A DNA stretch of 64,000 bases from the NCBI GenBank assembly GCA_965116905.1, contig OZ220732.1, forward strand, positions 3,264,001 through 3,328,000, written 5' to 3'. This DNA is from Longimicrobiales bacterium. Its GTDB lineage: Bacteria; Gemmatimonadota; Gemmatimonadetes; Longimicrobiales; Gaopeijiaceae. The notes beneath the pieces are model-generated. The model was not told the DNA's origin. It did no database searches and saw nothing but the letters and a program-made list of their open reading frames with translations. A program made the position numbers and the translations under genes. This document shows, one piece after another, positions 1-64,000 of this stretch; position 1 is the first letter of the stretch, and each line of letters begins with the position of its first letter.

Positions 1-415
1 CCGCGAGGTGGACATCCACATCCATATCCCGGAGGGGGCAACCCCGAAGGACGGCCCCTCGGCCGGGATCACGATCGCGGCGGCGCTGATCTCGGCGCTC
101 ACCGAGACGCCCACGCGCGCCGAACTCGCGATGACGGGCGAAATCACGCTCCGGGGGCGCGTGCTCCCCGTCGGCGGGATCAAGGAGAAGGCGGTGGCGG
201 CGCTCAGGGGCGGCATCCGGCGGGTCCTGCTGCCCGCGATGAACGCGATGGATGTCGAACGGCTGCCCGAGGAGGTGCAGAGCGGCGTCGAGATGGTCCC
301 GGTCGAGACGATGGACCAGGTCCTCAGAGAGGCGCTGGCAGCCGGGACGCCCCGGCGGCAGGCCCGCGACGACAAGGTGTCCGGCGCGCATGAGCTGGGT
401 GCGCAGGTTTCGTGA
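1..415 (+). CDS. lon: ATP-dependent Lon protease, C-terminal proteolytic domain (5' partial)
   Basis: [19 protein letters not shown] catalytic-Ser motif, [20 protein letters not shown]; frame open from the window edge. Confidence 0.96.
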
Positions 416-425
416 GGGCAGCGCC

Positions 426-1034
426 GTGGTTGTCCGCACTGTCGAGTTCGCCGGATCGGTGGTCGCGCCGGGGCAGCCCCACCCGGGAGCGCTGCCCCAG
501 GTCGCCTTTGCAGGGCGGTCCAACGTCGGCAAGTCGTCGCTGATCAACCGCGTACTGGGGCGGCCCAGGCGCAAGGTCGCCCGTGTGTCGGCCTCGCCGG
601 GAAAGACCCAGGCGCTCAACTTCTACGAGGTCAACGGGGCGTTCTTTCTGGTGGACCTGCCGGGGTCGGGGTACGCCAGGGCGCCCAGGGCCGTGCGGGA
701 CTCGTGGCGGACGCTGGTTCGGAGCTACCTTGCGGGGTGCGAGGCACTGCGCGGGGTGGTATACCTGGTGGACTCCCGTCATCCGCCGACCGCGGGGGAC
801 CTGGAGTTCGTCGACTACCTCGCCGAGACGGGGCTGCCAACCCTGATTGCGCTCACAAAGGTCGACAAGCTCAGGGCCACGGAGCGCGAGCGCGAGAGCG
901 GCGTTGCGCGGCGTGTGACGGACCTCCTCGGGATCGCGGAGGAGCAGGTGCTGTCGACTTCCGCGCGCACCGGGGAGGGCGCCCCGGAAGTGCTCGACGC
1001 CATCGCGGCGCTGCTGGAACTGGAGGAGGAGTAA
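426..1034 (+). CDS. engB: Ribosome biogenesis GTP-binding protein YihA/YsxC
   Basis: GRSNVGKSS (G1), PGKT, DLPG (G3), TKVD (G4); follows lon as is common; GTG start at 426 inferred. Confidence 0.93.
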   Translation: MVVRTVEFAGSVVAPGQPHPGALPQVAFAGRSNVGKSSLINRVLGRPRRKVARVSASPGKTQALNFYEVNGAFFLVDLPGSGYARAPRAVRDSWRTLVRSYLAGCEALRGVVYLVDSRHPPTAGDLEFVDYLAETGLPTLIALTKVDKLRATERERESGVARRVTDLLGIAEEQVLSTSARTGEGAPEVLDAIAALLELEEE

Positions 1035-1661
1035 ATGGAAAGGGACCCTGGCCGGATGCTGTGGACCGTGAGCCTGGCGGCGGCCGCGGCCGCGGCGTGC
1101 GCTCCCGCGCCGCCGCCGGGCGGAGCTAGAGTGCCGGCGGACGTTTCCCGGCGCACCGCCCCCGAGGCTGCGCTGCCCGCCGGATCGCTCCGGCAGGACC
1201 AGATCTCGGTGCAACTGGTTTCCGGGGCGCTGCGGATCGAGGTTACGCCGCTGGCGGCATGGGTGCTCGAGGCCGCGGCGCCCGACACACGCGACCGGCT
1301 CCGGCGAATCGCGGAGGCGCACGGGGAAGCGATGGGCCGCGGGGGAAGCGACGGCGCGCCTTCCCTTTTCCTCGTGTCCTTTTCGAGCGCGCAACCCGGA
1401 ACCGAGTTCCACCCGGACGATCTTCACCTGATGTCGCGGGGACTCAGGGAGCGCCCCGCCGCCATACGGGCGATTACGCCGGGTTGGGGCGGGCAGCGAC
1501 TCGAGCAGCAGTCCACCGCGACGGCGGTCTACGCGTTCGGAGGAGAGCTGGATCTCGCCCGCGAACTCACCGTGGTGTACCGCGAGGCCGAAGACTCGTC
1601 CTGGGCCGGCAAGGTGGCGATCATCGAGGCGGAGCGGGGAAGGATACCGAGCAGTCCCTGA
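1035..1661 (+). CDS. Hypothetical lipoprotein
   Basis: GGAGGAG RBS, abuts engB stop; hydrophobic N-terminus ending AAAAC (lipobox-like). Confidence 0.7.
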   Translation: MERDPGRMLWTVSLAAAAAAACAPAPPPGGARVPADVSRRTAPEAALPAGSLRQDQISVQLVSGALRIEVTPLAAWVLEAAAPDTRDRLRRIAEAHGEAMGRGGSDGAPSLFLVSFSSAQPGTEFHPDDLHLMSRGLRERPAAIRAITPGWGGQRLEQQSTATAVYAFGGELDLARELTVVYREAEDSSWAGKVAIIEAERGRIPSSP

Positions 1662-1709
1662 GCGAATCCCCCGGCATCCGGGGCGGCGAAGCATCCGGGA
1701 CGGCCGGCG

Positions 1710-3413
1710 TCAGACCTCTTCCCCGCTCTCCTGCAGGCCGTACTTCCTGACCTTGCGGTAGAGGGTGCGCTCCCCGATCCCGAGTATCTCGGCGGCCTGG
1801 CGCCGGTTCCACTCGACCGACTCGAGCACCGTCACGATGACCTCCCGCTCCATGTCGTCCAGGGTCATGCCGGGACGATAGGCGACGGCGCCCATGTCGC
1901 CGGCGACCTCGGGCGGCTGATCCGAGGGCTCGGTGGCGGCACCTGCCCCGGTGGGGGCGTCCGCTTCCGCAAGGATCTCCGTGTCCGCTTCCGCAAGGAT
2001 CTCCACGTCCGCATGGGGCAGCTCGCCGTCCCCCGTGCCGGTCTGCACCCGCTCATCGCCGGCGGGCTCGTCCCGGCCGGACGCGACGGCTCTCGCCGGT
2101 CGCTCGTAGACGATCTCGGCCGAAGGTTCGCCACCGTGCTCTTCGACCTGGAATGCCTCGAATTCGCGCCGGAGGTCCTCGATATCGACCTTCATCTCCA
2201 TCATCGTGCGGAAGATGAATTCGAGTTGGGGCCGGAGCGATTCGGCGCTGCCGTCACCACGCCGGGCGGGGCCGGGGCGGGTGGGCACCAGGGCGAGCGT
2301 CCCGTCCCCGGAGCGCACGTCGTCGGGAATGTCCTCGGCGCGGATCCGGCGACCCGGCGCGAGGACCACCATGCTCTCGATCAGGTTGCGCAACTCGCGC
2401 ACGTTTCCGGGCCACCGATGGCGGATCAGGATGTCCATCGCGTCGCTGGAGATCCCGCGGAAGGGACCGCGATCGTGGCGCTCCCCGGCTTCACGAATGA
2501 ATGCGTCCACAAGAAGCGGGATATCGTCCCGGCGGTGTCGAAGCGGTGGCAGGGCGATGGTCAGAACGTTGAGGCGATAGTAGAGGTCTTTTCGGAAATC
2601 TCCTGACACCACAAGGTGTTGCAGATGCTGGTTCGTCGCGGCCAGTATGCGGACATTCACGCGAATCAGCTTCTGGCCACCGACCCTGTGGAACTCCTGC
2701 TGCTCCAGCACACGGAGGAGCTTCGTCTGCGTCTGAGGCGGCATCTCCCCGATTTCGTCGAGGAAGATGGTGCCGCCGTTGGCCAGCTCGAACAGTCCCC
2801 GGCGCGAGTCGATCGCCCCGGTGAACGCTCCCTTCTCGTGGCCGAAGAGCTCGCTTTCGAGGAGGGTCTCGGAAAGCGCCGCGACGTTGACCGGGATGAA
2901 GCTCTTGTGGCGGCGGCGCGACAGAGCATGGATCCCCCGGGCCACCAGCTCCTTGCCGGTGCCCGACTCGCCCGTCACGAGGACCGTGGCGTGGACGGGG
3001 GCGATCTGGACGACGCGTTCGAGCACCTCCATCATTGCGTCGGTCTCACCCACGATCCCGGTCGCCCGCCGGAGCCGCTTGCGTTCGATCGCCCTCGTGC
3101 CAACCAGGACGATCTCCTCCGGGTCGGCCGGACGCGCGAATGCGAGGGTGATATCGGCCGAAGGCGTCGCCGCCCGCCCGGCCCCGACCACCGCCAGGAC
3201 AGGGACCCCCCGCTCCGTCGCCTGGCCGGCCTGTCGCTTGCCCGAGTCCGCATCGGCGCCCCCGGTGAACACGAGCAGAACCGGCTCTTCGACACTGGCG
3301 ACATCCTCGCCGGCGGTGAACAGCTCAACGCGGTAGCCGGCGTGGCGGAACCCGGCACGCAGCTCTCCGGCGAGCGGCAGGTCGTGCGTCGTGACGAGGA
3401 CGGTTTCGGCCAT
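1710..3413 (-). CDS. Sigma-54-dependent transcriptional activator (NtrC/Fis family) with degenerate N-terminal receiver-like domain
   Basis: GESGTGKE Walker A, ESELFGHEKGAFTGA, FLDEIGE, WPGNVREL, C-terminal Fis HTH (NRRQAAEILGIGERTLYRK). Confidence 0.93.
   Translation of the reverse strand: MAETVLVTTHDLPLAGELRAGFRHAGYRVELFTAGEDVASVEEPVLLVFTGGADADSGKRQAGQATERGVPVLAVVGAGRAATPSADITLAFARPADPEEIVLVGTRAIERKRLRRATGIVGETDAMMEVLERVVQIAPVHATVLVTGESGTGKELVARGIHALSRRRHKSFIPVNVAALSETLLESELFGHEKGAFTGAIDSRRGLFELANGGTIFLDEIGEMPPQTQTKLLRVLEQQEFHRVGGQKLIRVNVRILAATNQHLQHLVVSGDFRKDLYYRLNVLTIALPPLRHRRDDIPLLVDAFIREAGERHDRGPFRGISSDAMDILIRHRWPGNVRELRNLIESMVVLAPGRRIRAEDIPDDVRSGDGTLALVPTRPGPARRGDGSAESLRPQLEFIFRTMMEMKVDIEDLRREFEAFQVEEHGGEPSAEIVYERPARAVASGRDEPAGDERVQTGTGDGELPHADVEILAEADTEILAEADAPTGAGAATEPSDQPPEVAGDMGAVAYRPGMTLDDMEREVIVTVLESVEWNRRQAAEILGIGERTLYRKVRKYGLQESGEEV
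1959..2004. repeat. In-frame direct repeat, 24-bp period (EILAEAD x2), in the activator linker
   Basis: GTCCGCTTCCGCAAGGATCTCC at 1959-1980 and 1983-2004. Confidence 0.9.
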
Positions 3414-3416
3414 GCG

Positions 3417-4526
3417 TTATCTCTTGATGGAACCCTCGGTGTAGAAGGGTGGCCGCTGGGTGCATCCCGCGATGACCCGGTTGCGGATCCTCACCCCGAC
3501 CTCGGTGCCGGGGCGCGCCGCGCCTACTGGAAGATACCCCAGCGCGACTCCATACCCGAGGGAGGGACTGGCGACGCCGGATGTGACCGTTCCCACCTCC
3601 TCCGCGTCGTGGACGAGCGCATAGCCAGGGCGTGGAAAGCCCCGTTGCGTCAGCCGGATTCCCGTGAGGCGGCGAGTCACACCGCTCTCCTTCTGGGCGG
3701 CCAGCGCTGCGCGTCCAATGAAGTCGCCGGCGTCGAGCTTCACGATCCAGGCCAGGCCGGACTCGAGCGCGGTGTGTTCCTCGTCGAGGTCGTTGCCGTA
3801 CAGCGCGTACCCCATCTCCAGACGCAGCGAATCCCGCGCGCCCAGGCCGGCCGCAGTCAATCCGTGCGGCTCACCCGCCTCCGTCACCGCGCGCCATGTG
3901 TCGACCGCGGCGTCGGCCGGCAGGTACAGTTCGAATCCATCCTCTCCCGTGTAGCCGGTTCTGCTCACCAGCGCTTTCACGCCCGCAACGTCGCCCTCGG
4001 CGAAGCGATAGTAGCCCACGCGGCCGAGGTCGACGCCCGTCAGGGGGGTCAGGATGGCTTCGCTCGCGGGACCCTGCAGTGCGATCAGGGCAATGTCGTC
4101 CGAGTCGTCGGCAAGCTCGACGTCGAAGTCCGCCGCGTGCGCGCTGATCCAGCGCCAGTCCTTCTCCCGGTTGCTCGCGTTGACGACCAGCACGATGCGG
4201 TCGTGGAAACGGTAGACCAGGAGGTCGTCGAGGATCGTGCCGCGTTCGTTGCAGAGGGCCGAGTACTGCGCCTGACCCGCGGCGGCCCGTGACACGTCGT
4301 TGACGGTCAGGTACTGGACGAAGTCGGCGGACTGGGGCCCGCGGACGGTGAATTCGCCCATATGGGACACGTCGAAGAGGCCCGCTGCCGTGCGGACCGC
4401 CGTGTGCTCGGCGCGGATGCCGCCAGGATACTGTACCGGCATGGCGTAGCCGGCGAACGGGACCATCTTGCCGCCCAGCTCGGTGTGGACATCGTGGAGC
4501 GGCGTCTTTCTCAGGCTGGCGTTCAT
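3417..4526 (-). CDS. gcvT: Glycine cleavage system aminomethyltransferase T
   Basis: KTPLHD, GKMVPFAGYAMPVQY, GLFDVSHMGE, SRTGYTGEDGFE, GLGARDSLRLEMG. Confidence 0.96.
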   Translation of the reverse strand: MNASLRKTPLHDVHTELGGKMVPFAGYAMPVQYPGGIRAEHTAVRTAAGLFDVSHMGEFTVRGPQSADFVQYLTVNDVSRAAAGQAQYSALCNERGTILDDLLVYRFHDRIVLVVNASNREKDWRWISAHAADFDVELADDSDDIALIALQGPASEAILTPLTGVDLGRVGYYRFAEGDVAGVKALVSRTGYTGEDGFELYLPADAAVDTWRAVTEAGEPHGLTAAGLGARDSLRLEMGYALYGNDLDEEHTALESGLAWIVKLDAGDFIGRAALAAQKESGVTRRLTGIRLTQRGFPRPGYALVHDAEEVGTVTSGVASPSLGYGVALGYLPVGAARPGTEVGVRIRNRVIAGCTQRPPFYTEGSIKR

Positions 4527-4551
4527 GGTAGCAACCGAAGCGTTCGTGTGG

Positions 4552-5457
4552 TCAGATCAGGTCCAGCAGGAGGGCCTTGATGAAATGCAGGCGGTTTTCG
4601 GCCTCGCGGAATATGCGGGAACGCGGCCCGTCGATCACCCCGGCGGTCACTTCCTCACCCCGGTGCGCGGGAAGACAGTGGAGGAAGATCGCCGAGGGGT
4701 CGGCCCGGCCCATGAGCGGCTCGTCCACCTGAAAGCCCGCGAAGGCCTTCTCCCTGGTGCTCTGTTCGTCCTCCTGCCCCATCGAGGCCCAAACGTCCGT
4801 CGTCACCACATGTGCACCGACAACCGCATCGGCCGGCGAACCGAGCACCTCCACGTCGGTGCCGGCACGGGCTCTGGCCAGGATCGCCGGGTCGGGACCG
4901 TAGTCTTCGGGGCACGCGAGCCGCAGGCTGAACCCGAAGCGAAGCGCGGCGTTGAGCCAGGAGTTCGCCATGTTGTTGCCGTCGCCCACCCACGCGACGC
5001 GGAGCGCGGACAGGTCGCTTCCAAACTCCTCGGCGGCCGTGAAGAGATCGGCCATCACCTGACATGGGTGCAGAAGGTCGGTCAGGCCGTTGATCACGGG
5101 CACGGTCGCCTCGCGCGCCAGCTCGGTCACCTCGTCCTGCGCGAACGTTCGGATCAGGATCGCGTCGACGTACCGGCTCAGGACGCCGGCGGTATCGGCC
5201 ACGCTTTCGCCGCGCCCGATCTGGGAGTCCTGGTCGGAGATCATGATCGCGTGGCCTCCGAGCTGCGCCATGCCCGCCTCGGTGCTCACGCGCGTCCGCG
5301 TCGAACTCTTGCGAAAGATCATCGCCAGGGTGCGGCCCTGGAGGGGGCGGCCGGCCAGCTCACCGCGCTTGAGCCGTTCCGTCAATTTCAGGAGGTGATG
5401 GAGATACCCGGCATCGTGTGCGGCGATGTCGAGGAAGTCGCGCTTCGGGGCGGCCAT
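4552..5457 (-). CDS. argF: Ornithine carbamoyltransferase
   Basis: SSTRT carbamoyl-phosphate motif, HPCQ, DVWASMG, FLHCLP. Confidence 0.96.
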   Translation of the reverse strand: MAAPKRDFLDIAAHDAGYLHHLLKLTERLKRGELAGRPLQGRTLAMIFRKSSTRTRVSTEAGMAQLGGHAIMISDQDSQIGRGESVADTAGVLSRYVDAILIRTFAQDEVTELAREATVPVINGLTDLLHPCQVMADLFTAAEEFGSDLSALRVAWVGDGNNMANSWLNAALRFGFSLRLACPEDYGPDPAILARARAGTDVEVLGSPADAVVGAHVVTTDVWASMGQEDEQSTREKAFAGFQVDEPLMGRADPSAIFLHCLPAHRGEEVTAGVIDGPRSRIFREAENRLHFIKALLLDLI

Positions 5458-5478
5458 GGGTCTGATCGCTTCAGCGCG

Positions 5479-7020
5479 TCAGAGGATGTAGCGGCTGAGG
5501 TCGTCATCGGAGGCGATGCGATCCAGCCGTTTCCTGACGAACGCCTCGGTCACCACGACCGTCTCGCCGCGCTGTTCATCGGGGAGGTCGAAGAGCAGCT
5601 CCTCCAACAGCGTGGTGAGAACGGTGCGGAGCCGGCGGGCGCCGATATTCTCCATGCGATCGTTGAGATCCGCCGCGATCCGGGAGATCTCTTCGATCCC
5701 GTCGTCCGTGAACTCGACCGACGCACCCTCCGTCTCGACCAGCGCGCTGTATTGGCGGACCAGTGCGTTGCGGGGCTCGCGCAGGATCCGCGCGAATTCG
5801 GCGGCGCCCAGGTTCTGGAGTTCCACCCGGATCGGGAAACGGCCCTGCAGCTCGGGGATGAGGTCGGACGGCTTCGCCACGTGGAAGGCCCCGGCAGCGA
5901 TGAAGAGCATGTGATCGGTGCGGACGAAGCCGTACTTGGTCTGAACGTTGCAGCCCTCCACGATCGGGAGCAGGTCTCGCTGGACCCCCTCCCGGCTCAC
6001 GTCGGGACCCGTGCCGGCGCGCTTGCCCGCGACCTTGTCGATCTCGTCGAGGAAGATGATCCCGATTTCCTCGGCGCGATCCAGCGCCTCGTTCACCACC
6101 TCGTCCATGTCCACCAGGCGATCCAGCTCCTCCTGGAGCAGCACGCGCCTCGCCTCGCCGATGGTCACCGTGCGGCGCTTCGACCGCTTCGGCAACATGT
6201 CCTGGAGCATTTCCGTGAACTGGAGATCCATGCCCTCCATCCCGCCCACCGGGAACATCATCCCGCCCATGGGCGAGTTCTGCTGGACGTCCAGCTCGAC
6301 CGTACGATCTTCCAGGTGGCCCTCGCGAAGCAGTTTGCGCAGCTTCTCCCTCGTTCGGGCCCGCCGTTCGGCGATCGACGCGTCGCCGTTGGGGTCGGCC
6401 CCACGGGCGCGCGATGTGCCACCCGGCCCCGCGACGAAGACCTTGCCGGGAGACTGCGGACCGGCCGCGGGCCGCGCCGGCTTCGAGTCGTCGGCCCGGC
6501 CCTGCGCCGAGGGTGCCGAGGGCACGGCCGAATCGGGGAGGAGGAGGTCGAGCAGCCGCTCTTCCACCAACCGCTCGGCCTCGGCCTCGACTTCGTCTTC
6601 GCGGCTCGCCCTGACCATTGCCACGGCCGTGTCGACCAGGTCGCGGACCATGGACTCGACGTCCCGGCCCACATAGCCGACTTCGGTGAACTTGGAGGCC
6701 TCGACCTTGACGAACGGCGAGCCTGCCAGCCTGGCGAGGCGCCGTGCGATTTCGGTCTTCCCCACCCCGGTAGGCCCGATCATGATGAGGTTGTTCGGCA
6801 GGATTTCCTCGCGCAACTCGTCTTCCACCTGCTGCCGCCGCCAGCGATTGCGGAGCGCGATGGCAACCGCCTTCTTCGCCTCGTCCTGGCCGATGATGTA
6901 CTTGTCGAGTTCGGCTACGACCTCACGGGGCGTGAGCTGATCGAGCCAGCGGGGGCCCTCCTCCTGCGACGCCTGCTCGACGGGCGCGGAAGTGTCGGCG
7001 GAAGCGGTTGCTGATGTCAT
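5479..7020 (-). CDS. hslU: ATP-dependent protease ATPase subunit HslU
   Basis: [46 protein letters not shown]. Confidence 0.97.
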
Positions 7021-7586
7021 GCTGGGTCCAGTTCCAGGACGGTAATCTCGCGATTCGTGTACACGCAGATGTCGGCGGCGATCTCCAGCGCGCGGCGGGC
7101 GATCCCGGCGGCCTCCATGTCGGAGCTATCGAGGAGAGCGCGGGCGGCGGCCAGCGCATACGCGCCCCCCGAGCCGATGGCGAGCACCGGCTTGTCGGGC
7201 TCGATGACGTTGCCGTCACCGCCCACCAGGAAAAGGTGGTCCCGGTCGGCGACCGCGAGGAGGGCCTCGAGGCGGCGGAGGTAGCGGTCGGTCCGCCATT
7301 CCTTGGCCAGCTCGACACACGCCCTCGGCAGGTTCGACGGCCATCGTTCCAGCTTGCCCTCCAGCTTCGCGAACAGGGTGAAGGCGTCGGCCACCGCCCC
7401 CGCGAAGCCTGCGAGCACGCGCCCCTCCTTCAGCAGCCTGACCTTGCGCGCTTCTCCCTTGACCACGGTGTCTCCCATTGTCACCTGCCCGTCACCCGCC
7501 ATGGCGACACGGCCGCCGCGGGCCACCGCGATCACGGTGGTAGCGTGGACGGAGGCACCCGGGACAAGCGATGACGCGGGCTTCAT
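7017..7586 (-). CDS. hslV: ATP-dependent protease subunit HslV
   Basis: HATTVIAV (Thr nucleophile after short propeptide), [25 protein letters not shown] overlap with hslU. Confidence 0.96.
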
Positions 7587-7691
7587 TCGCAGGGGGCTCC
7601 AGGATGGTCGGGCGTTGCGGTTCGAGCGCAGCGGACGCGGAGGCTCAACGGCAGCACGAGGGGGTGTAGCCTTAAAAGCTAGGTACGGTCA

Positions 7692-7745
7692 TCCACGGCC
7701 GGAAGTCCACGGCCGGAATCCGCGACCGAAATCCACGGCCGGAAG
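7692..7745. repeat. Four tandem ~13-14 bp units (TCCACGGCCGGAA) between xerC and hslV
   Basis: TCCACGGCCGGAAG / TCCACGGCCGGAA / TCCGCGACCGAAA / TCCACGGCCGGAAG. Confidence 0.85.
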
Positions 7746-7756
7746 TGCTCGGCCTG

Positions 7757-8662
7757 CTAGGCTCGTGGATGCGCACCCTTGTAGACGCGCCGGAGCCGCT
7801 CCTTCGAGGTGTGGGCATAGATCTGGGTGGTGCTCAGTGACGCGTGGCCCAGCAACTCCTTGACCGCCATGAGATCGGCGCCCGCGTCGAGGAGGTGGGT
7901 GGCAAAGCTGTGGCGGAGCGAATGGACGGACAGGCCCGAGGCGTCGGCAAAGGCCGCGAGGACCTGTCGAACGTATCGCTGGATCTGCCTGTTGGACAGG
8001 CGGCGGCCGTGACGCCCCACCAGCAGGGCCCTGGAGTCGCTCCGCGCCACCTCTGCACGGCGGGGGAGGTAGCCGGCCACGGCGCGCGCGGCTGAGTCCG
8101 TGACCGGCACGATACGTTCCTTCCGGCCCTTCCCGAACACGCGCATCTGACCCCGCGCAAGATCGAGGGACCGGAGGTTTAGCGCACTCAGCTCCGCGAG
8201 GCGGATCCCGCTGCCGTACAGCAGTTCGAGAATGACCAGTAGACGGGTCTCGACCAGACCGTTCTCCTCGGCCGCCCGTACCTCCGCCCAGCGAAAGAGC
8301 TCGGACATCTCCTCGGTTCGCACGTGGGCGGGCAGCGTACGGTCGAGCTTCGGGCCGCGGACGGGGCGGGCCGGGTTCGACGGGATCTCCCCCTCCCGAT
8401 GCAGGTAGCGAAACAGTCCCCGCACCGCCGACAGCTTGCGGGCGACCGTGCGGGGCGCCAGCCCGCGGCGTCCCGCGTCGCCCAGGAAGGCACGAATGAC
8501 GCTCCGGTCGATGTCGTCCCACCTGAAGTCGTCGCGACCCAGGTGGCGGCCGGCGAAGGCCTCGAGATCGCCGAGGTCCCGGCGATAGGCCGCGACCGTG
8601 TGGGCAGACAGATTGCGAGCGACCTCCAGGTGTTCGAGGAAGCGCACGGTCTCCCGCCTCAT
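7757..8662 (-). CDS. xerC: Tyrosine recombinase XerC
   Basis: GIRLAEL, GKGRKER, HSLRHSFATH, LLGHASLSTTQIY; topA-trmFO-xerC-hslVU context; ATG 8662 overlaps trmFO stop. Confidence 0.92.
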   Translation of the reverse strand: MRRETVRFLEHLEVARNLSAHTVAAYRRDLGDLEAFAGRHLGRDDFRWDDIDRSVIRAFLGDAGRRGLAPRTVARKLSAVRGLFRYLHREGEIPSNPARPVRGPKLDRTLPAHVRTEEMSELFRWAEVRAAEENGLVETRLLVILELLYGSGIRLAELSALNLRSLDLARGQMRVFGKGRKERIVPVTDSAARAVAGYLPRRAEVARSDSRALLVGRHGRRLSNRQIQRYVRQVLAAFADASGLSVHSLRHSFATHLLDAGADLMAVKELLGHASLSTTQIYAHTSKERLRRVYKGAHPRA

Positions 8663-9987
8663 GCCACTGCCGCTCTCCCGGGTGCCGCACCTGTTTCCGC
8701 GACCCAGCGCCGAAAGCATCGATCCGCGCGCTCCGCCAGCGCCTCCCGGCGCGCCGCCTTCGTCCGCGGGGCGTCCGGAAGGGGATCTACCAGTCCCCAG
8801 TTCGAATTCATTGGCTGAAAGTCCGTCGGATCCGCGTCCCTCAGGTAGCGGTAGAGGCCTCCAAGCATGGTCTGCGGGGGCGGGACGACCGGATCCGCTC
8901 CGCTGAGCACGCGATCCAGGTTCACGGCCGCCAGGATTCCGGAAGCGGCGGACTCGGTGTACCCCTCCACGCCCGTCAGCTGGCCCGCGAAGAACAGGTC
9001 CGGGCGGCTGCGCGACGATCCGCCGGGGTCAAGGCACGCCGGAAAGTTCAGATAGGTGTTGCGGTGGATGGATCCCCAGCGCAGGAACTCGGCGTCCCCG
9101 AGCCCGGGAATCATGGTGAAGACGCGCCGCTGTTCCCCGGTCCGCAACCGGGTCTGGAAACCGACCAGGTTCCACATCTGACCAGCGCGATCTTCCCGTC
9201 GCAACTGCACAACCGCGTGGGGGCGCCGACCGGTACGTGGATCCGCCAGCCCGACCGGCTTCATGGGGCCGAAACGGAGGGTGTCGTGGCCACGCGCGGC
9301 CATGACCTCGATGGGCAGACACCCCTCGAAGTACGGAACCCTGTCCCAGTCGTGACCCTCGTACACGTCGGCGCAGCGCAGCGCCTTGAGAAAAGCGTCG
9401 TACTCGGACTCGTTCATGGGGCAATTCAGGTAGTCGGCGTCCTGGCCGTACCGCCCCGCCGCAAACGCTACCCCGCGGTCCACCGAATCGGCGTGGACGA
9501 TCGGGGCGATGGCATCGTAGAAGGCCAGTCCGCCCTCACCCAGTTCGGCGGCGATGCTGGCCGCCATGTCCGCCGACGTGAGGGGACCGGTCGCGACGAC
9601 CGTGGGCCCCTCCGGAATCCTCCGTGCCTCTTCGCGCTCGATCCTGATGCCGGCGTGCCCTGCGACGCGACTCGTGAGAGCCCGGGCAAACAGCCTCCGA
9701 TCCACCGCCAGAGCGGCTCCCGCCGGCACCCTGCTCTCCTCGGCGGCCGCAAGAAGCGCCGATTCCAGGCACCTCATCTCGCGTTTCAGCTGACCATGTG
9801 CGGTAGTGGGGCGCTCGTTCTTGAAGGAGTTGGTGCAAACCAGTTCGCCGAGATCCCCGGTCTGATGTGCGGGAGTCGTCCTGTTCGGCCGCATCTCGAC
9901 GAGCCGCACGGACCGGCCCCGCCTCGCCAGCGCCAACGCGGCCTCGCATCCCGCGAGACCTCCGCCGACCACGGTGACAACGCTCAT
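8659..9987 (-). CDS. trmFO: Folate/FAD-dependent tRNA (uracil-5-)-methyltransferase TrmFO
   Basis: VVGGGLAGCEAA, ELVCTNS, YFEGCLPIE, GPMKPVGL, AGQLTGVEGYTES. Confidence 0.95.
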   Translation of the reverse strand: MSVVTVVGGGLAGCEAALALARRGRSVRLVEMRPNRTTPAHQTGDLGELVCTNSFKNERPTTAHGQLKREMRCLESALLAAAEESRVPAGAALAVDRRLFARALTSRVAGHAGIRIEREEARRIPEGPTVVATGPLTSADMAASIAAELGEGGLAFYDAIAPIVHADSVDRGVAFAAGRYGQDADYLNCPMNESEYDAFLKALRCADVYEGHDWDRVPYFEGCLPIEVMAARGHDTLRFGPMKPVGLADPRTGRRPHAVVQLRREDRAGQMWNLVGFQTRLRTGEQRRVFTMIPGLGDAEFLRWGSIHRNTYLNFPACLDPGGSSRSRPDLFFAGQLTGVEGYTESAASGILAAVNLDRVLSGADPVVPPPQTMLGGLYRYLRDADPTDFQPMNSNWGLVDPLPDAPRTKAARREALAERADRCFRRWVAETGAAPGRAAVA

Positions 9988-9997
9988 CCGAGCCCGC

Positions 9998-12646
9998 TCA
10001 GCCCCTTCTGGTCCTGGCCGCCCGCCGTCTGGCCGGGCGCCGTGTCCTTTTTCGCTTGGCGGCGCGGGCAAGGAGTTCAACGGCCTCGTCAAGCGTCGTG
10101 GATTCCGCTTCGCGATCCCTGGGCACACTGGCATTGACGGCGCCGTCGGTCACGTACGGGCCGTAGCGTCCGTCGAGCAGCTCCACTTCGGCGCCGGATT
10201 CCGGGTGCGCGCCAAGACGCTTGAGCACGGTCCTTCCCCTCCTGGAGGTCTTCTTGACGGCCAACCGTGCCAGTGCCTCTTCCAGCGTGACCGTAAACAA
10301 CTGGTCCGCAGACTCGAGACTGCGGTATTCCTTTCCGATCGCGACATAGGGACCGTACCGCCCCAGCCCCGCCCTGACCTCACTGCCGCTCTTCGGATCG
10401 GTGCCGAGCACGCGCGGCAGCGACAGCAGGCGCAGCGCAAACTCGAGGGTGACGTCCGACGCGTCCATGCCCTTCGGCAGCCCGACCAGACGCGGCTTGG
10501 CGCCGCCGCTCCGAGCCCGGCCGAGTTGAACATAGGGACCATAGGGTCCGACTCGGAGGAAGACAGGGGACTCCGAATCGGGGTCGGTTCCGAGGAGCTC
10601 GCCGCCCTGGGCTCCGGCCGCGAGAAGCTCCGCGGCCTTCTCAACGGTGAGCTCGTCGATCAGAAGCTCAGCGGGGATCGTCGCGCGGCTCGCCGCCTCA
10701 CCCGCCCCCCTCTCGGCGAAAACCGAGCTCTTGCCGATTCGAACCCGGATCGGCTCCCCCGTCCCGGGGTCGATCCCCAGAGGTATCCTGGGAAAGTCGA
10801 TGCTCGGCAGCGTGGTGTCGATTTCGCGAGCCAGTCCGGGGCGCTCCCCTTCACCATTGTAGAAGGCCTCGAGGAAGCCCCGGGACTCCGCCTGGCCTGC
10901 CGCGATGTCGTCCAGCGAGTCCTCCATCCGGGCGGTAAAGCCGAGGTCGATGTACCTCCCGAAATGTTCACGCAGCAGCTGGATGACAGCCATTCCTATG
11001 TACGTGGGTACGAGCGCCCCGCCCCGTTTCCGCACATAGTCGCGGTCCTGGATCGTCGAGATGGTGGGCGTGTAGGTCGATGGCCGTCCGATGCCTTCAT
11101 CCTCCAGCTTCCGCACCAGAGAAGCCTCCGTGTAGCGGGGCGGAGGCCGGGTCTCGCGGCGATCCGGCTCGACCGAGCGGAGAACGACGGAGGAGGCACC
11201 TGAGTCCGTGGCCGAAGCGTCCGCCTCTGCGAAGACCCTTTCGCCCTCCGACATGGATGGAAGGAGCTGGTCCTTGCGCCTGTCGCCGTACACCCTCAGG
11301 TGGCCCGCGAACCGCAGCACCGACCCCGTGGCCCGAAACGTGTGGTCGACGCCGTCAATCGAGGCCACAAAATCGACCGTGGTTCGGTCGACGCGGGCGT
11401 CGGCCATCTGGGAGGCGACCGTGCGGCTCCAGATCAGCCGGTACAGAAACAGTTCGTCCCGTCCGAGGAATCGCTCAAGGTCCGCGGGGACGCGTCCGAT
11501 CTCCGTCGGGCGGATCCCCTCGTGGGCTTCCTGCGCGATCTTGGACCTGGTTCTGTAGCGCCTCGGACCCTGGTGGTATTCGGCACCGAACGCCTGCTTG
11601 ATGTAACGGCCGGCATCGCCGAGGGCCTTATTGGAAAGGGTGACCGAATCGGTCCTCATGTAGGTGATCAACCCCTCGCGGTCCCCACCGCCTAGATCGA
11701 TTCCCTCGTAGAGCCGTTGCGCCACGCGCATCGTTTGCCTTGGTGACATTCGCAGCCGACCGGCCGCCGCCTGTTGCAGCGTCGATGTGGTGAAGGGCGG
11801 TGCGGGCCTCTGCGTGGTGGATTTCCGGTTGACGGTCCCGACTTCCCAGGGCAGAGCGGCCGGCGCTGCCGCCACGATCGCTTCAGCCGCCTGCCGATTC
11901 AGGGCAACGACACGCCGCGATGAGGCGAGTTCTCCGGTCGACGGATCGAAATCCTTGCCCGTCGCCAGGCGCTTGTCGCCGATGGATGTCAGCAAGGCCG
12001 AGAACTCCTGGTCGCCCTTGCAAAGCACCGCCCTGGCCCGCCAGTACTCGGACACCGCGAAGCGGCGCCGTTCCTCCTCACGCTCGACGATGAGCCGCAG
12101 CGCCACGCTTTGAACGCGGCCCGCGCTCAGTTTCGTGCGCACCTTCTTCCACAGCACCGGTGAAAGGCTGTAGCCGTACAAGCGGTCCAGAATGCGACGA
12201 GCCTCCTGCGCCTGAACCAGCCGCCGGTTGACCTGGCCCGGGTTCGCAAGTGCCGCCTCGACGGCCGAACGCGTAATCTCGTGGAAGGCGATCCGGCGGA
12301 CCGGTACGGAAGGCTCCAGTACCTCGACGAGGTGCCAACTGATCGACTCGCCCTCACGGTCTTCATCGGTGGCCAGGAGTACTTCGTCGGCGTCGCGGAG
12401 GAGCTTCTTCAGCTCGCGGACGTGTCTCCGACTCTCCTCCGGCACGACGTAGACGGGCGTGAAGCCGTCTTCCACGTTCACCGCCATGCGGCCCCACTTC
12501 TTGTCGCGTATGGAGCCGGGAATCTCCCTGGCTGAACGCGGCAGGTCCCGGATGTGCCCATAGGAAGCATGCACCCGGTATTCCGGACCCAGGAACCTCG
12601 CAATCGTTTTCGCCTTCGCAGGCGACTCCACAATGACCAGCTTCAC
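9998..12646 (-). CDS. topA: DNA topoisomerase I (Zn-finger-free type with C-terminal repeats and basic tail)
   Basis: LVIVESPAKAKTI, ATDEDREGE, SAGRVQS, ITYMRTDS, GIGRPSTY, repeated GxYGPYV motifs. Confidence 0.96.
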   Translation of the reverse strand: MKLVIVESPAKAKTIARFLGPEYRVHASYGHIRDLPRSAREIPGSIRDKKWGRMAVNVEDGFTPVYVVPEESRRHVRELKKLLRDADEVLLATDEDREGESISWHLVEVLEPSVPVRRIAFHEITRSAVEAALANPGQVNRRLVQAQEARRILDRLYGYSLSPVLWKKVRTKLSAGRVQSVALRLIVEREEERRRFAVSEYWRARAVLCKGDQEFSALLTSIGDKRLATGKDFDPSTGELASSRRVVALNRQAAEAIVAAAPAALPWEVGTVNRKSTTQRPAPPFTTSTLQQAAAGRLRMSPRQTMRVAQRLYEGIDLGGGDREGLITYMRTDSVTLSNKALGDAGRYIKQAFGAEYHQGPRRYRTRSKIAQEAHEGIRPTEIGRVPADLERFLGRDELFLYRLIWSRTVASQMADARVDRTTVDFVASIDGVDHTFRATGSVLRFAGHLRVYGDRRKDQLLPSMSEGERVFAEADASATDSGASSVVLRSVEPDRRETRPPPRYTEASLVRKLEDEGIGRPSTYTPTISTIQDRDYVRKRGGALVPTYIGMAVIQLLREHFGRYIDLGFTARMEDSLDDIAAGQAESRGFLEAFYNGEGERPGLAREIDTTLPSIDFPRIPLGIDPGTGEPIRVRIGKSSVFAERGAGEAASRATIPAELLIDELTVEKAAELLAAGAQGGELLGTDPDSESPVFLRVGPYGPYVQLGRARSGGAKPRLVGLPKGMDASDVTLEFALRLLSLPRVLGTDPKSGSEVRAGLGRYGPYVAIGKEYRSLESADQLFTVTLEEALARLAVKKTSRRGRTVLKRLGAHPESGAEVELLDGRYGPYVTDGAVNASVPRDREAESTTLDEAVELLARAAKRKRTRRPARRRAARTRRG

Positions 12647-12648
12647 TC

Positions 12649-13224
12649 TCACTCCTCCATGCCCGCCCCGCACAAGACCGGTTGTCGCAGGATCTCCCGC
12701 ACGATCTGTGCGGGCGACCTGTCCTCGGTGTCGATTGTAATATGACTCCGTCGATAGTGGGCAGTTCGCGCCCGCAGCAAACGCTGCGCAGCTACGAGTG
12801 GGTCCTCCACGTCCAGTAGCGGTCGCGAGCGCCGCGCAGTGCGCGTCCTGGCCAGCGCGGTTTCCGGAGTCACCCGCAGCCAGACCGCCACCGAGTGTTC
12901 GTCGATCAGGTCCATGTGACCCGGCTCGGCGGCCCAGCCGCCACCCATGGCCAACACGACCTGGCGACGCCGAAGGACGCGCCGCCCGGCCCTCGACTCC
13001 AATTCCCTGAAACGTTCCACTCCGCGGCTGCGGATCAGTTCCCCCGCGGACGAACCCTCCGCTTGTCCCACCTCCACGTCAAGATCCACGAAGCGCCAGC
13101 CGAGCGTTCGGGCGAGAACCGGGCCCACCGTAGATTTTCCGGCCCCCATGAAGCCGATCAATACGATGCGCTCCACCGTCCCGGCCGGAACCGGCGGCAC
13201 CGACGCCACGCTGCGCTCCGGCAT
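12649..13224 (-). CDS. aroK: Shikimate kinase
   Basis: LIGFMGAGKSTVG, FVDLD, FRELE, GGG, RPLL; start overlaps aroC stop. Confidence 0.9.
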   Translation of the reverse strand: MPERSVASVPPVPAGTVERIVLIGFMGAGKSTVGPVLARTLGWRFVDLDVEVGQAEGSSAGELIRSRGVERFRELESRAGRRVLRRRQVVLAMGGGWAAEPGHMDLIDEHSVAVWLRVTPETALARTRTARRSRPLLDVEDPLVAAQRLLRARTAHYRRSHITIDTEDRSPAQIVREILRQPVLCGAGMEE

Positions 13225-14456
13225 CACCCGTGCTCCGGCCCTCGCTCCCGAAAGCCGCGGGAGTTGAGTCGGTCCACGTAGGAATCCAGATTCCGCCTGA
13301 ATTCCCCGAGCGAGTCGCCCCCGAATTTCTCCATCATGGCGTCGGCCACCACAAGCGCCACCATGGCCTCCGCGACCACGGCGGCCGCCGGCACCGCGCA
13401 CACGTCGCTGCGCTCGACCGTGGCATGCCTGGTCGTCCCGTCCCGCAGATCCACACTGGGAAGCCGATTGCGGAGAAGCGTGGAAATGGGCTTCATCGCC
13501 CCCCGCACAACCAGGGGCGAGCCCGTGGTCACACCGCCCTCGAGTCCGCCGGAACGGTTGCGAGAACGTCGGAAACCTCCGGACCGGGTGCGGGTTTCGT
13601 CCCGGTGGATTGGATCGTGCACGCGGGAACCCGGTCGACCCGCATTGATGAATGCCGGGCCGATCTCGACGCCCTTGATCGCGTGAACGGACATGACCGC
13701 CTGTGCCAGCCGCCCGTCCAGCTTGCGGTCCCACGCCACGTAGCTGCCCAGGCCTACCGGCAAGCCCCTCACCACGACCTCGAAGCACCCGCCCAGGGTG
13801 TCTCCCGCCTTCTTCGCCGCCTCGATCGCCGAGATCATCTCGGTCTCGGCGGCCGGATCCAATGTGCGCACCGGAGAGGGATCGGCGGCACCGTTGAGGT
13901 CCGTCGGCAGCTCGCCCGGGACCTGGGCCTCTACCTCACCGATACGTGTCACGTGGCTGCCCAGTGTCGTCCCGACCTCCCGCAGGAGGACCTTGGCCAC
14001 GGCGCCGCAAGCTACCCGGGCGGCGGTCTCGCGGGCAGACGCCCGCTCGAGTACATCCCTGGCGTCCCGCCGATCGTACTTCAGCACTCCGGCCAGATCG
14101 GCGTGGCCGGGCCGGGGCAGGTACACGGGACGCAGCGCCTTGGGATTCCCTTCCGGGTCGGGCGGCTCGTGGGCCATCGCGGTGTTCCAGTTTTCCCAGT
14201 CACGGTTCCAGATCAGCATCGAAAGCGGCGAACCCAGCGTCGAGCCCAACCGCAGTCCCGACATGATCTCCGCCCGGTCGGACTCGATCAGCATGCGCCG
14301 CCCTCGGCCGTAGCCCCCCTGTCGGCGTTTCAGGTCCGGGTCGATGTCACGAACGGGATCGAGAGGCATCCCTGCAGGCAACCCCTCCAGGATGGCTACG
14401 AGGCCGCGGCCATGGGACTCTCCGGCGGTACGGAAGGAAACGTGATCCAGGGGCAT
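13224..14456 (-). CDS. aroC: Chorismate synthase
   Basis: TAGESHG, RPGHAD, RASARETAARV, GGLEGG, MKPIST, RSDVCAVP. Confidence 0.97.
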   Translation of the reverse strand: MPLDHVSFRTAGESHGRGLVAILEGLPAGMPLDPVRDIDPDLKRRQGGYGRGRRMLIESDRAEIMSGLRLGSTLGSPLSMLIWNRDWENWNTAMAHEPPDPEGNPKALRPVYLPRPGHADLAGVLKYDRRDARDVLERASARETAARVACGAVAKVLLREVGTTLGSHVTRIGEVEAQVPGELPTDLNGAADPSPVRTLDPAAETEMISAIEAAKKAGDTLGGCFEVVVRGLPVGLGSYVAWDRKLDGRLAQAVMSVHAIKGVEIGPAFINAGRPGSRVHDPIHRDETRTRSGGFRRSRNRSGGLEGGVTTGSPLVVRGAMKPISTLLRNRLPSVDLRDGTTRHATVERSDVCAVPAAAVVAEAMVALVVADAMMEKFGGDSLGEFRRNLDSYVDRLNSRGFRERGPEHG

Positions 14457-14531
14457 GGGGGAGGCGGGCGGAGGGTGTGTTGGGGTACCGGCACCCGATT
14501 ACCGGGTTTCCATAGATAGCAAAGGGCTCGG

Positions 14532-15944
14532 TTACGGGGAAGCCGCACGCACGATCGTGGGCGTGACGAGGATCAGCAGGTCGCGCTGCACTGACGACTC
14601 GCGGCGGGTGCGGAAAAGCCGCCCCAACAGCGGAAGGTCCATCAGCACGGGAACGCCCGACAGGACCTCCCCGGTCTCGTCCACGGTCAGGCCTCCGATG
14701 ACCACGGTCTCGCCGTCCCTCACCAGCACCCGCGACTCCGCTTTCTGTCGGCGAAAGATCAGACCGACGTCCGACGGTGCCAGGTCCGCCGAGGAACGTT
14801 CGGCGGCAAGGTCGAGCATGATCTCGTCCGCGTCGGTGATCCGGGGAGTGACCTCGAGGATCACTCCGGTCTCCTTGTAGTCCACAGTGGCGACAGGGAC
14901 CGTGCTCCGGGTCCCGACGGCCCCGTTCGCTTGAAGCTGCGCCCCCGCGTCGATCACTCTGACCGGCGTTTCTTCACCCACGACGATTCTCGCTGTGCGG
15001 TTGTCCATCACCCGCACGGAAGGCCGTGCCTCCACATCCGTCAACTGAGCCGCTTCAAGGGCATCGATGAAACCGACGAGTGTACTCCGCCCGATCACAA
15101 GCGAGGTAAGCAGCGACAGGGTCGGATTCGCGACCCGGTTGGTCGCGTTGCCCAGAGCCGCAAGCGAGTTTCCGCCGAGAGAGACCACGTCGGTCCCGGC
15201 TTCGGCCTGCCGTTCGGTGGCCGAAACGACCCCGTCTCCATCGACGTCGATGGCCCCCGGGACAAGCAGGTTGAGCTGGTTGCCATCGGTGTCCTTGAGG
15301 TCGTACGTGATCCCGAAGCCCGCCAGCCCCGACCGGTTGACGAAGATGATCTCGGCGGCGATATCCACCTGCCGCGCCCGTACATCGAGATCGCCGACGA
15401 GGCGCCGAGCCGACTCCACCACTCTCGGGATGTCACTCACGACAAGTGTATTGCTCGCCGGGCTCACCGAGACGCGGCCTCGATCACTCAGGAGCGCCGC
15501 GATCAGATCCTGCAACTCCAGCGCGTCTCCGTACCGCACCCTCAGCGGCTCGGTGACGATGGGCAGCACGGATTCGCGGTCGAAAGCACCCCGCATGTCG
15601 AGCACGAGGATGATGCCGCTCTCCTGCTCGTATGCGACGAGCCCATGAGCGTCGAGGAGCGCGTCAAGCGCAACGTTCCACGGCTGGTCCCTAATCTCGG
15701 CGGACACGAGCCGGTCCACACCGGTTCCCGGGATGATCGAGCGATTCGCGAACTCGGCAAAGGTGAAGAGGACATCGCGGATGGGCGTCTCGTCAAAGAA
15801 CACCGAGATCGGCTGGCCGGTCTCCGCTGCGGAGACGCCGGACGGGGGATCGGCCTGCCCGCTGGCTTCGGCCGCGGCGCCGACGGCCGCCGATGTGAGC
15901 ACGGCAAGGTACAGCGACCGCAGGTGGATCCGGATGGAGCTCAT
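14532..15944 (-). CDS. pilQ: Type IV pilus secretin PilQ (short, no AMIN domains)
   Basis: Signal peptide, PWNVALD N0 motif, SNTLVVSD, GVILEVTP, GETVVIGGL, VPVLMDLPLLGRLF, LLILVTP. Confidence 0.9.
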   Translation of the reverse strand: MSSIRIHLRSLYLAVLTSAAVGAAAEASGQADPPSGVSAAETGQPISVFFDETPIRDVLFTFAEFANRSIIPGTGVDRLVSAEIRDQPWNVALDALLDAHGLVAYEQESGIILVLDMRGAFDRESVLPIVTEPLRVRYGDALELQDLIAALLSDRGRVSVSPASNTLVVSDIPRVVESARRLVGDLDVRARQVDIAAEIIFVNRSGLAGFGITYDLKDTDGNQLNLLVPGAIDVDGDGVVSATERQAEAGTDVVSLGGNSLAALGNATNRVANPTLSLLTSLVIGRSTLVGFIDALEAAQLTDVEARPSVRVMDNRTARIVVGEETPVRVIDAGAQLQANGAVGTRSTVPVATVDYKETGVILEVTPRITDADEIMLDLAAERSSADLAPSDVGLIFRRQKAESRVLVRDGETVVIGGLTVDETGEVLSGVPVLMDLPLLGRLFRTRRESSVQRDLLILVTPTIVRAASP

Positions 15945-16510
15945 GTTCCGCTTCTCCGAACCGGTCGGGGAGCCTCGAGGACCCGCCTGGTGACACCCTC
16001 TCCGTCCGTGAGGTCCACGACGACCTGCCGGTGCCGAATCCTGACAATCCGGAGCGGTCCCAGGGTGTCGCCGGTACGCAGCCGATGCGTGGACGCTTCG
16101 GCCGCACGGAGTCCGTCGGCTCCGGGTCCGCCGGCTCCGGCGTCGACGCCCGGCTCCCCGCCGGCGCGGAGCAAGACGAGGCTGTGCCGTGGAATCCTGT
16201 GGTAGATGATCCCCAGGACCTGTAGGCCGGCAACCGCATCCCCATCGGCCGGTTGCACCGCGAGAGGCTTGAATGGGTCACGTCTCCCATGGACGGGATA
16301 CACGAACCTCTCGCGCTCCAGCACCAGTTGGCCGGCCGAACCGGGTCCGTCACCGTACGGCTCCCGGCTGTGACTCGCCGTCCCGGTCGCAACCGGCACT
16401 CCGGCGCTCAACGCGGCACACCAGCCGACCGCAACCAGAAGCGCCAGGGAGCCGGAAACGCCATGGACACGATTCATGGAGATGGGCTCGCGCATTGTCC
16501 GCTCCTTCAT
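15941..16510 (-). CDS. pilP: PilP-like protein
   Basis: RRDPFKPL motif; position between pilO and pilQ; overlapping start/stop codons. Confidence 0.6.
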   Translation of the reverse strand: MKERTMREPISMNRVHGVSGSLALLVAVGWCAALSAGVPVATGTASHSREPYGDGPGSAGQLVLERERFVYPVHGRRDPFKPLAVQPADGDAVAGLQVLGIIYHRIPRHSLVLLRAGGEPGVDAGAGGPGADGLRAAEASTHRLRTGDTLGPLRIVRIRHRQVVVDLTDGEGVTRRVLEAPRPVRRSGT

Positions 16511-17133
16511 GTGTCGGGTTGCTCCGATGCTGTGGCAGAGTCCCGCGGCGTTTGCCGCAGCTCGGGCTTGCGTATGTACGTCGTGAGGCGAACGTGGGCT
16601 GTCACGCTTCCGCTGTGCGCCCTCATGTCGCCCGGTGTGCCAACCGCCGGAACAATGGTCACGACCTGCGGAACCAGTAGTCGTTCCCGGGACGCGGCAT
16701 CGGTAAGGAAACTCGCAACTGCGTGATAGGTCCCCTGGAGCTCCATCTCGTAGCTCCAATGATCGTAGAACGGCCCGTCCTGAATTGGCCCGGGACGCAT
16801 CCTGGTCACCTGGACACCCGGCCCGCCCCGGGCGGCGGAGAGCGATGCCAGAAGCGACGCCAGCTCCTGGTCGGACGGCACGATCGTCTCCAGCCGTTCG
16901 AGTTGCGCCTGGCTGCGTGAGACCCGCTGCTCCAGCAGCCGCGCTTCGGTTGCCCTGCGTTGCCCCTCGGCGTTGTGGGCTTCCAGACGCCGGAGTCTGG
17001 ATGCTTGCTCCTCGACGCGCTCGAAGCGCGGCACGTGAACATAGGTGTACACGAAATAGACACTCGAGACCGCCAGAAACGCGACTAGAACCGCGGCCTT
17101 TCTGACCGGGTCACGAGGCAGCCAACTCACCAT
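16507..17133 (-). CDS. pilO: Type IV pilus assembly protein PilO
   Basis: N-terminal TM, coiled coil, VPSDQELASLL, LQGTYHAVASFL. Confidence 0.8.
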   Translation of the reverse strand: MVSWLPRDPVRKAAVLVAFLAVSSVYFVYTYVHVPRFERVEEQASRLRRLEAHNAEGQRRATEARLLEQRVSRSQAQLERLETIVPSDQELASLLASLSAARGGPGVQVTRMRPGPIQDGPFYDHWSYEMELQGTYHAVASFLTDAASRERLLVPQVVTIVPAVGTPGDMRAHSGSVTAHVRLTTYIRKPELRQTPRDSATASEQPDT

Positions 17134-17804
17134 TGGGCGGTATCGGCCACCGGGACCCAATCGATCAGTTCGGGATCGGGGGTCTCGTGGGCCGCCTCGA
17201 TTACGAAGTCGTAGAGCTCTTCGGTTTCGTCCAACATGGGTCGTTCATTCCGCTCGGAGTTGATGAGCCGAACATCACGCATGAACGGAGAGCCCTCCAT
17301 GGCGTGCCAGAACCGGGTCAATGCGAGATTGCCCCGCGCCGTGCCCTCGATCCGCAGACGGATCGCGTCTTCGGCCGAGGACGCATGGGCCAGCCGCGTC
17401 AGCCACGCTTCCCTCGGCAGCGCACCCGCAACCTCGTCCATCAGATGCGGCCACACGTAGCGCTGTGCGTCCAACTCGAGCACGAGATCAACCCGCGAAG
17501 CGATGGAATCTCGATGCGCCTCGAGAAGGCGCGTGTTCTCAATGGTCACCGCGAGCCGAACCGAATCCCGGAGCGCGACTTCCATGCGGCCCGCAACCCC
17601 TGCCGAATCTTCCCCCGCCGCCGTGACCAGGAGGATCGCCGTGATCGAAGCCGCCAATGCGACAGCCGTCGAACCAATCATCCACCCGTCGCGTGGGAGG
17701 GGCTTCGTCAATCCCGACGGCGCTACCTCTTCGGCGCGCGGGCGACGGCCCCGGCGCTCGCGGAGCAGGTCGACTTCGATCATGGTTCGCGTCTCCGCCC
17801 GCAT
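17127..17804 (-). CDS. pilN: Type IV pilus assembly protein PilN
   Basis: MIEVDLL (INLL-like PilM-binding motif), TM, WPHLMDEVAGALP..WLT, IEGTA. Confidence 0.8.
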   Translation of the reverse strand: MRAETRTMIEVDLLRERRGRRPRAEEVAPSGLTKPLPRDGWMIGSTAVALAASITAILLVTAAGEDSAGVAGRMEVALRDSVRLAVTIENTRLLEAHRDSIASRVDLVLELDAQRYVWPHLMDEVAGALPREAWLTRLAHASSAEDAIRLRIEGTARGNLALTRFWHAMEGSPFMRDVRLINSERNERPMLDETEELYDFVIEAAHETPDPELIDWVPVADTAQW

Positions 17805-18841
17805 CAGGTTGTCCGCAAGGCCAGACCGACGGCGAGGCCCAGCATCGGAGCTGCGTGTTCGAGGGCCCAGTGGGTCGCCAGGCCGGAACCAACCATGACG
17901 CGTTCAAAGGGATTCGCCAGACGGGTCTCCACCTTGACTCGCCGTGCCATGAGATCCGCCAGACCGGGGATGCACGCGCCTCCCCCACTCATATAGACGC
18001 GCCCCAGGCCCCTGCCCGGCTGACGCGCGCCGACGACCGCCGACGCCCGCTCGACACCGGTCACGATGCGTTCGGCCGCCGCGTCCAGCACACCCGCGAA
18101 CGCGGTGCCGCGGTCCCCGCTTCGAAGAAACTCTTCCGCCTTTACGCGGGTCAGGCCGTGCTCCTGCCGCAATCGCTCCAGGATCCATCCGGAGCCAACC
18201 GGAAGATCCTTGGAGAGCACCGGCATGCCATCGTCCAGGAGACTGACGCTCGTGACGTCGTGGCCGACGTTGACGAGCGTCGCCATTCCGTCCGCAGCGT
18301 CCGGATGGTTGTGCACCAACATGTTGTGCAGCGCCAGGGCCTCGACATCGATCAGAGACACGCCGAGCCCCGCTCCCCTGAGCAGAGCAACCCGGGCTTC
18401 GACCCGTTCGCGCCTGGCCGCTACCAGCAACACCTCCGCGGACGTGTCATCGCGGCCGGCTCGAAGAACATGGAAATCCAGCTGCACTTCCCGGAGATCG
18501 AAGGGTACGTGCCGTTCGGCCTCGCGGCGCACTGCCTCGTCACGGGTCGCTCCAAACGGCGATTCGACTGTCAGGGTCTTCATGAAGACGTGGTGTCCGC
18601 CAAGGGCCGTGACCACCTCGGCCGATCCGCCGGGCAGGGTCTCGGCCAGCTTCTGCAGCGCTGCGCCTACGCGCCCCGGACGGATGACCTCCCCGTCTGT
18701 CAGGGCCCCTCGGGGCACTTGTGCGACGGTGACGCTGGTGAGCTCGGGCGAGTCCCCTCCATGATCAACCTCGACGAGCTTGGTGAAGGCACTTCCCACG
18801 TCCAGACCCAGGGTCTTCCGCCCGCGTCGAAACCACGCCAT
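17804..18841 (-). CDS. pilM: Type IV pilus assembly protein PilM
   Basis: LGLDVGS, VPFDLREVQLDF, VLLVAA, IDVEALAL, SGGGA, AVGLALR. Confidence 0.9.
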   Translation of the reverse strand: MAWFRRGRKTLGLDVGSAFTKLVEVDHGGDSPELTSVTVAQVPRGALTDGEVIRPGRVGAALQKLAETLPGGSAEVVTALGGHHVFMKTLTVESPFGATRDEAVRREAERHVPFDLREVQLDFHVLRAGRDDTSAEVLLVAARRERVEARVALLRGAGLGVSLIDVEALALHNMLVHNHPDAADGMATLVNVGHDVTSVSLLDDGMPVLSKDLPVGSGWILERLRQEHGLTRVKAEEFLRSGDRGTAFAGVLDAAAERIVTGVERASAVVGARQPGRGLGRVYMSGGGACIPGLADLMARRVKVETRLANPFERVMVGSGLATHWALEHAAPMLGLAVGLALRTT

Positions 18842-18845
18842 GGCG

Positions 18846-19901
18846 CTATCCGCCAGCCGGAGGGACCGGGCCCGCCCAGGAGCGGCCCGGCAGCGGGATC
18901 GGGCGCGCGAGGGTCAATGCCTCACGGAGTGCGTTGTACGCGGCGCATGCGGACCCGTCGATTACAGAGCCATCGGCAAGTGCAACGGAGCCGCCCGCGC
19001 GCACCAGGCCCACGATCGTGGCGCCCTGCTCAAGGTCCACGTCTCCAGAGGCGAGGACCAGGCCGGTCCAGCTCGCTCCGGCCTGAAGACGCAAGCTTCC
19101 GTGCACGGTCAGAATGCCGGCTTCCTGACCGGTCAACAGAAGGTCGCCCCGGCTGTGCACCAGACCGCGCCAGCACCGGTTGCACCCCAATGTCCCGAAC
19201 GTGCCTCGGTGTGGCACATGGTCGGCAAGTTCCGCAAGCAATGGTTCGGAGAACCACCCGAGCCTCAGGTCGGCGAAGCCTGCGTTTCCCGCGGAGCCCC
19301 ATTCGGGTGGACTCGGCAGCGACGCGTAGGCCATCAGGTGCTGCGCGAGAGGGAAATCGGGAAGCGTCGCCAACTCGTCACACCCCTCCATCCCCGCCCG
19401 AGTGGCAAGGATGGAGTCCGTGCGGACACTGGCCGCCAATCCCATTGCCAGCGAATCCGCTTCCACTACCGCGCGGTGCGATGCCGTCCGTGCCAGCGGG
19501 TCCGGCCACCAGGCCACCCGGGCTTCCCGCATGGGGACGCCATCACCCACCTCCCCCTCGCCGATGAAGAGATGGAATTCGCGCGCGAGCCGGAGTTCAC
19601 GCACACGCCAAGTGCCCTGATGACCGAATGTTCCGGAGTCCAGCACCATGGCGGCGGACCCCAACTCCGTGCCGGGCGTTCCGCGTGCCTGCTGAAACCG
19701 TATGTCCAGGCCCCCGCGAGCTCCCGTGCGCGCCGACAACACCTTGCCCGCCATCGTGGCAGCGCGCATCTGCCCCACCGACGCGGCCACCGCCGCCGAG
19801 GCGATCCCGGCCAGGACCAGCAGGGCCAACAGAGCCAGGACCAGGGCGAAACCACTCTGCCCGGAAGCAATCGTGTGCCTCCGCGCGCCTTCGTGCCTCA
19901 T
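18846..19901 (-). CDS. PilX-like minor pilin
   Basis: Prepilin site G|FALVLALL lacking Glu5 (PilX/GspK trait); ATGA overlap with upstream gene. Confidence 0.7.
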   Translation of the reverse strand: MRHEGARRHTIASGQSGFALVLALLALLVLAGIASAAVAASVGQMRAATMAGKVLSARTGARGGLDIRFQQARGTPGTELGSAAMVLDSGTFGHQGTWRVRELRLAREFHLFIGEGEVGDGVPMREARVAWWPDPLARTASHRAVVEADSLAMGLAASVRTDSILATRAGMEGCDELATLPDFPLAQHLMAYASLPSPPEWGSAGNAGFADLRLGWFSEPLLAELADHVPHRGTFGTLGCNRCWRGLVHSRGDLLLTGQEAGILTVHGSLRLQAGASWTGLVLASGDVDLEQGATIVGLVRAGGSVALADGSVIDGSACAAYNALREALTLARPIPLPGRSWAGPVPPAGG

Positions 19902-20620
19902 CTGCGTCCCCAGCTCCTCCACCGGAAGGAAGGCGGAATGGGGCTTGGTCCCTTCCAGGTCATTCGGGCCTCCAGACCGCCGTTCGCCACAGGCGCAAGG
20001 CTGGCCGAGTCGACTGCAATCCCCGTTCCCGTCAATGGCTGCCATGCCGCGCCGCGCCGGTATCGGAAGGCGCCGTCGGAGAAGCGATATGCACCGCGTT
20101 CGAAATACATGCCCACGAGGGGACGGTCGACCGGCGGGTCCAGCAGCCACACCTCGGTGGAAAACCCGGCAACCCGCCGACAGTCGAGCCCTCTCCGCCG
20201 CAACGATCTCGTCAATGCCGAGACGCTCCACCGCCCGTCCTCGGACAGTACAAGAACCGAGTCCTTGTCGGAGTCGGGCGAGCGGTAGCCGGACACCGCG
20301 ACCGCCCAACCCTGCGGCAACTCGGTCGCACACCGGATGGCCATGCCCCGAAAGGCACGGAGGTGCAATTCCTCATCGATAATGGTCCAGTCAACGCCGG
20401 GCTGGCCGTACGCAATCTCGGTCCCGAGGACATGGTGGATCAATCTCGTTTCGTCGAGAATCCTGGCACCGGTGACTACCTGGGTCGCCACGACGCTTTG
20501 GACCGCCGTGACCCACCAGCTCACCTGCACGACCATGAGCAGCAGCGTCCCTGCCACCACTGCTTCCGTCAGAGCGAAGCCAAGCATCCCTTCGCGCCGC
20601 CGACCGCTGCGCGGAATCAT
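19898..20620 (-). CDS. PilW-like minor pilin
   Basis: G|FALTEAVV prepilin motif plus hydrophobic helix. Confidence 0.68.
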   Translation of the reverse strand: MIPRSGRRREGMLGFALTEAVVAGTLLLMVVQVSWWVTAVQSVVATQVVTGARILDETRLIHHVLGTEIAYGQPGVDWTIIDEELHLRAFRGMAIRCATELPQGWAVAVSGYRSPDSDKDSVLVLSEDGRWSVSALTRSLRRRGLDCRRVAGFSTEVWLLDPPVDRPLVGMYFERGAYRFSDGAFRYRRGAAWQPLTGTGIAVDSASLAPVANGGLEARMTWKGPSPIPPSFRWRSWGRR

Positions 20621-20967
20621 GCTTCCGGCTCGTCGCGCGTCGTTCGAACAGCAAAGTCGACGCGGATTTCAGCAGGGAGAGCCACATGCTTGAAGCTTGC
20701 CCAGCCCGGCGACCCGGGGTGCGCGGAGACGCTCCAGTTCAAGACGCCGGCGGGGTGTGCCCGTACGCCCGCCGCCTCGACCCGGGCGCCATTCAGCATG
20801 ACCGAGTCCACGAAGTTCTGAAGCTCCACCCTGGCCTCGTCCAGCGCGGTGGCCCGCACCAGAGTGCGTGCCGAGGTCGCCGTCAGCGACGCCACACCGG
20901 CTACACCCACACTCACAATTGCGACCGCCACGACCAGTTCCATCATCGAGACCCCCGACGTGTTCAT
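20617..20967 (-). CDS. PilV-like minor pilin
   Basis: G|VSMMELVVAVAIV prepilin motif. Confidence 0.68.
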   Translation of the reverse strand: MNTSGVSMMELVVAVAIVSVGVAGVASLTATSARTLVRATALDEARVELQNFVDSVMLNGARVEAAGVRAHPAGVLNWSVSAHPGSPGWASFKHVALPAEIRVDFAVRTTRDEPEA

Positions 20968-21425
20968 CGGCGTGACACCCGGCCAAGCGAGGACAGCACG
21001 AGTCGGCGCTCCTCTCCAGCAAGTCCGAAACGCAGCGTCTGGCTGGAGACCATCCCGAGCCCCATGGGCCCAAAGCGGACGCTTGCCGTCGGCCGGCCAC
21101 GCGAGAGCCCAAGCGCAACACCGCCCTCGTCCAGGCTCGCAGCCACTACGGTGTCGCCGGCAGCGCTGACCACAACGCCATGGGCGGGATCGGCAACCAA
21201 CTCCACCGTAGCGGCGCCGTGCATCACGGCGGTCCAGCGTGCTTCGGCGAAGAGCCTCGCAGCCTCTTCACGGGATCTTTGCAGGTAGAACGACGTACGC
21301 AGCTTGCGTGCCGAGCTGAGAAGTGGCGGCGCCAGTGCCGCCAGCACGACCAGGAGCACCGCGATCTCAATGATCGAGTAACCGGATCGGGACGTGGGAT
21401 TCACGGCTGCTCCGTGCTGCGGCAT
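20964..21425 (-). CDS. FimT/FimU-like minor pilin
   Basis: G|YSIIEIAVLL prepilin motif, ARWTAV, C-terminal VRFGPMG...LSSLGRV; start 21425 or GTG 21404. Confidence 0.7.
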   Translation of the reverse strand: MPQHGAAVNPTSRSGYSIIEIAVLLVVLAALAPPLLSSARKLRTSFYLQRSREEAARLFAEARWTAVMHGAATVELVADPAHGVVVSAAGDTVVAASLDEGGVALGLSRGRPTASVRFGPMGLGMVSSQTLRFGLAGEERRLVLSSLGRVSRR

Positions 21426-21592
21426 CGCCCCCCACCTCATCCGACGCTTCCTGGGTCCGTTCCTTGCGATCATGTTCCTTCCCTCCGACGTGGCGGCATG
21501 TTCGACAACTTCAATAACGCGGGCTGCATTGGGCGTTTGAATAGCTGAATCGGCCTTTGTTCCGAGGCATGCCGATTCGAAGAGAAGGAAGG

Positions 21593-21985
21593 TCACGGCG
21601 TGCATACGACCTGGCCCTCGGCTTCGGGACTGACGGAGCCAATCGTCGGCGCAGTGGCCGATCCGTAGTAGAGCGCGCAACCCCTGTCCTCGCCCAGTGC
21701 AGCATGAGTTGCCGTCGCCGACCAACCCGAGGTCGACGCGGCGGACGTCACGGTCACCGATTCCGAGGACACGAAGTTCAAGTCGGCCAGGGAACTCGTG
21801 TACTGGTAGTTGGTCGCGTAGTACAGCTCCTGTTGCGCCGCAAGATTGCGAACGTCCGACTTCATCGCGGCGAAGTACGCCTTTTCCCTGGTCGCCGAGA
21901 ACTGCGGAATCGCGATGGCCGAAAGAATGCCGATAATGACCAGAACGATGAGCAGTTCGATTAGGGTAAATCCTTTTGTGTTCAT
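21593..21985 (-). CDS. pilA: Type IVa major pilin
   Basis: MNTKG|FTLIELLIVLVIIGILSAIAIPQF; C-terminal Cys pair. Confidence 0.9.
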   Translation of the reverse strand: MNTKGFTLIELLIVLVIIGILSAIAIPQFSATREKAYFAAMKSDVRNLAAQQELYYATNYQYTSSLADLNFVSSESVTVTSAASTSGWSATATHAALGEDRGCALYYGSATAPTIGSVSPEAEGQVVCTP

Positions 21986-22030
21986 AATCTGAGGATCCTT
22001 TATTGATAATTCACATGACATCGTGCAAGG
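21986..22030 (-). promoter_or_regulatory. AT-rich probable pilA promoter/RBS region
   Basis: Minus strand TTGCACGATGTCATGTGAATTATCAATAAAGGATCCTCAGATT-ATG, markedly AT-rich in a GC-rich genome; exact boxes not resolved. Confidence 0.4.
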
Positions 22031-22048
22031 ACGTTGGTCGTCGCGGCT

Positions 22049-23761
22049 TCACGGGGGCGGACCTGCGCTCTCGCCCATGATGCGGAGACGCACGGCAATC
22101 GCCTCGTGCGCCCGTCCCTGGGCTTCGAGCGACCGGGCGAGAAGATGGAGCTGGACTCCGTCATGAGGCTTCACCCGCAGGGCGGCCCGCGACGAAGCCT
22201 CTGAAAGCACCCAACGGCCCTGGCGGTCGTGGAGGACAGCCAGCAACGCGGGCGCGGCACCGTACTGGGGATAGTCGCGCCAGGCACGGCTCAATACGTG
22301 CTCCGCGCTTCGGTCCAGCCTCTCGGCGAGCAGGTTGCGACCGATTTCCACCAGCAGGGCGTAACTGCCACCGATCCTGCCCATGGCCCGACGGTACGCC
22401 GCGAGTCCAGGTCCGTGCTCGCCAAGGGCGAAGTACGTGTCGCCGATGACCCATTGCGCGCGCCCGGACTCCGGGCGATCCCGGAGCAGCGTGCTGAAGA
22501 CGGCTGCGTTGTCTCGCCATGTCGGATTGCGCGCGATGGTCCGGCATAGCAGCAGGGACAGCGCGGTGACTGCCGCCAGCACCCCGACGCGTGGCCGCTC
22601 CCGCGCGAGTTGTGCGAACATCCATCCGGCTCCCGCCGCCAAACCGACAGAGGGCAGGAACAGCGTCCGCTCCGCGAGGAGCACCCCCGTCAGAAAGAGG
22701 AGATTGGCCGTCGGCAGAGCCGTAATGATGAACCACAGCACACCGAATCCGGCTGCCCTCGGAGAGGAGCGTCGCGGAGTCAGGGGCGCGGTCCTCCAGG
22801 TCTTCCAGGCGACGACCAGAGCGGTCAGCGCAAGCACCATTCCCAGGCCGTTTCGCGCCGTCCATCCGTACGACACGGGAATCACGTCCGGCGTGTAGTC
22901 GGACGACAGTTCCAGCGGAAAAAACAACAGCCGAAAAACCTCCGGCCATGTATTCATCACCGTCCAGATTCGAGGAACCTCTCCGGACGCGAGGATTTCC
23001 GCCCCCAGGGGCGGCAACGGATCGGCAATCCCTCCCAGGACCAGCACCCGGCCCGTCAGAAACACGGCCGTCACCAATGCGAGCACGGTGTAGAGGGCCA
23101 GCCGCTCCTTCAGATAGGGCCCCAGGGCCGAAAGGCGCGGATCCTTTCGAGCCGCGTCGATCAACAGGACGGCGCCGGGCAGGGTGACCGCACTTTCCTT
23201 TGAGAGGACAGCCACGAGAGACAGGCCGCCCGTAGCCGCAAGCCGAGGGATTCCCAAGCGTCGCGGATGGCCGGTCACCAGGAGGCAAGCACCCAGATAC
23301 GCATTCGCCGCCAGCAGTTCCGACAGGCCGACCACGTTCGCGACCGCCTCCACGTGCACCGGATGCACGGCAAACACCAGCGCGCCGAAGAGTGCGGCCG
23401 ACGGGGGAAGAAGGCGGCCCAGCAGGATCGCAACCAGCGCCGCGGCCGTGCCGTTCAGCAGGATGTTGACGGCATGAAAGCCGGTCGGATCCCCACGCCA
23501 CAATGTCCACTGGAGCCCGAGCACCCATGTGGTCACGGGCCGCCAGAGACCCAGCGCCCGGCCCTGCCGGTTGGGCCAATAGGGCTTCAGGGCGGTGCCC
23601 GAAAGGGTTCTCAGACTGTGAATGTCCTCGTTCGCGGCCAGCACGGGCAGGTCGTCGTAGGCAAAGTCGTTGCCAAGGCTGTTGGCAAACGCCAGAACGG
23701 CCGCTGAAGCGGCGACGACCGCAACCATCCCGATTCCCGTGTCCTGCCCCAGCCGCACCAT
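22049..23761 (-). CDS. TMTC-like GT-C glycosyltransferase (DUF1736-like) with C-terminal TPRs
   Basis: FAYDD, WRPVT, FAVHPVHVEAVANVVG, SKES, PLELSSDY, AERTLFLPSVG, RNPTW, then TPR-like helices. Confidence 0.8.
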   Translation of the reverse strand: MVRLGQDTGIGMVAVVAASAAVLAFANSLGNDFAYDDLPVLAANEDIHSLRTLSGTALKPYWPNRQGRALGLWRPVTTWVLGLQWTLWRGDPTGFHAVNILLNGTAAALVAILLGRLLPPSAALFGALVFAVHPVHVEAVANVVGLSELLAANAYLGACLLVTGHPRRLGIPRLAATGGLSLVAVLSKESAVTLPGAVLLIDAARKDPRLSALGPYLKERLALYTVLALVTAVFLTGRVLVLGGIADPLPPLGAEILASGEVPRIWTVMNTWPEVFRLLFFPLELSSDYTPDVIPVSYGWTARNGLGMVLALTALVVAWKTWRTAPLTPRRSSPRAAGFGVLWFIITALPTANLLFLTGVLLAERTLFLPSVGLAAGAGWMFAQLARERPRVGVLAAVTALSLLLCRTIARNPTWRDNAAVFSTLLRDRPESGRAQWVIGDTYFALGEHGPGLAAYRRAMGRIGGSYALLVEIGRNLLAERLDRSAEHVLSRAWRDYPQYGAAPALLAVLHDRQGRWVLSEASSRAALRVKPHDGVQLHLLARSLEAQGRAHEAIAVRLRIMGESAGPPP

Positions 23762-23955
23762 CGTGTTTCATGCTTCATCCCGGAGAGACGTTCGGAGTCC
23801 GCGATCAAAGGTCCAACCGAAACCGAGGTGCGAACGCCGTTTCGGGCGAAGTATGCCTCCGAATCATGGGCGCTGGCATAGTGGAAACGGCCATTCGGTC
23901 CAGACGGGGTCCGAAACTCCCGGACTGGCGCAAACATCGGGACCGCACCAGGCGG

Positions 23956-24702
23956 CTACTCCCCCTTGTCCTCCTCCAGCCATGCCGGCCGCGGGGCCTT
24001 CCAGGGTCTCGGCTTCGGCCCCAGGAGATTGCTTCGGAGAATGAACCAGATCGCGGAAACGCCGTCCTTCCAGCCGATCTTCTTGCCCTCGGCGTACGAG
24101 CGTCCATCATAGCTGACCGGCATCTCGTAGATGCGGGCCTCGGCCTGGGCCAGCCTGGCGGTGATCTCCGGCTCAATGCCGAAGCGGTCCACGGTCAGCG
24201 GAAGGGATTGGAGAAGCTCTCGCCGGACAAGCTTCTGGCACGTCTCCATGTCGGTCAGGTTGAGGTCGGTCAGGACGTTGCTCAGCAGCGTGAGAATCCG
24301 GTTCCCGACCATGTGCCAGAAAAACAGGACCCGGTGCGGCCCGCCCAGAAAACGAGACCCGTAGACGGCATCGGCCTTGCCGTCGGCGATCGGCCCGAGC
24401 AGGCGCGGAATCTCGCCGGGATCGTACTCCAGGTCCGCGTCCTGAACCGCCACCACGTCCGCGGTCGCGTGCCGGAATCCCGTTCGAAGTGCGGCCCCCT
24501 TCCCCCGGTTGCGGTCGTGGAGGAACAGATGGTCGATCAAGCCGATCCCGTGCAGCCGGGTGAGGAGCGGACGCGTTCCGTCGCTCGACCCATCGTCGAC
24601 CACGATCACCTCCTTGGCGACCGGCACGGAGGCCACCCGCCGCAGCAGCTCCTCGACCGTCGCGCGTTCGTTGTACACGGGGATGACGATCGAAACCGTC
24701 AT
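23956..24702 (-). CDS. GT2 glycosyltransferase, DPM1-like polyprenol-phosphate sugar synthase
   Basis: SIVIPVYNE, VDDGSSDG, NRGKGAALR, QDADLEYDP, LTDMET, GKKIGWKDG. Confidence 0.88.
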   Translation of the reverse strand: MTVSIVIPVYNERATVEELLRRVASVPVAKEVIVVDDGSSDGTRPLLTRLHGIGLIDHLFLHDRNRGKGAALRTGFRHATADVVAVQDADLEYDPGEIPRLLGPIADGKADAVYGSRFLGGPHRVLFFWHMVGNRILTLLSNVLTDLNLTDMETCQKLVRRELLQSLPLTVDRFGIEPEITARLAQAEARIYEMPVSYDGRSYAEGKKIGWKDGVSAIWFILRSNLLGPKPRPWKAPRPAWLEEDKGE

Positions 24703-24843
24703 GCGCGCCAGGGCCCGACCGGTTCGGTCCGGCGGCGGACGGTCAGCGCTACTCAACGTTCCGCGTGTCCGCCGAAGGTGGGGAGGGCGGCGCCGACACT
24801 CGAAACAGCCCGCGGAAGCCGGTCCAACTGAAGCCGCGAACGG

Positions 24844-25749
24844 CTACCTGGAACCGACCGGCACTTCCAGGGTCTGCCCGGCGTAGATCCGCGTGCTGCG
24901 AAGGCTGTTTGCCGACTGCAGCTGATCTACCGTCGTACCGTAGGCTTGCGCGATCGTCCAAAGGGAATCGCCCGAGCGGACCTCATATCGGACGACCGAC
25001 GGCATGGGACCCTCGTCGGCCACCTGCGACCCTGAAGCGGCCGCCACCCGACGTTCCGCTTCGATACGCTCCACGTAGCGAGCGTACTCGTGAGTATACA
25101 CGGCGATGTGGTAGTGCGGCGGATACCTCTCGTAGGTCGCCTGCACCGTGCCCCGCTCCTCGAGGTGCAGCAGCACGTCTTCCAGCCAGGCGCGGCACGG
25201 CCGGTGGTTGCTCCGGCGCAGATCGACGGCCATTCCGGTGGGATGGACCGACAGGCGGGACGCGTTGCGGGGCTGCCGGTTCAGGGCGCGAGTGAGACTC
25301 GTCACGACCAGTACCTCGCCACACGCGCTCCGATACTGGCGCGACAGCCGTTCCACGAAAGTCCGGACTTCGGCGCGCGCGTAGGGGAAGGACACCTCGT
25401 CGTCGATCACGTAGCTGTCGTTGCCTCGCAGCGGGACCAGGAGACCCAGGTCGACGAGGCGCCGCACGTGATCTGGATCCCTGGCAAAGGAGTAGTCGTA
25501 TTCGATGGCCCGCCGGTTTTGCTCCTGCATCGATGCGAGCCCGCCCCGCAGACTCTGCCCGGCCAAGGGGCCGGAGAAGCCCATGGCAACAACGGACAAT
25601 ACCGGCAAACACCGCCTCAGTGCCCCGCAACCACTCCATCCGTGCCGTGACTGAGCCCTCAAGTACGCTTCCTCCTCTGGGAGTTCCGGGCTGAATCGCA
25701 TCGCCGGCTCGCAGCGCGAAACATATGTATTAGCCTCCACGCTGTCCAC
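24844..25749 (-). CDS. DUF5715-like (LAS/M15-like peptidase motifs) protein with C-terminal LysM; start uncertain
   Basis: VTSLTR, HPTGMAVD, PPHYHI; YEVRSGDSLWTIA...IYAGQTLEVP LysM. Confidence 0.75.
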   Translation of the reverse strand: MDSVEANTYVSRCEPAMRFSPELPEEEAYLRAQSRHGWSGCGALRRCLPVLSVVAMGFSGPLAGQSLRGGLASMQEQNRRAIEYDYSFARDPDHVRRLVDLGLLVPLRGNDSYVIDDEVSFPYARAEVRTFVERLSRQYRSACGEVLVVTSLTRALNRQPRNASRLSVHPTGMAVDLRRSNHRPCRAWLEDVLLHLEERGTVQATYERYPPHYHIAVYTHEYARYVERIEAERRVAAASGSQVADEGPMPSVVRYEVRSGDSLWTIAQAYGTTVDQLQSANSLRSTRIYAGQTLEVPVGSR

Positions 25750-25817
25750 CCTCGCCGACGGTCACTGAATGCTCGCGACCCCCGTGACCGCACGTCACCA
25801 GCGGCTTGCCAGCGACA

Positions 25818-26432
25818 TTAGACAGCCGAGTAGTTCTCGCCGACGACCGTCCAGTTGACCACGTTCCAGAAGGCTGCCACGTAGTCGGGACGCCGGTTCT
25901 GGTAGTTCAGGTAGTAGGCGTGCTCCCACACGTCGACCCCCAGAATGGGAACCTTGCCCGCCATGACGGGCGTGTCCTGGTTGGGAGTGGACACGACCTC
26001 GAGCGATCCGCCGCCATCGGCAGCAAGCCACGCCCAGCCGGAGCCGAAACGGCCGATCGCGGCAGCCGCAAAGCGGCTCTTGAATTCCTCCACGCTGCCG
26101 AAGGCCGCGTCGATGGCCGAGGCCAACGCTCCGGTCGGCTCACCGGCCCCGCCCGGGGTCATGAGCCTCCAGAACATGGCGTGGTTCACGTAGCCACCGC
26201 CATTGTTCCGGACGGCGGCGCGAATCCCTTCGGGAAGCGCGGCGAGGTCGGCGACGAGCTCGTTGGCGGACTTGCCGTGAAGCGCGGGGTGGTCGGCGAG
26301 GGCCGCGTTCAGGTTGGCGGTGTAGGCAGCGTGGTGTTTCCCGTGGTGGATCTCCATCGTACGGGCATCGATGTGGGGTTCGAGCGCGTCGCGCGCGTAG
26401 TCCAGATCCGGAAGCTGAAAGGGGTAGGCCAT
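25818..26432 (-). CDS. sodA: Superoxide dismutase (probably Mn)
   Basis: [31 protein letters not shown]. Confidence 0.95.
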
Positions 26433-26546
26433 CGTCGGCATCTCCTGGGCGTGGTTACTATTCGTGGTTGTACGCGGGCGGAAAACCCGCCGGGGCCGGG
26501 CGGGCGCACCCAGCCTCTCGGAGCACGTAGCATGGAAGGTTGGAAC

Positions 26547-27773
26547 GTGTCCAAAAGCAGGAGGTCCCCGCAAGGTCCAAAACGGATCCTGCTCGTGGAC
26601 TGCGACATGTTTTTTGTTCAGGTCGCACGGCTTGAAGACCCGGATGGAGCGGGCAGCGAGCCCCTTCTTCTCGTGGGTGGGCGAAGCAACCGCGGCGTCA
26701 TTACCTCCGCGTCGTACGCTGCGCGGGAATTCGGCGTTCGCTCGGGGATGCCCACCATGAGGGCGCTGCAACTCTGCCCGCGCGCCGTCGTGGTGCCCGT
26801 GCCCCGCGGCGCATGCGTCGAGCGCAGCCGCGCCGTCCGAGCCGTGCTCGGCGACCTGTCCCCGGTGGTACAGGCGGCGTCCATCGACGAATTCTACCTG
26901 GACCTCACGGGCACGGAGAGGATGCTCGGAAGCGAGGACCTCGCCGTGACCGCGGATCGCATCCGGCGGGAGGTGCGAAGGAGCACGGGAATCGCCGTGT
27001 CGCTGGGAGGGGGCACCCAACGGGTCGTGGCCAAGATCGCGACCCGCCTGGCCAAGCCCGACGGGGTCCATATCGTGCCCCCCGGTGAGGAGGCGGCCTT
27101 CATGGCCCGGTTTCGCCTGGCCGATCTGCCGGGGATCGGGCCCGCGTCTCTGGCCCAGCTGGAGGCCAAGGGCCTGCGGACCGTGTCTGACGCGGCCGCC
27201 GTTGAGCGCGAGTGGCTCGGACGCTGGTTCGGCCCGGCACGAGGCGCGTGGCTGTGGGAGCGGGTGAGAGGGATCGACCCCAGCGAGGTGGACGCCAGCG
27301 ACCGACGGAAGTCGATCAGCTCGGAACGGACCTTCTTCAACGATGTCGACGACGACGAGGAACTGGAACGCCGGCTGCTGAAGCTGAGTTGCACAGTCGG
27401 AAGCGCTCTGCGTGGACGCGAACTGCGGGCACGGACCGTCACCGTCAAGATCCGCGACCAGGACTTTCGGACTCGTCAGGCCGGCAACACCATGCCGGAG
27501 GGCATCGAGACCGACCGGGTCATCTTTGCCGCCGCCACTTCCCTGCTCCACCGACTCCGGCACCGGAGAAGGACGGCGGTGCGGTTGCTCGGCGTCGGTC
27601 TGTCCAATCTGGTTCGCCAGGCGCCGTCGACACAGCGCGATCTTTTCGGCGAGGGACCGGAACTGGAAACGGAGCGCGACCGGACCATCGCCCGGGCGGT
27701 AGACCAGGTCCGCGACCGCTACGGCCGCGAGGCGCTCCAGCCGGCCCGCGTGTTGGACCGGCCGGAGCACTGA
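26547..27773 (+). CDS. dinB: DNA polymerase IV (Y family)
   Basis: [49 protein letters not shown]. Confidence 0.93.
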
Positions 27774-27809
27774 GCGTCCGCCTTCAGCAGGGCCTGCCCC
27801 GAGCAGGGC

Positions 27810-29504
27810 CTACTTCGCCTCCCACGGCTTGCGCTCGAAGTAGTCGCGCGTCATCTCGACCACCTTGGGCGCCAGGAGTCCCAGCGCGATCAGGTTGGGC
27901 CAGATCACGATTGCCAGGAATACGTCGCCGATGGCCCATATCACGCTCAGCGGCAGGACCGCACCGACGAAGTGCATCATCACGAAGACGACCTTGTAGG
28001 GGATCAGCGCGCGCGCGCCGAACAGGTAGTTGGCGCAGCGGTCGCCGTAGTAGCTCCACGCGATCGCCGTCGAGATCCCGAAGAGCAGCACCGAGATCAC
28101 CACGATGTAGTGTCCCCAGTCGCCGAGCGGCGCCAGACCGCGGCGGAAGGCGGCCATGGTAAGCGGCGCCCCGCTCTCGACCGCCATGCCGTGGAGCGAG
28201 GTGTACGTCTCCCCGTCGTCTCCGGTGGCGGTGCCGGTCGCGGGATCGATGACCCCACTGAACGGCTCGGTCTGCGCTTCGTCCACGTACAGCACCGGCA
28301 CGGGAACCTCATGCCACGAGACCTGCGGGTCGTCGGGCCCGGTGGCCGAGTGCGCACCGCCGTCGATCCGGATCGGAGCGTCCGGGGACATGTCGGCGTA
28401 GCCGCCGTCCACCTGCACCGCCCGGTAGGAAAGGTCGCCCCCGCTCAGCGTGATTTCGGTTTCGAACCGGTCGTGCCAGACCCCGGTCATGATGATCAGC
28501 AGGCCCGTCATGGTGCAGATGATGATCGTGTCGATGAAGGGTTCCAGCAGCGCCACGACCCCCTCCGACACCGGCTCCTCGGTCTTGGCCGCCGAGTGCG
28601 CGATCGGCGCCGATCCCTGCCCGGCCTCGTTGGAGAAGAGCCCCCGCCGGACCCCGTACATCAACGTCACCAGGAACGCGCCCACACCCGTACCCGCCAC
28701 GCCGGCGGTCGGGTTGAAGGCTTCGCGGAAGATCAGCGCAAAGGTCGGCGCGACTTCGCCGATGTTCATGAGGATCACTGTCAGCGCCCCCAGCACGTAG
28801 ACGACCGCCATCACCGGCGCCAGCACCGAGGTCACCCGCCCGATCCGCGAGATCCCGCCCAGGATGACGGCTGCAACAACCCCCGACGTCACCAGTCCGC
28901 TGACCCAGGTCGGAATGTTGAACTGGGTCTCCAGGTTGTCGGCGACGGTGTTCGCCTGAACCCCGTTGCCCGTCAGGAAGGCCGTGATGCCGAGGAGGAC
29001 GGCGAAGAAGATCGCCATCCACTTCCAGTTCGGTCCCAGTCCCCGTTCGATGTAGTACATGGGCCCGCCGGAAACGGTGCCCGCCCACTCTCCCTCGTCC
29101 TCGTGGACACGGTACTTCTGCGCCAGGGTGACCTCGGAGTACTTGGTCGCCATTCCCAGCGCCGCGGTGACCCACATCCAGAAGAGGGCCCCGGGTCCGC
29201 CCCAGTGGATCGCGAGCGCCACCCCGGCGATGTTGCCGATCCCGACCGTCGCCGAAAGCGCCGTCGTGAGCGCCTGGAAATGCGTGACGTCACCTTCGTC
29301 GTCGGGGTCATCGTATTTCCCGGAAGCCACCGCGATCCCGTGCCCCAGGCGGCGGACCTGCAGAACCCCCAGGCGAAGCGTCAGGTACGTCCCGATCCCG
29401 AGCAGGATGACCACCATGAGAGGGACGTTCTCGCCCCCCACCGGGATGCCGATCTCGACGACATACGTGGTCAGGAAATCGGTCGCTTGTTGGATGAAGT
29501 CCAT
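27810..29504 (-). CDS. Alanine/glycine:cation symporter (AGCS family)
   Basis: ATVGIGNIAGV, GGPGALFWMW, GGPMYY, RGLFSNEAGQGS, FIDTIIICT. Confidence 0.93.
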   Translation of the reverse strand: MDFIQQATDFLTTYVVEIGIPVGGENVPLMVVILLGIGTYLTLRLGVLQVRRLGHGIAVASGKYDDPDDEGDVTHFQALTTALSATVGIGNIAGVALAIHWGGPGALFWMWVTAALGMATKYSEVTLAQKYRVHEDEGEWAGTVSGGPMYYIERGLGPNWKWMAIFFAVLLGITAFLTGNGVQANTVADNLETQFNIPTWVSGLVTSGVVAAVILGGISRIGRVTSVLAPVMAVVYVLGALTVILMNIGEVAPTFALIFREAFNPTAGVAGTGVGAFLVTLMYGVRRGLFSNEAGQGSAPIAHSAAKTEEPVSEGVVALLEPFIDTIIICTMTGLLIIMTGVWHDRFETEITLSGGDLSYRAVQVDGGYADMSPDAPIRIDGGAHSATGPDDPQVSWHEVPVPVLYVDEAQTEPFSGVIDPATGTATGDDGETYTSLHGMAVESGAPLTMAAFRRGLAPLGDWGHYIVVISVLLFGISTAIAWSYYGDRCANYLFGARALIPYKVVFVMMHFVGAVLPLSVIWAIGDVFLAIVIWPNLIALGLLAPKVVEMTRDYFERKPWEAK

Positions 29505-29714
29505 GGCGGGGCGAGCTCCTTTCGCTGGTGTCGCGGCGGCTCCGTCAAAAAGGGGCCGACGATTGCGCCGGGCAAACTAGGGCCGTCCCCGTCACGGAAA
29601 CAACCGTCGGCACAATGACCGACCCCTCTTGGAGTTCGTCAACGGCCGGTGGCCGGTCCCGCTATTGCTGCCTCTTGACCGGACCCCGGGCAAGGACACC
29701 GACTGGACCGGCCG

Positions 29715-30764
29715 TCATCCCACGGCGCCGATCATGTCGAAGATCGGCAGGTACATCGCAATGATCATGCCACCGACCACCGCACCCAAAACCAGGATCA
29801 TCGCCGGTTCGACCGCCGCGATGAGGGCCTCCAGCGCGCTGTCCACTTCCTGATCGTAGAAATCGGCGATCCTCACCAGCATTTCGTCCAGGCCGCCGGT
29901 CTGTTCTCCCACCTCCACCATGCGTATGACCATCGGCATGAATACTCCGGAGGCCTCGAGCGGGCCCGCGATCGTATCCCCTCCGGCGATCGAGGCCCGC
30001 GATTTCATCACGGCGTCGTGTATCACCCGGTTGCCGGCGGTTCGCGCCGTGACCTCGAGCCCGGTCAGAATCGAGACGCCCGAGGTCGCAAGCGTGCCGA
30101 GGGTACGCGTGAAGCGGGCCACCGCGGCCTTGCGCAGCAATGTCCCGACGAAAGGAACGGACAGGACAAGTCGATCCAGGGCCAACCGGCCCCGCGCGGT
30201 TCGATACAGGCGCCCCGTCGCCCACGCGGCGGCCATGAGCACGGCGAACACGGCCCACCAGTAGCCCTTCGCAATCTCCGACGCCGCGATCACGATGCGT
30301 GTAGGCAGCGGAAGGGGAACGCCGGCAGACGCGAACATCGTCTGAAATGTGGGAACCACGAACACCAGCAGGATGACCATGGCCGGGATCGCTACCGCGA
30401 AGATCATGGCGGGGTAGACCACGGCAGCGCGGACCTTTCGGGCCAGGGCGTGGTGCTTCTCCAGAGAATCGGATAGCCGCTCGAGGATGGTGTCCAGCGC
30501 ACCGGCGGTCTCACCAGCCTCGACCATGCTAACGGCCAACTCCGAGAACACGGTGCCGTGTTGGCGCATCGCTCCGGCCAGCGTTTGCCCGGACTCGACC
30601 GCCGACACCATGGAACGGATCACGCCGCGGAAATACCGGTGTCCGGTTTGGCGGGCAAGCAGATTCAGCGACTGAAGGAGCGGAAGTCCCGCGCTGATCA
30701 TGGTGGCGAACAAGCGAATGAACACTGCCACTTCGCGCGTTGACACGCGCCGCAGGTGTTTCAC
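29715..30764 (-). CDS. pilC: Type IV pilus platform protein PilC (N-terminally short)
   Basis: ATMISAGLPL, VEAGETAG, YP, ARFTRTLGTL, GEQTGGLD, YLPIF; GTG start overlaps pilT stop. Confidence 0.9.
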   Translation of the reverse strand: MKHLRRVSTREVAVFIRLFATMISAGLPLLQSLNLLARQTGHRYFRGVIRSMVSAVESGQTLAGAMRQHGTVFSELAVSMVEAGETAGALDTILERLSDSLEKHHALARKVRAAVVYPAMIFAVAIPAMVILLVFVVPTFQTMFASAGVPLPLPTRIVIAASEIAKGYWWAVFAVLMAAAWATGRLYRTARGRLALDRLVLSVPFVGTLLRKAAVARFTRTLGTLATSGVSILTGLEVTARTAGNRVIHDAVMKSRASIAGGDTIAGPLEASGVFMPMVIRMVEVGEQTGGLDEMLVRIADFYDQEVDSALEALIAAVEPAMILVLGAVVGGMIIAMYLPIFDMIGAVG

Positions 30765-31885
30765 CCAAGGGCCCCTTGTCCGTTGAATCCGTCTGGCGCG
30801 GGCTCTCCCACGAACCGCAGCAATGCCGCTGGATCCGAGCTGCTCGCCAGTGCCACCTCCAGCCGGACTTCCCCGTTGAGATAGAGGCGGGCGAGGGAAT
30901 CGTTCATCGTCTGCATCCCATGCTTTCTGCCTGCCTCCATCAGTGACCGGATCTGGTGCACCCTCTCGTCCCGGATCACCGCACGGATCGCGTCGGTGCA
31001 CACCAGGACTTCGGTGGCCACCACCCTGCCGCTTCCCAAGGCCCGCGGGAGCAGTATCTGCGTCACGACTCCCTCCAGCACCGAGGCCAGCTGCGTGCGC
31101 ACCTGGTGCTGGCCATGTGCAGGGAATACGTCTACGACGCGGTTGACCGAGTCCGAGGCAGAGTTGGTATGGAGGGTCGCAAGAACCAGATGGCCCGTCT
31201 CGGCGATGGACAGCGCAGCACCGATGGTCTCCGCATCTCTCATCTCCCCGATCAGAATCACGTCCGGATCCTGTCGCAGCGCGTATTTCAGACCTGTCGC
31301 AAAGGAGCGCGTGTCGACGCCGACCTCCCGCTGGTTGACGATGCAGCGCCGGTGTGAGTGCACGAACTCCATGGGGTCTTCGATCGTGATGATGTGACCA
31401 CGCAGACGCCGATTGATCAGGTCCACCATGGCAGCCAGCGTGGTGGACTTCCCGGACCCCGTCGGCCCGGTGACCAGCACAAGACCTCGTGGACGCGTGG
31501 CCAGCCGATGCATGATCGGGGGAAGTCCCAGCTCTTCCAGCGATCCGACCCTGTGCGGTATGTGCCTCAGAGCCAGGGCGATTTGGCCGCGCTGCCAAAA
31601 GCAGTTGCCCCGGAATCGGGCCAGATCCGGAACGTCGAACGCAAAGTCCAGATCGCGCTCCTCTTCGAACCGCCGCCGCTGATCCGGTGTCAGGAGCGCT
31701 TCAGCCAACCCTTCCGTGTCCGTGGACACGAGGATCGAAACGTCTTCGACCTCCCTCAGGGTGCCGTCGATCCGCAGCTTTGGGCGCTCGCCAACGGTCA
31801 GGTGGAGATCCGACGCGCCACGTCCCACCATCTCCCTCAGCAGTTGCTCCAGCCCCGGCATCCCGGTCGGCCTCGTGGCGGTCAT
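30761..31885 (-). CDS. pilT: Type IV pilus retraction ATPase PilT
   Basis: ASDLHL, GPTGSGKSTT, TIEDP, QREVG, LRQDPD, ETGHLV, AIRAVIRD, GMQTM. Confidence 0.93.
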   Translation of the reverse strand: MTATRPTGMPGLEQLLREMVGRGASDLHLTVGERPKLRIDGTLREVEDVSILVSTDTEGLAEALLTPDQRRRFEEERDLDFAFDVPDLARFRGNCFWQRGQIALALRHIPHRVGSLEELGLPPIMHRLATRPRGLVLVTGPTGSGKSTTLAAMVDLINRRLRGHIITIEDPMEFVHSHRRCIVNQREVGVDTRSFATGLKYALRQDPDVILIGEMRDAETIGAALSIAETGHLVLATLHTNSASDSVNRVVDVFPAHGQHQVRTQLASVLEGVVTQILLPRALGSGRVVATEVLVCTDAIRAVIRDERVHQIRSLMEAGRKHGMQTMNDSLARLYLNGEVRLEVALASSSDPAALLRFVGEPAPDGFNGQGALG

Positions 31886-32571
31886 CTTGCGGTCACCAGC
31901 GGAGCAATGCGGGCCAGGGTTCTGGGACCCACTCCCGGGACCGCGATCAGCTCCTCGACGTCCGCGAACCGACCGTTCTCAATGCGGAAGGCCACGATAC
32001 GTCCGGCGGTCACCGGCCCGATTCCCGGAAGCTTCTGGAGTTCGATCGCCGTCGCGCGGTTCAGGTCGATGATCTCGACGCCGGACACGGGATCCGGCGT
32101 CCCGTTCTCGGCCGAGCCAACCGCTTGAGGGGACGCTCCGAACCCGGCTTCACCGGCGGGCAGGCGGGACCCCGATGACGCCACCCGCAGATGGGGCCTG
32201 AGCCGCTCCACCGACCTCGCCCCCAGTCCGGGAACGCGCGCCAGATCCTCCGGGCGGGCAAAGGGGCCATTCTGCTCTCGGTCCTGCACGATGCGCGCCG
32301 CCTTGGACGCGCCCACTCCGGGCAGCCGGTCCAGTTCCTCCTCCGATGCCGTATTGGGGTCGATCGTTTCCCCCGCGGCCAGGGGCCGACTTCGACGCGC
32401 TTGCGCTTCCACCGCGGAGTCGCCCGCCGCCAACAGGCTGTCCGCGATCGACGGGCGATCCGCGAGCGGCGGTTCCGCAGGTCCGGGCGCAAAGACCAGA
32501 AACCTCACCAGGGCCGCTCCGGCAAGGAGCAGAGCGGCACGCAACATGCTCTTCTTCTCTCGGTCCGTCAC
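31882..32571 (-). CDS. comEA: ComEA-family DNA receptor with N-terminal TM and two HhH domains
   Basis: IDPNTASEEELDRLPGVG and IDLNRATAIELQKLPGIG; GGGAGG RBS before GTG 32571. Confidence 0.88.
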   Translation of the reverse strand: MTDREKKSMLRAALLLAGAALVRFLVFAPGPAEPPLADRPSIADSLLAAGDSAVEAQARRSRPLAAGETIDPNTASEEELDRLPGVGASKAARIVQDREQNGPFARPEDLARVPGLGARSVERLRPHLRVASSGSRLPAGEAGFGASPQAVGSAENGTPDPVSGVEIIDLNRATAIELQKLPGIGPVTAGRIVAFRIENGRFADVEELIAVPGVGPRTLARIAPLVTAR

Positions 32572-32712
32572 CGTTGCCTCCCTTTCTTGAGGTGCACCCC
32601 GGGGCTTCTGCCCGGACCCATGGTCACCCCCTCTCAGGGGCGTTTCCATAGACGAATGGGACAATCGGCATCCGGCCCGGATGCTGTGTGGCGCGACGGC
32701 GCGCTGTTTCCC

Positions 32713-35700
32713 TCAGGAGGGGCGGCGAAGAAGATCGGACGTAAGCAGGAACCGGCCGAAGACGTTGAGCTGAAACTGGGTCGATCCCGCACGCTGGCCG
32801 ACGAAGGAGCGGCGGTCGAGGTATCGCAGCCTGACTCCAAGCTGGAAATCCCGTACCGTAGAGTCGAGTGCCAGTGAGACGTCCCGTTCCAGCTGATCGA
32901 TGAACGCCACGCACGGACTGTCCGGATTCGATAGCCGGCATTCCACCTCGTCCCCGTATCGGACATTCAGGGTGACCCGCATCGGTGCACCCCTTTCCCT
33001 GAATGCCCGCACCGGGGACCGCAGCAGGGCGGTCACGAGCAGCGAATGCGCGTCCCCTTCCCGCTTCGTGTCGCCGGTCGGATCACGGCTGCTGCCCCGA
33101 TCCAGCCGGCCCTCATAGGCCAGCGTGATGCCGCGGGCGAGACCCAGCGTGAGCGACATGGGGATCTGGCGGTCTTCGCGGAAGCGGTCCTGCTGTGCCC
33201 CCTCGCCGAACCCGAGGCTGCGGGTCACCTTCCGGTATCCGGAGCCCAGCGAGAGACGCTCGACAACCCTGGTCAGGAAACGCGGAATCCCCACCTCGCC
33301 GATCGTCGCGCGGACATCGGGCCAGACCCGCCTCAGATCTTGCCGGTCGGAGCGCGTATCCAGCGCTTCATTGAGGGCCCGGTCGAACGAGAGCCGGACG
33401 GCCGTAGAACCCGGCAGCCTCATGCCACCCCGAATCGTGACGCGGTCGCGCTCGCTCAGCGTCGAGGCCGTGTCGGCGCCGATGGTCAGGAAGTCGTCCC
33501 GGCCGCCCCAACCCAATTCATAAATGGCATTGGGATTTACGGCCTCTCGATTAAAGCGTGACGTGAGACCGTGGGAATAGGCGAATGAAAGGGGATCGAA
33601 GGCTCGAGCCAATCGCCTGGCGGGCGTGTCCTGACCGGGTTCGTCCGCCACCATGCGGCCAGGATCGACGGACAGGCTTGCGATGAGGTTCCTCTGCCCG
33701 TCCACGTTCCGCAGCAGCACCAGCGCCGAGTCGCGACCGGTGCCACGATTCTCGATCAGATCGGCGTTGCGTTCGGAAAGATAGATCGTGGTCACCTGGA
33801 CGTTCGTCCGGGCCCAATCCGTGAGCCGTGGCTGATACACCAACCGGGTTCGCAGGTGACGGTTCACCTCCCATCCCAGGTCGACGCCGCCCACGTTTCG
33901 GCGTTCCGCGGCCAGGAGCGTCCTTCGCCGGTCGTCGGTTGTCAGGTCCTCCAGAGCCAGAAGGTCCCTTCCGCTCAGCAGGTCCGCCGATACGGCGAGC
34001 GATTCCACAGGACGGAACCCGATCGTTGCGGATGCGGTCACCCGCTCCCGCGGTGCGCGTGTGGCCACGGCGAGAGAGTCGTCGGGACTGCGAATGATCC
34101 TGTCGAAGCGCAACGTGCTGAGGTCGCGGTTGAGGAGCTCGCCGGTAAAGCCCAGGCTCTCGGGAGTCCACCGAAGTCGGGCACCCGCAATTCTGTCTTC
34201 GAGGAACGACGGGAGGATCGCGCGCAACGCAGCGCCAACCACCCCCGGGAAAAGCGGAAGTTCGCGGCGCGCCGGGGTTGCCGAGTAGCCGACAAAGGCG
34301 TCCACGCCGGACCCGTCGCTCTCCGTCGTAATGGTGCGCAGGGAGGTACGCACCATTCCGGCCCGCACATCGAGCCCGTCCAGCAGCACATCCCACGGAC
34401 CGCTCGCCTCCTCACTCCGGCGGCGCAGCGAAATGTCCATCCGCGAGCGGCTGAAGCCGGGTTGCCGGAGTCCCTCCAGCCGGTCGGCGCGGACATCGCT
34501 GCGTCCGAGGAAGATGGGCGCCTGTCCCTCCTGTTCATGCGTGAAGGAGAGCGGCGCCTCCAGGCCCCAGGACTCCGGTGTGAAGCGCCCCAGTTGCATC
34601 GTGGCCTGCACGTCGAGCGTACGGTCGTTCTGGAACGTCGGACCGGCCTGCAGTTGGCGAAAATACCCGCCCCTGCGGCGGAAGGAGGCACGGGACTGCA
34701 GAAACTCTCCGCCGCGAACCTCGGCGTCGACGGCCGACACGAGGCCCCCGTCCCGGATTCCATTCGCCAGCCGAAGCTCGTCGACCCATACCTCACCCGA
34801 GATCGGAGCACCGGACTGGTTCATGACCCCGAGGCTGATCTCGCGTACCGACGCGAGGTTGGGAGCGCGGCCCCGGTCCTGCAGCACCACCGCGTAGGTG
34901 GAGTCCGCCGACCACAGCTCCAGGGGCGGGTCCCCGGGCAATCTCGGTTCGAGAATAAGCCGCTCCTCGGCCTGCCGCCTCAGCGTGAGCCACTCGTCGA
35001 AGCCGATGACCACCTCGGGCAGCCAGTCCTCCTCCGCGACCGCGCCGGGTGAGCCGGCTGGATCGAGGCGTGTCCGGAACATGTAGAAGTTGCCGTCGTC
35101 GGTCCCGAACTTGACGAAGAAGTACACGGGAAGCTGCACCCCGAAATCGCCCCTGGGGGCAACCGCCCACAAACGGGCTTCCCGGTAGGACAGGAAATCC
35201 CGGGGTCGTTGCGGGAACCGGTTGTACACCTCCACACGGTCCCCGGGCAGCAGGTCGGAGAAACTCACGGCAAGCGAGCGTTCGTTGAATTCGACGCCCT
35301 GCCCTCCAAAGGCGATCGTCGGATCGTCCAGCTGCTCGATGACCCCGGGCGGGGACGTGTACGCATTCCCCGCCGTGAGCCTGGACACCGGACCCACCTC
35401 GACGCGTCCGTGGACCGATGCGGTGTCCCCGCCGATCCCGGTGAGAACGCCCGTGAGCGAACGCTTGATCCACGTCGATCCCACGATCCCCATGCGGGCC
35501 AGAACGAAGGAATCGCGGCGCTTGCCGGCAACGGTAAGGCGCAGGTGACGCACCGCGCGCAACTCCGCGTCGCTGATCGCCCCGCCGACGTCGATCCCGG
35601 CCGGATGACGCAGCGGGACCCGGTAGAGCCGGAATGCGGTGCCGGTTTCCTGCCGGTCCCGAACCAGAAACGGAGACGACCCGTCCAGGGAAACCACGAA

Positions 35701-38700
35701 GCGGCGATAGCGCTCCAGCGTGTCCAGGTTGCCGTCCTCGTCGAGGTCCTCCGTGTCGGGCCGCCCGTTGCCCCGCGTGCAGTTCGCGTTCGGATCACCC
35801 AGCCGATAGACCCGTCCTCGCTCGGCAAAGCAGTCCTCGACCCATACGCCCCTCCCGTCTGCGAGCCTGCCCCAGACCTCGCCGCGCCGGGGGTCGGCCT
35901 CCTGATCGAGAATCCCCTCGCCCCACGGGACGTGCACGATCGGCTTCACTCCGCTCACCGCGCCGACCGTGTCGACAAAGAAGGCATCCTCGCTCACGAT
36001 GCCGAGGTCGAGCACCAGATGGAGAAAGTCGCCGTCGCGGACGTAGAATTCGATGAAGTCGCTCTTGGTCAGGTCGGTGCCCGTGGGGCTCAGCACCGTG
36101 GTCATCGATGCCCATCCGCCGGGGCCCTCCTCGTCGCCGCTCCTGGGCTGGAATCGCACGAAAAGCCCCGGTTCGCGGATGGCGCTTCCGGTGATCCTGA
36201 TCTGTCGGTCGATGTCCGCGCTGGGGTTGAAGCCCTGAAAGACCCCCAGGCTGTCCCCGCCGGCGCCCTCGTCGATCCAGGTGTGCTGCCAGGTCAGCGA
36301 AGCCACCGTTTCGGGTGACATGATCGGCGGAAGCGCGTCTTCCGCGCCGTCTCGAAACGCCGGACGGCTGCCGCGACGCCACTCCTGGCTCTGAACCGAC
36401 AGCGGCCGGGCGTTCACACCGTCGTAGTCGTCCACGTACACGGCACCCTGCGTGTTCGGATTCGGCAGCGATGCCGCCGTCTCGCCGGACAGGTGCACCG
36501 ACGATTCCGATCCCGCATCGAGGCCGGGGATCGCATTCAGCACCCTGGTCAGGACCGGGGCGTCGAGATTGACGGTCGCGTTCACTCCCCCCAGCCCGAC
36601 CGCCCCCGCTTCCACGCCGAGCTGCGGACGTCGCACCAGTTCGTCCTCGCTCTGGTACAGGCCTACCAGGTTGACCGCTCCGTAGCCGCCAAGATCATAG
36701 CGCGCATTGACTCCGAAGACGGAAGTGGGCGCCACCTGGAAGAAGCTGCGCTGCTCCCAGGACACCTCCAGCACGCGACCCGGGTTGGCGGCCAGCAGCG
36801 CGTCCGGGTTGACCAGGGTCAGCTGTCCTATGTCGTAGTCGATCACGTAGTCCACGTCGCGCAGCAGGGGACGCTCCCCAAGCGTCACGCGCTCCGTGTC
36901 CTCGCGGATGCCGACGGCCCCCAGGGCAAACGACGACAGCAGTCCCTCACCGGTCACCTGGTAGGCCAGATTGAGCCTGAAGACCCCCCCGTTGTCACGC
37001 TCGAACGGGTCGGGATCGCGGTAGATGCGTTCGTTGCGGTTGGCCCCGAGAATCCGTGCGACCTCTACCGAATCGATCGCCAGGCTGCGCAGCGGGGGCG
37101 GATTCGCAAATGGTTCCAGCGTCGGAAACACGATGAAGGTGCCGGACACGGGCGGCTGGTCCTCGAAGGAGTCGAGCGCAGGCCGATAGATCTGGGACTG
37201 GTCGAGGCGGTCGGCAGGTGATTCCTCGTCGAGGCCGAAGAGGCGCAGGTACGTCAGGTCGTCACCGTTCGGACGGCGCGCGAATGTTCGCCCGGCGCTC
37301 TCCTCTCCGAGCGACAGCGTCAGCTCGACCGTGCCGGGATCCACATCGCCGGACGACGACACCCGGTAGACCTGGTGCATCTCGGTGCGCCATGTGGGCC
37401 TGTCGGGCTGGTGCTGGGCCGAAGAAGCCTTCAGGAGCCGCAGCCGGGGCCTTCCGCCGTCTCGGTAGATGCGCTCGGGACTATAGGTGCCGATCGTGTC
37501 TCCCGTCGCCGTGATGTAGGTGACCGCCAGTATCTCGCCCGGACTCAGCGGAGACCGCAGCGCCAGCCACAGCCCGCTGGGATGGACCACGTAGTCCTGG
37601 CCGGGCTGCAGGTACCGGAACCAGGCCGACTCGGCGACCGTGTCCGCCGCGAGCCCGGCTGCCGCGTCGGCCTGTATGTAGCCCTCCACCTGCTGGCGCG
37701 CGTACAGGTCGATTTCGGAGCGGTAGAGCTGGATGGCGTCATCCCCGGGGGCCACCTCGGGCGGAGCGTCCGCGGGTGTCAGCGCCAGCGCGTCCACGTG
37801 CGGGTATTCCGGGAGCTGCGCGGGGTCGAAGAGGAAGAAGAACTGCCCGTCCACGTAGTCGGCGTCGTCGATGATGAGCGTGTCGGTTCGGGAAAAGCCC
37901 CTGCCCGACCCCTCCAGCCGAAAACGCCTCGAGGTCACTTCCCCGCTCTGCTGTGCCCACACGGACTGAATGTCCACGGGGCCCGCCCTCAATGCGGCCT
38001 GAAAGCCGAAGTTGCCCGCGGGCACGCCTTCGCGCAGGAAACGCGAAGGGGGCAGATCCAGGCGCACATCGCCCACCTCGAACCGTTGCAGCACCTCCCC
38101 GGGAAGGCCCTGGTAGTGAATGTTGACCCGGTTCGCCCCCTGAAACTCACGGGTCTGATCGTAGTCGACGTCGACGAGGATGCGATTCGTGATCGTGCCG
38201 TCGGCGTTCGCGGCGAACTGGATGTCCGGGTTGAGCTTCGGCAGCGTTGGGAGCTCGCAGGTCACCTGCACCGTTTCGTCGCAGGGACGGAACTGTGTCC
38301 AGTCGCCGCCGAACTGGCCGGTCCCCCGCAGGAAGAAGCCAAGATCGGCGAACTCGTTCTGGAACCTCTCCGGATCGACGACCCGTCCGCCCAGCACCGC
38401 GCGGGGGCGCGGCGCCGGGATGTCCGCGTAACCGAACGTGCGCCCGAGCGTGCCCAGCCGCGCCAGCGGCTCTTCGTTCCAGTCGGGCCGCACCGGCGGG
38501 CTCAGCGACACGGGCTGGCCCGGCATGCGGCGGAGCAGCAGAGGGGGAGCGTTCAGGGCCAGCCCGAAGCGCGCAACGGGGACGCGCGCGAGACCGAGCC
38601 GCACCGCAGGTGGTGGCGGCGCGGGCGGCGACATCAGGGATTCAAGTGGTTGCCGCAACTGCGGGATGATCCAGAGAAGGGTGTCCGCGAGAGGGGGGCC

Positions 38701-38874
38701 GCGTTCCTGCTGGCCATCGATTCCCCCCGCCGACGCGAGCAGCAGCGCGATGGCCGCCGCAGATGCCCGACCGCCGCCTCCGCCTGGCCGGCCCGGGCCA
38801 CGGACCCGCCAGCGGATCCGGTCAGGTCCGGACTCGCGGCGCCGGAGACTCCCGCGGGATCGGTTACATTTCAT
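32713..38874 (-). CDS. sprA: SprA/Sov-like giant outer-membrane protein (2053 aa)
   Basis: SprA-like motifs EVGDV..P...NFG, NPNT.G.VYVDDYDG, PDTEDLD.DGNLD, GEVWVDELRL; signal peptide; amphipathic beta-strand C-terminal region. Confidence 0.72.
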   Translation of the reverse strand: MKCNRSRGSLRRRESGPDRIRWRVRGPGRPGGGGGRASAAAIALLLASAGGIDGQQERGPPLADTLLWIIPQLRQPLESLMSPPAPPPPAVRLGLARVPVARFGLALNAPPLLLRRMPGQPVSLSPPVRPDWNEEPLARLGTLGRTFGYADIPAPRPRAVLGGRVVDPERFQNEFADLGFFLRGTGQFGGDWTQFRPCDETVQVTCELPTLPKLNPDIQFAANADGTITNRILVDVDYDQTREFQGANRVNIHYQGLPGEVLQRFEVGDVRLDLPPSRFLREGVPAGNFGFQAALRAGPVDIQSVWAQQSGEVTSRRFRLEGSGRGFSRTDTLIIDDADYVDGQFFFLFDPAQLPEYPHVDALALTPADAPPEVAPGDDAIQLYRSEIDLYARQQVEGYIQADAAAGLAADTVAESAWFRYLQPGQDYVVHPSGLWLALRSPLSPGEILAVTYITATGDTIGTYSPERIYRDGGRPRLRLLKASSAQHQPDRPTWRTEMHQVYRVSSSGDVDPGTVELTLSLGEESAGRTFARRPNGDDLTYLRLFGLDEESPADRLDQSQIYRPALDSFEDQPPVSGTFIVFPTLEPFANPPPLRSLAIDSVEVARILGANRNERIYRDPDPFERDNGGVFRLNLAYQVTGEGLLSSFALGAVGIREDTERVTLGERPLLRDVDYVIDYDIGQLTLVNPDALLAANPGRVLEVSWEQRSFFQVAPTSVFGVNARYDLGGYGAVNLVGLYQSEDELVRRPQLGVEAGAVGLGGVNATVNLDAPVLTRVLNAIPGLDAGSESSVHLSGETAASLPNPNTQGAVYVDDYDGVNARPLSVQSQEWRRGSRPAFRDGAEDALPPIMSPETVASLTWQHTWIDEGAGGDSLGVFQGFNPSADIDRQIRITGSAIREPGLFVRFQPRSGDEEGPGGWASMTTVLSPTGTDLTKSDFIEFYVRDGDFLHLVLDLGIVSEDAFFVDTVGAVSGVKPIVHVPWGEGILDQEADPRRGEVWGRLADGRGVWVEDCFAERGRVYRLGDPNANCTRGNGRPDTEDLDEDGNLDTLERYRRFVVSLDGSSPFLVRDRQETGTAFRLYRVPLRHPAGIDVGGAISDAELRAVRHLRLTVAGKRRDSFVLARMGIVGSTWIKRSLTGVLTGIGGDTASVHGRVEVGPVSRLTAGNAYTSPPGVIEQLDDPTIAFGGQGVEFNERSLAVSFSDLLPGDRVEVYNRFPQRPRDFLSYREARLWAVAPRGDFGVQLPVYFFVKFGTDDGNFYMFRTRLDPAGSPGAVAEEDWLPEVVIGFDEWLTLRRQAEERLILEPRLPGDPPLELWSADSTYAVVLQDRGRAPNLASVREISLGVMNQSGAPISGEVWVDELRLANGIRDGGLVSAVDAEVRGGEFLQSRASFRRRGGYFRQLQAGPTFQNDRTLDVQATMQLGRFTPESWGLEAPLSFTHEQEGQAPIFLGRSDVRADRLEGLRQPGFSRSRMDISLRRRSEEASGPWDVLLDGLDVRAGMVRTSLRTITTESDGSGVDAFVGYSATPARRELPLFPGVVGAALRAILPSFLEDRIAGARLRWTPESLGFTGELLNRDLSTLRFDRIIRSPDDSLAVATRAPRERVTASATIGFRPVESLAVSADLLSGRDLLALEDLTTDDRRRTLLAAERRNVGGVDLGWEVNRHLRTRLVYQPRLTDWARTNVQVTTIYLSERNADLIENRGTGRDSALVLLRNVDGQRNLIASLSVDPGRMVADEPGQDTPARRLARAFDPLSFAYSHGLTSRFNREAVNPNAIYELGWGGRDDFLTIGADTASTLSERDRVTIRGGMRLPGSTAVRLSFDRALNEALDTRSDRQDLRRVWPDVRATIGEVGIPRFLTRVVERLSLGSGYRKVTRSLGFGEGAQQDRFREDRQIPMSLTLGLARGITLAYEGRLDRGSSRDPTGDTKREGDAHSLLVTALLRSPVRAFRERGAPMRVTLNVRYGDEVECRLSNPDSPCVAFIDQLERDVSLALDSTVRDFQLGVRLRYLDRRSFVGQRAGSTQFQLNVFGRFLLTSDLLRRPS

Positions 38875-38992
38875 GATTCAGGCCGTTGAGACCCGCGAAT
38901 CGCCGGCGAGCGGAACAACCAACCGGGGGTCGAGGGCAATCCAAGGGGCGCCCGTCGAAAAAAGTGGCTTCACAGTTCGATTCCAGCCGACC

Positions 38993-40420
38993 ATGACGAT
39001 TCTGACGCGCTACCTGATACGCTCACACCTGGTTCCGCTCCTGTTCACATTCAGTCTTGTGACCGGCCTGCTCTACCTGAACACGGTGACCCGGTTGCTG
39101 GAGGACCTGGTCGGAAAGGGGCTGCCGACCGAGATCATCCTCGAAGCCCTTATCCTATCGTTTCCCCATACCCTGGCGCTGAGCCTCCCCATCGCGGTCC
39201 TCCCGGCAGTCCTCTATACGTTCAGCGAACTCGCATCCGCGAGCGAGATCGTAGCGATGTCCGCCAGCGGCGTGCGGCCGCGCAAGCTCTTCATTCCGGT
39301 GCTTCTCCTCGGCACGCTTCTGACCGGCATCACGTACACCTTCAACGACTTCGTGCTGCCGGAGGCGAACCACCGGCTCAAGAACCTCCGCAACTCCATC
39401 CGCCAGAAGAGTCCCACCTTCCAACTCCGCGAGCGCGTGGTCAACCTCATCGAAGGAGAGAATGGGCTGGGCCCCTATTTTCTGAGGGTGGACGAGATCG
39501 ATCCCGTGTCGGCCGAACTCACCGAGGTCGTCATCTATGATATGAGTCAGCAGGGGACCCGGCGCACCACGTATGCGACACGCGGCAAGATGGATCTCAA
39601 CAACACGTACACCGACCTTCACCTTCGGCTCCACGATGGCCAGGTGTACGAGGTGGGCAACCGGGAGATCGGAGCCTTCCAGCGGACGGGGTTCGAGGAA
39701 CAGCTGTACGTCCTTCGTGGCGTGGGAGACGTGTTCCAGGACATGGGCGGCGACCAACGCACCGACCGTGAGATGTCCATCGCGCTTCTGCGCGACTCCG
39801 CCCAGGCCAAGCGCCTCGCTCTGGACTCGATCCGGCAGGACGCGCGCCGGCAAACGATACGGGCGGTGGAGCGGGCCCTTGGCACGGGTCAGATCGCGGA
39901 CTCTGCCCGGACCCACGGCGTCGGCCTCGCCAAGCCGCTGCCGGGGACCACGGGCGACGTGCTCCCCTCCGACGACGTCTCCCGCACGGTCGCGCTGACC
40001 GCGCGCACGCACACGGCCCGAACGACGGCCTTGCGAAAGCGCGCGAGCCAATACGGCGTCGAGATTCACAAGAAGCTCGTCATCGCCAGCGCGTGCATCA
40101 TCTTCGTCCTGATCGGCATGCCCGTCGGCATCCGCTTCCCCCGGGGCGGGATCAGCATGGTGATCGTCGTGTCCGCCGCGGTCATCGGCGTCTACCAGTA
40201 CGGCCTGACCACGGGCGAGGACTGGGCCGACCGGGACCTCGCCGCGCCGTTCTGGACCATGTGGGCCCCCAACCTCGTCTTCCTTGTGATCGGGATGCTC
40301 ATGGTGTCCCGCATGGGCAGATGGATCGCGTCCTCCCGCGACAGTGGCTGGCGCGACCTCTGGCTGGCCGCAAGGCGCTTGATCCGCAAGGTGTTCGGAC
40401 GTCGAAGAAGGCCGGCCTGA
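38993..40420 (+). CDS. lptF: LPS export ABC transporter permease LptF
   Basis: ILTRYL, SEIVAMSASGV, VEIHKK, W.PN; tandem with LptG-like gene. Confidence 0.85.
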   Translation: MTILTRYLIRSHLVPLLFTFSLVTGLLYLNTVTRLLEDLVGKGLPTEIILEALILSFPHTLALSLPIAVLPAVLYTFSELASASEIVAMSASGVRPRKLFIPVLLLGTLLTGITYTFNDFVLPEANHRLKNLRNSIRQKSPTFQLRERVVNLIEGENGLGPYFLRVDEIDPVSAELTEVVIYDMSQQGTRRTTYATRGKMDLNNTYTDLHLRLHDGQVYEVGNREIGAFQRTGFEEQLYVLRGVGDVFQDMGGDQRTDREMSIALLRDSAQAKRLALDSIRQDARRQTIRAVERALGTGQIADSARTHGVGLAKPLPGTTGDVLPSDDVSRTVALTARTHTARTTALRKRASQYGVEIHKKLVIASACIIFVLIGMPVGIRFPRGGISMVIVVSAAVIGVYQYGLTTGEDWADRDLAAPFWTMWAPNLVFLVIGMLMVSRMGRWIASSRDSGWRDLWLAARRLIRKVFGRRRRPA

Positions 40421-41481
40421 TGCGCATCCTGGACCGAATGGTGGCCGTCACGTTCATGTGGCTGTTTGCCGTGTTCGCCCTGAGCGTGCCCATCCTGTTC
40501 GTGCTCGGCGACCTGTCCGAGCAGCAGGGACGGTTCCTGGACCGCGGCCTCACCGTCGTCGACATCGCGCACGGCTACATGTACATGTACCCCCACTTCA
40601 TGCTCTGGTCGGCGCCGGTCGCGGCGCTCATCGCCGCGGTCTTCACGGTGCATTCCATGACGATCCACCGCGAGATCCAGGCGGCGAAGGCCGGGGGCAT
40701 TTCCTTTCACCGGCTGATCGCGCCGATCTGGCCGGTGGGCGCCGTCCTGACGGGCGCCGCCTTCTTCCTGGGCGCCATCGTCCCCGGATCCAACCGCAGG
40801 GCTGCCGAGATCTTCGGGGAGCGCGAACTGCGCAGGGAGTGGCGCCACGACTTCGTCTACCAGACCGAGTCCGACGAGACCCTGAGCGTCCAGCAACTGT
40901 TCGCCACGACGAATTCCATGGACGGGGTGCTCGTCGAGAGCCTCGACGCCGACGGCTCACTGCGGCACGTCTGGGCGGACCAGGCTTTCTTCGCCGAGGA
41001 CAGCTGGACCCTGCATCAGGGTTACCTGCGCCTGATCAATCCCGAGGGCCGGGAGACCTCGTACTCCTTCGACCGCTACCGGCCCCTGGGGCTCACCGTG
41101 TCGCCGGATGAGCTGCTCGACGACCCCCCCGAGGAGGAGGAGATGAGCTACCGGGAACTCGGGCGGAGGGCCGCGGCCGTTCACCGCTCAGGGGGAGATC
41201 CGAGCGAGCTTCTCGTCAAGAAGGAACAGAAGCTCGCGATACCCGCGGCCCTGCTGGTCATCATCGTCTTCGGCGCCCCCCTGGCGACCACCGTCGAGAA
41301 GGGAGGACCCGCGTTCGGCGTGGGCGTGTCGCTCGGCTCCACGCTCCTCTACATACTCCTGATGAGGCTCTTCGGGGCCATCGGGGCCACGGGCGGACTG
41401 TCCCCGGTGTGGGCGGCGTGGTCACCCAACATCCTGTTTCTGGCGGTGGGGATCATCCTGCTGTTTCGGGTGCGCACGTAG
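40420..41481 (+). CDS. lptG: LPS export ABC transporter permease LptG
   Basis: MRILDR, REIQAAKAGGIS, KLAIP, AAWSPN; TGATG overlap with lptF. Confidence 0.85.
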   Translation: MRILDRMVAVTFMWLFAVFALSVPILFVLGDLSEQQGRFLDRGLTVVDIAHGYMYMYPHFMLWSAPVAALIAAVFTVHSMTIHREIQAAKAGGISFHRLIAPIWPVGAVLTGAAFFLGAIVPGSNRRAAEIFGERELRREWRHDFVYQTESDETLSVQQLFATTNSMDGVLVESLDADGSLRHVWADQAFFAEDSWTLHQGYLRLINPEGRETSYSFDRYRPLGLTVSPDELLDDPPEEEEMSYRELGRRAAAVHRSGGDPSELLVKKEQKLAIPAALLVIIVFGAPLATTVEKGGPAFGVGVSLGSTLLYILLMRLFGAIGATGGLSPVWAAWSPNILFLAVGIILLFRVRT

Positions 41482-41529
41482 CCCGCCGGCAACCGTACCC
41501 CACGCCGCGAGAGGCCCGTTCCCGGCGCC

Positions 41530-42453
41530 TCATCCGGACACGGCGGCCCGTCCGCAGTCTTCTTCGGCCAGGAAGGCCGCCGTAAGCTCCCCGGTGCAGA
41601 CTTCCCCGATCGGCCCGCGCAGGCGCACCGACCAGTCCGCCGCAAGCTCCACCTCCATGTCGCCGCCCTCCATCACGACGGTCAACCGTCCGCACGGCGC
41701 GAGACCGGATCTCACCACCGCGGCCACCGCCGCGCACGCCGACGTGCCGGACGCGGTTGTCGCCCCTACCCCCCGTTCCCAAATGCGGATCGCGATCCTT
41801 CCGCCAACCGGCAACTCGGCAAACTGCACGTTCGTACCGCGGGGAAACGCCGCGTGGGCTGAAATCAACGGCCCGTAGTGCTCCACTTCCTGGCGGCTCC
41901 AGCCGCTGCGGATCGCAACCGCGTGCGGATTGCCGACCGAGACCGGCACGACGTCGACGCAGCGCTCGCGCCCTCCGGGTGTGGACAGGCGCAATGAGAC
42001 GACGCCTCCGTCTCCGAGTCTTCCCGTGGCCAGGAAGGGGGGGCCGGCCGGGAACTCCACCGGACCCATGGCCGCGCTCGCGTCCCACAGGCCGTCCGCA
42101 CCGGGCCCCGACACCTCCAGCCACACCTCGTCACCGGCGACCACGACCGGAAACGGTCTGCCGCCGGTGTGCCCGGCACGCGCAAGGTACACCCCCGCGA
42201 TACGGAGTCCATTGCCGCTGCGCTCGAATTCCCGCCCGTCGGGGTTGAACATGCGCAGCCGTGCCGGCGCGCCCTCCGGCGCACACTCGACGACGACAAG
42301 GCCATCGGCCCCCGGACCGCGGTGCGGGTGACAGATTCGCCGGATCAACCGGGTCGTGAGCAGCGGCCCGGTCCCCCGTTCAAAGACCAGGTAGTCGTTG
42401 CCGTGGCCGTGTGCCTTGAAGAAGCGCGGCAGAACGCGGATGGCCTCATGCAA
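41530..42453 (-). CDS. dapF: Diaminopimelate epimerase-family protein, Ser/Ser active-site variant
   Basis: KAHGHGNDY, GADG, FNPDG..ERSGNG, VGNPH, FPRGTNV, WERGVG.T.ASGTS; TTG start after AGAGGAG inferred. Confidence 0.82.
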   Translation of the reverse strand: MHEAIRVLPRFFKAHGHGNDYLVFERGTGPLLTTRLIRRICHPHRGPGADGLVVVECAPEGAPARLRMFNPDGREFERSGNGLRIAGVYLARAGHTGGRPFPVVVAGDEVWLEVSGPGADGLWDASAAMGPVEFPAGPPFLATGRLGDGGVVSLRLSTPGGRERCVDVVPVSVGNPHAVAIRSGWSRQEVEHYGPLISAHAAFPRGTNVQFAELPVGGRIAIRIWERGVGATTASGTSACAAVAAVVRSGLAPCGRLTVVMEGGDMEVELAADWSVRLRGPIGEVCTGELTAAFLAEEDCGRAAVSG

Positions 42454-42590
42454 CTTTTCGGAGTCTCCTCTCGTCAAGCACGGTGACCGCCGGTTCGGAG
42501 GCCGAAAGCACCCTCTCCGGCGGCCACAAAACCAAAAAAAAGACTGAGTGACTGGGCCCGGGAGGGGTCGGCACAGGGGAGGGGAATAAC

Positions 42591-45287
42591 ATGGGGCTGT
42601 GTGGCGCGGTGGAGAAGGGGAAGCGGGGAGGTTGGTGTGCAGTGGCGGTGGCGGTGGCGGCGACGGCGTCGGTGGCAGCACCGGCGGCCCTCCCGGGCCA
42701 AAGCATCGAGAGCGGTGGCACGGAATCGGCAACCGGAGGACGTGCGGCTCCTCCAGCGCTGGAGGCCCACCGCATCAGCGGCCCCGCGCCGGTGATCGAC
42801 GGATTGCTCGACGAGGCGGACTGGCGGGCGGCGATGGTGGCCCGGGATTTTGTGGTCTTCGAGCCCAACGAAGGCATGCCGCCCTCCGAGAATACCGAAG
42901 CCCGGGTGCTCTACGGCGAAGAGGCCATCTATGTCGGCATCCGCGCCTTCGACGCCTCGCCGGACTCCATCGTCACTCGTCTGGCACGAAGAGACGAGCG
43001 ACCCCACTCCGACTGGGTGGACGTGGTGATCGACAGTTACCACGACAAGCGCACCGCATTTCGTTTCGGGGTCAACCCGGCCGGCGTGAAGAACGATTCC
43101 TACATGTTCGACGACACCAACGAGGACGACTCCTGGGACGCGGTGTGGGACGTCGCCACGCGGACCGACGACCAGGGCTGGACGGCCGAGTTCCGCATAC
43201 CGTACTCGCAACTGCGGTTCGACGGCGCTACGCAGCAGACCTGGGGAATCAACTTCGCCCGCTTCATCGCAAGGCACCTGGAGCGCAGCCTCTGGGCCCC
43301 GATCTCGCGGGGCGATGGCGCACTCGTCTCACGGTTCGGCGATCTCGTGGGGCTGCACGACCTCTCGCCCCCGACCCGGCTCGAGGTCCTGCCCTATTCC
43401 CTCGTGCGGATGGAGAGCGCGCCCGGCAACGCCGCTGATCCGTTCCACGATCCTTCCGACTTCTCCTCGACCGTGGGGGCCGACGTCAAGTACGGCCTCA
43501 CCACCGACCTCACCCTGGACGTCACCATCAACCCCGACTTCGGACAGGTGGAAGCCGATCCGGCCCAGGTCAACCTGACCGCCTTCGAGACCTTCTTTCC
43601 GGAGCGCCGCCCGTTTTTCGTGGAGGGCGCCGGCATCTTCTCCTTCCGGTTCTCCGAGGGAGACGGAGACATGGCCAGCGAGGGCCTCTTCTACTCCCGG
43701 CGCATCGGCCGTTCACCGCAGGGACGCGTTCAGTCGTCCGGCTACTTCGACGCGCCCGACCGAACGCGCATCCTCGGCGCAATGAAATTGTCGGGCAAGA
43801 CCCGCTCCGGCTGGTCGCTCGGGGTGCTGCACGCGCTCACCGGACAGGAGGAGGCCCTCCTCGCCACCGGAGCAGGCGCGACAAGCGATCAGGTGGTCGA
43901 GCCACGCGCCCAGTACGGCATGGCCCGGGTAAGCAGGGACTTCCGTGAGGGGAAGAGCGCCGTGGGAATGATCTCGACCTGGACGCGGCGCGACCCCGCC
44001 GCAGCCGGCCCACTCAGTCTGCACAGCGCCGCATACACAGGGGGCGTCGACGCCCGCCACCGCTTCGGAGACGATCGGTTCATCGTTTCCGGCTACCTGC
44101 TCGGCTCGACGGTCCGGGGCTCGGCGGATGCGATCGCCCGCACCCAGCGCTCCCCGGCCCGCTACTTCCAGCGTCCCGACGCCACACACACCGAGTACGA
44201 CCCCACGCGCACCTCGCTGGGCGGCTGGGCGGGATCGGCCACCCTGGCCAAGATCTCCGGGGGGTACTGGCGTTTCGCGACCGGGGCGATGGCGCGCTCA
44301 CCCGGCTTCGACTCCAACGATCTCGGCTTCATGCGGGAGGGGGACTTCATCGCACCCTTCGTCTGGGTAGGCTACCAGCACTTCCGGCCAACCGACCACT
44401 TTCAGCGCTGGCACGTCAACTTCAACGCCTGGACGCCCTACAGCTTCGGCGGAGAGGCCTATTCCAGGGGCGCGAACGTCAACGCCAGCGCTACCCTCAA
44501 CAACTTCTGGGGCGGCTACTTCGGCGTCATGAGACAGTCCGAGGGGCTGTCGAATACGATGTTGCGCGGTGGCCCGATGCTGCTGCGGGACCCATCGTGG
44601 GGCGGCTGGTACGGGTTCTGGTCGGATTCCCGCAAGCCGCTGCAGGTCGAGGTCGGCAACAACTGGCAACTCCGCCGGGAGAGCGGATCCTGGAGCTACG
44701 GAGCCGATGCGAACCTGCGCTGGCGGCCGTCGCCGCGCGCGACCCTCAGCGCGGGTCCCTTTGTCAACTGGAGACAAGAGGACCTGCAGTGGGTCGGACG
44801 TTTCGGGGCGGAGGTCCCCAACTACGTCTTTGCCGAGCTGTCGCAGACGACCGTCGGCATCACCGCCCGGGCGGACTGGACCTTCTCGCCCAACCTGTCG
44901 TTGCAGGTCTACGCGCAACCCTTCGTGTCGGCCGCCGACTACGGATCGTTCAAGCGCATCACGGACTCGCGCGCGACGGCCTACGCGGACCGGTTCGCCA
45001 ACCTGGGGACCGCGGACGGGGGCGATGGAACCCTCCAGGCCGACATCGACGGCGACGGCGCCGCCGACACCTTCCGCAACCCGGACTTCAACTTCAAGCA
45101 GTTCCGCTCGAACGTGGTGCTGCGCTGGGAATACCAGCCCGGGTCCGCGCTCTTCCTGGTGTGGTCGCAGGGGCGAGACCACTACGCCCAGACCGGCGAC
45201 TTCTCCTTCCGCAACGACCTCGACACCCTTCTCCACCAGCCTGGCCAGGACGTGCTCATGCTCAAGCTGAGCTACTGGCTCGGATAG
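42591..45287 (+). CDS. DUF5916-like outer-membrane protein with N-terminal CBM9-like domain; start uncertain
   Basis: PVIDGLLDE..W, GWTAEFRIPYSQLRF, TINPDFGQVEAD, FFPERRPFF, FYSRRIG, ends KLSYWLG. Confidence 0.8.
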   Translation: MGLCGAVEKGKRGGWCAVAVAVAATASVAAPAALPGQSIESGGTESATGGRAAPPALEAHRISGPAPVIDGLLDEADWRAAMVARDFVVFEPNEGMPPSENTEARVLYGEEAIYVGIRAFDASPDSIVTRLARRDERPHSDWVDVVIDSYHDKRTAFRFGVNPAGVKNDSYMFDDTNEDDSWDAVWDVATRTDDQGWTAEFRIPYSQLRFDGATQQTWGINFARFIARHLERSLWAPISRGDGALVSRFGDLVGLHDLSPPTRLEVLPYSLVRMESAPGNAADPFHDPSDFSSTVGADVKYGLTTDLTLDVTINPDFGQVEADPAQVNLTAFETFFPERRPFFVEGAGIFSFRFSEGDGDMASEGLFYSRRIGRSPQGRVQSSGYFDAPDRTRILGAMKLSGKTRSGWSLGVLHALTGQEEALLATGAGATSDQVVEPRAQYGMARVSRDFREGKSAVGMISTWTRRDPAAAGPLSLHSAAYTGGVDARHRFGDDRFIVSGYLLGSTVRGSADAIARTQRSPARYFQRPDATHTEYDPTRTSLGGWAGSATLAKISGGYWRFATGAMARSPGFDSNDLGFMREGDFIAPFVWVGYQHFRPTDHFQRWHVNFNAWTPYSFGGEAYSRGANVNASATLNNFWGGYFGVMRQSEGLSNTMLRGGPMLLRDPSWGGWYGFWSDSRKPLQVEVGNNWQLRRESGSWSYGADANLRWRPSPRATLSAGPFVNWRQEDLQWVGRFGAEVPNYVFAELSQTTVGITARADWTFSPNLSLQVYAQPFVSAADYGSFKRITDSRATAYADRFANLGTADGGDGTLQADIDGDGAADTFRNPDFNFKQFRSNVVLRWEYQPGSALFLVWSQGRDHYAQTGDFSFRNDLDTLLHQPGQDVLMLKLSYWLG

Positions 45288-45423
45288 ACTGACGGGGACA
45301 CCGCCGCGCCGCTCCGGCGGCCGGCGGACAGGAGGCCGGTGTGGGCGCGTGTGGGCGCCCGCCCGGCCTCCGCCCGTCTCCGGGGCGGCCGTTGTGCCGG
45401 ACCGCCCCGCACGGCATACTTCG

Positions 45424-46905
45424 GTGCAATCGACCGGCCTGCCCACATCGACCGCGAGGACCACCACGCCCCCCCTGCCCCGCTTCGTCGCGGTCGTCAA
45501 GGACGACTGCGAGACCTGCCACCTCGTCGCACCCCTCCTCGCACAGATCGCGGCGGCAGGCCATCCGCTCGACGTGTATTGGCAAGACGACGGGGCCTTT
45601 CTGCCGACCTCTCTCGCCACGGTGGACGACCGCCATCTGGAGCATTCGTTCCGCATGGACATCGTGACGGTCCCCACCCTGATCCGGCTGGAAGACGGAG
45701 CGGAGACGAGACGGACCGAGGGATGGGACGCGGCCGACTGGCGCACCCTGACCGGCCTGGAAGGGCTCGGCGAGGCACTTCCGGCCCGTCGCCCCGGCTG
45801 CGGCTCACGCTCGGTCGAACCGGGCGTCGCGGAAGCACTTAGGGCGCGTTACGGCGAGACCGGGATCCTGGCACGCGAGGTCGTTCTCGGCGACATGATG
45901 GACCCCGTCGAGGCGTGCTTCGATCGCGGCTGGACCGACGGCCTCCCCGTCGTGCCCCCGACCCCCGAGCGAATCCTGCGCATGCTCGCCGGCACGAGGC
46001 GCGATCCGCACGAGATCGTCGGCCGCGTTCCGCCGGACATGGTCCCGTGCACGGTGGAGAAGGTTGCGATCAACGCGGTCATGGCGGGATGCAGACCCGA
46101 GTACCTCCCCGTAGTGCTGGCCGCGCTCGAGGCCGCGCTGGACCCCGCGTTCACCCTGCACGGTGTGACCTGCAGCACCTGCTTCTCCAGTCCCGTCGTC
46201 ATCGTCAACGGCCCGATCGCGAAGCGCCTGGGCATGAACTCGGGCATGAACGCGCTCGGCCAGGGCAACCGCGCCAACGCGACGATCGGACGCGCGCTCA
46301 ACCTCGTGGTCCGAAACGTCGGCGGCGGGCGGCCCGGCGAAATCGATCGCGCCACCCTGGGTACGCCCGGCAAGTACACGTTCTGCTTCGCCGAGGACGA
46401 GTCGGACGACGGCTGGACGCCTCTCGCGGTGGCACGGGGGGTTCCTCCCGGGTCGAGTGCCGTCACCGTCTTCGCCGGGGACGGTGTCCAGGGCGTCTGG
46501 GACCAGAAGGCGCGCACACCCGCCGAGCTGACGCATTCCCTCGCCATGGCGCTCACCGCAGTGGGGCATCCGAAGCTGTGCGAGTGGGTGCAGGCGGTTC
46601 TCGTTCTCTCGCCCGAGCACTACGCCATCTACCGCGGGGCCGGCTGGGACCGTGACCGGATCACCACCGGCCTCCAGGAGGCCCTGTCGCGCCCCGGCGC
46701 CGAGGTCGCGGCCGGGGTGGGTGGCGTCGCGGAGGGCATGCCGCCCTCACGCCGAGGCGAACAGGTACCCAAGTTTCATCCGAACGGCCTCCTGTTGGTC
46801 CGCGCAGGCGGACCGGCAGGGTTGATGTCCGCCATCCTGTCGGGCTGGCCGGGAGGACGCGACTACGAGGAATCCCACCCCATCACACGAGGAATCGTCG
46901 AATGA
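45424..46905 (+). CDS. Thioredoxin-like CxxC domain fused to a domain of unknown function (UGSC-associated)
   Basis: KDDCETC, VPTL cis-Pro motif, PGCGS, WTDGLPVVPPT, AINAVMAGC, GNRANATIGRA; GTG start inferred. Confidence 0.75.
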   Translation: MQSTGLPTSTARTTTPPLPRFVAVVKDDCETCHLVAPLLAQIAAAGHPLDVYWQDDGAFLPTSLATVDDRHLEHSFRMDIVTVPTLIRLEDGAETRRTEGWDAADWRTLTGLEGLGEALPARRPGCGSRSVEPGVAEALRARYGETGILAREVVLGDMMDPVEACFDRGWTDGLPVVPPTPERILRMLAGTRRDPHEIVGRVPPDMVPCTVEKVAINAVMAGCRPEYLPVVLAALEAALDPAFTLHGVTCSTCFSSPVVIVNGPIAKRLGMNSGMNALGQGNRANATIGRALNLVVRNVGGGRPGEIDRATLGTPGKYTFCFAEDESDDGWTPLAVARGVPPGSSAVTVFAGDGVQGVWDQKARTPAELTHSLAMALTAVGHPKLCEWVQAVLVLSPEHYAIYRGAGWDRDRITTGLQEALSRPGAEVAAGVGGVAEGMPPSRRGEQVPKFHPNGLLLVRAGGPAGLMSAILSGWPGGRDYEESHPITRGIVE

Positions 46906-47462
46906 ACAACCCCGAAATCCGGCTGCACGATCCCACGTCCGAATCCGCTCCGGCCGTCCGTCCCCGCCACCCTCCCCTTCCATCGCTGGCGGACAGAACG
47001 GTGGCGCTGTTCGACATCGGCAAGACACGCTCGGACGAGTTCCTGGATTACCTCGAAGCCCGGTTCCGGGCGCTGGACATCGCCACCGGGCGCTTCGCCA
47101 AGCCGACCAACGCCAAGCCCGCGTCCACGGAGACTCTGGACGCGATCGCGGCGGGCGCGGATGCGGTCGTCGTGGCGCTCGCCGACTGAGGCTCCTGCGT
47201 ATCATGCGGTCTGCATGACATCAGGATGCTCGACGATCGGGGCGTTCCCGGTCTCCTCGTAGCCACGACGGCCTTCGAGGACGCGGCCGCGCATCAGGCG
47301 CGCTCGCTCGGCTTCGATCCCGCCGTCGCCTGGGTGCCGCACCCCGTACAGAACCGGAGTCCCGACGAGCTGGAGGCCCTGGCCGCCATGGCGATGAAGT
47401 CCGTCCTGCGACACCTGACTTCGGACGGCGGGGACGACCTCGACCCGGGCACGACCCCCTGA
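46902..47462 (+). CDS. UGSC-family selenoprotein (Sec at TGA 47187-47189), ~186 aa
   Basis: ORFs 46902-47189 and 47226-47462 are in one frame; readthrough gives ALAD-U-GSCVSC-GLHD; hairpin immediately downstream. Confidence 0.88.
47193..47226 (+). promoter_or_regulatory. Bacterial SECIS-like stem-loop
   Basis: TCCTG-CGTA-TCATGC-GGTCT-GCATGA-CAT-CAGGA; upper stem begins 12 nt after the UGA; G-containing apical loop. Confidence 0.8.
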
Positions 47463-47498
47463 CCCCGACCCCGGTGACCCCTGCGCCTCCCGTCGCCG

Positions 47499-49262
47499 CT
47501 ACACGGGCGTCGTGGCGATCAGCAGCACCACGAGCACGACAAGCGTGAGCGGGGTGCCCAGCCGTGCGTAGTCCCCGAAATGATACCCTCCCGGGCCGTA
47601 GACCATCAGGTTGGTCTGGTACGCCACCGGCGTCATGAAGGACGCCGACGCGGAAAGCGCGACGGCCACCGCCGCCGCCCGCGCGTCGATCCCGAAGTCC
47701 GCGGCCGTCGAGAGCGCGATGGGCAGAACGAGCGCGGCGGCCGCGTTGTTGGTGATGAAGGAACTGAGCACCACGGTGCTGATCACGATGCCCGCCATGG
47801 CGCCCTGGGGCCCGAAGCGCCCGAGGACATCATTGACGAGCTGGGCGGCAGACTGGCCCAGGCCGGAGCTGTCGACCGCGGCGGCAAGCCCGAACGCGGC
47901 GCCGATCACGATGATGACCTCGAAATCGATCGAATCCTTGGCTTCATTCGTGGTCAGGATGCCGGAGCCGATAAGGACGAGCGCGCCGATCAGGGACAGG
48001 TGCAGGATGGGAAGCACGCCCAGGCCGGCGCCGAGCACGATGACCGCGGCAACACCCGCCACGACGGCCGCCTTTCCCGTGGGCTCCGGGGCCGTGTCCC
48101 CAAGGCGGGGCACAAGCAGAAAGTCGGTGCGGTGGCGCCAGCGCTCGCCGAAGCCCCGGTCCGAGATGAGCAGCAGCGTATCGCCGGCGCGGAGAGGCTC
48201 GCGCGCGAGGTGACCCTTGATCGGCTCCCCCGCCCGGTGGATCGCCACTACGGTGCCCTGATAGCGCGCCAGAAACTGGATGTCCACGAGCGAGCGGCCC
48301 ACGAGCCGGGACTCAGGCGCGATGACCGCCTCGAAGTACGCGTGCCGCGGGCTGCCCACCTCGTGGGGCAGGTGCGGCTCCTGGGCCGACGCTATGCCCG
48401 ACACGTCGTGCAGCTCGAGCACCGTGTCCATCCCTCCGACCAGCGTGACGTAATCGCCGCCCTTGAGCACCGTACGCCCCGAAACCTGCGCCGCCCCTTC
48501 ACCGTCGCGCTCGAAATACACGATCACCGCACCCTCGGGGAACCGCGTCCGGGCCTCGCTGACCGCCAGCCCATCGACGGGCCCGCCGGGCTCGACCACC
48601 ATGCGGACCGAGAAGCTCCGGCCCTCTGAACGCGCCTCCTGGCGCGGCGGCAGCCGGTCCGGCAGAAGCTTCGGCGAGAGCACGACGGTGATCACGAGGC
48701 CCAACAGGGCCATCGGCAGGGCGAGCCGGGTCAACTCGAACATCGAGAAGGGATCATGTCCCTCCGCCTGGAGCAGACCCGAGACCACGATGTTCGTGGA
48801 TGTGCCGATCAGCGTGGTCATGCCCCCCAGAATGGCGGCGAACGAAAGCGGCATGAGGTAGCGGGACGCCGAGTCTCCGCGCCGGTCGGCCCACTCCGCC
48901 ACCTGCGGCGCCAGCATGGCGATGATCGGGGTATTGTTCAGGAACGCGGACGAGGCGGCCACGGGAACCGTAATCCGCGCGAGCGCGGTGCGCAGACCGC
49001 GGGCCTTCCCCAGGGTCGCGCGCACGAGGGGCTGCAGCGCCCCGCTCTTTTCCACCCCCCGCGCCAGGATGTAGAGCGCGGCAACGGTGATGGGCGCCGG
49101 ATTCGAGAACCCCTGGAACGCCTGCCCCGGACTCACGACATCCGCCACCATGAGCACCACGACCGCGGCCCCGAAGGTGACGGCCGGTGATACCAGTTCG
49201 CGAGCGAGCACCACGACGGCCACCGAGACGACCGCCAGCGTCAGCCACGCGTCGGCGCTCAT
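47499..49262 (-). CDS. SLC13/CitMHS-family permease with TrkA-C domains
   Basis: GFSNPA, SAFLNNTP, TLIGTSTN, FITNNAAA, FMTPVAYQTNLMVYGPGGY. Confidence 0.9.
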   Translation of the reverse strand: MSADAWLTLAVVSVAVVVLARELVSPAVTFGAAVVVLMVADVVSPGQAFQGFSNPAPITVAALYILARGVEKSGALQPLVRATLGKARGLRTALARITVPVAASSAFLNNTPIIAMLAPQVAEWADRRGDSASRYLMPLSFAAILGGMTTLIGTSTNIVVSGLLQAEGHDPFSMFELTRLALPMALLGLVITVVLSPKLLPDRLPPRQEARSEGRSFSVRMVVEPGGPVDGLAVSEARTRFPEGAVIVYFERDGEGAAQVSGRTVLKGGDYVTLVGGMDTVLELHDVSGIASAQEPHLPHEVGSPRHAYFEAVIAPESRLVGRSLVDIQFLARYQGTVVAIHRAGEPIKGHLAREPLRAGDTLLLISDRGFGERWRHRTDFLLVPRLGDTAPEPTGKAAVVAGVAAVIVLGAGLGVLPILHLSLIGALVLIGSGILTTNEAKDSIDFEVIIVIGAAFGLAAAVDSSGLGQSAAQLVNDVLGRFGPQGAMAGIVISTVVLSSFITNNAAAALVLPIALSTAADFGIDARAAAVAVALSASASFMTPVAYQTNLMVYGPGGYHFGDYARLGTPLTLVVLVVLLIATTPV

Positions 49263-49277
49263 GGACTCGTGTGCGGA

Positions 49278-49895
49278 TCAGCCGCGATCGTACGCCAGGA
49301 CGAGTGGCTCGCTCGGACCGCTGGCCACGATGGTGCGGGTCATGATCATCCGGTCACCGATGACTTCCAGCTGCTCGCGGACCCGGCCTCCACCCACTAC
49401 CTGGTGATCGAGTCTCAGGATCGGGCCCTCCCACGACACGCTGGTCCGAATCCGGTGTTCACCCTCGCGCATCTCGAAATCGGTGCCGTCCATCGGTACG
49501 GTGATGGTCGTGCCGGGCACCGGCGTGTACCCCAATTCGACCGCGCTGGCGCGGAGCAACAGCGTTTCCGGCCGCCTGCGCAGCACTTCGATGGTCGCAC
49601 GCATATCCGAGACCGACATGCGCCGCGACTCGACCATGCGGCGGTAGCGCCGCATCGCACGGCTCTCGTTGCGGGCGATGTCGGCCACCGGCGCTTCGTC
49701 GGCCACGCCCTCGAGCTGATTGGGGATCTGGGCCGAACTGCTGGACTCGTCCAGCTCCCAGCGCCCCGAGTAGGCGGCAAACAGCTCCTCGGCCTGCGCT
49801 CCGCTGACCGGCGGACCCCCGCCTCCGGAAGCGCACCCCCACGTGCCCGCGGAGAGCACGGCGATCGCAAGAATACTGCGGGTTCGGAGATTCAT
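49278..49895 (-). CDS. Hypothetical lipoprotein
   Basis: Signal peptide ending TWGC; YSGRWELD lipocalin-like start. Confidence 0.65.
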   Translation of the reverse strand: MNLRTRSILAIAVLSAGTWGCASGGGGPPVSGAQAEELFAAYSGRWELDESSSSAQIPNQLEGVADEAPVADIARNESRAMRRYRRMVESRRMSVSDMRATIEVLRRRPETLLLRASAVELGYTPVPGTTITVPMDGTDFEMREGEHRIRTSVSWEGPILRLDHQVVGGGRVREQLEVIGDRMIMTRTIVASGPSEPLVLAYDRG

Positions 49896-50057
49896 CGCGG
49901 AATCCTCGTGCCTGATCGGGTCGTTGCGCCGGGGCCCGATTGCGCGCAGCGCCCGGGCACCGCCATCCGTGCCGCAAGTATAGCGGCGGCTACTCCCGAT
50001 GCAAGACTCCGGACCGGGTGCGGCCCGGCCGGGCCCGGCGGGATCGGGTCCCGCGCG

Positions 50058-50393
50058 CTATCCGAGGAAGAGGCCGAGCACGAGGTTCGCAAGCGCGAGC
50101 GTTACCGACCCGACGAGTGCCGAGCGGAAGTTCCTGACCTCCATCCCCCGGATCACGGAACCCGTCACCATGAGCGCGACGGCGTTGATCACCAGCAGAG
50201 CGGGAATCATGAGGATGCCGAGCGACGGCATGAACCCGCGCGCAATCCAGACCAGCACGAAGTTGACCAGCCCAAGCACCAGTGTTCCGAACAGCGCCGC
50301 CTTGGCGTCGCGCACGCTGATTCCCTCGACCATCCTGCCCACCAGGAAAAGAGCGGCGGCGTTGGCCAGCATATGGATTACGAATCCCAGCAT
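50058..50393 (-). CDS. Small 4-TM membrane protein (phage holin family 4_2/YvlD-like)
   Basis: LANAAALF, GISV, LGLVN, INAVAL; GGAGGG RBS. Confidence 0.75.
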   Translation of the reverse strand: MLGFVIHMLANAAALFLVGRMVEGISVRDAKAALFGTLVLGLVNFVLVWIARGFMPSLGILMIPALLVINAVALMVTGSVIRGMEVRNFRSALVGSVTLALANLVLGLFLG

Positions 50394-50481
50394 GTTGTCC
50401 CTCCGTGTGGTCCTGCCCGTCCTGTCCCGTGCTCCTGCACCTCATCTCCATGTGCCCCTACGTGCCGCGGCGCCGGAAGGT

Positions 50482-53400
50482 TCACCGATCCCGCGGTTCG
50501 CCTCCCTGCCCGGGTTCCGGGCTTCGCTCCAGAAGCGCCGGCGCTTCGTGAACCCGGCCTCCAAGGATCACGGCCCGGAGGTCCCGCAACGCCCGGATAT
50601 CGTGCGTGGGATCCTCGCCGATCACGATCAGGTCGGCAATGGCGCCGGGAGCGACAACCCCCAGGCGGCCCTCCTGGCCCAGGGCCTCGCCCGACGCCGA
50701 GGTCGTCGCCCTCAGCACGTCGACGCTCCGCATCTCCCCGTAGCGCACCAGCGCCTCCATCTCCGCGAGGAGGCTGATCCCCGGTGGGTTGATGGGTGCG
50801 TCCGTCCCCATGATGACCCGGCCGCCGGCCTCGACCACCCGGCGAGGCAGCGAGGCCATGTCCCGCACCGGGCGCCGCGCCGCATCCAGATCCGCCGGCC
50901 GCCGCGCCAGCTCCGGGGCCTGCGGGAAGAAGGTCTCGACCCGCGGGTCGTCGAACAGCGAAGGGTCCTCCGCGACAAGAAGGCCGTAGGCACCGTAGAT
51001 CCCGACCGTGGGCGCCATCGTCATGCCGGAGGCCGCGAGGAGCGCGACCACGTCGCCGTAGCTGCGCGACAGCTCCGAGATCTTCGTCGAATAGCCGCGC
51101 CGGCTCGTGCCCCGGACATGTTCGACGCCGTCCGCGCCGAACGCCACCGCGGGATACAACCCATGGGAGGTAACCGGGACCCCGAGCGTGTGAGCCTCCT
51201 CGATGGCCCGCCTCTGGACGGGATCGGACAGCCGCACGTACGTCTTGACAAGGTCGTAGCCGAGTGCGGCGACGCGGGCCATCTCGAGTTCCAGCTGCGC
51301 CGGGGCACCCAACGCGGGAGCGCCGGGATAGTAGATCCGGCTGCCGTCGATCGTTCCCCCGGTACCGAACCACCTCGGGGCGTTTCGCCTGCCCGACTCT
51401 CCCGCCTCCTTCGCCTCGGCCATCTCCCACGGATCGCACGCCGGGCAGCGCACCGAGGTCACGCCGTAGGACAGCCAGAGACGCCCAATCTGCTCGCCGG
51501 ACGCGAGACCGCCATGCGCGTGCATCTCCATCAGGCCCGGCATTACGACCTCGTCGCCGGCGTCGACCACCCGGGCCGCATTGCGTGCGGGATCGCGGTC
51601 CGCAACCTCGACAATGCGCCCGCCCTCGATGAGAATGTCCACGTCGCGGCGCAGCGTTTCCGATCGTCCGTCCCACATCGCCCCCGCACGGATCAGCAGG
51701 GACTGCGGCGGCGCGGGCCGCGACCACGTCAGGGGGAGCGGAATGTCCTCGACGCTCCCGTCGAGGAGGTCGACGCGCCGGAGACCGTCCGCACCCAGGT
51801 AGACGATGGAACGCGAGTCACCCGTCCAGGTCGGATCGTCGGTCGCTTCGTTGGTGAGACGTCGCGGGCTCGAGGTCGCCGGGTCGCCGTTCACCTCCGT
51901 GGGGACCGCCCACAGCACCCCGCCGGCAACGTAGGCCAGCCACCTGCCGTCGGGTGACCGGATCGGACCGTCGGTCCCGCGTGTGCCGATCGAGGTATGC
52001 GCGGGAAGGTCCAGGAAGCGCTCGTGCTCCTGCGAGAGCGGGGCTGTGTGGGCCCCGTGAACGTGCCCGTTCCACGCCGGAGCCTGCCACGGCCGGAAAG
52101 CCGCCGTGAGTCCGCCGTCCGCGGCCTGCACGGGCTCGATCGGTATCACGACGGCGCGGTTCACACCCTCCCGGAACCTGTCGGCATAGGGTTGGTGAAC
52201 CGACGTGACGATGGATCGTCCGTCCGGGGACCACGACGGCCGGCCCGCGCCGCGCAGACCCGATCTGAGCGTGCGCACCGACCCCGTGGCCAGCTCCGCC
52301 ACGCTGATCCCGACCTGGTAGCCGGAACCCACGAACGCGAGCCGGTTTCCGTCGGGCGCCCATGCCGCCATGGTCGCGCCCGCTCCCTCGGTGACCCGGA
52401 CGGTGCTGCCGTCGGCCATGCGCCGGATGTACAGGTCGGTTCGCCCGTCGCGGTCCGACGAGAAGGCCAGCCGCGAGCCGTCCGGAGACCATGCCGGATC
52501 GATCTCGATCCAGGGGTCGTCGGTCAGCTGCTCCGTGCCGCCGCCGATGCTGTGCACCCACAGGTCGCCGCGCGCCGAGAAGGCGATGCGGCTGCCGTCG
52601 GGCGACACGGCCGGCGACACGATGCCGCGCACCGGGAAGGTCCCCGGTGTGTCGAGATCGCGCAGGCGCCGCTCATATGGCGTGCGGTCCAGCGTCACGG
52701 TGCCCGTGAAGGGAATGTCCGCGAGGCCGCTGCCGTCGTAGCCGCGGCGGCGGACGAGGCCGTCGGCGGTGTAGACGAAGCCGCGCGTGGTGGCCGAGAC
52801 GCGGAACGGGAACACATCTTCGTCGGCGCCCGTGAGGACCCGCGGCGCGGTCCCGCCGCCCCCATCGTCCCCACCATCCGCGGCGACCACGCGCAGCACC
52901 GACCGTCCCGCGCCGATCTCGTTGTAGATCACCATCGCGCCGCGGGCGTCCCATCCCGGCGCGTTGACCTGCCCGCCATCGGTGCCGGCCACGCGGCGCG
53001 CCGGGCCCCCGCCGCCACCCCACCCCTCCACCACCCAGATCCCGGCCGCGTCTCCGCTCCCCGACGCCGCAAACACCAGGCGGCGGCCGTCCGGTGAGAA
53101 AGTCGGCCCATACTCGCTTCCCGGCGCATCGGTCACCCGGGTCACGGCTCCGTCGTCCACCGCGAGCACCCAGATGTCGTAGCTGCCCATCCGGTCCGAA
53201 CTGAACGCGATCCTGTCGCCGTCCGGGGACCAGTGCGGCTCGCGGTGGTCGTATGGACCGCGCGTGTGCTGGCGCAGCCCGGAACCGTCCGGGGCGACGC
53301 TCCACACGTGGTAGTTGCCGTCCCAGTACGCCTGGAACGCGATGCGCGCCCCGTCCGGCGACCACGACGGCTGGCGGGCGTCACCCACCGGGTCGGTGAT

Positions 53401-53658
53401 CGGCTCGGCACGGCCGCCCGCTGCCGGCATCACCCAGATCCGCCCCAGCAGATCGAAGGCGAGCACGGTGCCGTCGGGCGACAGCGCGGCCGCGATGTTC
53501 GTGCCCTCGGTCACCGTCACCTCGATGACCGACCGGGGCGGCTCCTGTGCGTGCAGGCCCCCGGCGGCACCGGCGCGGGCCTGCGCCGGGGCTCCGGGCG
53601 CCAGCGCCGCTGCGGTGGCCATGGCCGCCACCGGCGCCATGGCCGCCACCGCCGCCAT
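50482..53658 (-). CDS. Exported amidohydrolase with N-terminal TolB-like (PD40) beta-propellers
   Basis: Many WSPDG..IAF repeats; MPGLMEMHAH metal motif; VKTY, EH, GTD, GAIADL. Confidence 0.85.
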   Translation of the reverse strand: MAAVAAMAPVAAMATAAALAPGAPAQARAGAAGGLHAQEPPRSVIEVTVTEGTNIAAALSPDGTVLAFDLLGRIWVMPAAGGRAEPITDPVGDARQPSWSPDGARIAFQAYWDGNYHVWSVAPDGSGLRQHTRGPYDHREPHWSPDGDRIAFSSDRMGSYDIWVLAVDDGAVTRVTDAPGSEYGPTFSPDGRRLVFAASGSGDAAGIWVVEGWGGGGGPARRVAGTDGGQVNAPGWDARGAMVIYNEIGAGRSVLRVVAADGGDDGGGGTAPRVLTGADEDVFPFRVSATTRGFVYTADGLVRRRGYDGSGLADIPFTGTVTLDRTPYERRLRDLDTPGTFPVRGIVSPAVSPDGSRIAFSARGDLWVHSIGGGTEQLTDDPWIEIDPAWSPDGSRLAFSSDRDGRTDLYIRRMADGSTVRVTEGAGATMAAWAPDGNRLAFVGSGYQVGISVAELATGSVRTLRSGLRGAGRPSWSPDGRSIVTSVHQPYADRFREGVNRAVVIPIEPVQAADGGLTAAFRPWQAPAWNGHVHGAHTAPLSQEHERFLDLPAHTSIGTRGTDGPIRSPDGRWLAYVAGGVLWAVPTEVNGDPATSSPRRLTNEATDDPTWTGDSRSIVYLGADGLRRVDLLDGSVEDIPLPLTWSRPAPPQSLLIRAGAMWDGRSETLRRDVDILIEGGRIVEVADRDPARNAARVVDAGDEVVMPGLMEMHAHGGLASGEQIGRLWLSYGVTSVRCPACDPWEMAEAKEAGESGRRNAPRWFGTGGTIDGSRIYYPGAPALGAPAQLELEMARVAALGYDLVKTYVRLSDPVQRRAIEEAHTLGVPVTSHGLYPAVAFGADGVEHVRGTSRRGYSTKISELSRSYGDVVALLAASGMTMAPTVGIYGAYGLLVAEDPSLFDDPRVETFFPQAPELARRPADLDAARRPVRDMASLPRRVVEAGGRVIMGTDAPINPPGISLLAEMEALVRYGEMRSVDVLRATTSASGEALGQEGRLGVVAPGAIADLIVIGEDPTHDIRALRDLRAVILGGRVHEAPALLERSPEPGQGGEPRDR

Positions 53659-53660
53659 CG

Positions 53661-54380
53661 CTACCTCCCCTCGATCCACGCCACCAGCGCGTCCTGCGGC
53701 ACGATCAGGACATGTCCCTGGGCCGGCAGCACCTCGTGCGTAACCTCCGCGCCCGCCGCCTCAAGGAGCTCGGCCGTCGCCGTCGACCGGTCGACCCAGC
53801 TCCCGTCCTCCTCGCCCACCATCATCCAAACGGGAAGGCCGGCGAACGGCGCCAGCGAGGCACCGCCCTCGTAGCGCCCCGGCATGGCGATGATCCCGCC
53901 CACCCGGTCGGGCACCGCGAGCGCCGCGTGAAAGACCCCCACGCCGCCCGCCGAGGCGCCGGTCATCACGATGTCGTTCGCAGCTCCCACGAAGTTCGCG
54001 TCGATCCATTCCAGAACGGCGGCCATCACGTACTCGCCGCCGTCCGACATGCCCGGACCGTACACCTCCACGCCCACGACCGCGTACCCCGCCGCCGGCG
54101 CCGCGACGTCCCAGTAGGAGTCGATCAGGCTGAGCAACAGGTCCGAGTCGCCCCTGCCCCACGGGAACGCCAGCACCACGCCCCTCGCCGCCACCGAAGG
54201 GCGGATGACCGCGATGTTGACCGGCTCGCCCAGGGCCGTCGTGAGCGGAACCCACTCCAGCGTCACGGGCGCCTGGGGCCGGACCGGATTGTCGGCACCG
54301 CACGCAAGCAGGAGCATCGCAAACGACACCGCAACGCGGGCGGCGAGGGCCCCGCCCACTCCATTCGCCCATGCGGCCAT
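53661..54380 (-). CDS. Alpha/beta-hydrolase lipoprotein (esterase-like)
   Basis: LLAC lipobox; TGASAGG nucleophile elbow; GEED; QGH. Confidence 0.72.
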   Translation of the reverse strand: MAAWANGVGGALAARVAVSFAMLLLACGADNPVRPQAPVTLEWVPLTTALGEPVNIAVIRPSVAARGVVLAFPWGRGDSDLLLSLIDSYWDVAAPAAGYAVVGVEVYGPGMSDGGEYVMAAVLEWIDANFVGAANDIVMTGASAGGVGVFHAALAVPDRVGGIIAMPGRYEGGASLAPFAGLPVWMMVGEEDGSWVDRSTATAELLEAAGAEVTHEVLPAQGHVLIVPQDALVAWIEGR

Positions 54381-54385
54381 TGCGC

Positions 54386-56788
54386 TTACGGAATCAGGTT
54401 CCGCCTGCCCGTATTCCTGACGATGAAGAGGCCGTCGCCCGTGCTGGTCATGACCACCACGCCGCTCTCGAAGTAGGGATAGTTGCTCCACGAGGCGCCG
54501 CCGTACGGCGAGTTGTCGAAGTACGCGATCTCGACCGGCTCGGTGCGGTTGGTAATGTCCAGAATCCTCAGGCCCGCGCCGTAGTTCGACTGGTACATCA
54601 GATTGTCGCGGATGTAGAGATTGTGGTCGGTGTCCGGCGTCTCGGCGATGTACTCGGCCGCCAGGATGGGCTCATCGAGGTCCTCGACATCCCAGATGAG
54701 CGTGCGGGTACCCTCGACCAGCCCCTGCGGCTCGTCACCCTCGTCGTTCATGTAGAAGAAGCGGTGATCCTCGGTCAGCCATCCCTGGTGCGCGTAGGCG
54801 ACCGCGGGATAGTCCGCCATGGAAACCATGACGGGATTGTCCTTGTCCGTGACGTCGCTGATGCTGAGCGCCGTCTCGTTGGAGCCCAGGCAGATCTCGC
54901 GGCCCCGGTAGTCCTCGTCCGGGCCGTCGTAGACCACGCACTGCGCGTCGTGAGAGTAGCCCGTGCCGCGCCGCCCCGTCTGGCCGTCGAAGAAGCACCC
55001 CGCGAAGGTGGGCACCGAGGGCTCGCTCAGGTCCAGCATGTGCAGGCCGCCGCCGCAGGTCTCGCCGCCCCCGCTGCTCCCGACCACATAGGCGAATCCG
55101 GTCGCTTCGTTGAGCACGATGTTGTGGGCGCTGGCGATGCCGTCGTACAGGAAGTCGGGCTCGAAGGTCACCGGCTCGCCGCGCACCTCGCGCAGGCGCC
55201 GCAGGTCGAACACCTGGACGCCGTGCTGGCCGGCGCCGTCCGCCACGATGTAGGTGTGGTCGTTGTGGACCTTCATGTCACGCCACACGCTGCTGAACGA
55301 GCCGGGCGTCTTGGGCAGATCCCCCAGCATGATCGGGTTGTATGGGTCGGTGAGGTCGACGAAGGCCGTCCCGTCCGTGCGTCCGACGATCGCGATCTCG
55401 CGGCCCGTCTCCGGGTCGGTCCAGCCCCAGAGGTCGTTGAGCCGGGCCCCGCGACCGCCGGCCATCTCCTTGATCGGCAGGAACGAAATGATGTTGACGT
55501 TGTCGCATTCGTAGCCCGCGGCGTCTCCCTCCATGCAGGGGATCTCGTCTTCCAGTCCGACGATGGCCGGGAGCCCCCGGTGGTCGCCGATCACCAGCTC
55601 TCCGCCAGCCCACATCCCGCCGGCCCCGCGCGCCATGATGACCGCTCCGCCGGCTCGGCTGTCGATGCCGCCGGCACCGACCACCGCGACATCGCCGGCG
55701 ACGGCCACCGAGCTGCCGAACGAGGCGTTCTCGGTCAGGTCGTCCCTCGCGGATCGGGTCACGCCTCCCCAGCCGGACGCGCCGTCGCGGTCGAAGCGGT
55801 ATACCGCGCCCATCCGGTTGTTCGCGCCGGGGGCGCCGACCCACAGCTGGTCGCCGTCGAAGCCGAGGGCGGATCCGAACTGGTCCCGTCCCGAGCTGTA
55901 GAACGGCCGCAGCACTCCGCCCGGCACCCATGCACCCGTTTCGCCGTCGAGGCCGAACGTGACCACGGCCCCCGCGCCGCCCGCGGCGCCGGGTGCGCCG
56001 ACCAGGCCGACCGATCCCCGCACCGCCAGCGCGGCTCCGAAGCCATTTCGTTCCCCGAGATCCGCGGCGGGATCGAGTCTGCCCAGGGCTCCGGCCATCC
56101 CGGACATCCCGTCCACGGTAAATCCGTAGACTTCGGTCGGCGCGTCGCGGCTCGCCGCGGTGGTCACAAGGGCGGCCCCGTCAGCGAGCGCCAACCCCGT
56201 CCCGAAGCCCTGTCCGGCCCCTTCCATGGGCAGCACTTCGGTCGAAAGCACCCAGTCTGCACCGCTCCCGGTGAACACGTGAACCGCACCGGCGCCCTCG
56301 TTCGCCCCGGCGGCCGCGACGAGGATCAGGCCCCCGTCGATGGCGACCGCCGACCCGAAACGGGCGTCGTCGCCGAGTCCGTCCGGCGACAGCCGCGCGA
56401 CCTCCGACCACTCGCCCGCCCCGTCCCGCCGGTAGATCATCGCGGCGCCGCGCCCACCGTCCCATCCGGGGGCGCCGATGACGGCCATGGAGCCGTCCGC
56501 ATCCAGCGAGCGGCCGAACCCGTCGGGCGGCGCATCGATGGCCGAGACGGTCAGCCTGCCCGCTTCGGCCCAGGCGCTGCCCGAGCGGGCGTACACATAC
56601 ACGATGCCGGGCAGCGTCTGGTTGCCGGGCTCTCCGACGAGCACCTGGCCGTCCGCGACGGCGGCGACGCCCCCGAACTGCTGCGCGGCAGCGGGTGGGG
56701 CGGCCACGAGGGCATACGCAAGAGACGAGACGACCGCAAGGCAAAGCGCCGCTGCGGTGGGGAATCGGTGGCGGCAGGGGGAGGTCAT
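54386..56788 (-). CDS. Choice-of-anchor B family protein with N-terminal FG-GAP repeats
   Basis: Repeated FG.S/A....GAPG; NDLWGWTDP, WRDMK, AHNIV, YSHDAQC, YAHQGW, DHNLY, YGAGLR, WSNYPYF. Confidence 0.82.
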   Translation of the reverse strand: MTSPCRHRFPTAAALCLAVVSSLAYALVAAPPAAAQQFGGVAAVADGQVLVGEPGNQTLPGIVYVYARSGSAWAEAGRLTVSAIDAPPDGFGRSLDADGSMAVIGAPGWDGGRGAAMIYRRDGAGEWSEVARLSPDGLGDDARFGSAVAIDGGLILVAAAGANEGAGAVHVFTGSGADWVLSTEVLPMEGAGQGFGTGLALADGAALVTTAASRDAPTEVYGFTVDGMSGMAGALGRLDPAADLGERNGFGAALAVRGSVGLVGAPGAAGGAGAVVTFGLDGETGAWVPGGVLRPFYSSGRDQFGSALGFDGDQLWVGAPGANNRMGAVYRFDRDGASGWGGVTRSARDDLTENASFGSSVAVAGDVAVVGAGGIDSRAGGAVIMARGAGGMWAGGELVIGDHRGLPAIVGLEDEIPCMEGDAAGYECDNVNIISFLPIKEMAGGRGARLNDLWGWTDPETGREIAIVGRTDGTAFVDLTDPYNPIMLGDLPKTPGSFSSVWRDMKVHNDHTYIVADGAGQHGVQVFDLRRLREVRGEPVTFEPDFLYDGIASAHNIVLNEATGFAYVVGSSGGGETCGGGLHMLDLSEPSVPTFAGCFFDGQTGRRGTGYSHDAQCVVYDGPDEDYRGREICLGSNETALSISDVTDKDNPVMVSMADYPAVAYAHQGWLTEDHRFFYMNDEGDEPQGLVEGTRTLIWDVEDLDEPILAAEYIAETPDTDHNLYIRDNLMYQSNYGAGLRILDITNRTEPVEIAYFDNSPYGGASWSNYPYFESGVVVMTSTGDGLFIVRNTGRRNLIP

Positions 56789-56985
56789 GACGTTGTGAAT
56801 CCTTTCACATGCTCGCGTGGGCGACATGCCCGCCCGGAGCGAGCGCCAACTTGAAAACTCGCTGCCAGACAGTATGGCGCAGATTTCAGCCTGCGAACAG
56901 GCCTGCGAAGGACCCCGCCGCGGCAGGCGTCGAGGCGTCCTCCCGAAAAGAGGTCCGCCGCCGCAGGCGTGGCGCGTCCCGCCCG

Positions 56986-58185
56986 CTAGCCGAGCACCCG
57001 TCCCAGATCCTCCCGCAGGTCCTCCGGGTCCTCCAGCCCCACCGACATGCGGAAGATCCCGTCGCCGGCGTAGGCCTGGTAGCTCTCCAGCTGCGCTCCT
57101 TCGAGCCGGAACGAGGTCTCCATCAGCGACGGCGTGTCCATCCAGAAGACGAGGCTGCGGTGATGCCCGAGCGAGACCGCGTAGTGGATCACCTCGAGCT
57201 CGCGGGCCATGCGCTCCGCCACGGTCGCGCCGCCGTCCACCTGAAAGGTCAGCATGCCGGAGAAGTTGTCCATCTGGCGGCGGGCAAGCTCGTGCTGGGG
57301 GTGCGACTGCAGGCCGGGGTAGATCACCCGTGTCACCCGGGGATGATCCTCGAGAAACCTCGCCACGGCCAGCGCGTTCTCTTCGTGAGCGCGCATTCGG
57401 ATCGGAAGGGTGGCCGCACCGCGCAGGATCAGCCAGGCGTTGAACGGCGACAGGACGCCCCCGTAGTGGATCCCGGCCTCGAGCCGCAGCGCCGCGACGT
57501 CCTTTCTGGATCCCAGCACCGCACCGCCCACCGCGTCACCATGTCCACCGATGTACTTGGTGAGGGAGTGCATGACGTAGTCGGCGCCCAGCTCGAGGGG
57601 GCGCGTGGCGACGGGCGTGGCGAACGTGGAATCGACGGCAATGCGGACGCCCGGATGCGAAGCCGCGACTTGCGCCACGGCAGCCAGGTCGGTGAGCCGC
57701 ACGATCGGGTTGGCCGGGGTCTCGAGCCAGATCAGCCGCGTTTCCGGCCGCAGCGCCTCCGCAACATTACGGGAATCGGAGGCATCGACGAACGAGACGC
57801 CGATCCCCATCCGCGGCAGGGTGTCGCGCCCCAGCTCCGCCACCCCCGCATAGTTGGTGTCGGACATGATGACGTGGTCGCCGTTTCCAAGCAGCGAGAG
57901 CAGCACCCCCGTCGCCGCGGCCATCCCGGACCCGAAACAGAGGCAGGCCTCGGCACCCTCCAGCGCGCACAGCTTCGCCTCGAGCTGCGCCACGGTCGGA
58001 TTCGACCAGCGCGTGTACAGAAAGCCGGACTCCTCGTCGAGGTCGTGCGCCGAGAAGCCGGCCGCGTCCCGGGTCACGAAGGTCGAGGACATGACCAGGT
58101 TGGGCGCCGACGCTCCGGTGGCGGGATCGGGGGACTCGCCGGCGTGGACGGCCGCGGTGCGGAGGCGGGTGGTGGGCGGCTTCAC
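56986..58185 (-). CDS. Cys/Met metabolism PLP-dependent enzyme (cystathionine gamma-synthase/lyase or methionine gamma-lyase family)
   Basis: YTRWSNPT, FGSGMAA, ETPANP, VDSTFATP, HSLTKYIGGHGD, RMSVGLED. Confidence 0.9.
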   Translation of the reverse strand: MKPPTTRLRTAAVHAGESPDPATGASAPNLVMSSTFVTRDAAGFSAHDLDEESGFLYTRWSNPTVAQLEAKLCALEGAEACLCFGSGMAAATGVLLSLLGNGDHVIMSDTNYAGVAELGRDTLPRMGIGVSFVDASDSRNVAEALRPETRLIWLETPANPIVRLTDLAAVAQVAASHPGVRIAVDSTFATPVATRPLELGADYVMHSLTKYIGGHGDAVGGAVLGSRKDVAALRLEAGIHYGGVLSPFNAWLILRGAATLPIRMRAHEENALAVARFLEDHPRVTRVIYPGLQSHPQHELARRQMDNFSGMLTFQVDGGATVAERMARELEVIHYAVSLGHHRSLVFWMDTPSLMETSFRLEGAQLESYQAYAGDGIFRMSVGLEDPEDLREDLGRVLG

Positions 58186-58643
58186 TCTCCGCCGCTCCAC
58201 CGGTGGCGCCCGGAGCCGGCACCGGACGCACCACGTCTTGAGTCCGCAGCTCGGGGAACGCGGATCAGGTCGACATCGTACGCCGCGAGGATCCGATCGG
58301 CCGTGACCAGGGTCAGTCTCTCCAGCCGCGCCTGCGCCACCAGCATGCGATCGAACGGATCGCGGTGGTGAGGAGGCAGGGCGGAAGCCTCCAGCGCGTG
58401 GGCGTGCGACATGGACAGCTCCCGCGTGCCACTCCTCCGCATCCCTTCCCGCACATGGTTCCCGGGTGATTCAGGGAGCTCGATACGGCCGGCGGCGTGC
58501 TTGACTGCGAGCTCCCACGCACTCGCCGCGGAGAGGAAGAGGTCGACCGAACGATCGGCAAGGGTATCCAGCAACTCCGCCGGAAAACGCTCTGGAGTTG
58601 TCTGGAGCCAGAGCCAGCAGCGTGTGTCGAGGAGGTAGCTCAC
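58182..58643 (-). CDS. vapC: VapC-type PIN-domain toxin
   Basis: YLLDT, SAASAWE, HHRDPFDRMLVAQA, LVTAD. Confidence 0.88.
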   Translation of the reverse strand: MSYLLDTRCWLWLQTTPERFPAELLDTLADRSVDLFLSAASAWELAVKHAAGRIELPESPGNHVREGMRRSGTRELSMSHAHALEASALPPHHRDPFDRMLVAQARLERLTLVTADRILAAYDVDLIRVPRAADSRRGASGAGSGRHRWSGGE

Positions 58644-58873
58644 TCGCCACCCTCATAGGCCCGCTGCTGTTCCTCATCAAGTGGCGCGTCGAAGTCTTCC
58701 GGCACCTCGTAGCGTCCCCGGTCCTGGCCGAATACGCGGCGGCTCCCGAAGACCGGGGACAGCCGCGCGACAGGCAGTCCGGAACGCGTGATCACCACAT
58801 CCTCGCCGGCTTCCGCCCTGCGAAGCAGACGGGAAAGGTGGGTCTTGGCCCGGTGAACGCTGTAGTGGCTCAT
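58640..58873 (-). CDS. Phd/YefM-family antitoxin
   Basis: AKTHLSRLL..AEAGEDVVITRSG.PVARL, VPEDFDAPL; ATGA overlap with vapC. Confidence 0.88.
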   Translation of the reverse strand: MSHYSVHRAKTHLSRLLRRAEAGEDVVITRSGLPVARLSPVFGSRRVFGQDRGRYEVPEDFDAPLDEEQQRAYEGGE

Positions 58874-58880
58874 GCCCAGG

Positions 58881-58910
58881 AAGGTAGACTAACCCCATGA
58901 CTAAGGTCAA
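58881..58910 (-). promoter_or_regulatory. Sigma-70-type promoter of the TA operon with direct-repeat operator candidate
   Basis: Minus strand TTGACC-N18-TACCTT, 7 nt before ATG; spacer holds TTAGTC twice. Confidence 0.6.
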
Positions 58911-58936
58911 TTGCAGATGGGCGGGAGCCACTATGG

Positions 58937-59056
58937 GACCGGCGCACACGGGCGACCGGCGCACACGGGCGACCGGCGCACACGGGCGACCGGCGCACAC
59001 GGGCGACCGGCGCACACCGGCGACCGACGCGCACCATCGGACCGGCGCACACCCGG
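58937..59056. repeat. 17-bp tandem repeat array (GACCGGCGCACACGGGC), 4 perfect and 3 degenerate copies
   Basis: Units start at 58937, 58954, 58971, 58988, 59005, 59022, 59040. Confidence 0.92.
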
Positions 59057-59124
59057 TTGCCCGGGGGCGACCCGGTGGAGTACCGTTCGGCGGCCCCCGT
59101 GCACCACTTCCCCCACGAGCTGAC

Positions 59125-61515
59125 ATGAGAAACCGCCTCCCCGTTCTCTCGGCACTCGCCGTCACTTCGGCGTTCCTGCTCCCGCCCGCCCCCCTCCCCG
59201 CCCAGCAGTCCCCCGTCACGGTCACGGCGGAAGACTACGCGCGTGCCGAGTCCTTGCTCGCGGGCGGGACCGCCGGCCTCGTCTTCGGCGCGTCCGTGCA
59301 GCCCAACTGGCTGGCCGGCGACCGTTTCTGGTACCGCAACACCACAGCCGGCGGCACCGAGTTCATCCTCGCCGATCCCGCCGCGGGCACCCGGGCCCAC
59401 GCTTTCGACCATGACCGCCTGGCCGCGGCCATCGGCGCCGTGACCGGCGGCGAGATCGCGCCCCTGGACCTCCCCTTCCGCACCTTCGAGCTGAGCCCGT
59501 CCGGCGACGTCCTCACGGCACGGGTGGGCGGAGGCCCCACCGACGCGGGCGGGCGTTCGCCCCGGGCAGACGACACGCACCTCCGCTGCGACCTGGCCAC
59601 CTACCAGTGCGAGGCCACCGAACCCGCACCGGACCGCGACCCCAACGCCATTCCGTCCCCCGACGGCACCAGGGCCGCCTTCATCCGCGACCACAACCTC
59701 TGGCTGCGCGACCTGGGCACGGGCGCCGAGACCGCGCTCACCACCGACGGGACCCTGGACTTCGGCTATGCGACCAACAACGCGGGGTGGGTCAGGCGCG
59801 ACTCTCCGGTGCTGCTCTGGTCCCCGGGATCGGACATGATCGCCACCTTCCAGCACGACGCACGCGGCGTGGGCATGATGCACATGGCAACCACGAACGT
59901 GGGTCACCCCGAGCTGGAGTCCTGGAAGTATCCGCTCCCGGGCGACAGCCTGATCTTCCGCATCAGCCGGGTCGTGATCCACGTGGGCGAACCGGCGGCC
60001 GGCCGGCCCCACCGCGTGGTCCGCCTGGCATTGCCGCCCGACCCGCACCGCTCTTCGACCACCGACCACGTGGCGGGCCGGGGCGGCGTCTTCCTCGACG
60101 TGGAATGGAGCGCCGACGGGTCGCAGCTCGCCTTCCTGTCGAACTCCCGCGACCACAAGCATGCGCAGCTTCGCGTCGCGGACCCCCACACCGGAGAGGT
60201 TCGCGACGTACTCGACGAGACCGAGGAGACCTTCTTCGAATCGGGCTCTGGCGGGGCGAACTGGCGCGTGCTCAAGGCGTCGAACGAGGTCATCTGGTTT
60301 TCGAAGCGGCACAACTGGGGACACCTCTACCGCTACAGCCTCGACACCGGCGCACTGCTCGGCCGGATCACCACCGGAGACTGGAACGTGCGCCAGTTGC
60401 TGCGCGTTGACGAGGACGCGCGGACGCTGTACTTCACCGGGACGGGGCGCGAGCCCGGCGACCCCTACTTCCAGTACCTGTACAGGATCGGGATGGACGG
60501 CGCCGGCCTGACGCTGCTCACGCCCGACAGCGCGAACCACACCGTGACGCTGTCGCCGTCCGGCGCGTACTTCGTCGACAGTTACTCGACCCCGGTCACT
60601 CCCCCGGTGACGGTCGTCCGGGACGTGGACGGACACGTCGTGGCCGAGCTGGAGCGCGCGGACATCTCCGCCCTCCTCTCTTCCGGCTGGCAACCGCCGG
60701 AACCGTTCACCGTCAAGGCGCGGGACGGCGAGACGGATCTGCACGGCCTCATGTACAGGCCCACCCATTTCGATCCGTCGCGGTCATACCCGATCGTCAA
60801 CTACCTGTACCCGGGTCCGCAGTCGGGGAGCGTGGGCTCGCGGTCGTTCCGGGCGTCGCGGGGCGACAAGCAGGCACTGGCCGAGCTGGGGTTCATCGTG
60901 GTCGAGGTCGACGCCATGGGGACGCCCGGCCGCTCGAAGGCGTTCCACGACGCGTACTACGGCAACATGGGCGACAACGGACTGCCGGATCAGGTCGGGA
61001 TGGTGCGGCAGCTCGCGGAGCGGCACCCCTGGATGGACCTCGACCGCGTCGGAATCTGGGGACACTCGGGCGGCGGCTTCGCGAGTACGGCCGGGATTCT
61101 GCGATACCCGGACTTCTACAAGGTCGCGGTCTCGCAGGCGGGCAATCACGACAACCGCAACTACGAGGACGACTGGGGCGAGAAGTGGCAGGGGCTGCTG
61201 GAAACCCAACCTGACGGGACCACCAACTACGACAACCAGGCCAACCAGCTCGTGGCGGAGAACCTGAAGGGCAAGCTGCTGCTGGCCCACGGAACCATGG
61301 ACACCAACGTGCCGCTATACAATACGTTGCTGGTAGTGGACGCGCTGATCGCGGCGGACAAGGACTTCGACCTCATCATGCTGCCGAACCGGGGCCACGG
61401 CTTCAGCAGCGAACCCTACATGATGAGACGGCGGTGGGACTACTTCGTACGGCACCTGCTGGGCGTCGAGCCGCCCGAGTACACGATCGGGGCGGGGGGA
61501 AGGCCGGTGAGCTGA
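59125..61515 (+). CDS. S9B dipeptidyl-peptidase IV-like exported peptidase
   Basis: Signal peptide, DPP-IV N-terminal propeller, WGHSGGG, HGTMDTNV, GHG. Confidence 0.92.
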   Translation: MRNRLPVLSALAVTSAFLLPPAPLPAQQSPVTVTAEDYARAESLLAGGTAGLVFGASVQPNWLAGDRFWYRNTTAGGTEFILADPAAGTRAHAFDHDRLAAAIGAVTGGEIAPLDLPFRTFELSPSGDVLTARVGGGPTDAGGRSPRADDTHLRCDLATYQCEATEPAPDRDPNAIPSPDGTRAAFIRDHNLWLRDLGTGAETALTTDGTLDFGYATNNAGWVRRDSPVLLWSPGSDMIATFQHDARGVGMMHMATTNVGHPELESWKYPLPGDSLIFRISRVVIHVGEPAAGRPHRVVRLALPPDPHRSSTTDHVAGRGGVFLDVEWSADGSQLAFLSNSRDHKHAQLRVADPHTGEVRDVLDETEETFFESGSGGANWRVLKASNEVIWFSKRHNWGHLYRYSLDTGALLGRITTGDWNVRQLLRVDEDARTLYFTGTGREPGDPYFQYLYRIGMDGAGLTLLTPDSANHTVTLSPSGAYFVDSYSTPVTPPVTVVRDVDGHVVAELERADISALLSSGWQPPEPFTVKARDGETDLHGLMYRPTHFDPSRSYPIVNYLYPGPQSGSVGSRSFRASRGDKQALAELGFIVVEVDAMGTPGRSKAFHDAYYGNMGDNGLPDQVGMVRQLAERHPWMDLDRVGIWGHSGGGFASTAGILRYPDFYKVAVSQAGNHDNRNYEDDWGEKWQGLLETQPDGTTNYDNQANQLVAENLKGKLLLAHGTMDTNVPLYNTLLVVDALIAADKDFDLIMLPNRGHGFSSEPYMMRRRWDYFVRHLLGVEPPEYTIGAGGRPVS

Positions 61516-61605
61516 GGGGCGCGCGTCACCCTTGCCCCCGTTGCGCACCGGACGAGCGGCTACAGGTCGGACGCCTGCACCCCGCACGCGACGGACGTGC
61601 GCCGC

Positions 61606-63609
61606 TCAGCAGGTCAGGCAGCGATGGCTGTTCGCCGACCCGAGCTTCTCCAGCAGCGCCACGGTGGCGGGCCGCGGTGAGACCCGCTGGACCGGGCCGT
61701 TGGCCAGATCCGCCACGGTTTGCCCCCGTCGGCTGATCGCGCGGATGTCGGCCCCCTGTTCCACCAGGTAGATGATCAGGGGGTGGTCGCCGCGCGCGGC
61801 CGCGTGGTGCAGCGCGTTGTAGCCGTTGTGGTCGCGGGCGTTGATGTCGACGCCGAGCTCCTCCACCAGGTACCGCACGGCCGGGAGCCAGCCGTCGGGT
61901 GCGTGGCGGTGGGCGTTGCCGGCGAAGCCCTCGCCGTAGCCGACGCCCGAGGCCGCGTGGATGGGCCACACCCCGGGACCCCCCGCGGGGACCGGCGGCA
62001 GTCCGGACGCGTCGGGCTCCAGCGCGCGCAGGGAGTCGGCGACCTCCGAGGCGCGGATCAGGCTCTGCCGCACCTCGTCGTCCAGGCCGGCGAGCAGGTC
62101 GTCGGGGAACTCGCCCTGCTGCTCTTCACGCAGGTCGTTGCGGACCGACTTGAGCAGGGTCACGCGGGCGGAGTCGTCCAGTTCGCTGTAGGTGGAGTCC
62201 GACGCCAGCTGCGTCCGGTTCTGCTGCCGCAGGAACTCGTCGGTCGAGAGGCGGCGGCGCCGGGGCGGTGCTACGGTCGGGATGGCTGGGTCGGCCCCGT
62301 GTCCGACGAGCAGGCGCATCGCGGCGACGTCGGTGGCGTAGGCGGCGCGCCAGAACGCGGTGGCTCCCTGGGTGTCGACCAGACCGCAGTTGCGGTTGCC
62401 GCACCCGCTGTACTCCATGTACCAGGGGTGAAGCGTCAGACGGACGTCGGGGTCCGCGCCGGCCGCGAGCAGCGCCTCCATGACGTCCATGTAGGTCGCC
62501 GTCTGCAACCCCATTTCCTGCGGCTGCGGATACCGTGTGCGGGGCTGCCAGCGTGCGTTGACCGCCGCCCAGAGCGGGGTGGCGCCGTTCAGCGCCGACG
62601 CGATGTTGGGGTCGGCACCCCGCTCGATCAGGGTGAGCGCCAGGTCGAACTGGCCGTTGATCGTGGCCATCAGGAGGGGACTGGTCCCGTCGCTGGCCGA
62701 GACACGGTCGATGTCGGCGCCGCCATCAAGAAGCGCGACCGCGGACTCGGCGTACCCCTGCCGCACCGCGTGCAACAGGGCGGTCAGGCCGCCCTTGGCC
62801 TCGATGCGCCGGGGCCGGAAGTCGTCCTCCTCCTCTTCCTCTTCGTCTTCGGGGAGCCCCTCCTCGTACACCGTGCGCGACGCCCGAACCGCCGTCTGGA
62901 ACTCGGTGGGGGTCGGGGCCCGCGACCGGCCCGCCGTCAGCGCCTCGACCGCCTCGGTGCGGCGCCGGCCCGCGATCCGGTCGAGTTCGGAGAGCACCCG
63001 AAGATCCTCCACCCTGCTGGCGATGTCGGGATCGGCGCCTGCCGCGAGGAGCGCGCGGACGGCGTCGGCGCGGTTCATGGAGGCCGCGAACATGAGCGGG
63101 GTCTGGCCCCACACGTCCTCGCGCGCGTCGGGGTCGCCGCCGCCGTCGAGCAGCGCGGTGACCAGCGGCGCGGAGCCCGCCGTGGCGGCCAGGTGGAGGG
63201 GCGTGGTGCCCGAGCCGGGCGCCGGTGCAGCCGCGTCCGCCCCGGCGTCGAGGAGCATCCGCGCGACGGCGTCGCTGCCCGTGCGCGCCGCGATGTGGAG
63301 CGGCGTGTAGCCGCCGATCCGCGTGACGGGTTCGACCGCCGCCCCCGCGTAGAGGAGCATCTCCGCTAGTTCGGCGCTGCCGTGCTCGGCGGCCCAGTGC
63401 AGGGCCGTCATGCCGTCGCCCTGCGCCGCATTGACATCGGCGCCGCCCGCGAGCAGGCCCCGCACCGCCGCGATGTCGCCCTCCATCGCCGCGTCGGCGA
63501 CGGGGGAGTCGGCGACCGGGGAGGTGGCCGCGACGAGAGCGACGGTCAGCGCCGCGCAGCCGAGGAAGACCCCGGTCAGGCGCGCTTGCCGTGTTGCCAT
63601 GGCGGTCAT
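61606..63609 (-). CDS. Exported ankyrin-repeat protein
   Basis: Many G.T(A/P)LH.AA repeats, GADVN/GADPD; signal-like N-terminus; ends HRCLTC. Confidence 0.88.
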   Translation of the reverse strand: MTAMATRQARLTGVFLGCAALTVALVAATSPVADSPVADAAMEGDIAAVRGLLAGGADVNAAQGDGMTALHWAAEHGSAELAEMLLYAGAAVEPVTRIGGYTPLHIAARTGSDAVARMLLDAGADAAAPAPGSGTTPLHLAATAGSAPLVTALLDGGGDPDAREDVWGQTPLMFAASMNRADAVRALLAAGADPDIASRVEDLRVLSELDRIAGRRRTEAVEALTAGRSRAPTPTEFQTAVRASRTVYEEGLPEDEEEEEEDDFRPRRIEAKGGLTALLHAVRQGYAESAVALLDGGADIDRVSASDGTSPLLMATINGQFDLALTLIERGADPNIASALNGATPLWAAVNARWQPRTRYPQPQEMGLQTATYMDVMEALLAAGADPDVRLTLHPWYMEYSGCGNRNCGLVDTQGATAFWRAAYATDVAAMRLLVGHGADPAIPTVAPPRRRRLSTDEFLRQQNRTQLASDSTYSELDDSARVTLLKSVRNDLREEQQGEFPDDLLAGLDDEVRQSLIRASEVADSLRALEPDASGLPPVPAGGPGVWPIHAASGVGYGEGFAGNAHRHAPDGWLPAVRYLVEELGVDINARDHNGYNALHHAAARGDHPLIIYLVEQGADIRAISRRGQTVADLANGPVQRVSPRPATVALLEKLGSANSHRCLTC

Positions 63610-64000
63610 CCCTGCGTCGCCGCCGAGGACCCCGAGACGAGGGAGAATTCGCCCGTGCTGTCGCCGAAGCTCTCCATCTCCATCCCCAGACCATTGAGAG
63701 CCCACAGCATGGCGTTGGCCATGGGCGTGGCGTCGGGGGCCTCGAGGTGCAGGTTGCCTTCCAGGAGCCCGTCGGCGCCGCCCAGCAGGATGAGCGGGCA
63801 GCGGCGGTGGTTGTGCAGGTTGGCGTCGGCCATCGGCGAGCCCCACATGATCATGGTCTTGTCCAGAAGGCTGGCGTCACCCTCCATGCTGTTCTGCAGC
63901 TTGTCGAGGAAGTACGGCAGTTGCCCCACGCGGTACTGGCAGATCCTGTTGAACTCGAGGATCGCTTCCTCGCGCGCACCGTGGTGCGACGCGGGATGGA
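63606..64000 (-). CDS. DUF1552-like protein (5' partial)
   Basis: HPASHHG, SLLDKTMIMWGSPMADANLHNH, TPMANA, FGDSTG; ATGA overlap with ankyrin gene. Confidence 0.75.
   Translation of the reverse strand, partial: HPASHHGAREEAILEFNRICQYRVGQLPYFLDKLQNSMEGDASLLDKTMIMWGSPMADANLHNHRRCPLILLGGADGLLEGNLHLEAPDATPMANAMLWALNGLGMEMESFGDSTGEFSLVSGSSAATQG

Follow-up and report, generated by a model that had tools for sequence, protein, structure and literature searches.

Gene Content and Organization of the Locus

The window, the 64,000-nucleotide stretch of DNA analyzed here, derives from a genome assembled in a single contig (97% complete) with relatives among the Longimicrobiales (Gemmatimonadota). Sequencing runs containing the window sequence are sponge metagenomes and the bacterium is uncultured. 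Within the window, three intact open reading frames on the minus strand head a type IVa pilus operon in the order GT2, membrane/TPR protein, and pilA, with gaps of ~190 bp between the GT2 and the second gene and ~60 bp between the second gene and pilA. This confirms a preliminary description of the sequence, which had proposed three co-oriented neighbors encoding a GT2, a TMTC-like protein, and PilA. The features of the region are as follows.

23956..24702, minus strand: GT2 of the polyprenyl-phosphate glycosyltransferase type (ArnC/DPM-synthase-like), 248 aa, no membrane helix (Pfam PF00535)
22049..23761, minus strand: TMTC-like GT-C transferase (by homology and predicted fold), 570 aa, ~11 membrane helices plus TPR helices
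21593..21985, minus strand: pilA, major type IVa pilin, 130 aa, proposed acceptor (best solved match Thermus PilA4)
18846..21473, minus strand: minor pilin-like run, alternative acceptors (gene order, Pfam in part), comprising the next four features
21473-20964, minus strand: FimT/GspH-like minor pilin
20967-20617, minus strand: PilV-like minor pilin
20620-19898, minus strand: PilW-like protein (name inferred from position; no Pfam match)
ending 18846, minus strand: PilX-like protein (name inferred from position)
14532..18841, minus strand: pilM, pilN, pilO, (pilP), and pilQ, in the same operon-like run (Pfam PilM_2, PilN, PilO, Secretin)
29715..31885, minus strand: pilT and pilC (pilC named from its translation)

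Homologs of pilB and pilD were found outside the window, elsewhere in the genome, which together with pilT and pilC in the window makes the pilus machine complete. Contigs from four independent runs span the locus, indicating that it is not an assembly artifact. Promoter scans of the locus returned no informative sigma-70 or sigma-54 site, and contig depth in an RNA-labeled run was flat and hence carried no information on transcription.

A TMTC-Like Member of the GT-C Superfamily

The 570-residue transferase comprises membrane helices (residues 8–415) followed by TPR helices (418–564), and the modeled topology suggests that the membrane helices number 11 and that the acidic loops, like the TPR domain, face the periplasm. 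The TMTC hallmarks listed in the preliminary description (DD loop, HPVHVEAV, KE, DY, AER.L.LPS, RN.xW, and TPRs) are all present, as D36-D37, HPVHVEAV (133–140), K188-E189, D288-Y289, AERTLFLPS (363–371), RNPTW (411–415), and TPRs from ~415, and most of them do not vary across an alignment of 89 close relatives (D36, D37, H133, H136, E138, K188, E189, Y289, E364, R365, R411, and W415). Six of these residues (D36, D37, K188, E189, E364, and R365) are also invariant in 58 more distant relatives. The C-terminus is ~55 aa shorter than that of most relatives, and the protein is the only copy of its kind in the source genome. The gene is under purifying selection, with dN/dS of 0.18–0.24 in four of four comparisons.

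Homology to the animal enzymes, as proposed from the motifs, is borne out by a profile of the membrane-domain family, which matched an amphioxus TMTC1-like protein (E 2.5e-69), and by a pairwise alignment of that protein with the transferase (27% identity over 593 columns, E 2e-33). The HMM search that had been suggested as a check was divided in outcome; while the membrane-domain profile reaches the TMTC1-like protein, the Pfam DUF1736 model (PF08409) scored only 14.5 bits on the transferase, under the curated cut-off of 27, and a screen of the source genome with PF08409 at E 0.01 returned no match. Because PF08409 falls below its cut-off, we regard the protein as a TMTC-like homolog and do not file it as an animal-type TMTC ortholog. 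Of the 58 more distant relatives, 18 match PMT_2 and 11 give a weak match to DUF1736 (best E 1.4e-4). In the atlas, a eukaryote cluster with DUF1736 appears at 0.91, and look-alikes occur in several phyla. Plasmid and viral collections yielded no useful relative.

An AlphaFold model of the transferase (pLDDT 89.6) was matched in a VIA search to AglB (3waj; Z 20.4, rmsd 4.2, 321 aligned residues), ArnT (Z 17.8), STT3B (Z 17.6), and Pmt2 (Z 17.5), in line with the GT-C fold anticipated earlier. The GT-C match came from this search; Foldseek with the full model returned TPR proteins only, sequence searches of the PDB returned weak TPR matches only, and no TMTC-family chain turned up when the membrane-domain profile was run against the PDB sequence set. 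The predicted multi-helix membrane fold and the acidic motif in the first external loop place the protein in the GT-C superfamily and, by homology and predicted fold together, it is a TMTC-like GT-C enzyme.

Conserved Linkage of the Transferase to Pilin Genes

Linkage was evaluated in a close set (the best 80 of 602 confirmed genome loci) and in a distant set of 40 top matches picked from other genomes, mostly from two other families of the class. A pilin lies within 3 kb of the transferase in 70 of the 80 close loci, and nine of the ten misses end at a contig edge. Where 3 kb is available on both sides, a pilin is within 3 kb in 54/54 close loci and a GT2 is there too in 53/54. Within the Longimicrobiales, however, close loci also retain a SOD neighbor (42/80) and a LysM neighbor (49/80), such that linkage in this set could by itself reflect inherited gene order. 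In the distant set, SOD and LysM neighbors occur in 0/40 loci, a pilin is within 3 kb in 30/40 (28 of the 36 with room), and a GT2 is within 5 kb in 19/40. Six of the 40 distant loci carry pilins head-to-head with the transferase, which suggests that adjacency survived inversion; the six belong to one family and may represent one event. A Gemmatimonadota layout with pilS-pilR upstream of the module was also seen. Absence of conserved pilin linkage had been named as an outcome that would speak against a role in pilin modification; linkage is instead retained among both the close (54/54) and the distant (28/36) loci with room.

Not all relatives are near pilins. In a FastTree clade of 97 Gemmatimonadota rows, 77 copies are pilin-near, 17 are solo, and 3 are undetermined, and no pilin is nearby in 15 of 18 further paralog loci. 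Linkage outside the Gemmatimonadota rests on metagenome contigs, many of them short; a pilin was detected in 11 of 78 distant metagenome loci (10 of the 30 reaching 10 kb), mostly in one cluster of near relatives, and none was detected in 67/78 (20/30 of those at least 10 kb long). The family tree has one eukaryote row labeled, and the direction of transfer cannot be read from it.

These distributions bear on the possibility that the transferase is a general periplasmic protein O-glycosyltransferase that adjoins pilA through inherited gene order, which we consider improbable. The conserved but unrelated SOD and LysM neighbors, the solo rows of the Gemmatimonadota clade, and the size of the family (a TPR-containing profile gathers 22,866 clusters at E ≤ 1e-30) are what such an enzyme would predict. 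Yet distant families drop the housekeeping neighbors and keep the pilin link, the genomes without a pilA match in the family sample (G085, G131, and G059) lack the transferase too, and the model of the complex with the pilin passes, all of which argue against a general transferase.

Predicted Complex of the Transferase and PilA

The modeled complex of the transferase and PilA yielded an ipSAE of 0.65 (0.58, 0.65, and 0.67 across runs), while the best of three controls, which were not membrane proteins, yielded 0.00. Of 157 solved complexes, 116 reach the ipSAE mark that the model passes, as do 2 of 215 mismatched pairs; the mark is roughly valid here, where our own alignments were used. The runs share at least 92% of contacts, and partner pLDDT is at least 81. 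In the model, pilin residues 1–22 contact membrane helices (199–213, 308–323, and 342–345), and pilin residues 42–53 and 64–71 contact the TPR helix at 449–465. The modeled pilin N-terminus is on the inferred cytoplasmic side, and the pose fits the topology inferred from the helix list. Helix-on-helix packing may raise the score. The confident contacts include none of D36/D37, K188/E189, or E364/R365, and no membrane protein served as a control; the model therefore supports binding rather than catalysis.

An interface formed through the pilin helix and away from the catalytic loops could also be expected if the transferase bound the pilin mainly as an accessory or chaperone, or if it modified other pilus parts (minor pilins or an adhesin) and not PilA. 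The minor pilins share the N-terminal helix and are encoded in the same gene run, and relatives have two to four paralogs that have diverged, together with additional PMT_2-type GT-C genes, at the locus, which suggests several acceptors. However, a pure chaperone would not need catalytic-type residues, which are invariant, and the gene always adjoins the major pilin, never minor ones, the inverted loci included. We accordingly view this alternative as unlikely, to about the same degree as a general transferase, and favor PilA as the acceptor.

The Pilin as a Candidate Acceptor

PilA has a 5-residue leader and a 125-aa mature pilin with two Cys, and its best solved match is Thermus PilA4 (6xxd, E 1.5e-5). 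The predicted structure comprises a long helix (3–54), a loop (55–71) with serines at S59, S60, S68, S69, and S71, and strands at 72–78, 82–89, and 97–103, the first two of which carry alternating Thr/Ser. The head of PilA is 23.7% Ser/Thr. The preliminary description had pointed to this richness, but it does not discriminate, the pilins of relatives that lack the transferase having almost as much Ser/Thr (20.1%, n = 30, against 23.7%, n = 100; one row was dropped from the transferase-less set, its genome keeping a homolog elsewhere). The largest drops in transferase-less pilins are at S59 (0.78 to 0.27) and T80 (0.86 to 0.40). The Ser/Thr drop relative to other columns is not significant (p 0.11 and 0.28), a test of Ser/Thr loss on independent pairs had no power with only three supported pairs, and a narrower Ser/Thr count gave p 0.036, uncorrected for kinship. 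When transferase-less pilins were tested for relaxation of the predicted interface, p was 0.014 at one threshold and 0.18 at another, with none within the helix. A footprint of interface change, found in excess in all 14 lineages, was rejected because the excess was also found in transferase-positive members of the same clade.

Gene Loss Among Relatives and the Role of the GT2

The transferase system has been lost repeatedly in relatives. Among 91 genomes of the order, matches to the transferase were detected in 32, to the GT2 in 69, and to pilA in 53, the pilA cut-off in this count missing the divergent pilins of one family. Among 14 genomes of the same genus, the transferase is present in 5 (one a remnant), the GT2 in 13, and pilA in 12. 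Fetched loci show that the GT2 directly adjoins pilA in many relatives, and one relative keeps the GT2 though its entire pil run is lost. Of 32 genomes examined with a profile search, 29 gave no match. This pattern of loss shows the transferase to be accessory and the GT2 to serve some further purpose. The GT2 outlasts loss of the transferase or of the whole pil operon, indicating that it is not dedicated to the transferase, contrary to the three-gene dedicated system first envisaged.

Assignment of the enzyme to the GT2 family (PF00535, E 2e-34) agrees with the preliminary description, but the label ‘DPM1-like’ is too specific given that the protein resembles ArnC (E 2e-18) and archaeal DPM synthase (E 7e-17) about equally. 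It falls below every cut-off of the NCBIfam GT2 models, AglJ, ArnC, and PpgS included, and has no hydrophobic membrane helix. The GT2 likely makes a lipid-P-monosaccharide, and it is plausible, with somewhat better than even chances, that it is the donor synthase for the transferase, though shared with other users. Candidate other clients of its lipid-sugar are two TMEM260-like GT-C enzymes encoded in the source genome and present in four of four relatives tested. No GtrA flippase match was found in the source genome. That the transferred sugar is mannose appears less likely than not. The mannose (+162 Da) named earlier is unsupported, and the TMTC motif proposed to touch mannose, a SHKSY stretch docked against the sugar in the text available from PMC7801869, is replaced here.

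Comparison With Known Systems

PglL/TfpO O-oligosaccharyltransferases glycosylate pilins in the periplasm from a lipid carrier, as is proposed here, and use lipid-diphosphate oligosaccharides; no PglL-type Wzy_C match was found in the source genome. Closer in architecture is TfpW, the pilin D-arabinofuranosyltransferase of Pseudomonas aeruginosa group IV strains, which the accessible portion of its preprint describes as a 646-aa GT-C protein with 11 predicted TM segments, a DDX motif, a periplasmic C-terminal TPR, and an ArnT-like model, and as adjoining pilA and being sufficient to glycosylate pilin from lipid-linked arabinose (bioRxiv 10.1101/2020.04.19.049825). Compared by description only, the two proteins share the GT-C class, DD in the first periplasmic loop, 11 TM segments, TPR, likeness to ArnT, and a position beside pilA; the lipid-monophosphate-sugar donor and multiple Ser/Thr acceptors described for TfpW are likewise proposed here. 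The preliminary description had set TfpW apart as a contrast; given this common build, it is better viewed as the precedent. The prolines of the YX6PFX7P motif described for TfpW have same-spaced counterparts in P282 and P291, invariant in 89/89 and 58/58 rows. The exact motif occurs in 0/89 and 0/58 relatives, and the looser Y-x6-P-x8-P in 30/89 (shuffled mean 3.8) and 9/58 (2.0). As far as the description of TfpW extends, the systems differ in that the transferase is here upstream of pilA and TfpW downstream, in that the partner is here a GT2 whereas TfpW occurs with a DPPR synthase/DprE1/DprE2/GtrA arabinose set, and in the tandem paralogs (2–3) often present in the family studied here. Likened by architecture and adjacency to pilA, the system is a variant of TfpW-type pilin glycosylation.

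Animal TMTC1-4 (CAZy GT105) are described in the sections available of two papers as modifying Ser/Thr on strands of folded domains (PMC7801869, PMC11292533), which may be compared with the alternating Thr/Ser on the predicted strands of PilA. The membrane domain is homologous and a TPR tail is shared. Of the motifs set out in those sections, M1 (DD), M4 (KE..T), M5 (D-aromatic, here DY), and M7 (ER) are kept, while M2 (SHKSYRP) is reduced to aromatic-R-P, and other residues stand in place of the R of M3 and the leading P of M6. The bacterial protein differs in having far fewer TPRs, a bacterial host, and no cadherin substrate. Full-length prokaryotic TMTC homologs are mentioned as uncharacterized by Eisenhaber et al. 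in the available text (PMC7801869).

Thermus thermophilus PilA4 (PDB 6xxd), the closest solved pilin fold and likewise 125 aa, is glycosylated at S59, S66, and S71 in loop 55–77 according to the part available of its report, where PilA of the source genome has S59, S60, S68, S69, and S71; the PilA4 glycan is described there as an oligosaccharide, with no transferase named (PMC7203116).

Proposed Mechanism and Implications

Taken together, the fold, the TMTC family, the pilin linkage, the complex model, the lack of a PglL-type Wzy_C match, the TfpW precedent, and the purifying selection make it probable that the transferase is a pilin O-glycosyltransferase with the neighboring PilA as acceptor. 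An acceptor other than protein (lipid A or a surface glycan), as for ArnT with an ArnC-like GT2, appears very improbable, because while ArnT is the second structural match of the transferase and, among solved structures, ArnC is closest to the GT2, the sequence kin (TMTC) are protein O-transferases, a TPR domain and pilin linkage are unexpected for a lipid acceptor, and human TMTCs likewise model best on ArnT in the portion available of PMC7801869.

As a pilin O-glycosyltransferase, the enzyme would attach sugar to Ser/Thr of PilA on the periplasmic face of the inner membrane. The upstream GT2 would probably make the lipid-phosphate-sugar donor and probably supply other enzymes too. In the model, the hydrophobic helix of the pilin lies along membrane helices 6, 8, and 9 of the transferase, and the periplasmic half of that helix and the loop rest on the TPR domain. 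A monomeric, membrane-anchored pilin so held might be modified in loop S59–S71 or at exposed strand Thr/Ser before assembly. By analogy with TfpW-type pilin glycosylation, which is described in the accessible text of a preprint as blocking phages (bioRxiv 10.1101/150227), the likely benefit would be masking of the pilus from phages.

Systems of this kind are already known, and the present one is useful chiefly as a small model in which recognition of substrates by TMTC enzymes can be tested. PMC11292533, in the part available, treats the choice of folded substrates by TMTC TPRs as unsettled. A 570-residue enzyme adjoining its 125-residue candidate substrate, with a passing complex model, makes this question testable in bacteria. 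If the proposed activity is correct, the locus would provide a simple bacterial model of how TMTC enzymes choose folded targets and would extend TfpW-type pilin glycosylation phylum-wide, in a form fed by a GT2. In open-licence literature, we found neither a report of a TMTC-like pilin transferase from bacteria nor a paper linking TfpW or pilins to TMTC.

A broader and decidedly speculative reading joins these observations. Bacterial TMTC-like proteins may be pilin glycosyltransferases that recognize the folded, membrane-anchored pilin via membrane helices and TPRs, with TfpW as the sole studied member of a very large family, and animal TMTCs may have inherited this recognition of folded domains and redirected it to cadherins. 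The Gemmatimonadota would then share a lipid-sugar pool with TMEM260-like enzymes, both animal families of domain-specific O-glycosyltransferases being paired already in bacteria, and host-associated lineages would have repeatedly shed the pilin branch.

Loss of the Transferase and Variation at Related Loci

Within one genus, three relatives represent stages of decay of the TMTC-like transferase gene. In G204 (locus L152), the gene has been cleanly deleted from between the GT2 gene and pilA, with pilA identity at 93%; in G062 (L154), it is reduced to a 5' remnant of approximately 70 codons; and in G131 (L158), both the transferase and the entire pil run are gone, leaving GT2 adjoining aroC. 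On the best pilin tree, the label describing presence or absence of the transferase switches at least 13 times, with two of these switches forced by strongly supported branches.

Loci of some relatives (L063, L119, L142, and L191) encode additional PMT_2-type GT-C genes between the GT2 and TMTC-like genes, which suggests that elongated or multiple glycans are formed. Several further open reading frames (ORFs) inserted at relatives' loci had no Pfam match. One protein labelled Bathyarchaeia (P0276) combines a TMTC-like domain with a PAP2 phosphatase domain in a single fusion.

Upstream of GT2, the source genome encodes:

window 24844-25749, DUF5715 and LysM protein

This gene is kept upstream of GT2 in 49 of 80 close loci (the best 80 of 602). 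A pilS-pilR pair lies immediately upstream of GT2 in relatives (L044:4142-7125 and L123:13031-16047). The pair is absent from the source locus (window 24702-24844 compared), and the pilS query used gave no match anywhere in the source genome.

Other GT-C Genes, the Pilin, and a Large ORF

TMEM260-like (PF11028) GT-C genes were identified in all four relatives tested and twice in the source genome (G000):

C1:499077-499574, TMEM260-like gene (L364)
C1:2064636-2065136, TMEM260-like gene (L365)

Approximately 5 kb around both genes contained no pilin and no GT2 of the kind searched for. The TMEM260-like enzymes are possibly second clients of the GT2; in one relative (G141), such genes are present without a close GT2 match.

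The first 57 residues of the pilin (window 21593-21970) matched Geobacter-type pilins most closely (E = 2e-20). Aromatic residues account for 12 of its 125 positions, close to the cut-off applied to 'e-pilins', although it has Thr at position 27.

The window also encodes a long ORF:

window 32713-38874, plus strand, 2053-aa ORF

Its product reads like a large outer-membrane protein, presumably resembling SprA.

Follow-up and report, generated by a model that had tools for sequence, protein, structure and literature searches.

Two overlapping genes in the 64,000-nucleotide stretch of Longimicrobiales DNA that was analysed (the window) encode a thioredoxin-fused protein (ORF A) and a selenoprotein of the UGSC family (ORF B), which very probably form a heterodimer and are likely to work as a thioredoxin-fed reductase. 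The more specific proposal, that the two chains are one enzyme in which selenocysteine (Sec) reductively cleaves a carbon–heteroatom bond of a small organic acid and is recharged by the enzyme's own thioredoxin, is offered as an evenly balanced call; a catabolic setting for this cleavage is given the same weight. The proposal draws on genes, recoding signals, co-conservation, fusions and homologies that were observed and on folds and an interface that were predicted. The features of the module are as follows.

45424–46905 (+): ORF A, 493 residues, thioredoxin domain plus domain X ('Unknown_1'); GTG start, TGA stop at 46903–46905
45466–45762 (+): thioredoxin-fold domain, residues 15–113; CxxC with C29 at 45508 and C32 at 45517
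45670–45675 (+): cis-Pro-type VP of the thioredoxin domain
45793–45807 (+): PGCGS motif, which holds C126; G125 and C126 are invariant in 37/37 thioredoxin-fused relatives
45865–46875 (+): domain X, ∼340 residues (about 148–484); matches the Unknown_1 alignment of PMC2398784, Fig. S1A
46902–46905 (+): ATGA overlap between the stop of ORF A and the start of ORF B
46902–47462 (+): ORF B, 186 residues with TGA read as Sec, UGSC family; ATG start, TGA stop at 47460–47462
47187–47207 (+): Sec96 (TGA at 47187–47189) and its motif U-G-S-C-x-x-C, in ADUGSCVSC
47188–47231 (+): SECIS hairpin; apical stem 47202–47218, loop GGUCU

The selenoprotein gene and its partner

ORF B was assigned to the Pfam family UGSC (PF24696) with 114.7 bits (cut-off 25, E = 6.7e-33, model positions 2–171 of 172). 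Its score against NCBIfam NF041046 was 110.9 bits and, because this lies under the curated cut-off of 125, the protein was placed in the Pfam family and not in the NF041046 equivalog. The sequence-only reading had recognized a selenoprotein and missed the named family; the selenoprotein is real, as judged from its SECIS element and the Sec genes of the genome. In an alignment of 93 diverse rows the Sec position is occupied by Sec or Cys in 98%, the Cys three residues on is present in 96% and the last Cys of the motif in 67%. Among 79 orthologues (from the best 80 of 582 GTDB loci) the Sec position is encoded by TGA in 67 and is Cys in 12.

The stability of the hairpin, computed from the single sequence, is modest to weak (z = −1.98). 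Two of its pairs that involve wobble positions are formed in 121/121 distinct TGA genes, compared with 7/13 and 4/13 Cys genes, a contrast that a SECIS predicts and that was drawn from related, non-independent sequences within one protein family. The genome carries tRNA-Sec, selA, selB and selD, the three protein genes all scoring above cut-off. selD itself (G000:C1:641772–642698) has one in-frame TGA and is therefore likely to be a selenoprotein gene too, and 17 tRNA genes are arrayed within 2 kb on one strand at G000:C1:1296478–1298432. In runs X1 and X3 a 19-base tandem duplication was seen at the end of ORF B (47441–47462), where the stop is kept by inspection.

By number of sequences (255) UGSC ranks fifth among the selenoprotein families tabulated for GOS in PMC2398784, and it ranks top in most non-marine samples; no function is given in the available sections of that paper. 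Its Fig. S1A (Zhang and Gladyshev, 2008) includes UGSC fused to a conserved domain termed 'Unknown_1', so that the pairing of X with UGSC is already in print and its function is not. The available parts of two further papers call the function of UGSC unknown (PMC1976440) and the family largely uncharacterised (a 2026 review, PMC13188914). A literature search that covered papers outside the subscription journals and a minority of supplements returned no functional study of UGSC or X.

The 493-residue ORF A protein is an already-called gene in a public collection, and its nearest named relatives (90% identity) belong to Longimicrobiales/Gemmatimonadota genomes; no Pfam or NCBIfam family was matched. 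Its start is uncertain, since an in-frame GTG at 45349 offers an alternative and conservation sets in only from about residue 8–21. In three genomes of the genus (G001, G011 and G016) ORF A was matched as two to three pieces, reflecting either a frameshift or a split between thioredoxin and X, by assembly error or in reality.

The ATGA overlap claimed from the sequence was found in place and recurs in all 20 loci checked in the window's genus (its own included); the TGA within ORF B stands at the same position in 19 of these, the 20th stopping at a contig end. Because both features recur in this way the arrangement is more than chance, and we infer translational coupling of the two ORFs via the ATGA. 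Among the best 80 of 582 GTDB loci, ORF B lies downstream of X in 79 and the ATGA end is present in 54 (counted by eye). A UGSC gene was found ≤2.5 kb from X in 68/80 metagenome loci (ten of the 12 misses being contig ends), in 18/19 plasmid loci and in 37/38 further GTDB regions. Across 36 genomes of the genus X is present in 24 and UGSC in 25, the one discordant genome being fragmented (370 contigs); as selA is retained in ten of the 11 genomes without both, the pair appears to have been gained and lost as a unit. Neither X nor UGSC was found in 24 genomes from two sister families. A fused UGSC piece occurs in 19 of 123 X proteins, in both orders. The neighbourhood conservation that had been proposed as a check is thus borne out.

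Two long fusions carry additional domains. P0341 combines UGSC and X with fibronectin-III and S-layer homology repeats, and P0342 combines them with fibronectin-III, a dockerin-like end and, by eye, a signal-peptide-like start; P0339 and P0340 share the fibronectin-III match. Both P0341 and P0342 are devoid of the Sec/Cys motif and have Ala in place of C223, and they are probably surface-displayed, redox-dead binding versions.

Thioredoxin domain, domain X and the predicted complex

The AlphaFold2 model of ORF A has a mean pLDDT of 95.0 and a pTM of 0.90. All of the motifs named in the sequence-only reading were located in the translation, namely CETC (C29/C32), VP (V83–P84), PGCGS (124–128), DGLPVVPPT, AVMAGC (C223), TCSTC and GNRANATIGRA. 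Residues 15–113 have the thioredoxin fold, a CxxC at the start of a helix and the cis-Pro motif, which makes the claimed thioredoxin-like region a true thioredoxin domain. C126 is likely to be a relay or resolving cysteine.

Compared by eye, residues ∼215–272 of ORF A match the published Unknown_1 alignment, the motifs AINAVMAGC.PEY.PV, HGVT and VNGP being present. Representatives that match ORF A at E ≤ 0.001 number 6020 (50% clustering), and domain X, a family that runs to thousands of clusters, lacks both a Pfam model and a clear relative among solved structures. In the aligned rows of a 123-sequence alignment T252 is conserved in 93%, C223 in 96% and C321 in 88%. The cysteines of TCSTC, a motif that had been listed for the large Cys-containing domain, are poorly kept in the same rows (Cys in 17% at C250 and in <15% at C253); the earlier reading needs correction here, TCSTC being no conserved redox motif.

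HHalign detected no homology between X and GrdE (0.17%, two GrdE rows only), and none of the 123 X proteins matched the GrdE/PrdA pyruvoyl family PF09338 at E ≤ 0.1. X likewise showed no similarity to the class I fumarase profile (0.10%). Foldseek, run with the whole of ORF A, gave a weak likeness to class I fumarate hydratases (TM 0.20–0.35), and the VIA-align structure lists were filled by the thioredoxin domain. None of the three outcomes named beforehand as refutations was obtained.

Many X paralogues are devoid of a fused thioredoxin, and single genomes were found with seven and five X matches. At L201, L211, L216, L217 and L227 a single UGSC gene is accompanied by two X paralogues, either one on each side or both downstream, and the ∼710-residue proteins P0045, P0072, P0073 and P0077 match X twice; both observations suggest that X acts as a dimer or heterodimer.

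ORF A was co-folded with a natural Cys orthologue of ORF B (from Bradyrhizobium, 42% identical) in place of the window's own subunit and scored 0.76, compared with 0.00 for the best control; the mark applied is reached by 116/157 solved and 2/215 mismatched pairs, and is rough here because own alignments were used. Contacts agreed to at least 92% between runs and the pLDDT of the partner was at least 89. The predicted interface comprises residues 95–97, 99–101 and 104 of the partner, which make up the Sec loop, and residues 148–220, 241–252 (with H246 and T252) and 294–309 of X. In the model the N-terminal arm of UGSC (3–14) packs on X, and the Sec loop (95–104) together with the KPTN loop faces X residues 241–252 and 294–309; the thioredoxin domain, C126 and C223 are not named among the contacts. 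Co-folding, also suggested as a check, thus returned an interface that includes the Sec loop, and the model supports binding of ORF A to ORF B.

Kinship, electron source and rival explanations

Comparison of 93 UGSC rows with ten PrdB-like rows by HHalign gave 95.1% (E = 3.2e-8) with the Sec in register, over a match that spans only about 80 columns and against 0.5% for the reversed control; when a narrow alignment was used the match to the PrdB-like rows was weak (29%). ORF B matched GrdB weakly (E = 0.0011) and reached 18 bits against TIGR01917 (GRDB), far under the cut-off of 602, and no match to the GRDB family (PF07355) was found in the genome. On this profile evidence UGSC is a homologue of the catalytic (C-terminal) domain of PrdB/GrdB, and the module falls outside the Grd/Prd families. 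The analogy to the Grd/Prd reductases drawn in the sequence-only reading holds for the Sec subunit, the homology of which to PrdB/GrdB is genuine, and fails for X, for which no homology to the pyruvoyl subunit was detected. Short PrdB-like selenoproteins of the V-U-P-x-C type (L104–L117) occur in about one-tenth of 151 genomes of the phylum with no X nearby, and a full GrdB with GrdE is present in two genomes.

X, fused to thioredoxin here, is fused to AhpC/TSA-type redoxins in 9/123 proteins. Operons of the unfused forms read X-UGSC-trxB (L200) and trxB-trxA-X-UGSC (L203), and trxB is also present at L207. TrxB-like genes were counted in 21 of 217 loci (2.43 Mb) compared with one in the 4.2-Mb own genome, the background being this one genome, two of the 21 matches being the queries and some being AhpF-like or under the TrxB cut-off. 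One protein of the 123 (P0054) joins X to the catalytic beta chain of ferredoxin-thioredoxin reductase.

Among 17 annotated plasmid loci (19 were read of 24 matches) eight have a TRAP/TAXI/TTT transporter and six a family III CoA-transferase, both common families counted without a background control. Further genes in the plasmid loci code for LysR regulators, CoA-ester lyases, acyl-CoA dehydrogenases, aconitase X and malonyl-CoA enzymes, and Cys stands at the Sec position in ten of the 11 plasmid motifs read. These neighbourhoods, which belong mostly to distant paralogues without a fused thioredoxin and in several cases to related haloarchaea, point to the catabolism of varied organic acids. 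Among the loci examined no substrate-defining neighbour was common to different phyla. In the window the module stands alone and in no catabolic cluster, flanked by a DUF5916/CBM9-like gene (42591–45287, +) and a CitMHS/TrkA-C (DASS-type) anion transporter gene (47499–49262, −), which are syntenic in ten and eight of the best 80 loci, respectively, nearly all from close relatives.

Individual neighbourhoods are more specific. A UGSC-X fusion lies beside a split aconitase X and DUF126 in Vibrio and in the distantly related Sporomusa (L206:5001–9008 and L209:3851–9005). In Neorhizobium (L218:4364–9021) a UGSC-X gene, annotated as two pieces that overlap, has malonyl-CoA decarboxylase and malonyl-CoA synthase immediately upstream, and the product there may be malonate. 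On an IncP plasmid that carries insertion sequences (L205:4956–12168) UGSC and X are found amid D-amino-acid-oxidase-like, PEP-mutase/isocitrate-lyase family and aroA genes.

A detoxifying, thioredoxin-fed reductase for peroxides, sulfoxides, disulfides or thiosulfonates, resembling peroxiredoxin or Msr, with X providing specificity and with no catabolic role, would account for the UxxC motif with its fused thioredoxin and for the isolation of the module in the window. An AhpC-like peroxiredoxin gene is nearby in nine of the best 80 of 582 loci, in one lineage, and the title of one reference names a peroxidase activity of GrdB. This explanation is nevertheless unlikely given the several paralogues per genome, the contexts with transporters, CoA-transferases and LysR regulators and the patchy presence within one genus, and peroxide reduction would hardly call for so large a dedicated partner or for its conserved cleft. 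A role in the handling of sulfur, selenium or a metalloid is distinctly unlikely for the pair, whether by reduction of a persulfide, S-sulfonate, selenite or organoarsenical or by release of sulfite from organosulfur acids. selA and selB occur in nine and eight neighbourhood clusters, respectively, but clustering with sel genes is common for selenoprotein genes; in Paracoccus the pair adjoins DsrE, TusA and cysteine desulfurase, and ComA-like genes (L203 and L204) and an XcbD/PurB-like lyase (L204) were noted, all under family cut-offs. Such neighbours are confined to a small minority of the 217 loci, haloarchaea have Cys forms and, if the leaving group is sulfur, the idea partly overlaps with reductive carbon–heteroatom cleavage.

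The weak Foldseek likeness to fumarate hydratases would suit a lyase, isomerase or hydrolase whose Sec or Cys is a nucleophile with no redox role and is merely kept reduced by thioredoxin, as would the many paralogues without a fused thioredoxin and the surface-anchored fusions, which imply that the fold has a use without Sec/Cys and C223. The fumarase profile result for X (0.10%), the 96% conservation of the resolving-type Cys and independent links to three kinds of disulfide reductase make this highly unlikely. Extremely improbable is a minimal glycine, betaine or proline reductase with a pyruvoyl group that X forms by self-cleavage in the manner of GrdE and PrdA: the homology of UGSC to the PrdB/GrdB catalytic domain and the well conserved T252, predicted to lie beside the Sec loop, favour it, yet PF09338 matches none of the X proteins, the GrdE comparison stays at 0.17%, the TCSTC cysteines are not kept and the genome is without a GRDB family match. 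One point against the preferred reading, reductive cleavage by Sec after the manner of PrdB, is the report that PrdB U151C is inactive (PMC11229817, in the part available), whereas many UGSC relatives use Cys, including the 12 of 79 orthologues from the best 80 of 582 GTDB loci.

Proposed mechanism and comparison with known systems

The chemistry proposed for PrdB begins with an attack by Sec on the alpha carbon of proline bound to the pyruvoyl group, after which a neighbouring Cys would resolve the selenoether and a separate protein would carry out re-reduction (PMC3091704 and PMC11229817, available parts). As X shows no detectable homology to GrdE, glycine-type Schiff-base chemistry is unlikely here and, with no pyruvoyl group, the substrate would have to be pre-activated or carry a good leaving group. 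It would bind in the predicted cleft between the U-G-S-C loop and the X loops that contain H246/T252 and GGGxPGxxD. By analogy with PrdB, Sec96 would attack the carbon adjacent to a carboxyl or acyl-CoA group, or a sulfur on that carbon, with expulsion of the leaving group, and Cys99 would resolve the adduct, giving a selenylsulfide. This could then be re-reduced by the C29/C32 thioredoxin, possibly by way of C126, and the thioredoxin would itself be recharged by the single cellular TrxB and NADPH.

In a wider and more tentative reading, which falls somewhat short of an even call, UGSC and X would constitute a large unnamed class of pyruvoyl-free, thioredoxin-driven Sec/Cys reductases, an offshoot of the proline/glycine reductases with a new-fold partner and many paralogues, and this class would remove N-, S- or halogen substituents from organic acids or their CoA esters in bacteria and archaea. 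If true, this would at last assign a function to one of the most abundant selenoproteins of aquatic environments. With UGSC as one half of a predicted heterodimer that has a likely place for the active site, of PrdB/GrdB rather than thioredoxin descent and likely to be fed by thioredoxin and TrxB, an NADPH-coupled screen can be set up; the thioredoxin-fused form is the simplest to reconstitute, and the natural Cys orthologues spare the expression of Sec. The value of the module is that it makes the long-open question of UGSC testable.

A precedent for reductive cleavage of an S–C bond by a redox dithiol is the flavoprotein disulfide oxidoreductase described in PMC8358701; from the available part of that paper it is an unrelated enzyme, devoid of Sec and with no sequence or fold link found, and serves as an analogy only. 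The UGSC-Unknown_1 fusion of PMC2398784 has in common with the present pair the UGSC motif and the Unknown_1 segment in X; here, the two parts are encoded by overlapping genes and X has an N-terminal thioredoxin. A thioredoxin-like fold was suggested for UGSC in that paper, whereas ORF B is modelled here as a flavodoxin-like alpha/beta fold and not as a thioredoxin. With PrdA/PrdB and GrdB/GrdE the module shares a homologous Sec domain with UxxC in register and a two-subunit organization with a large partner, and glycine reductase is likewise fed by thioredoxin and thioredoxin reductase (PMC3091704, available part). The partner in those systems differs from X, which shows no GrdE/PrdA homology and has no conserved pyruvoyl-forming Cys; here, moreover, the thioredoxin is fused to the partner and Cys forms are common.
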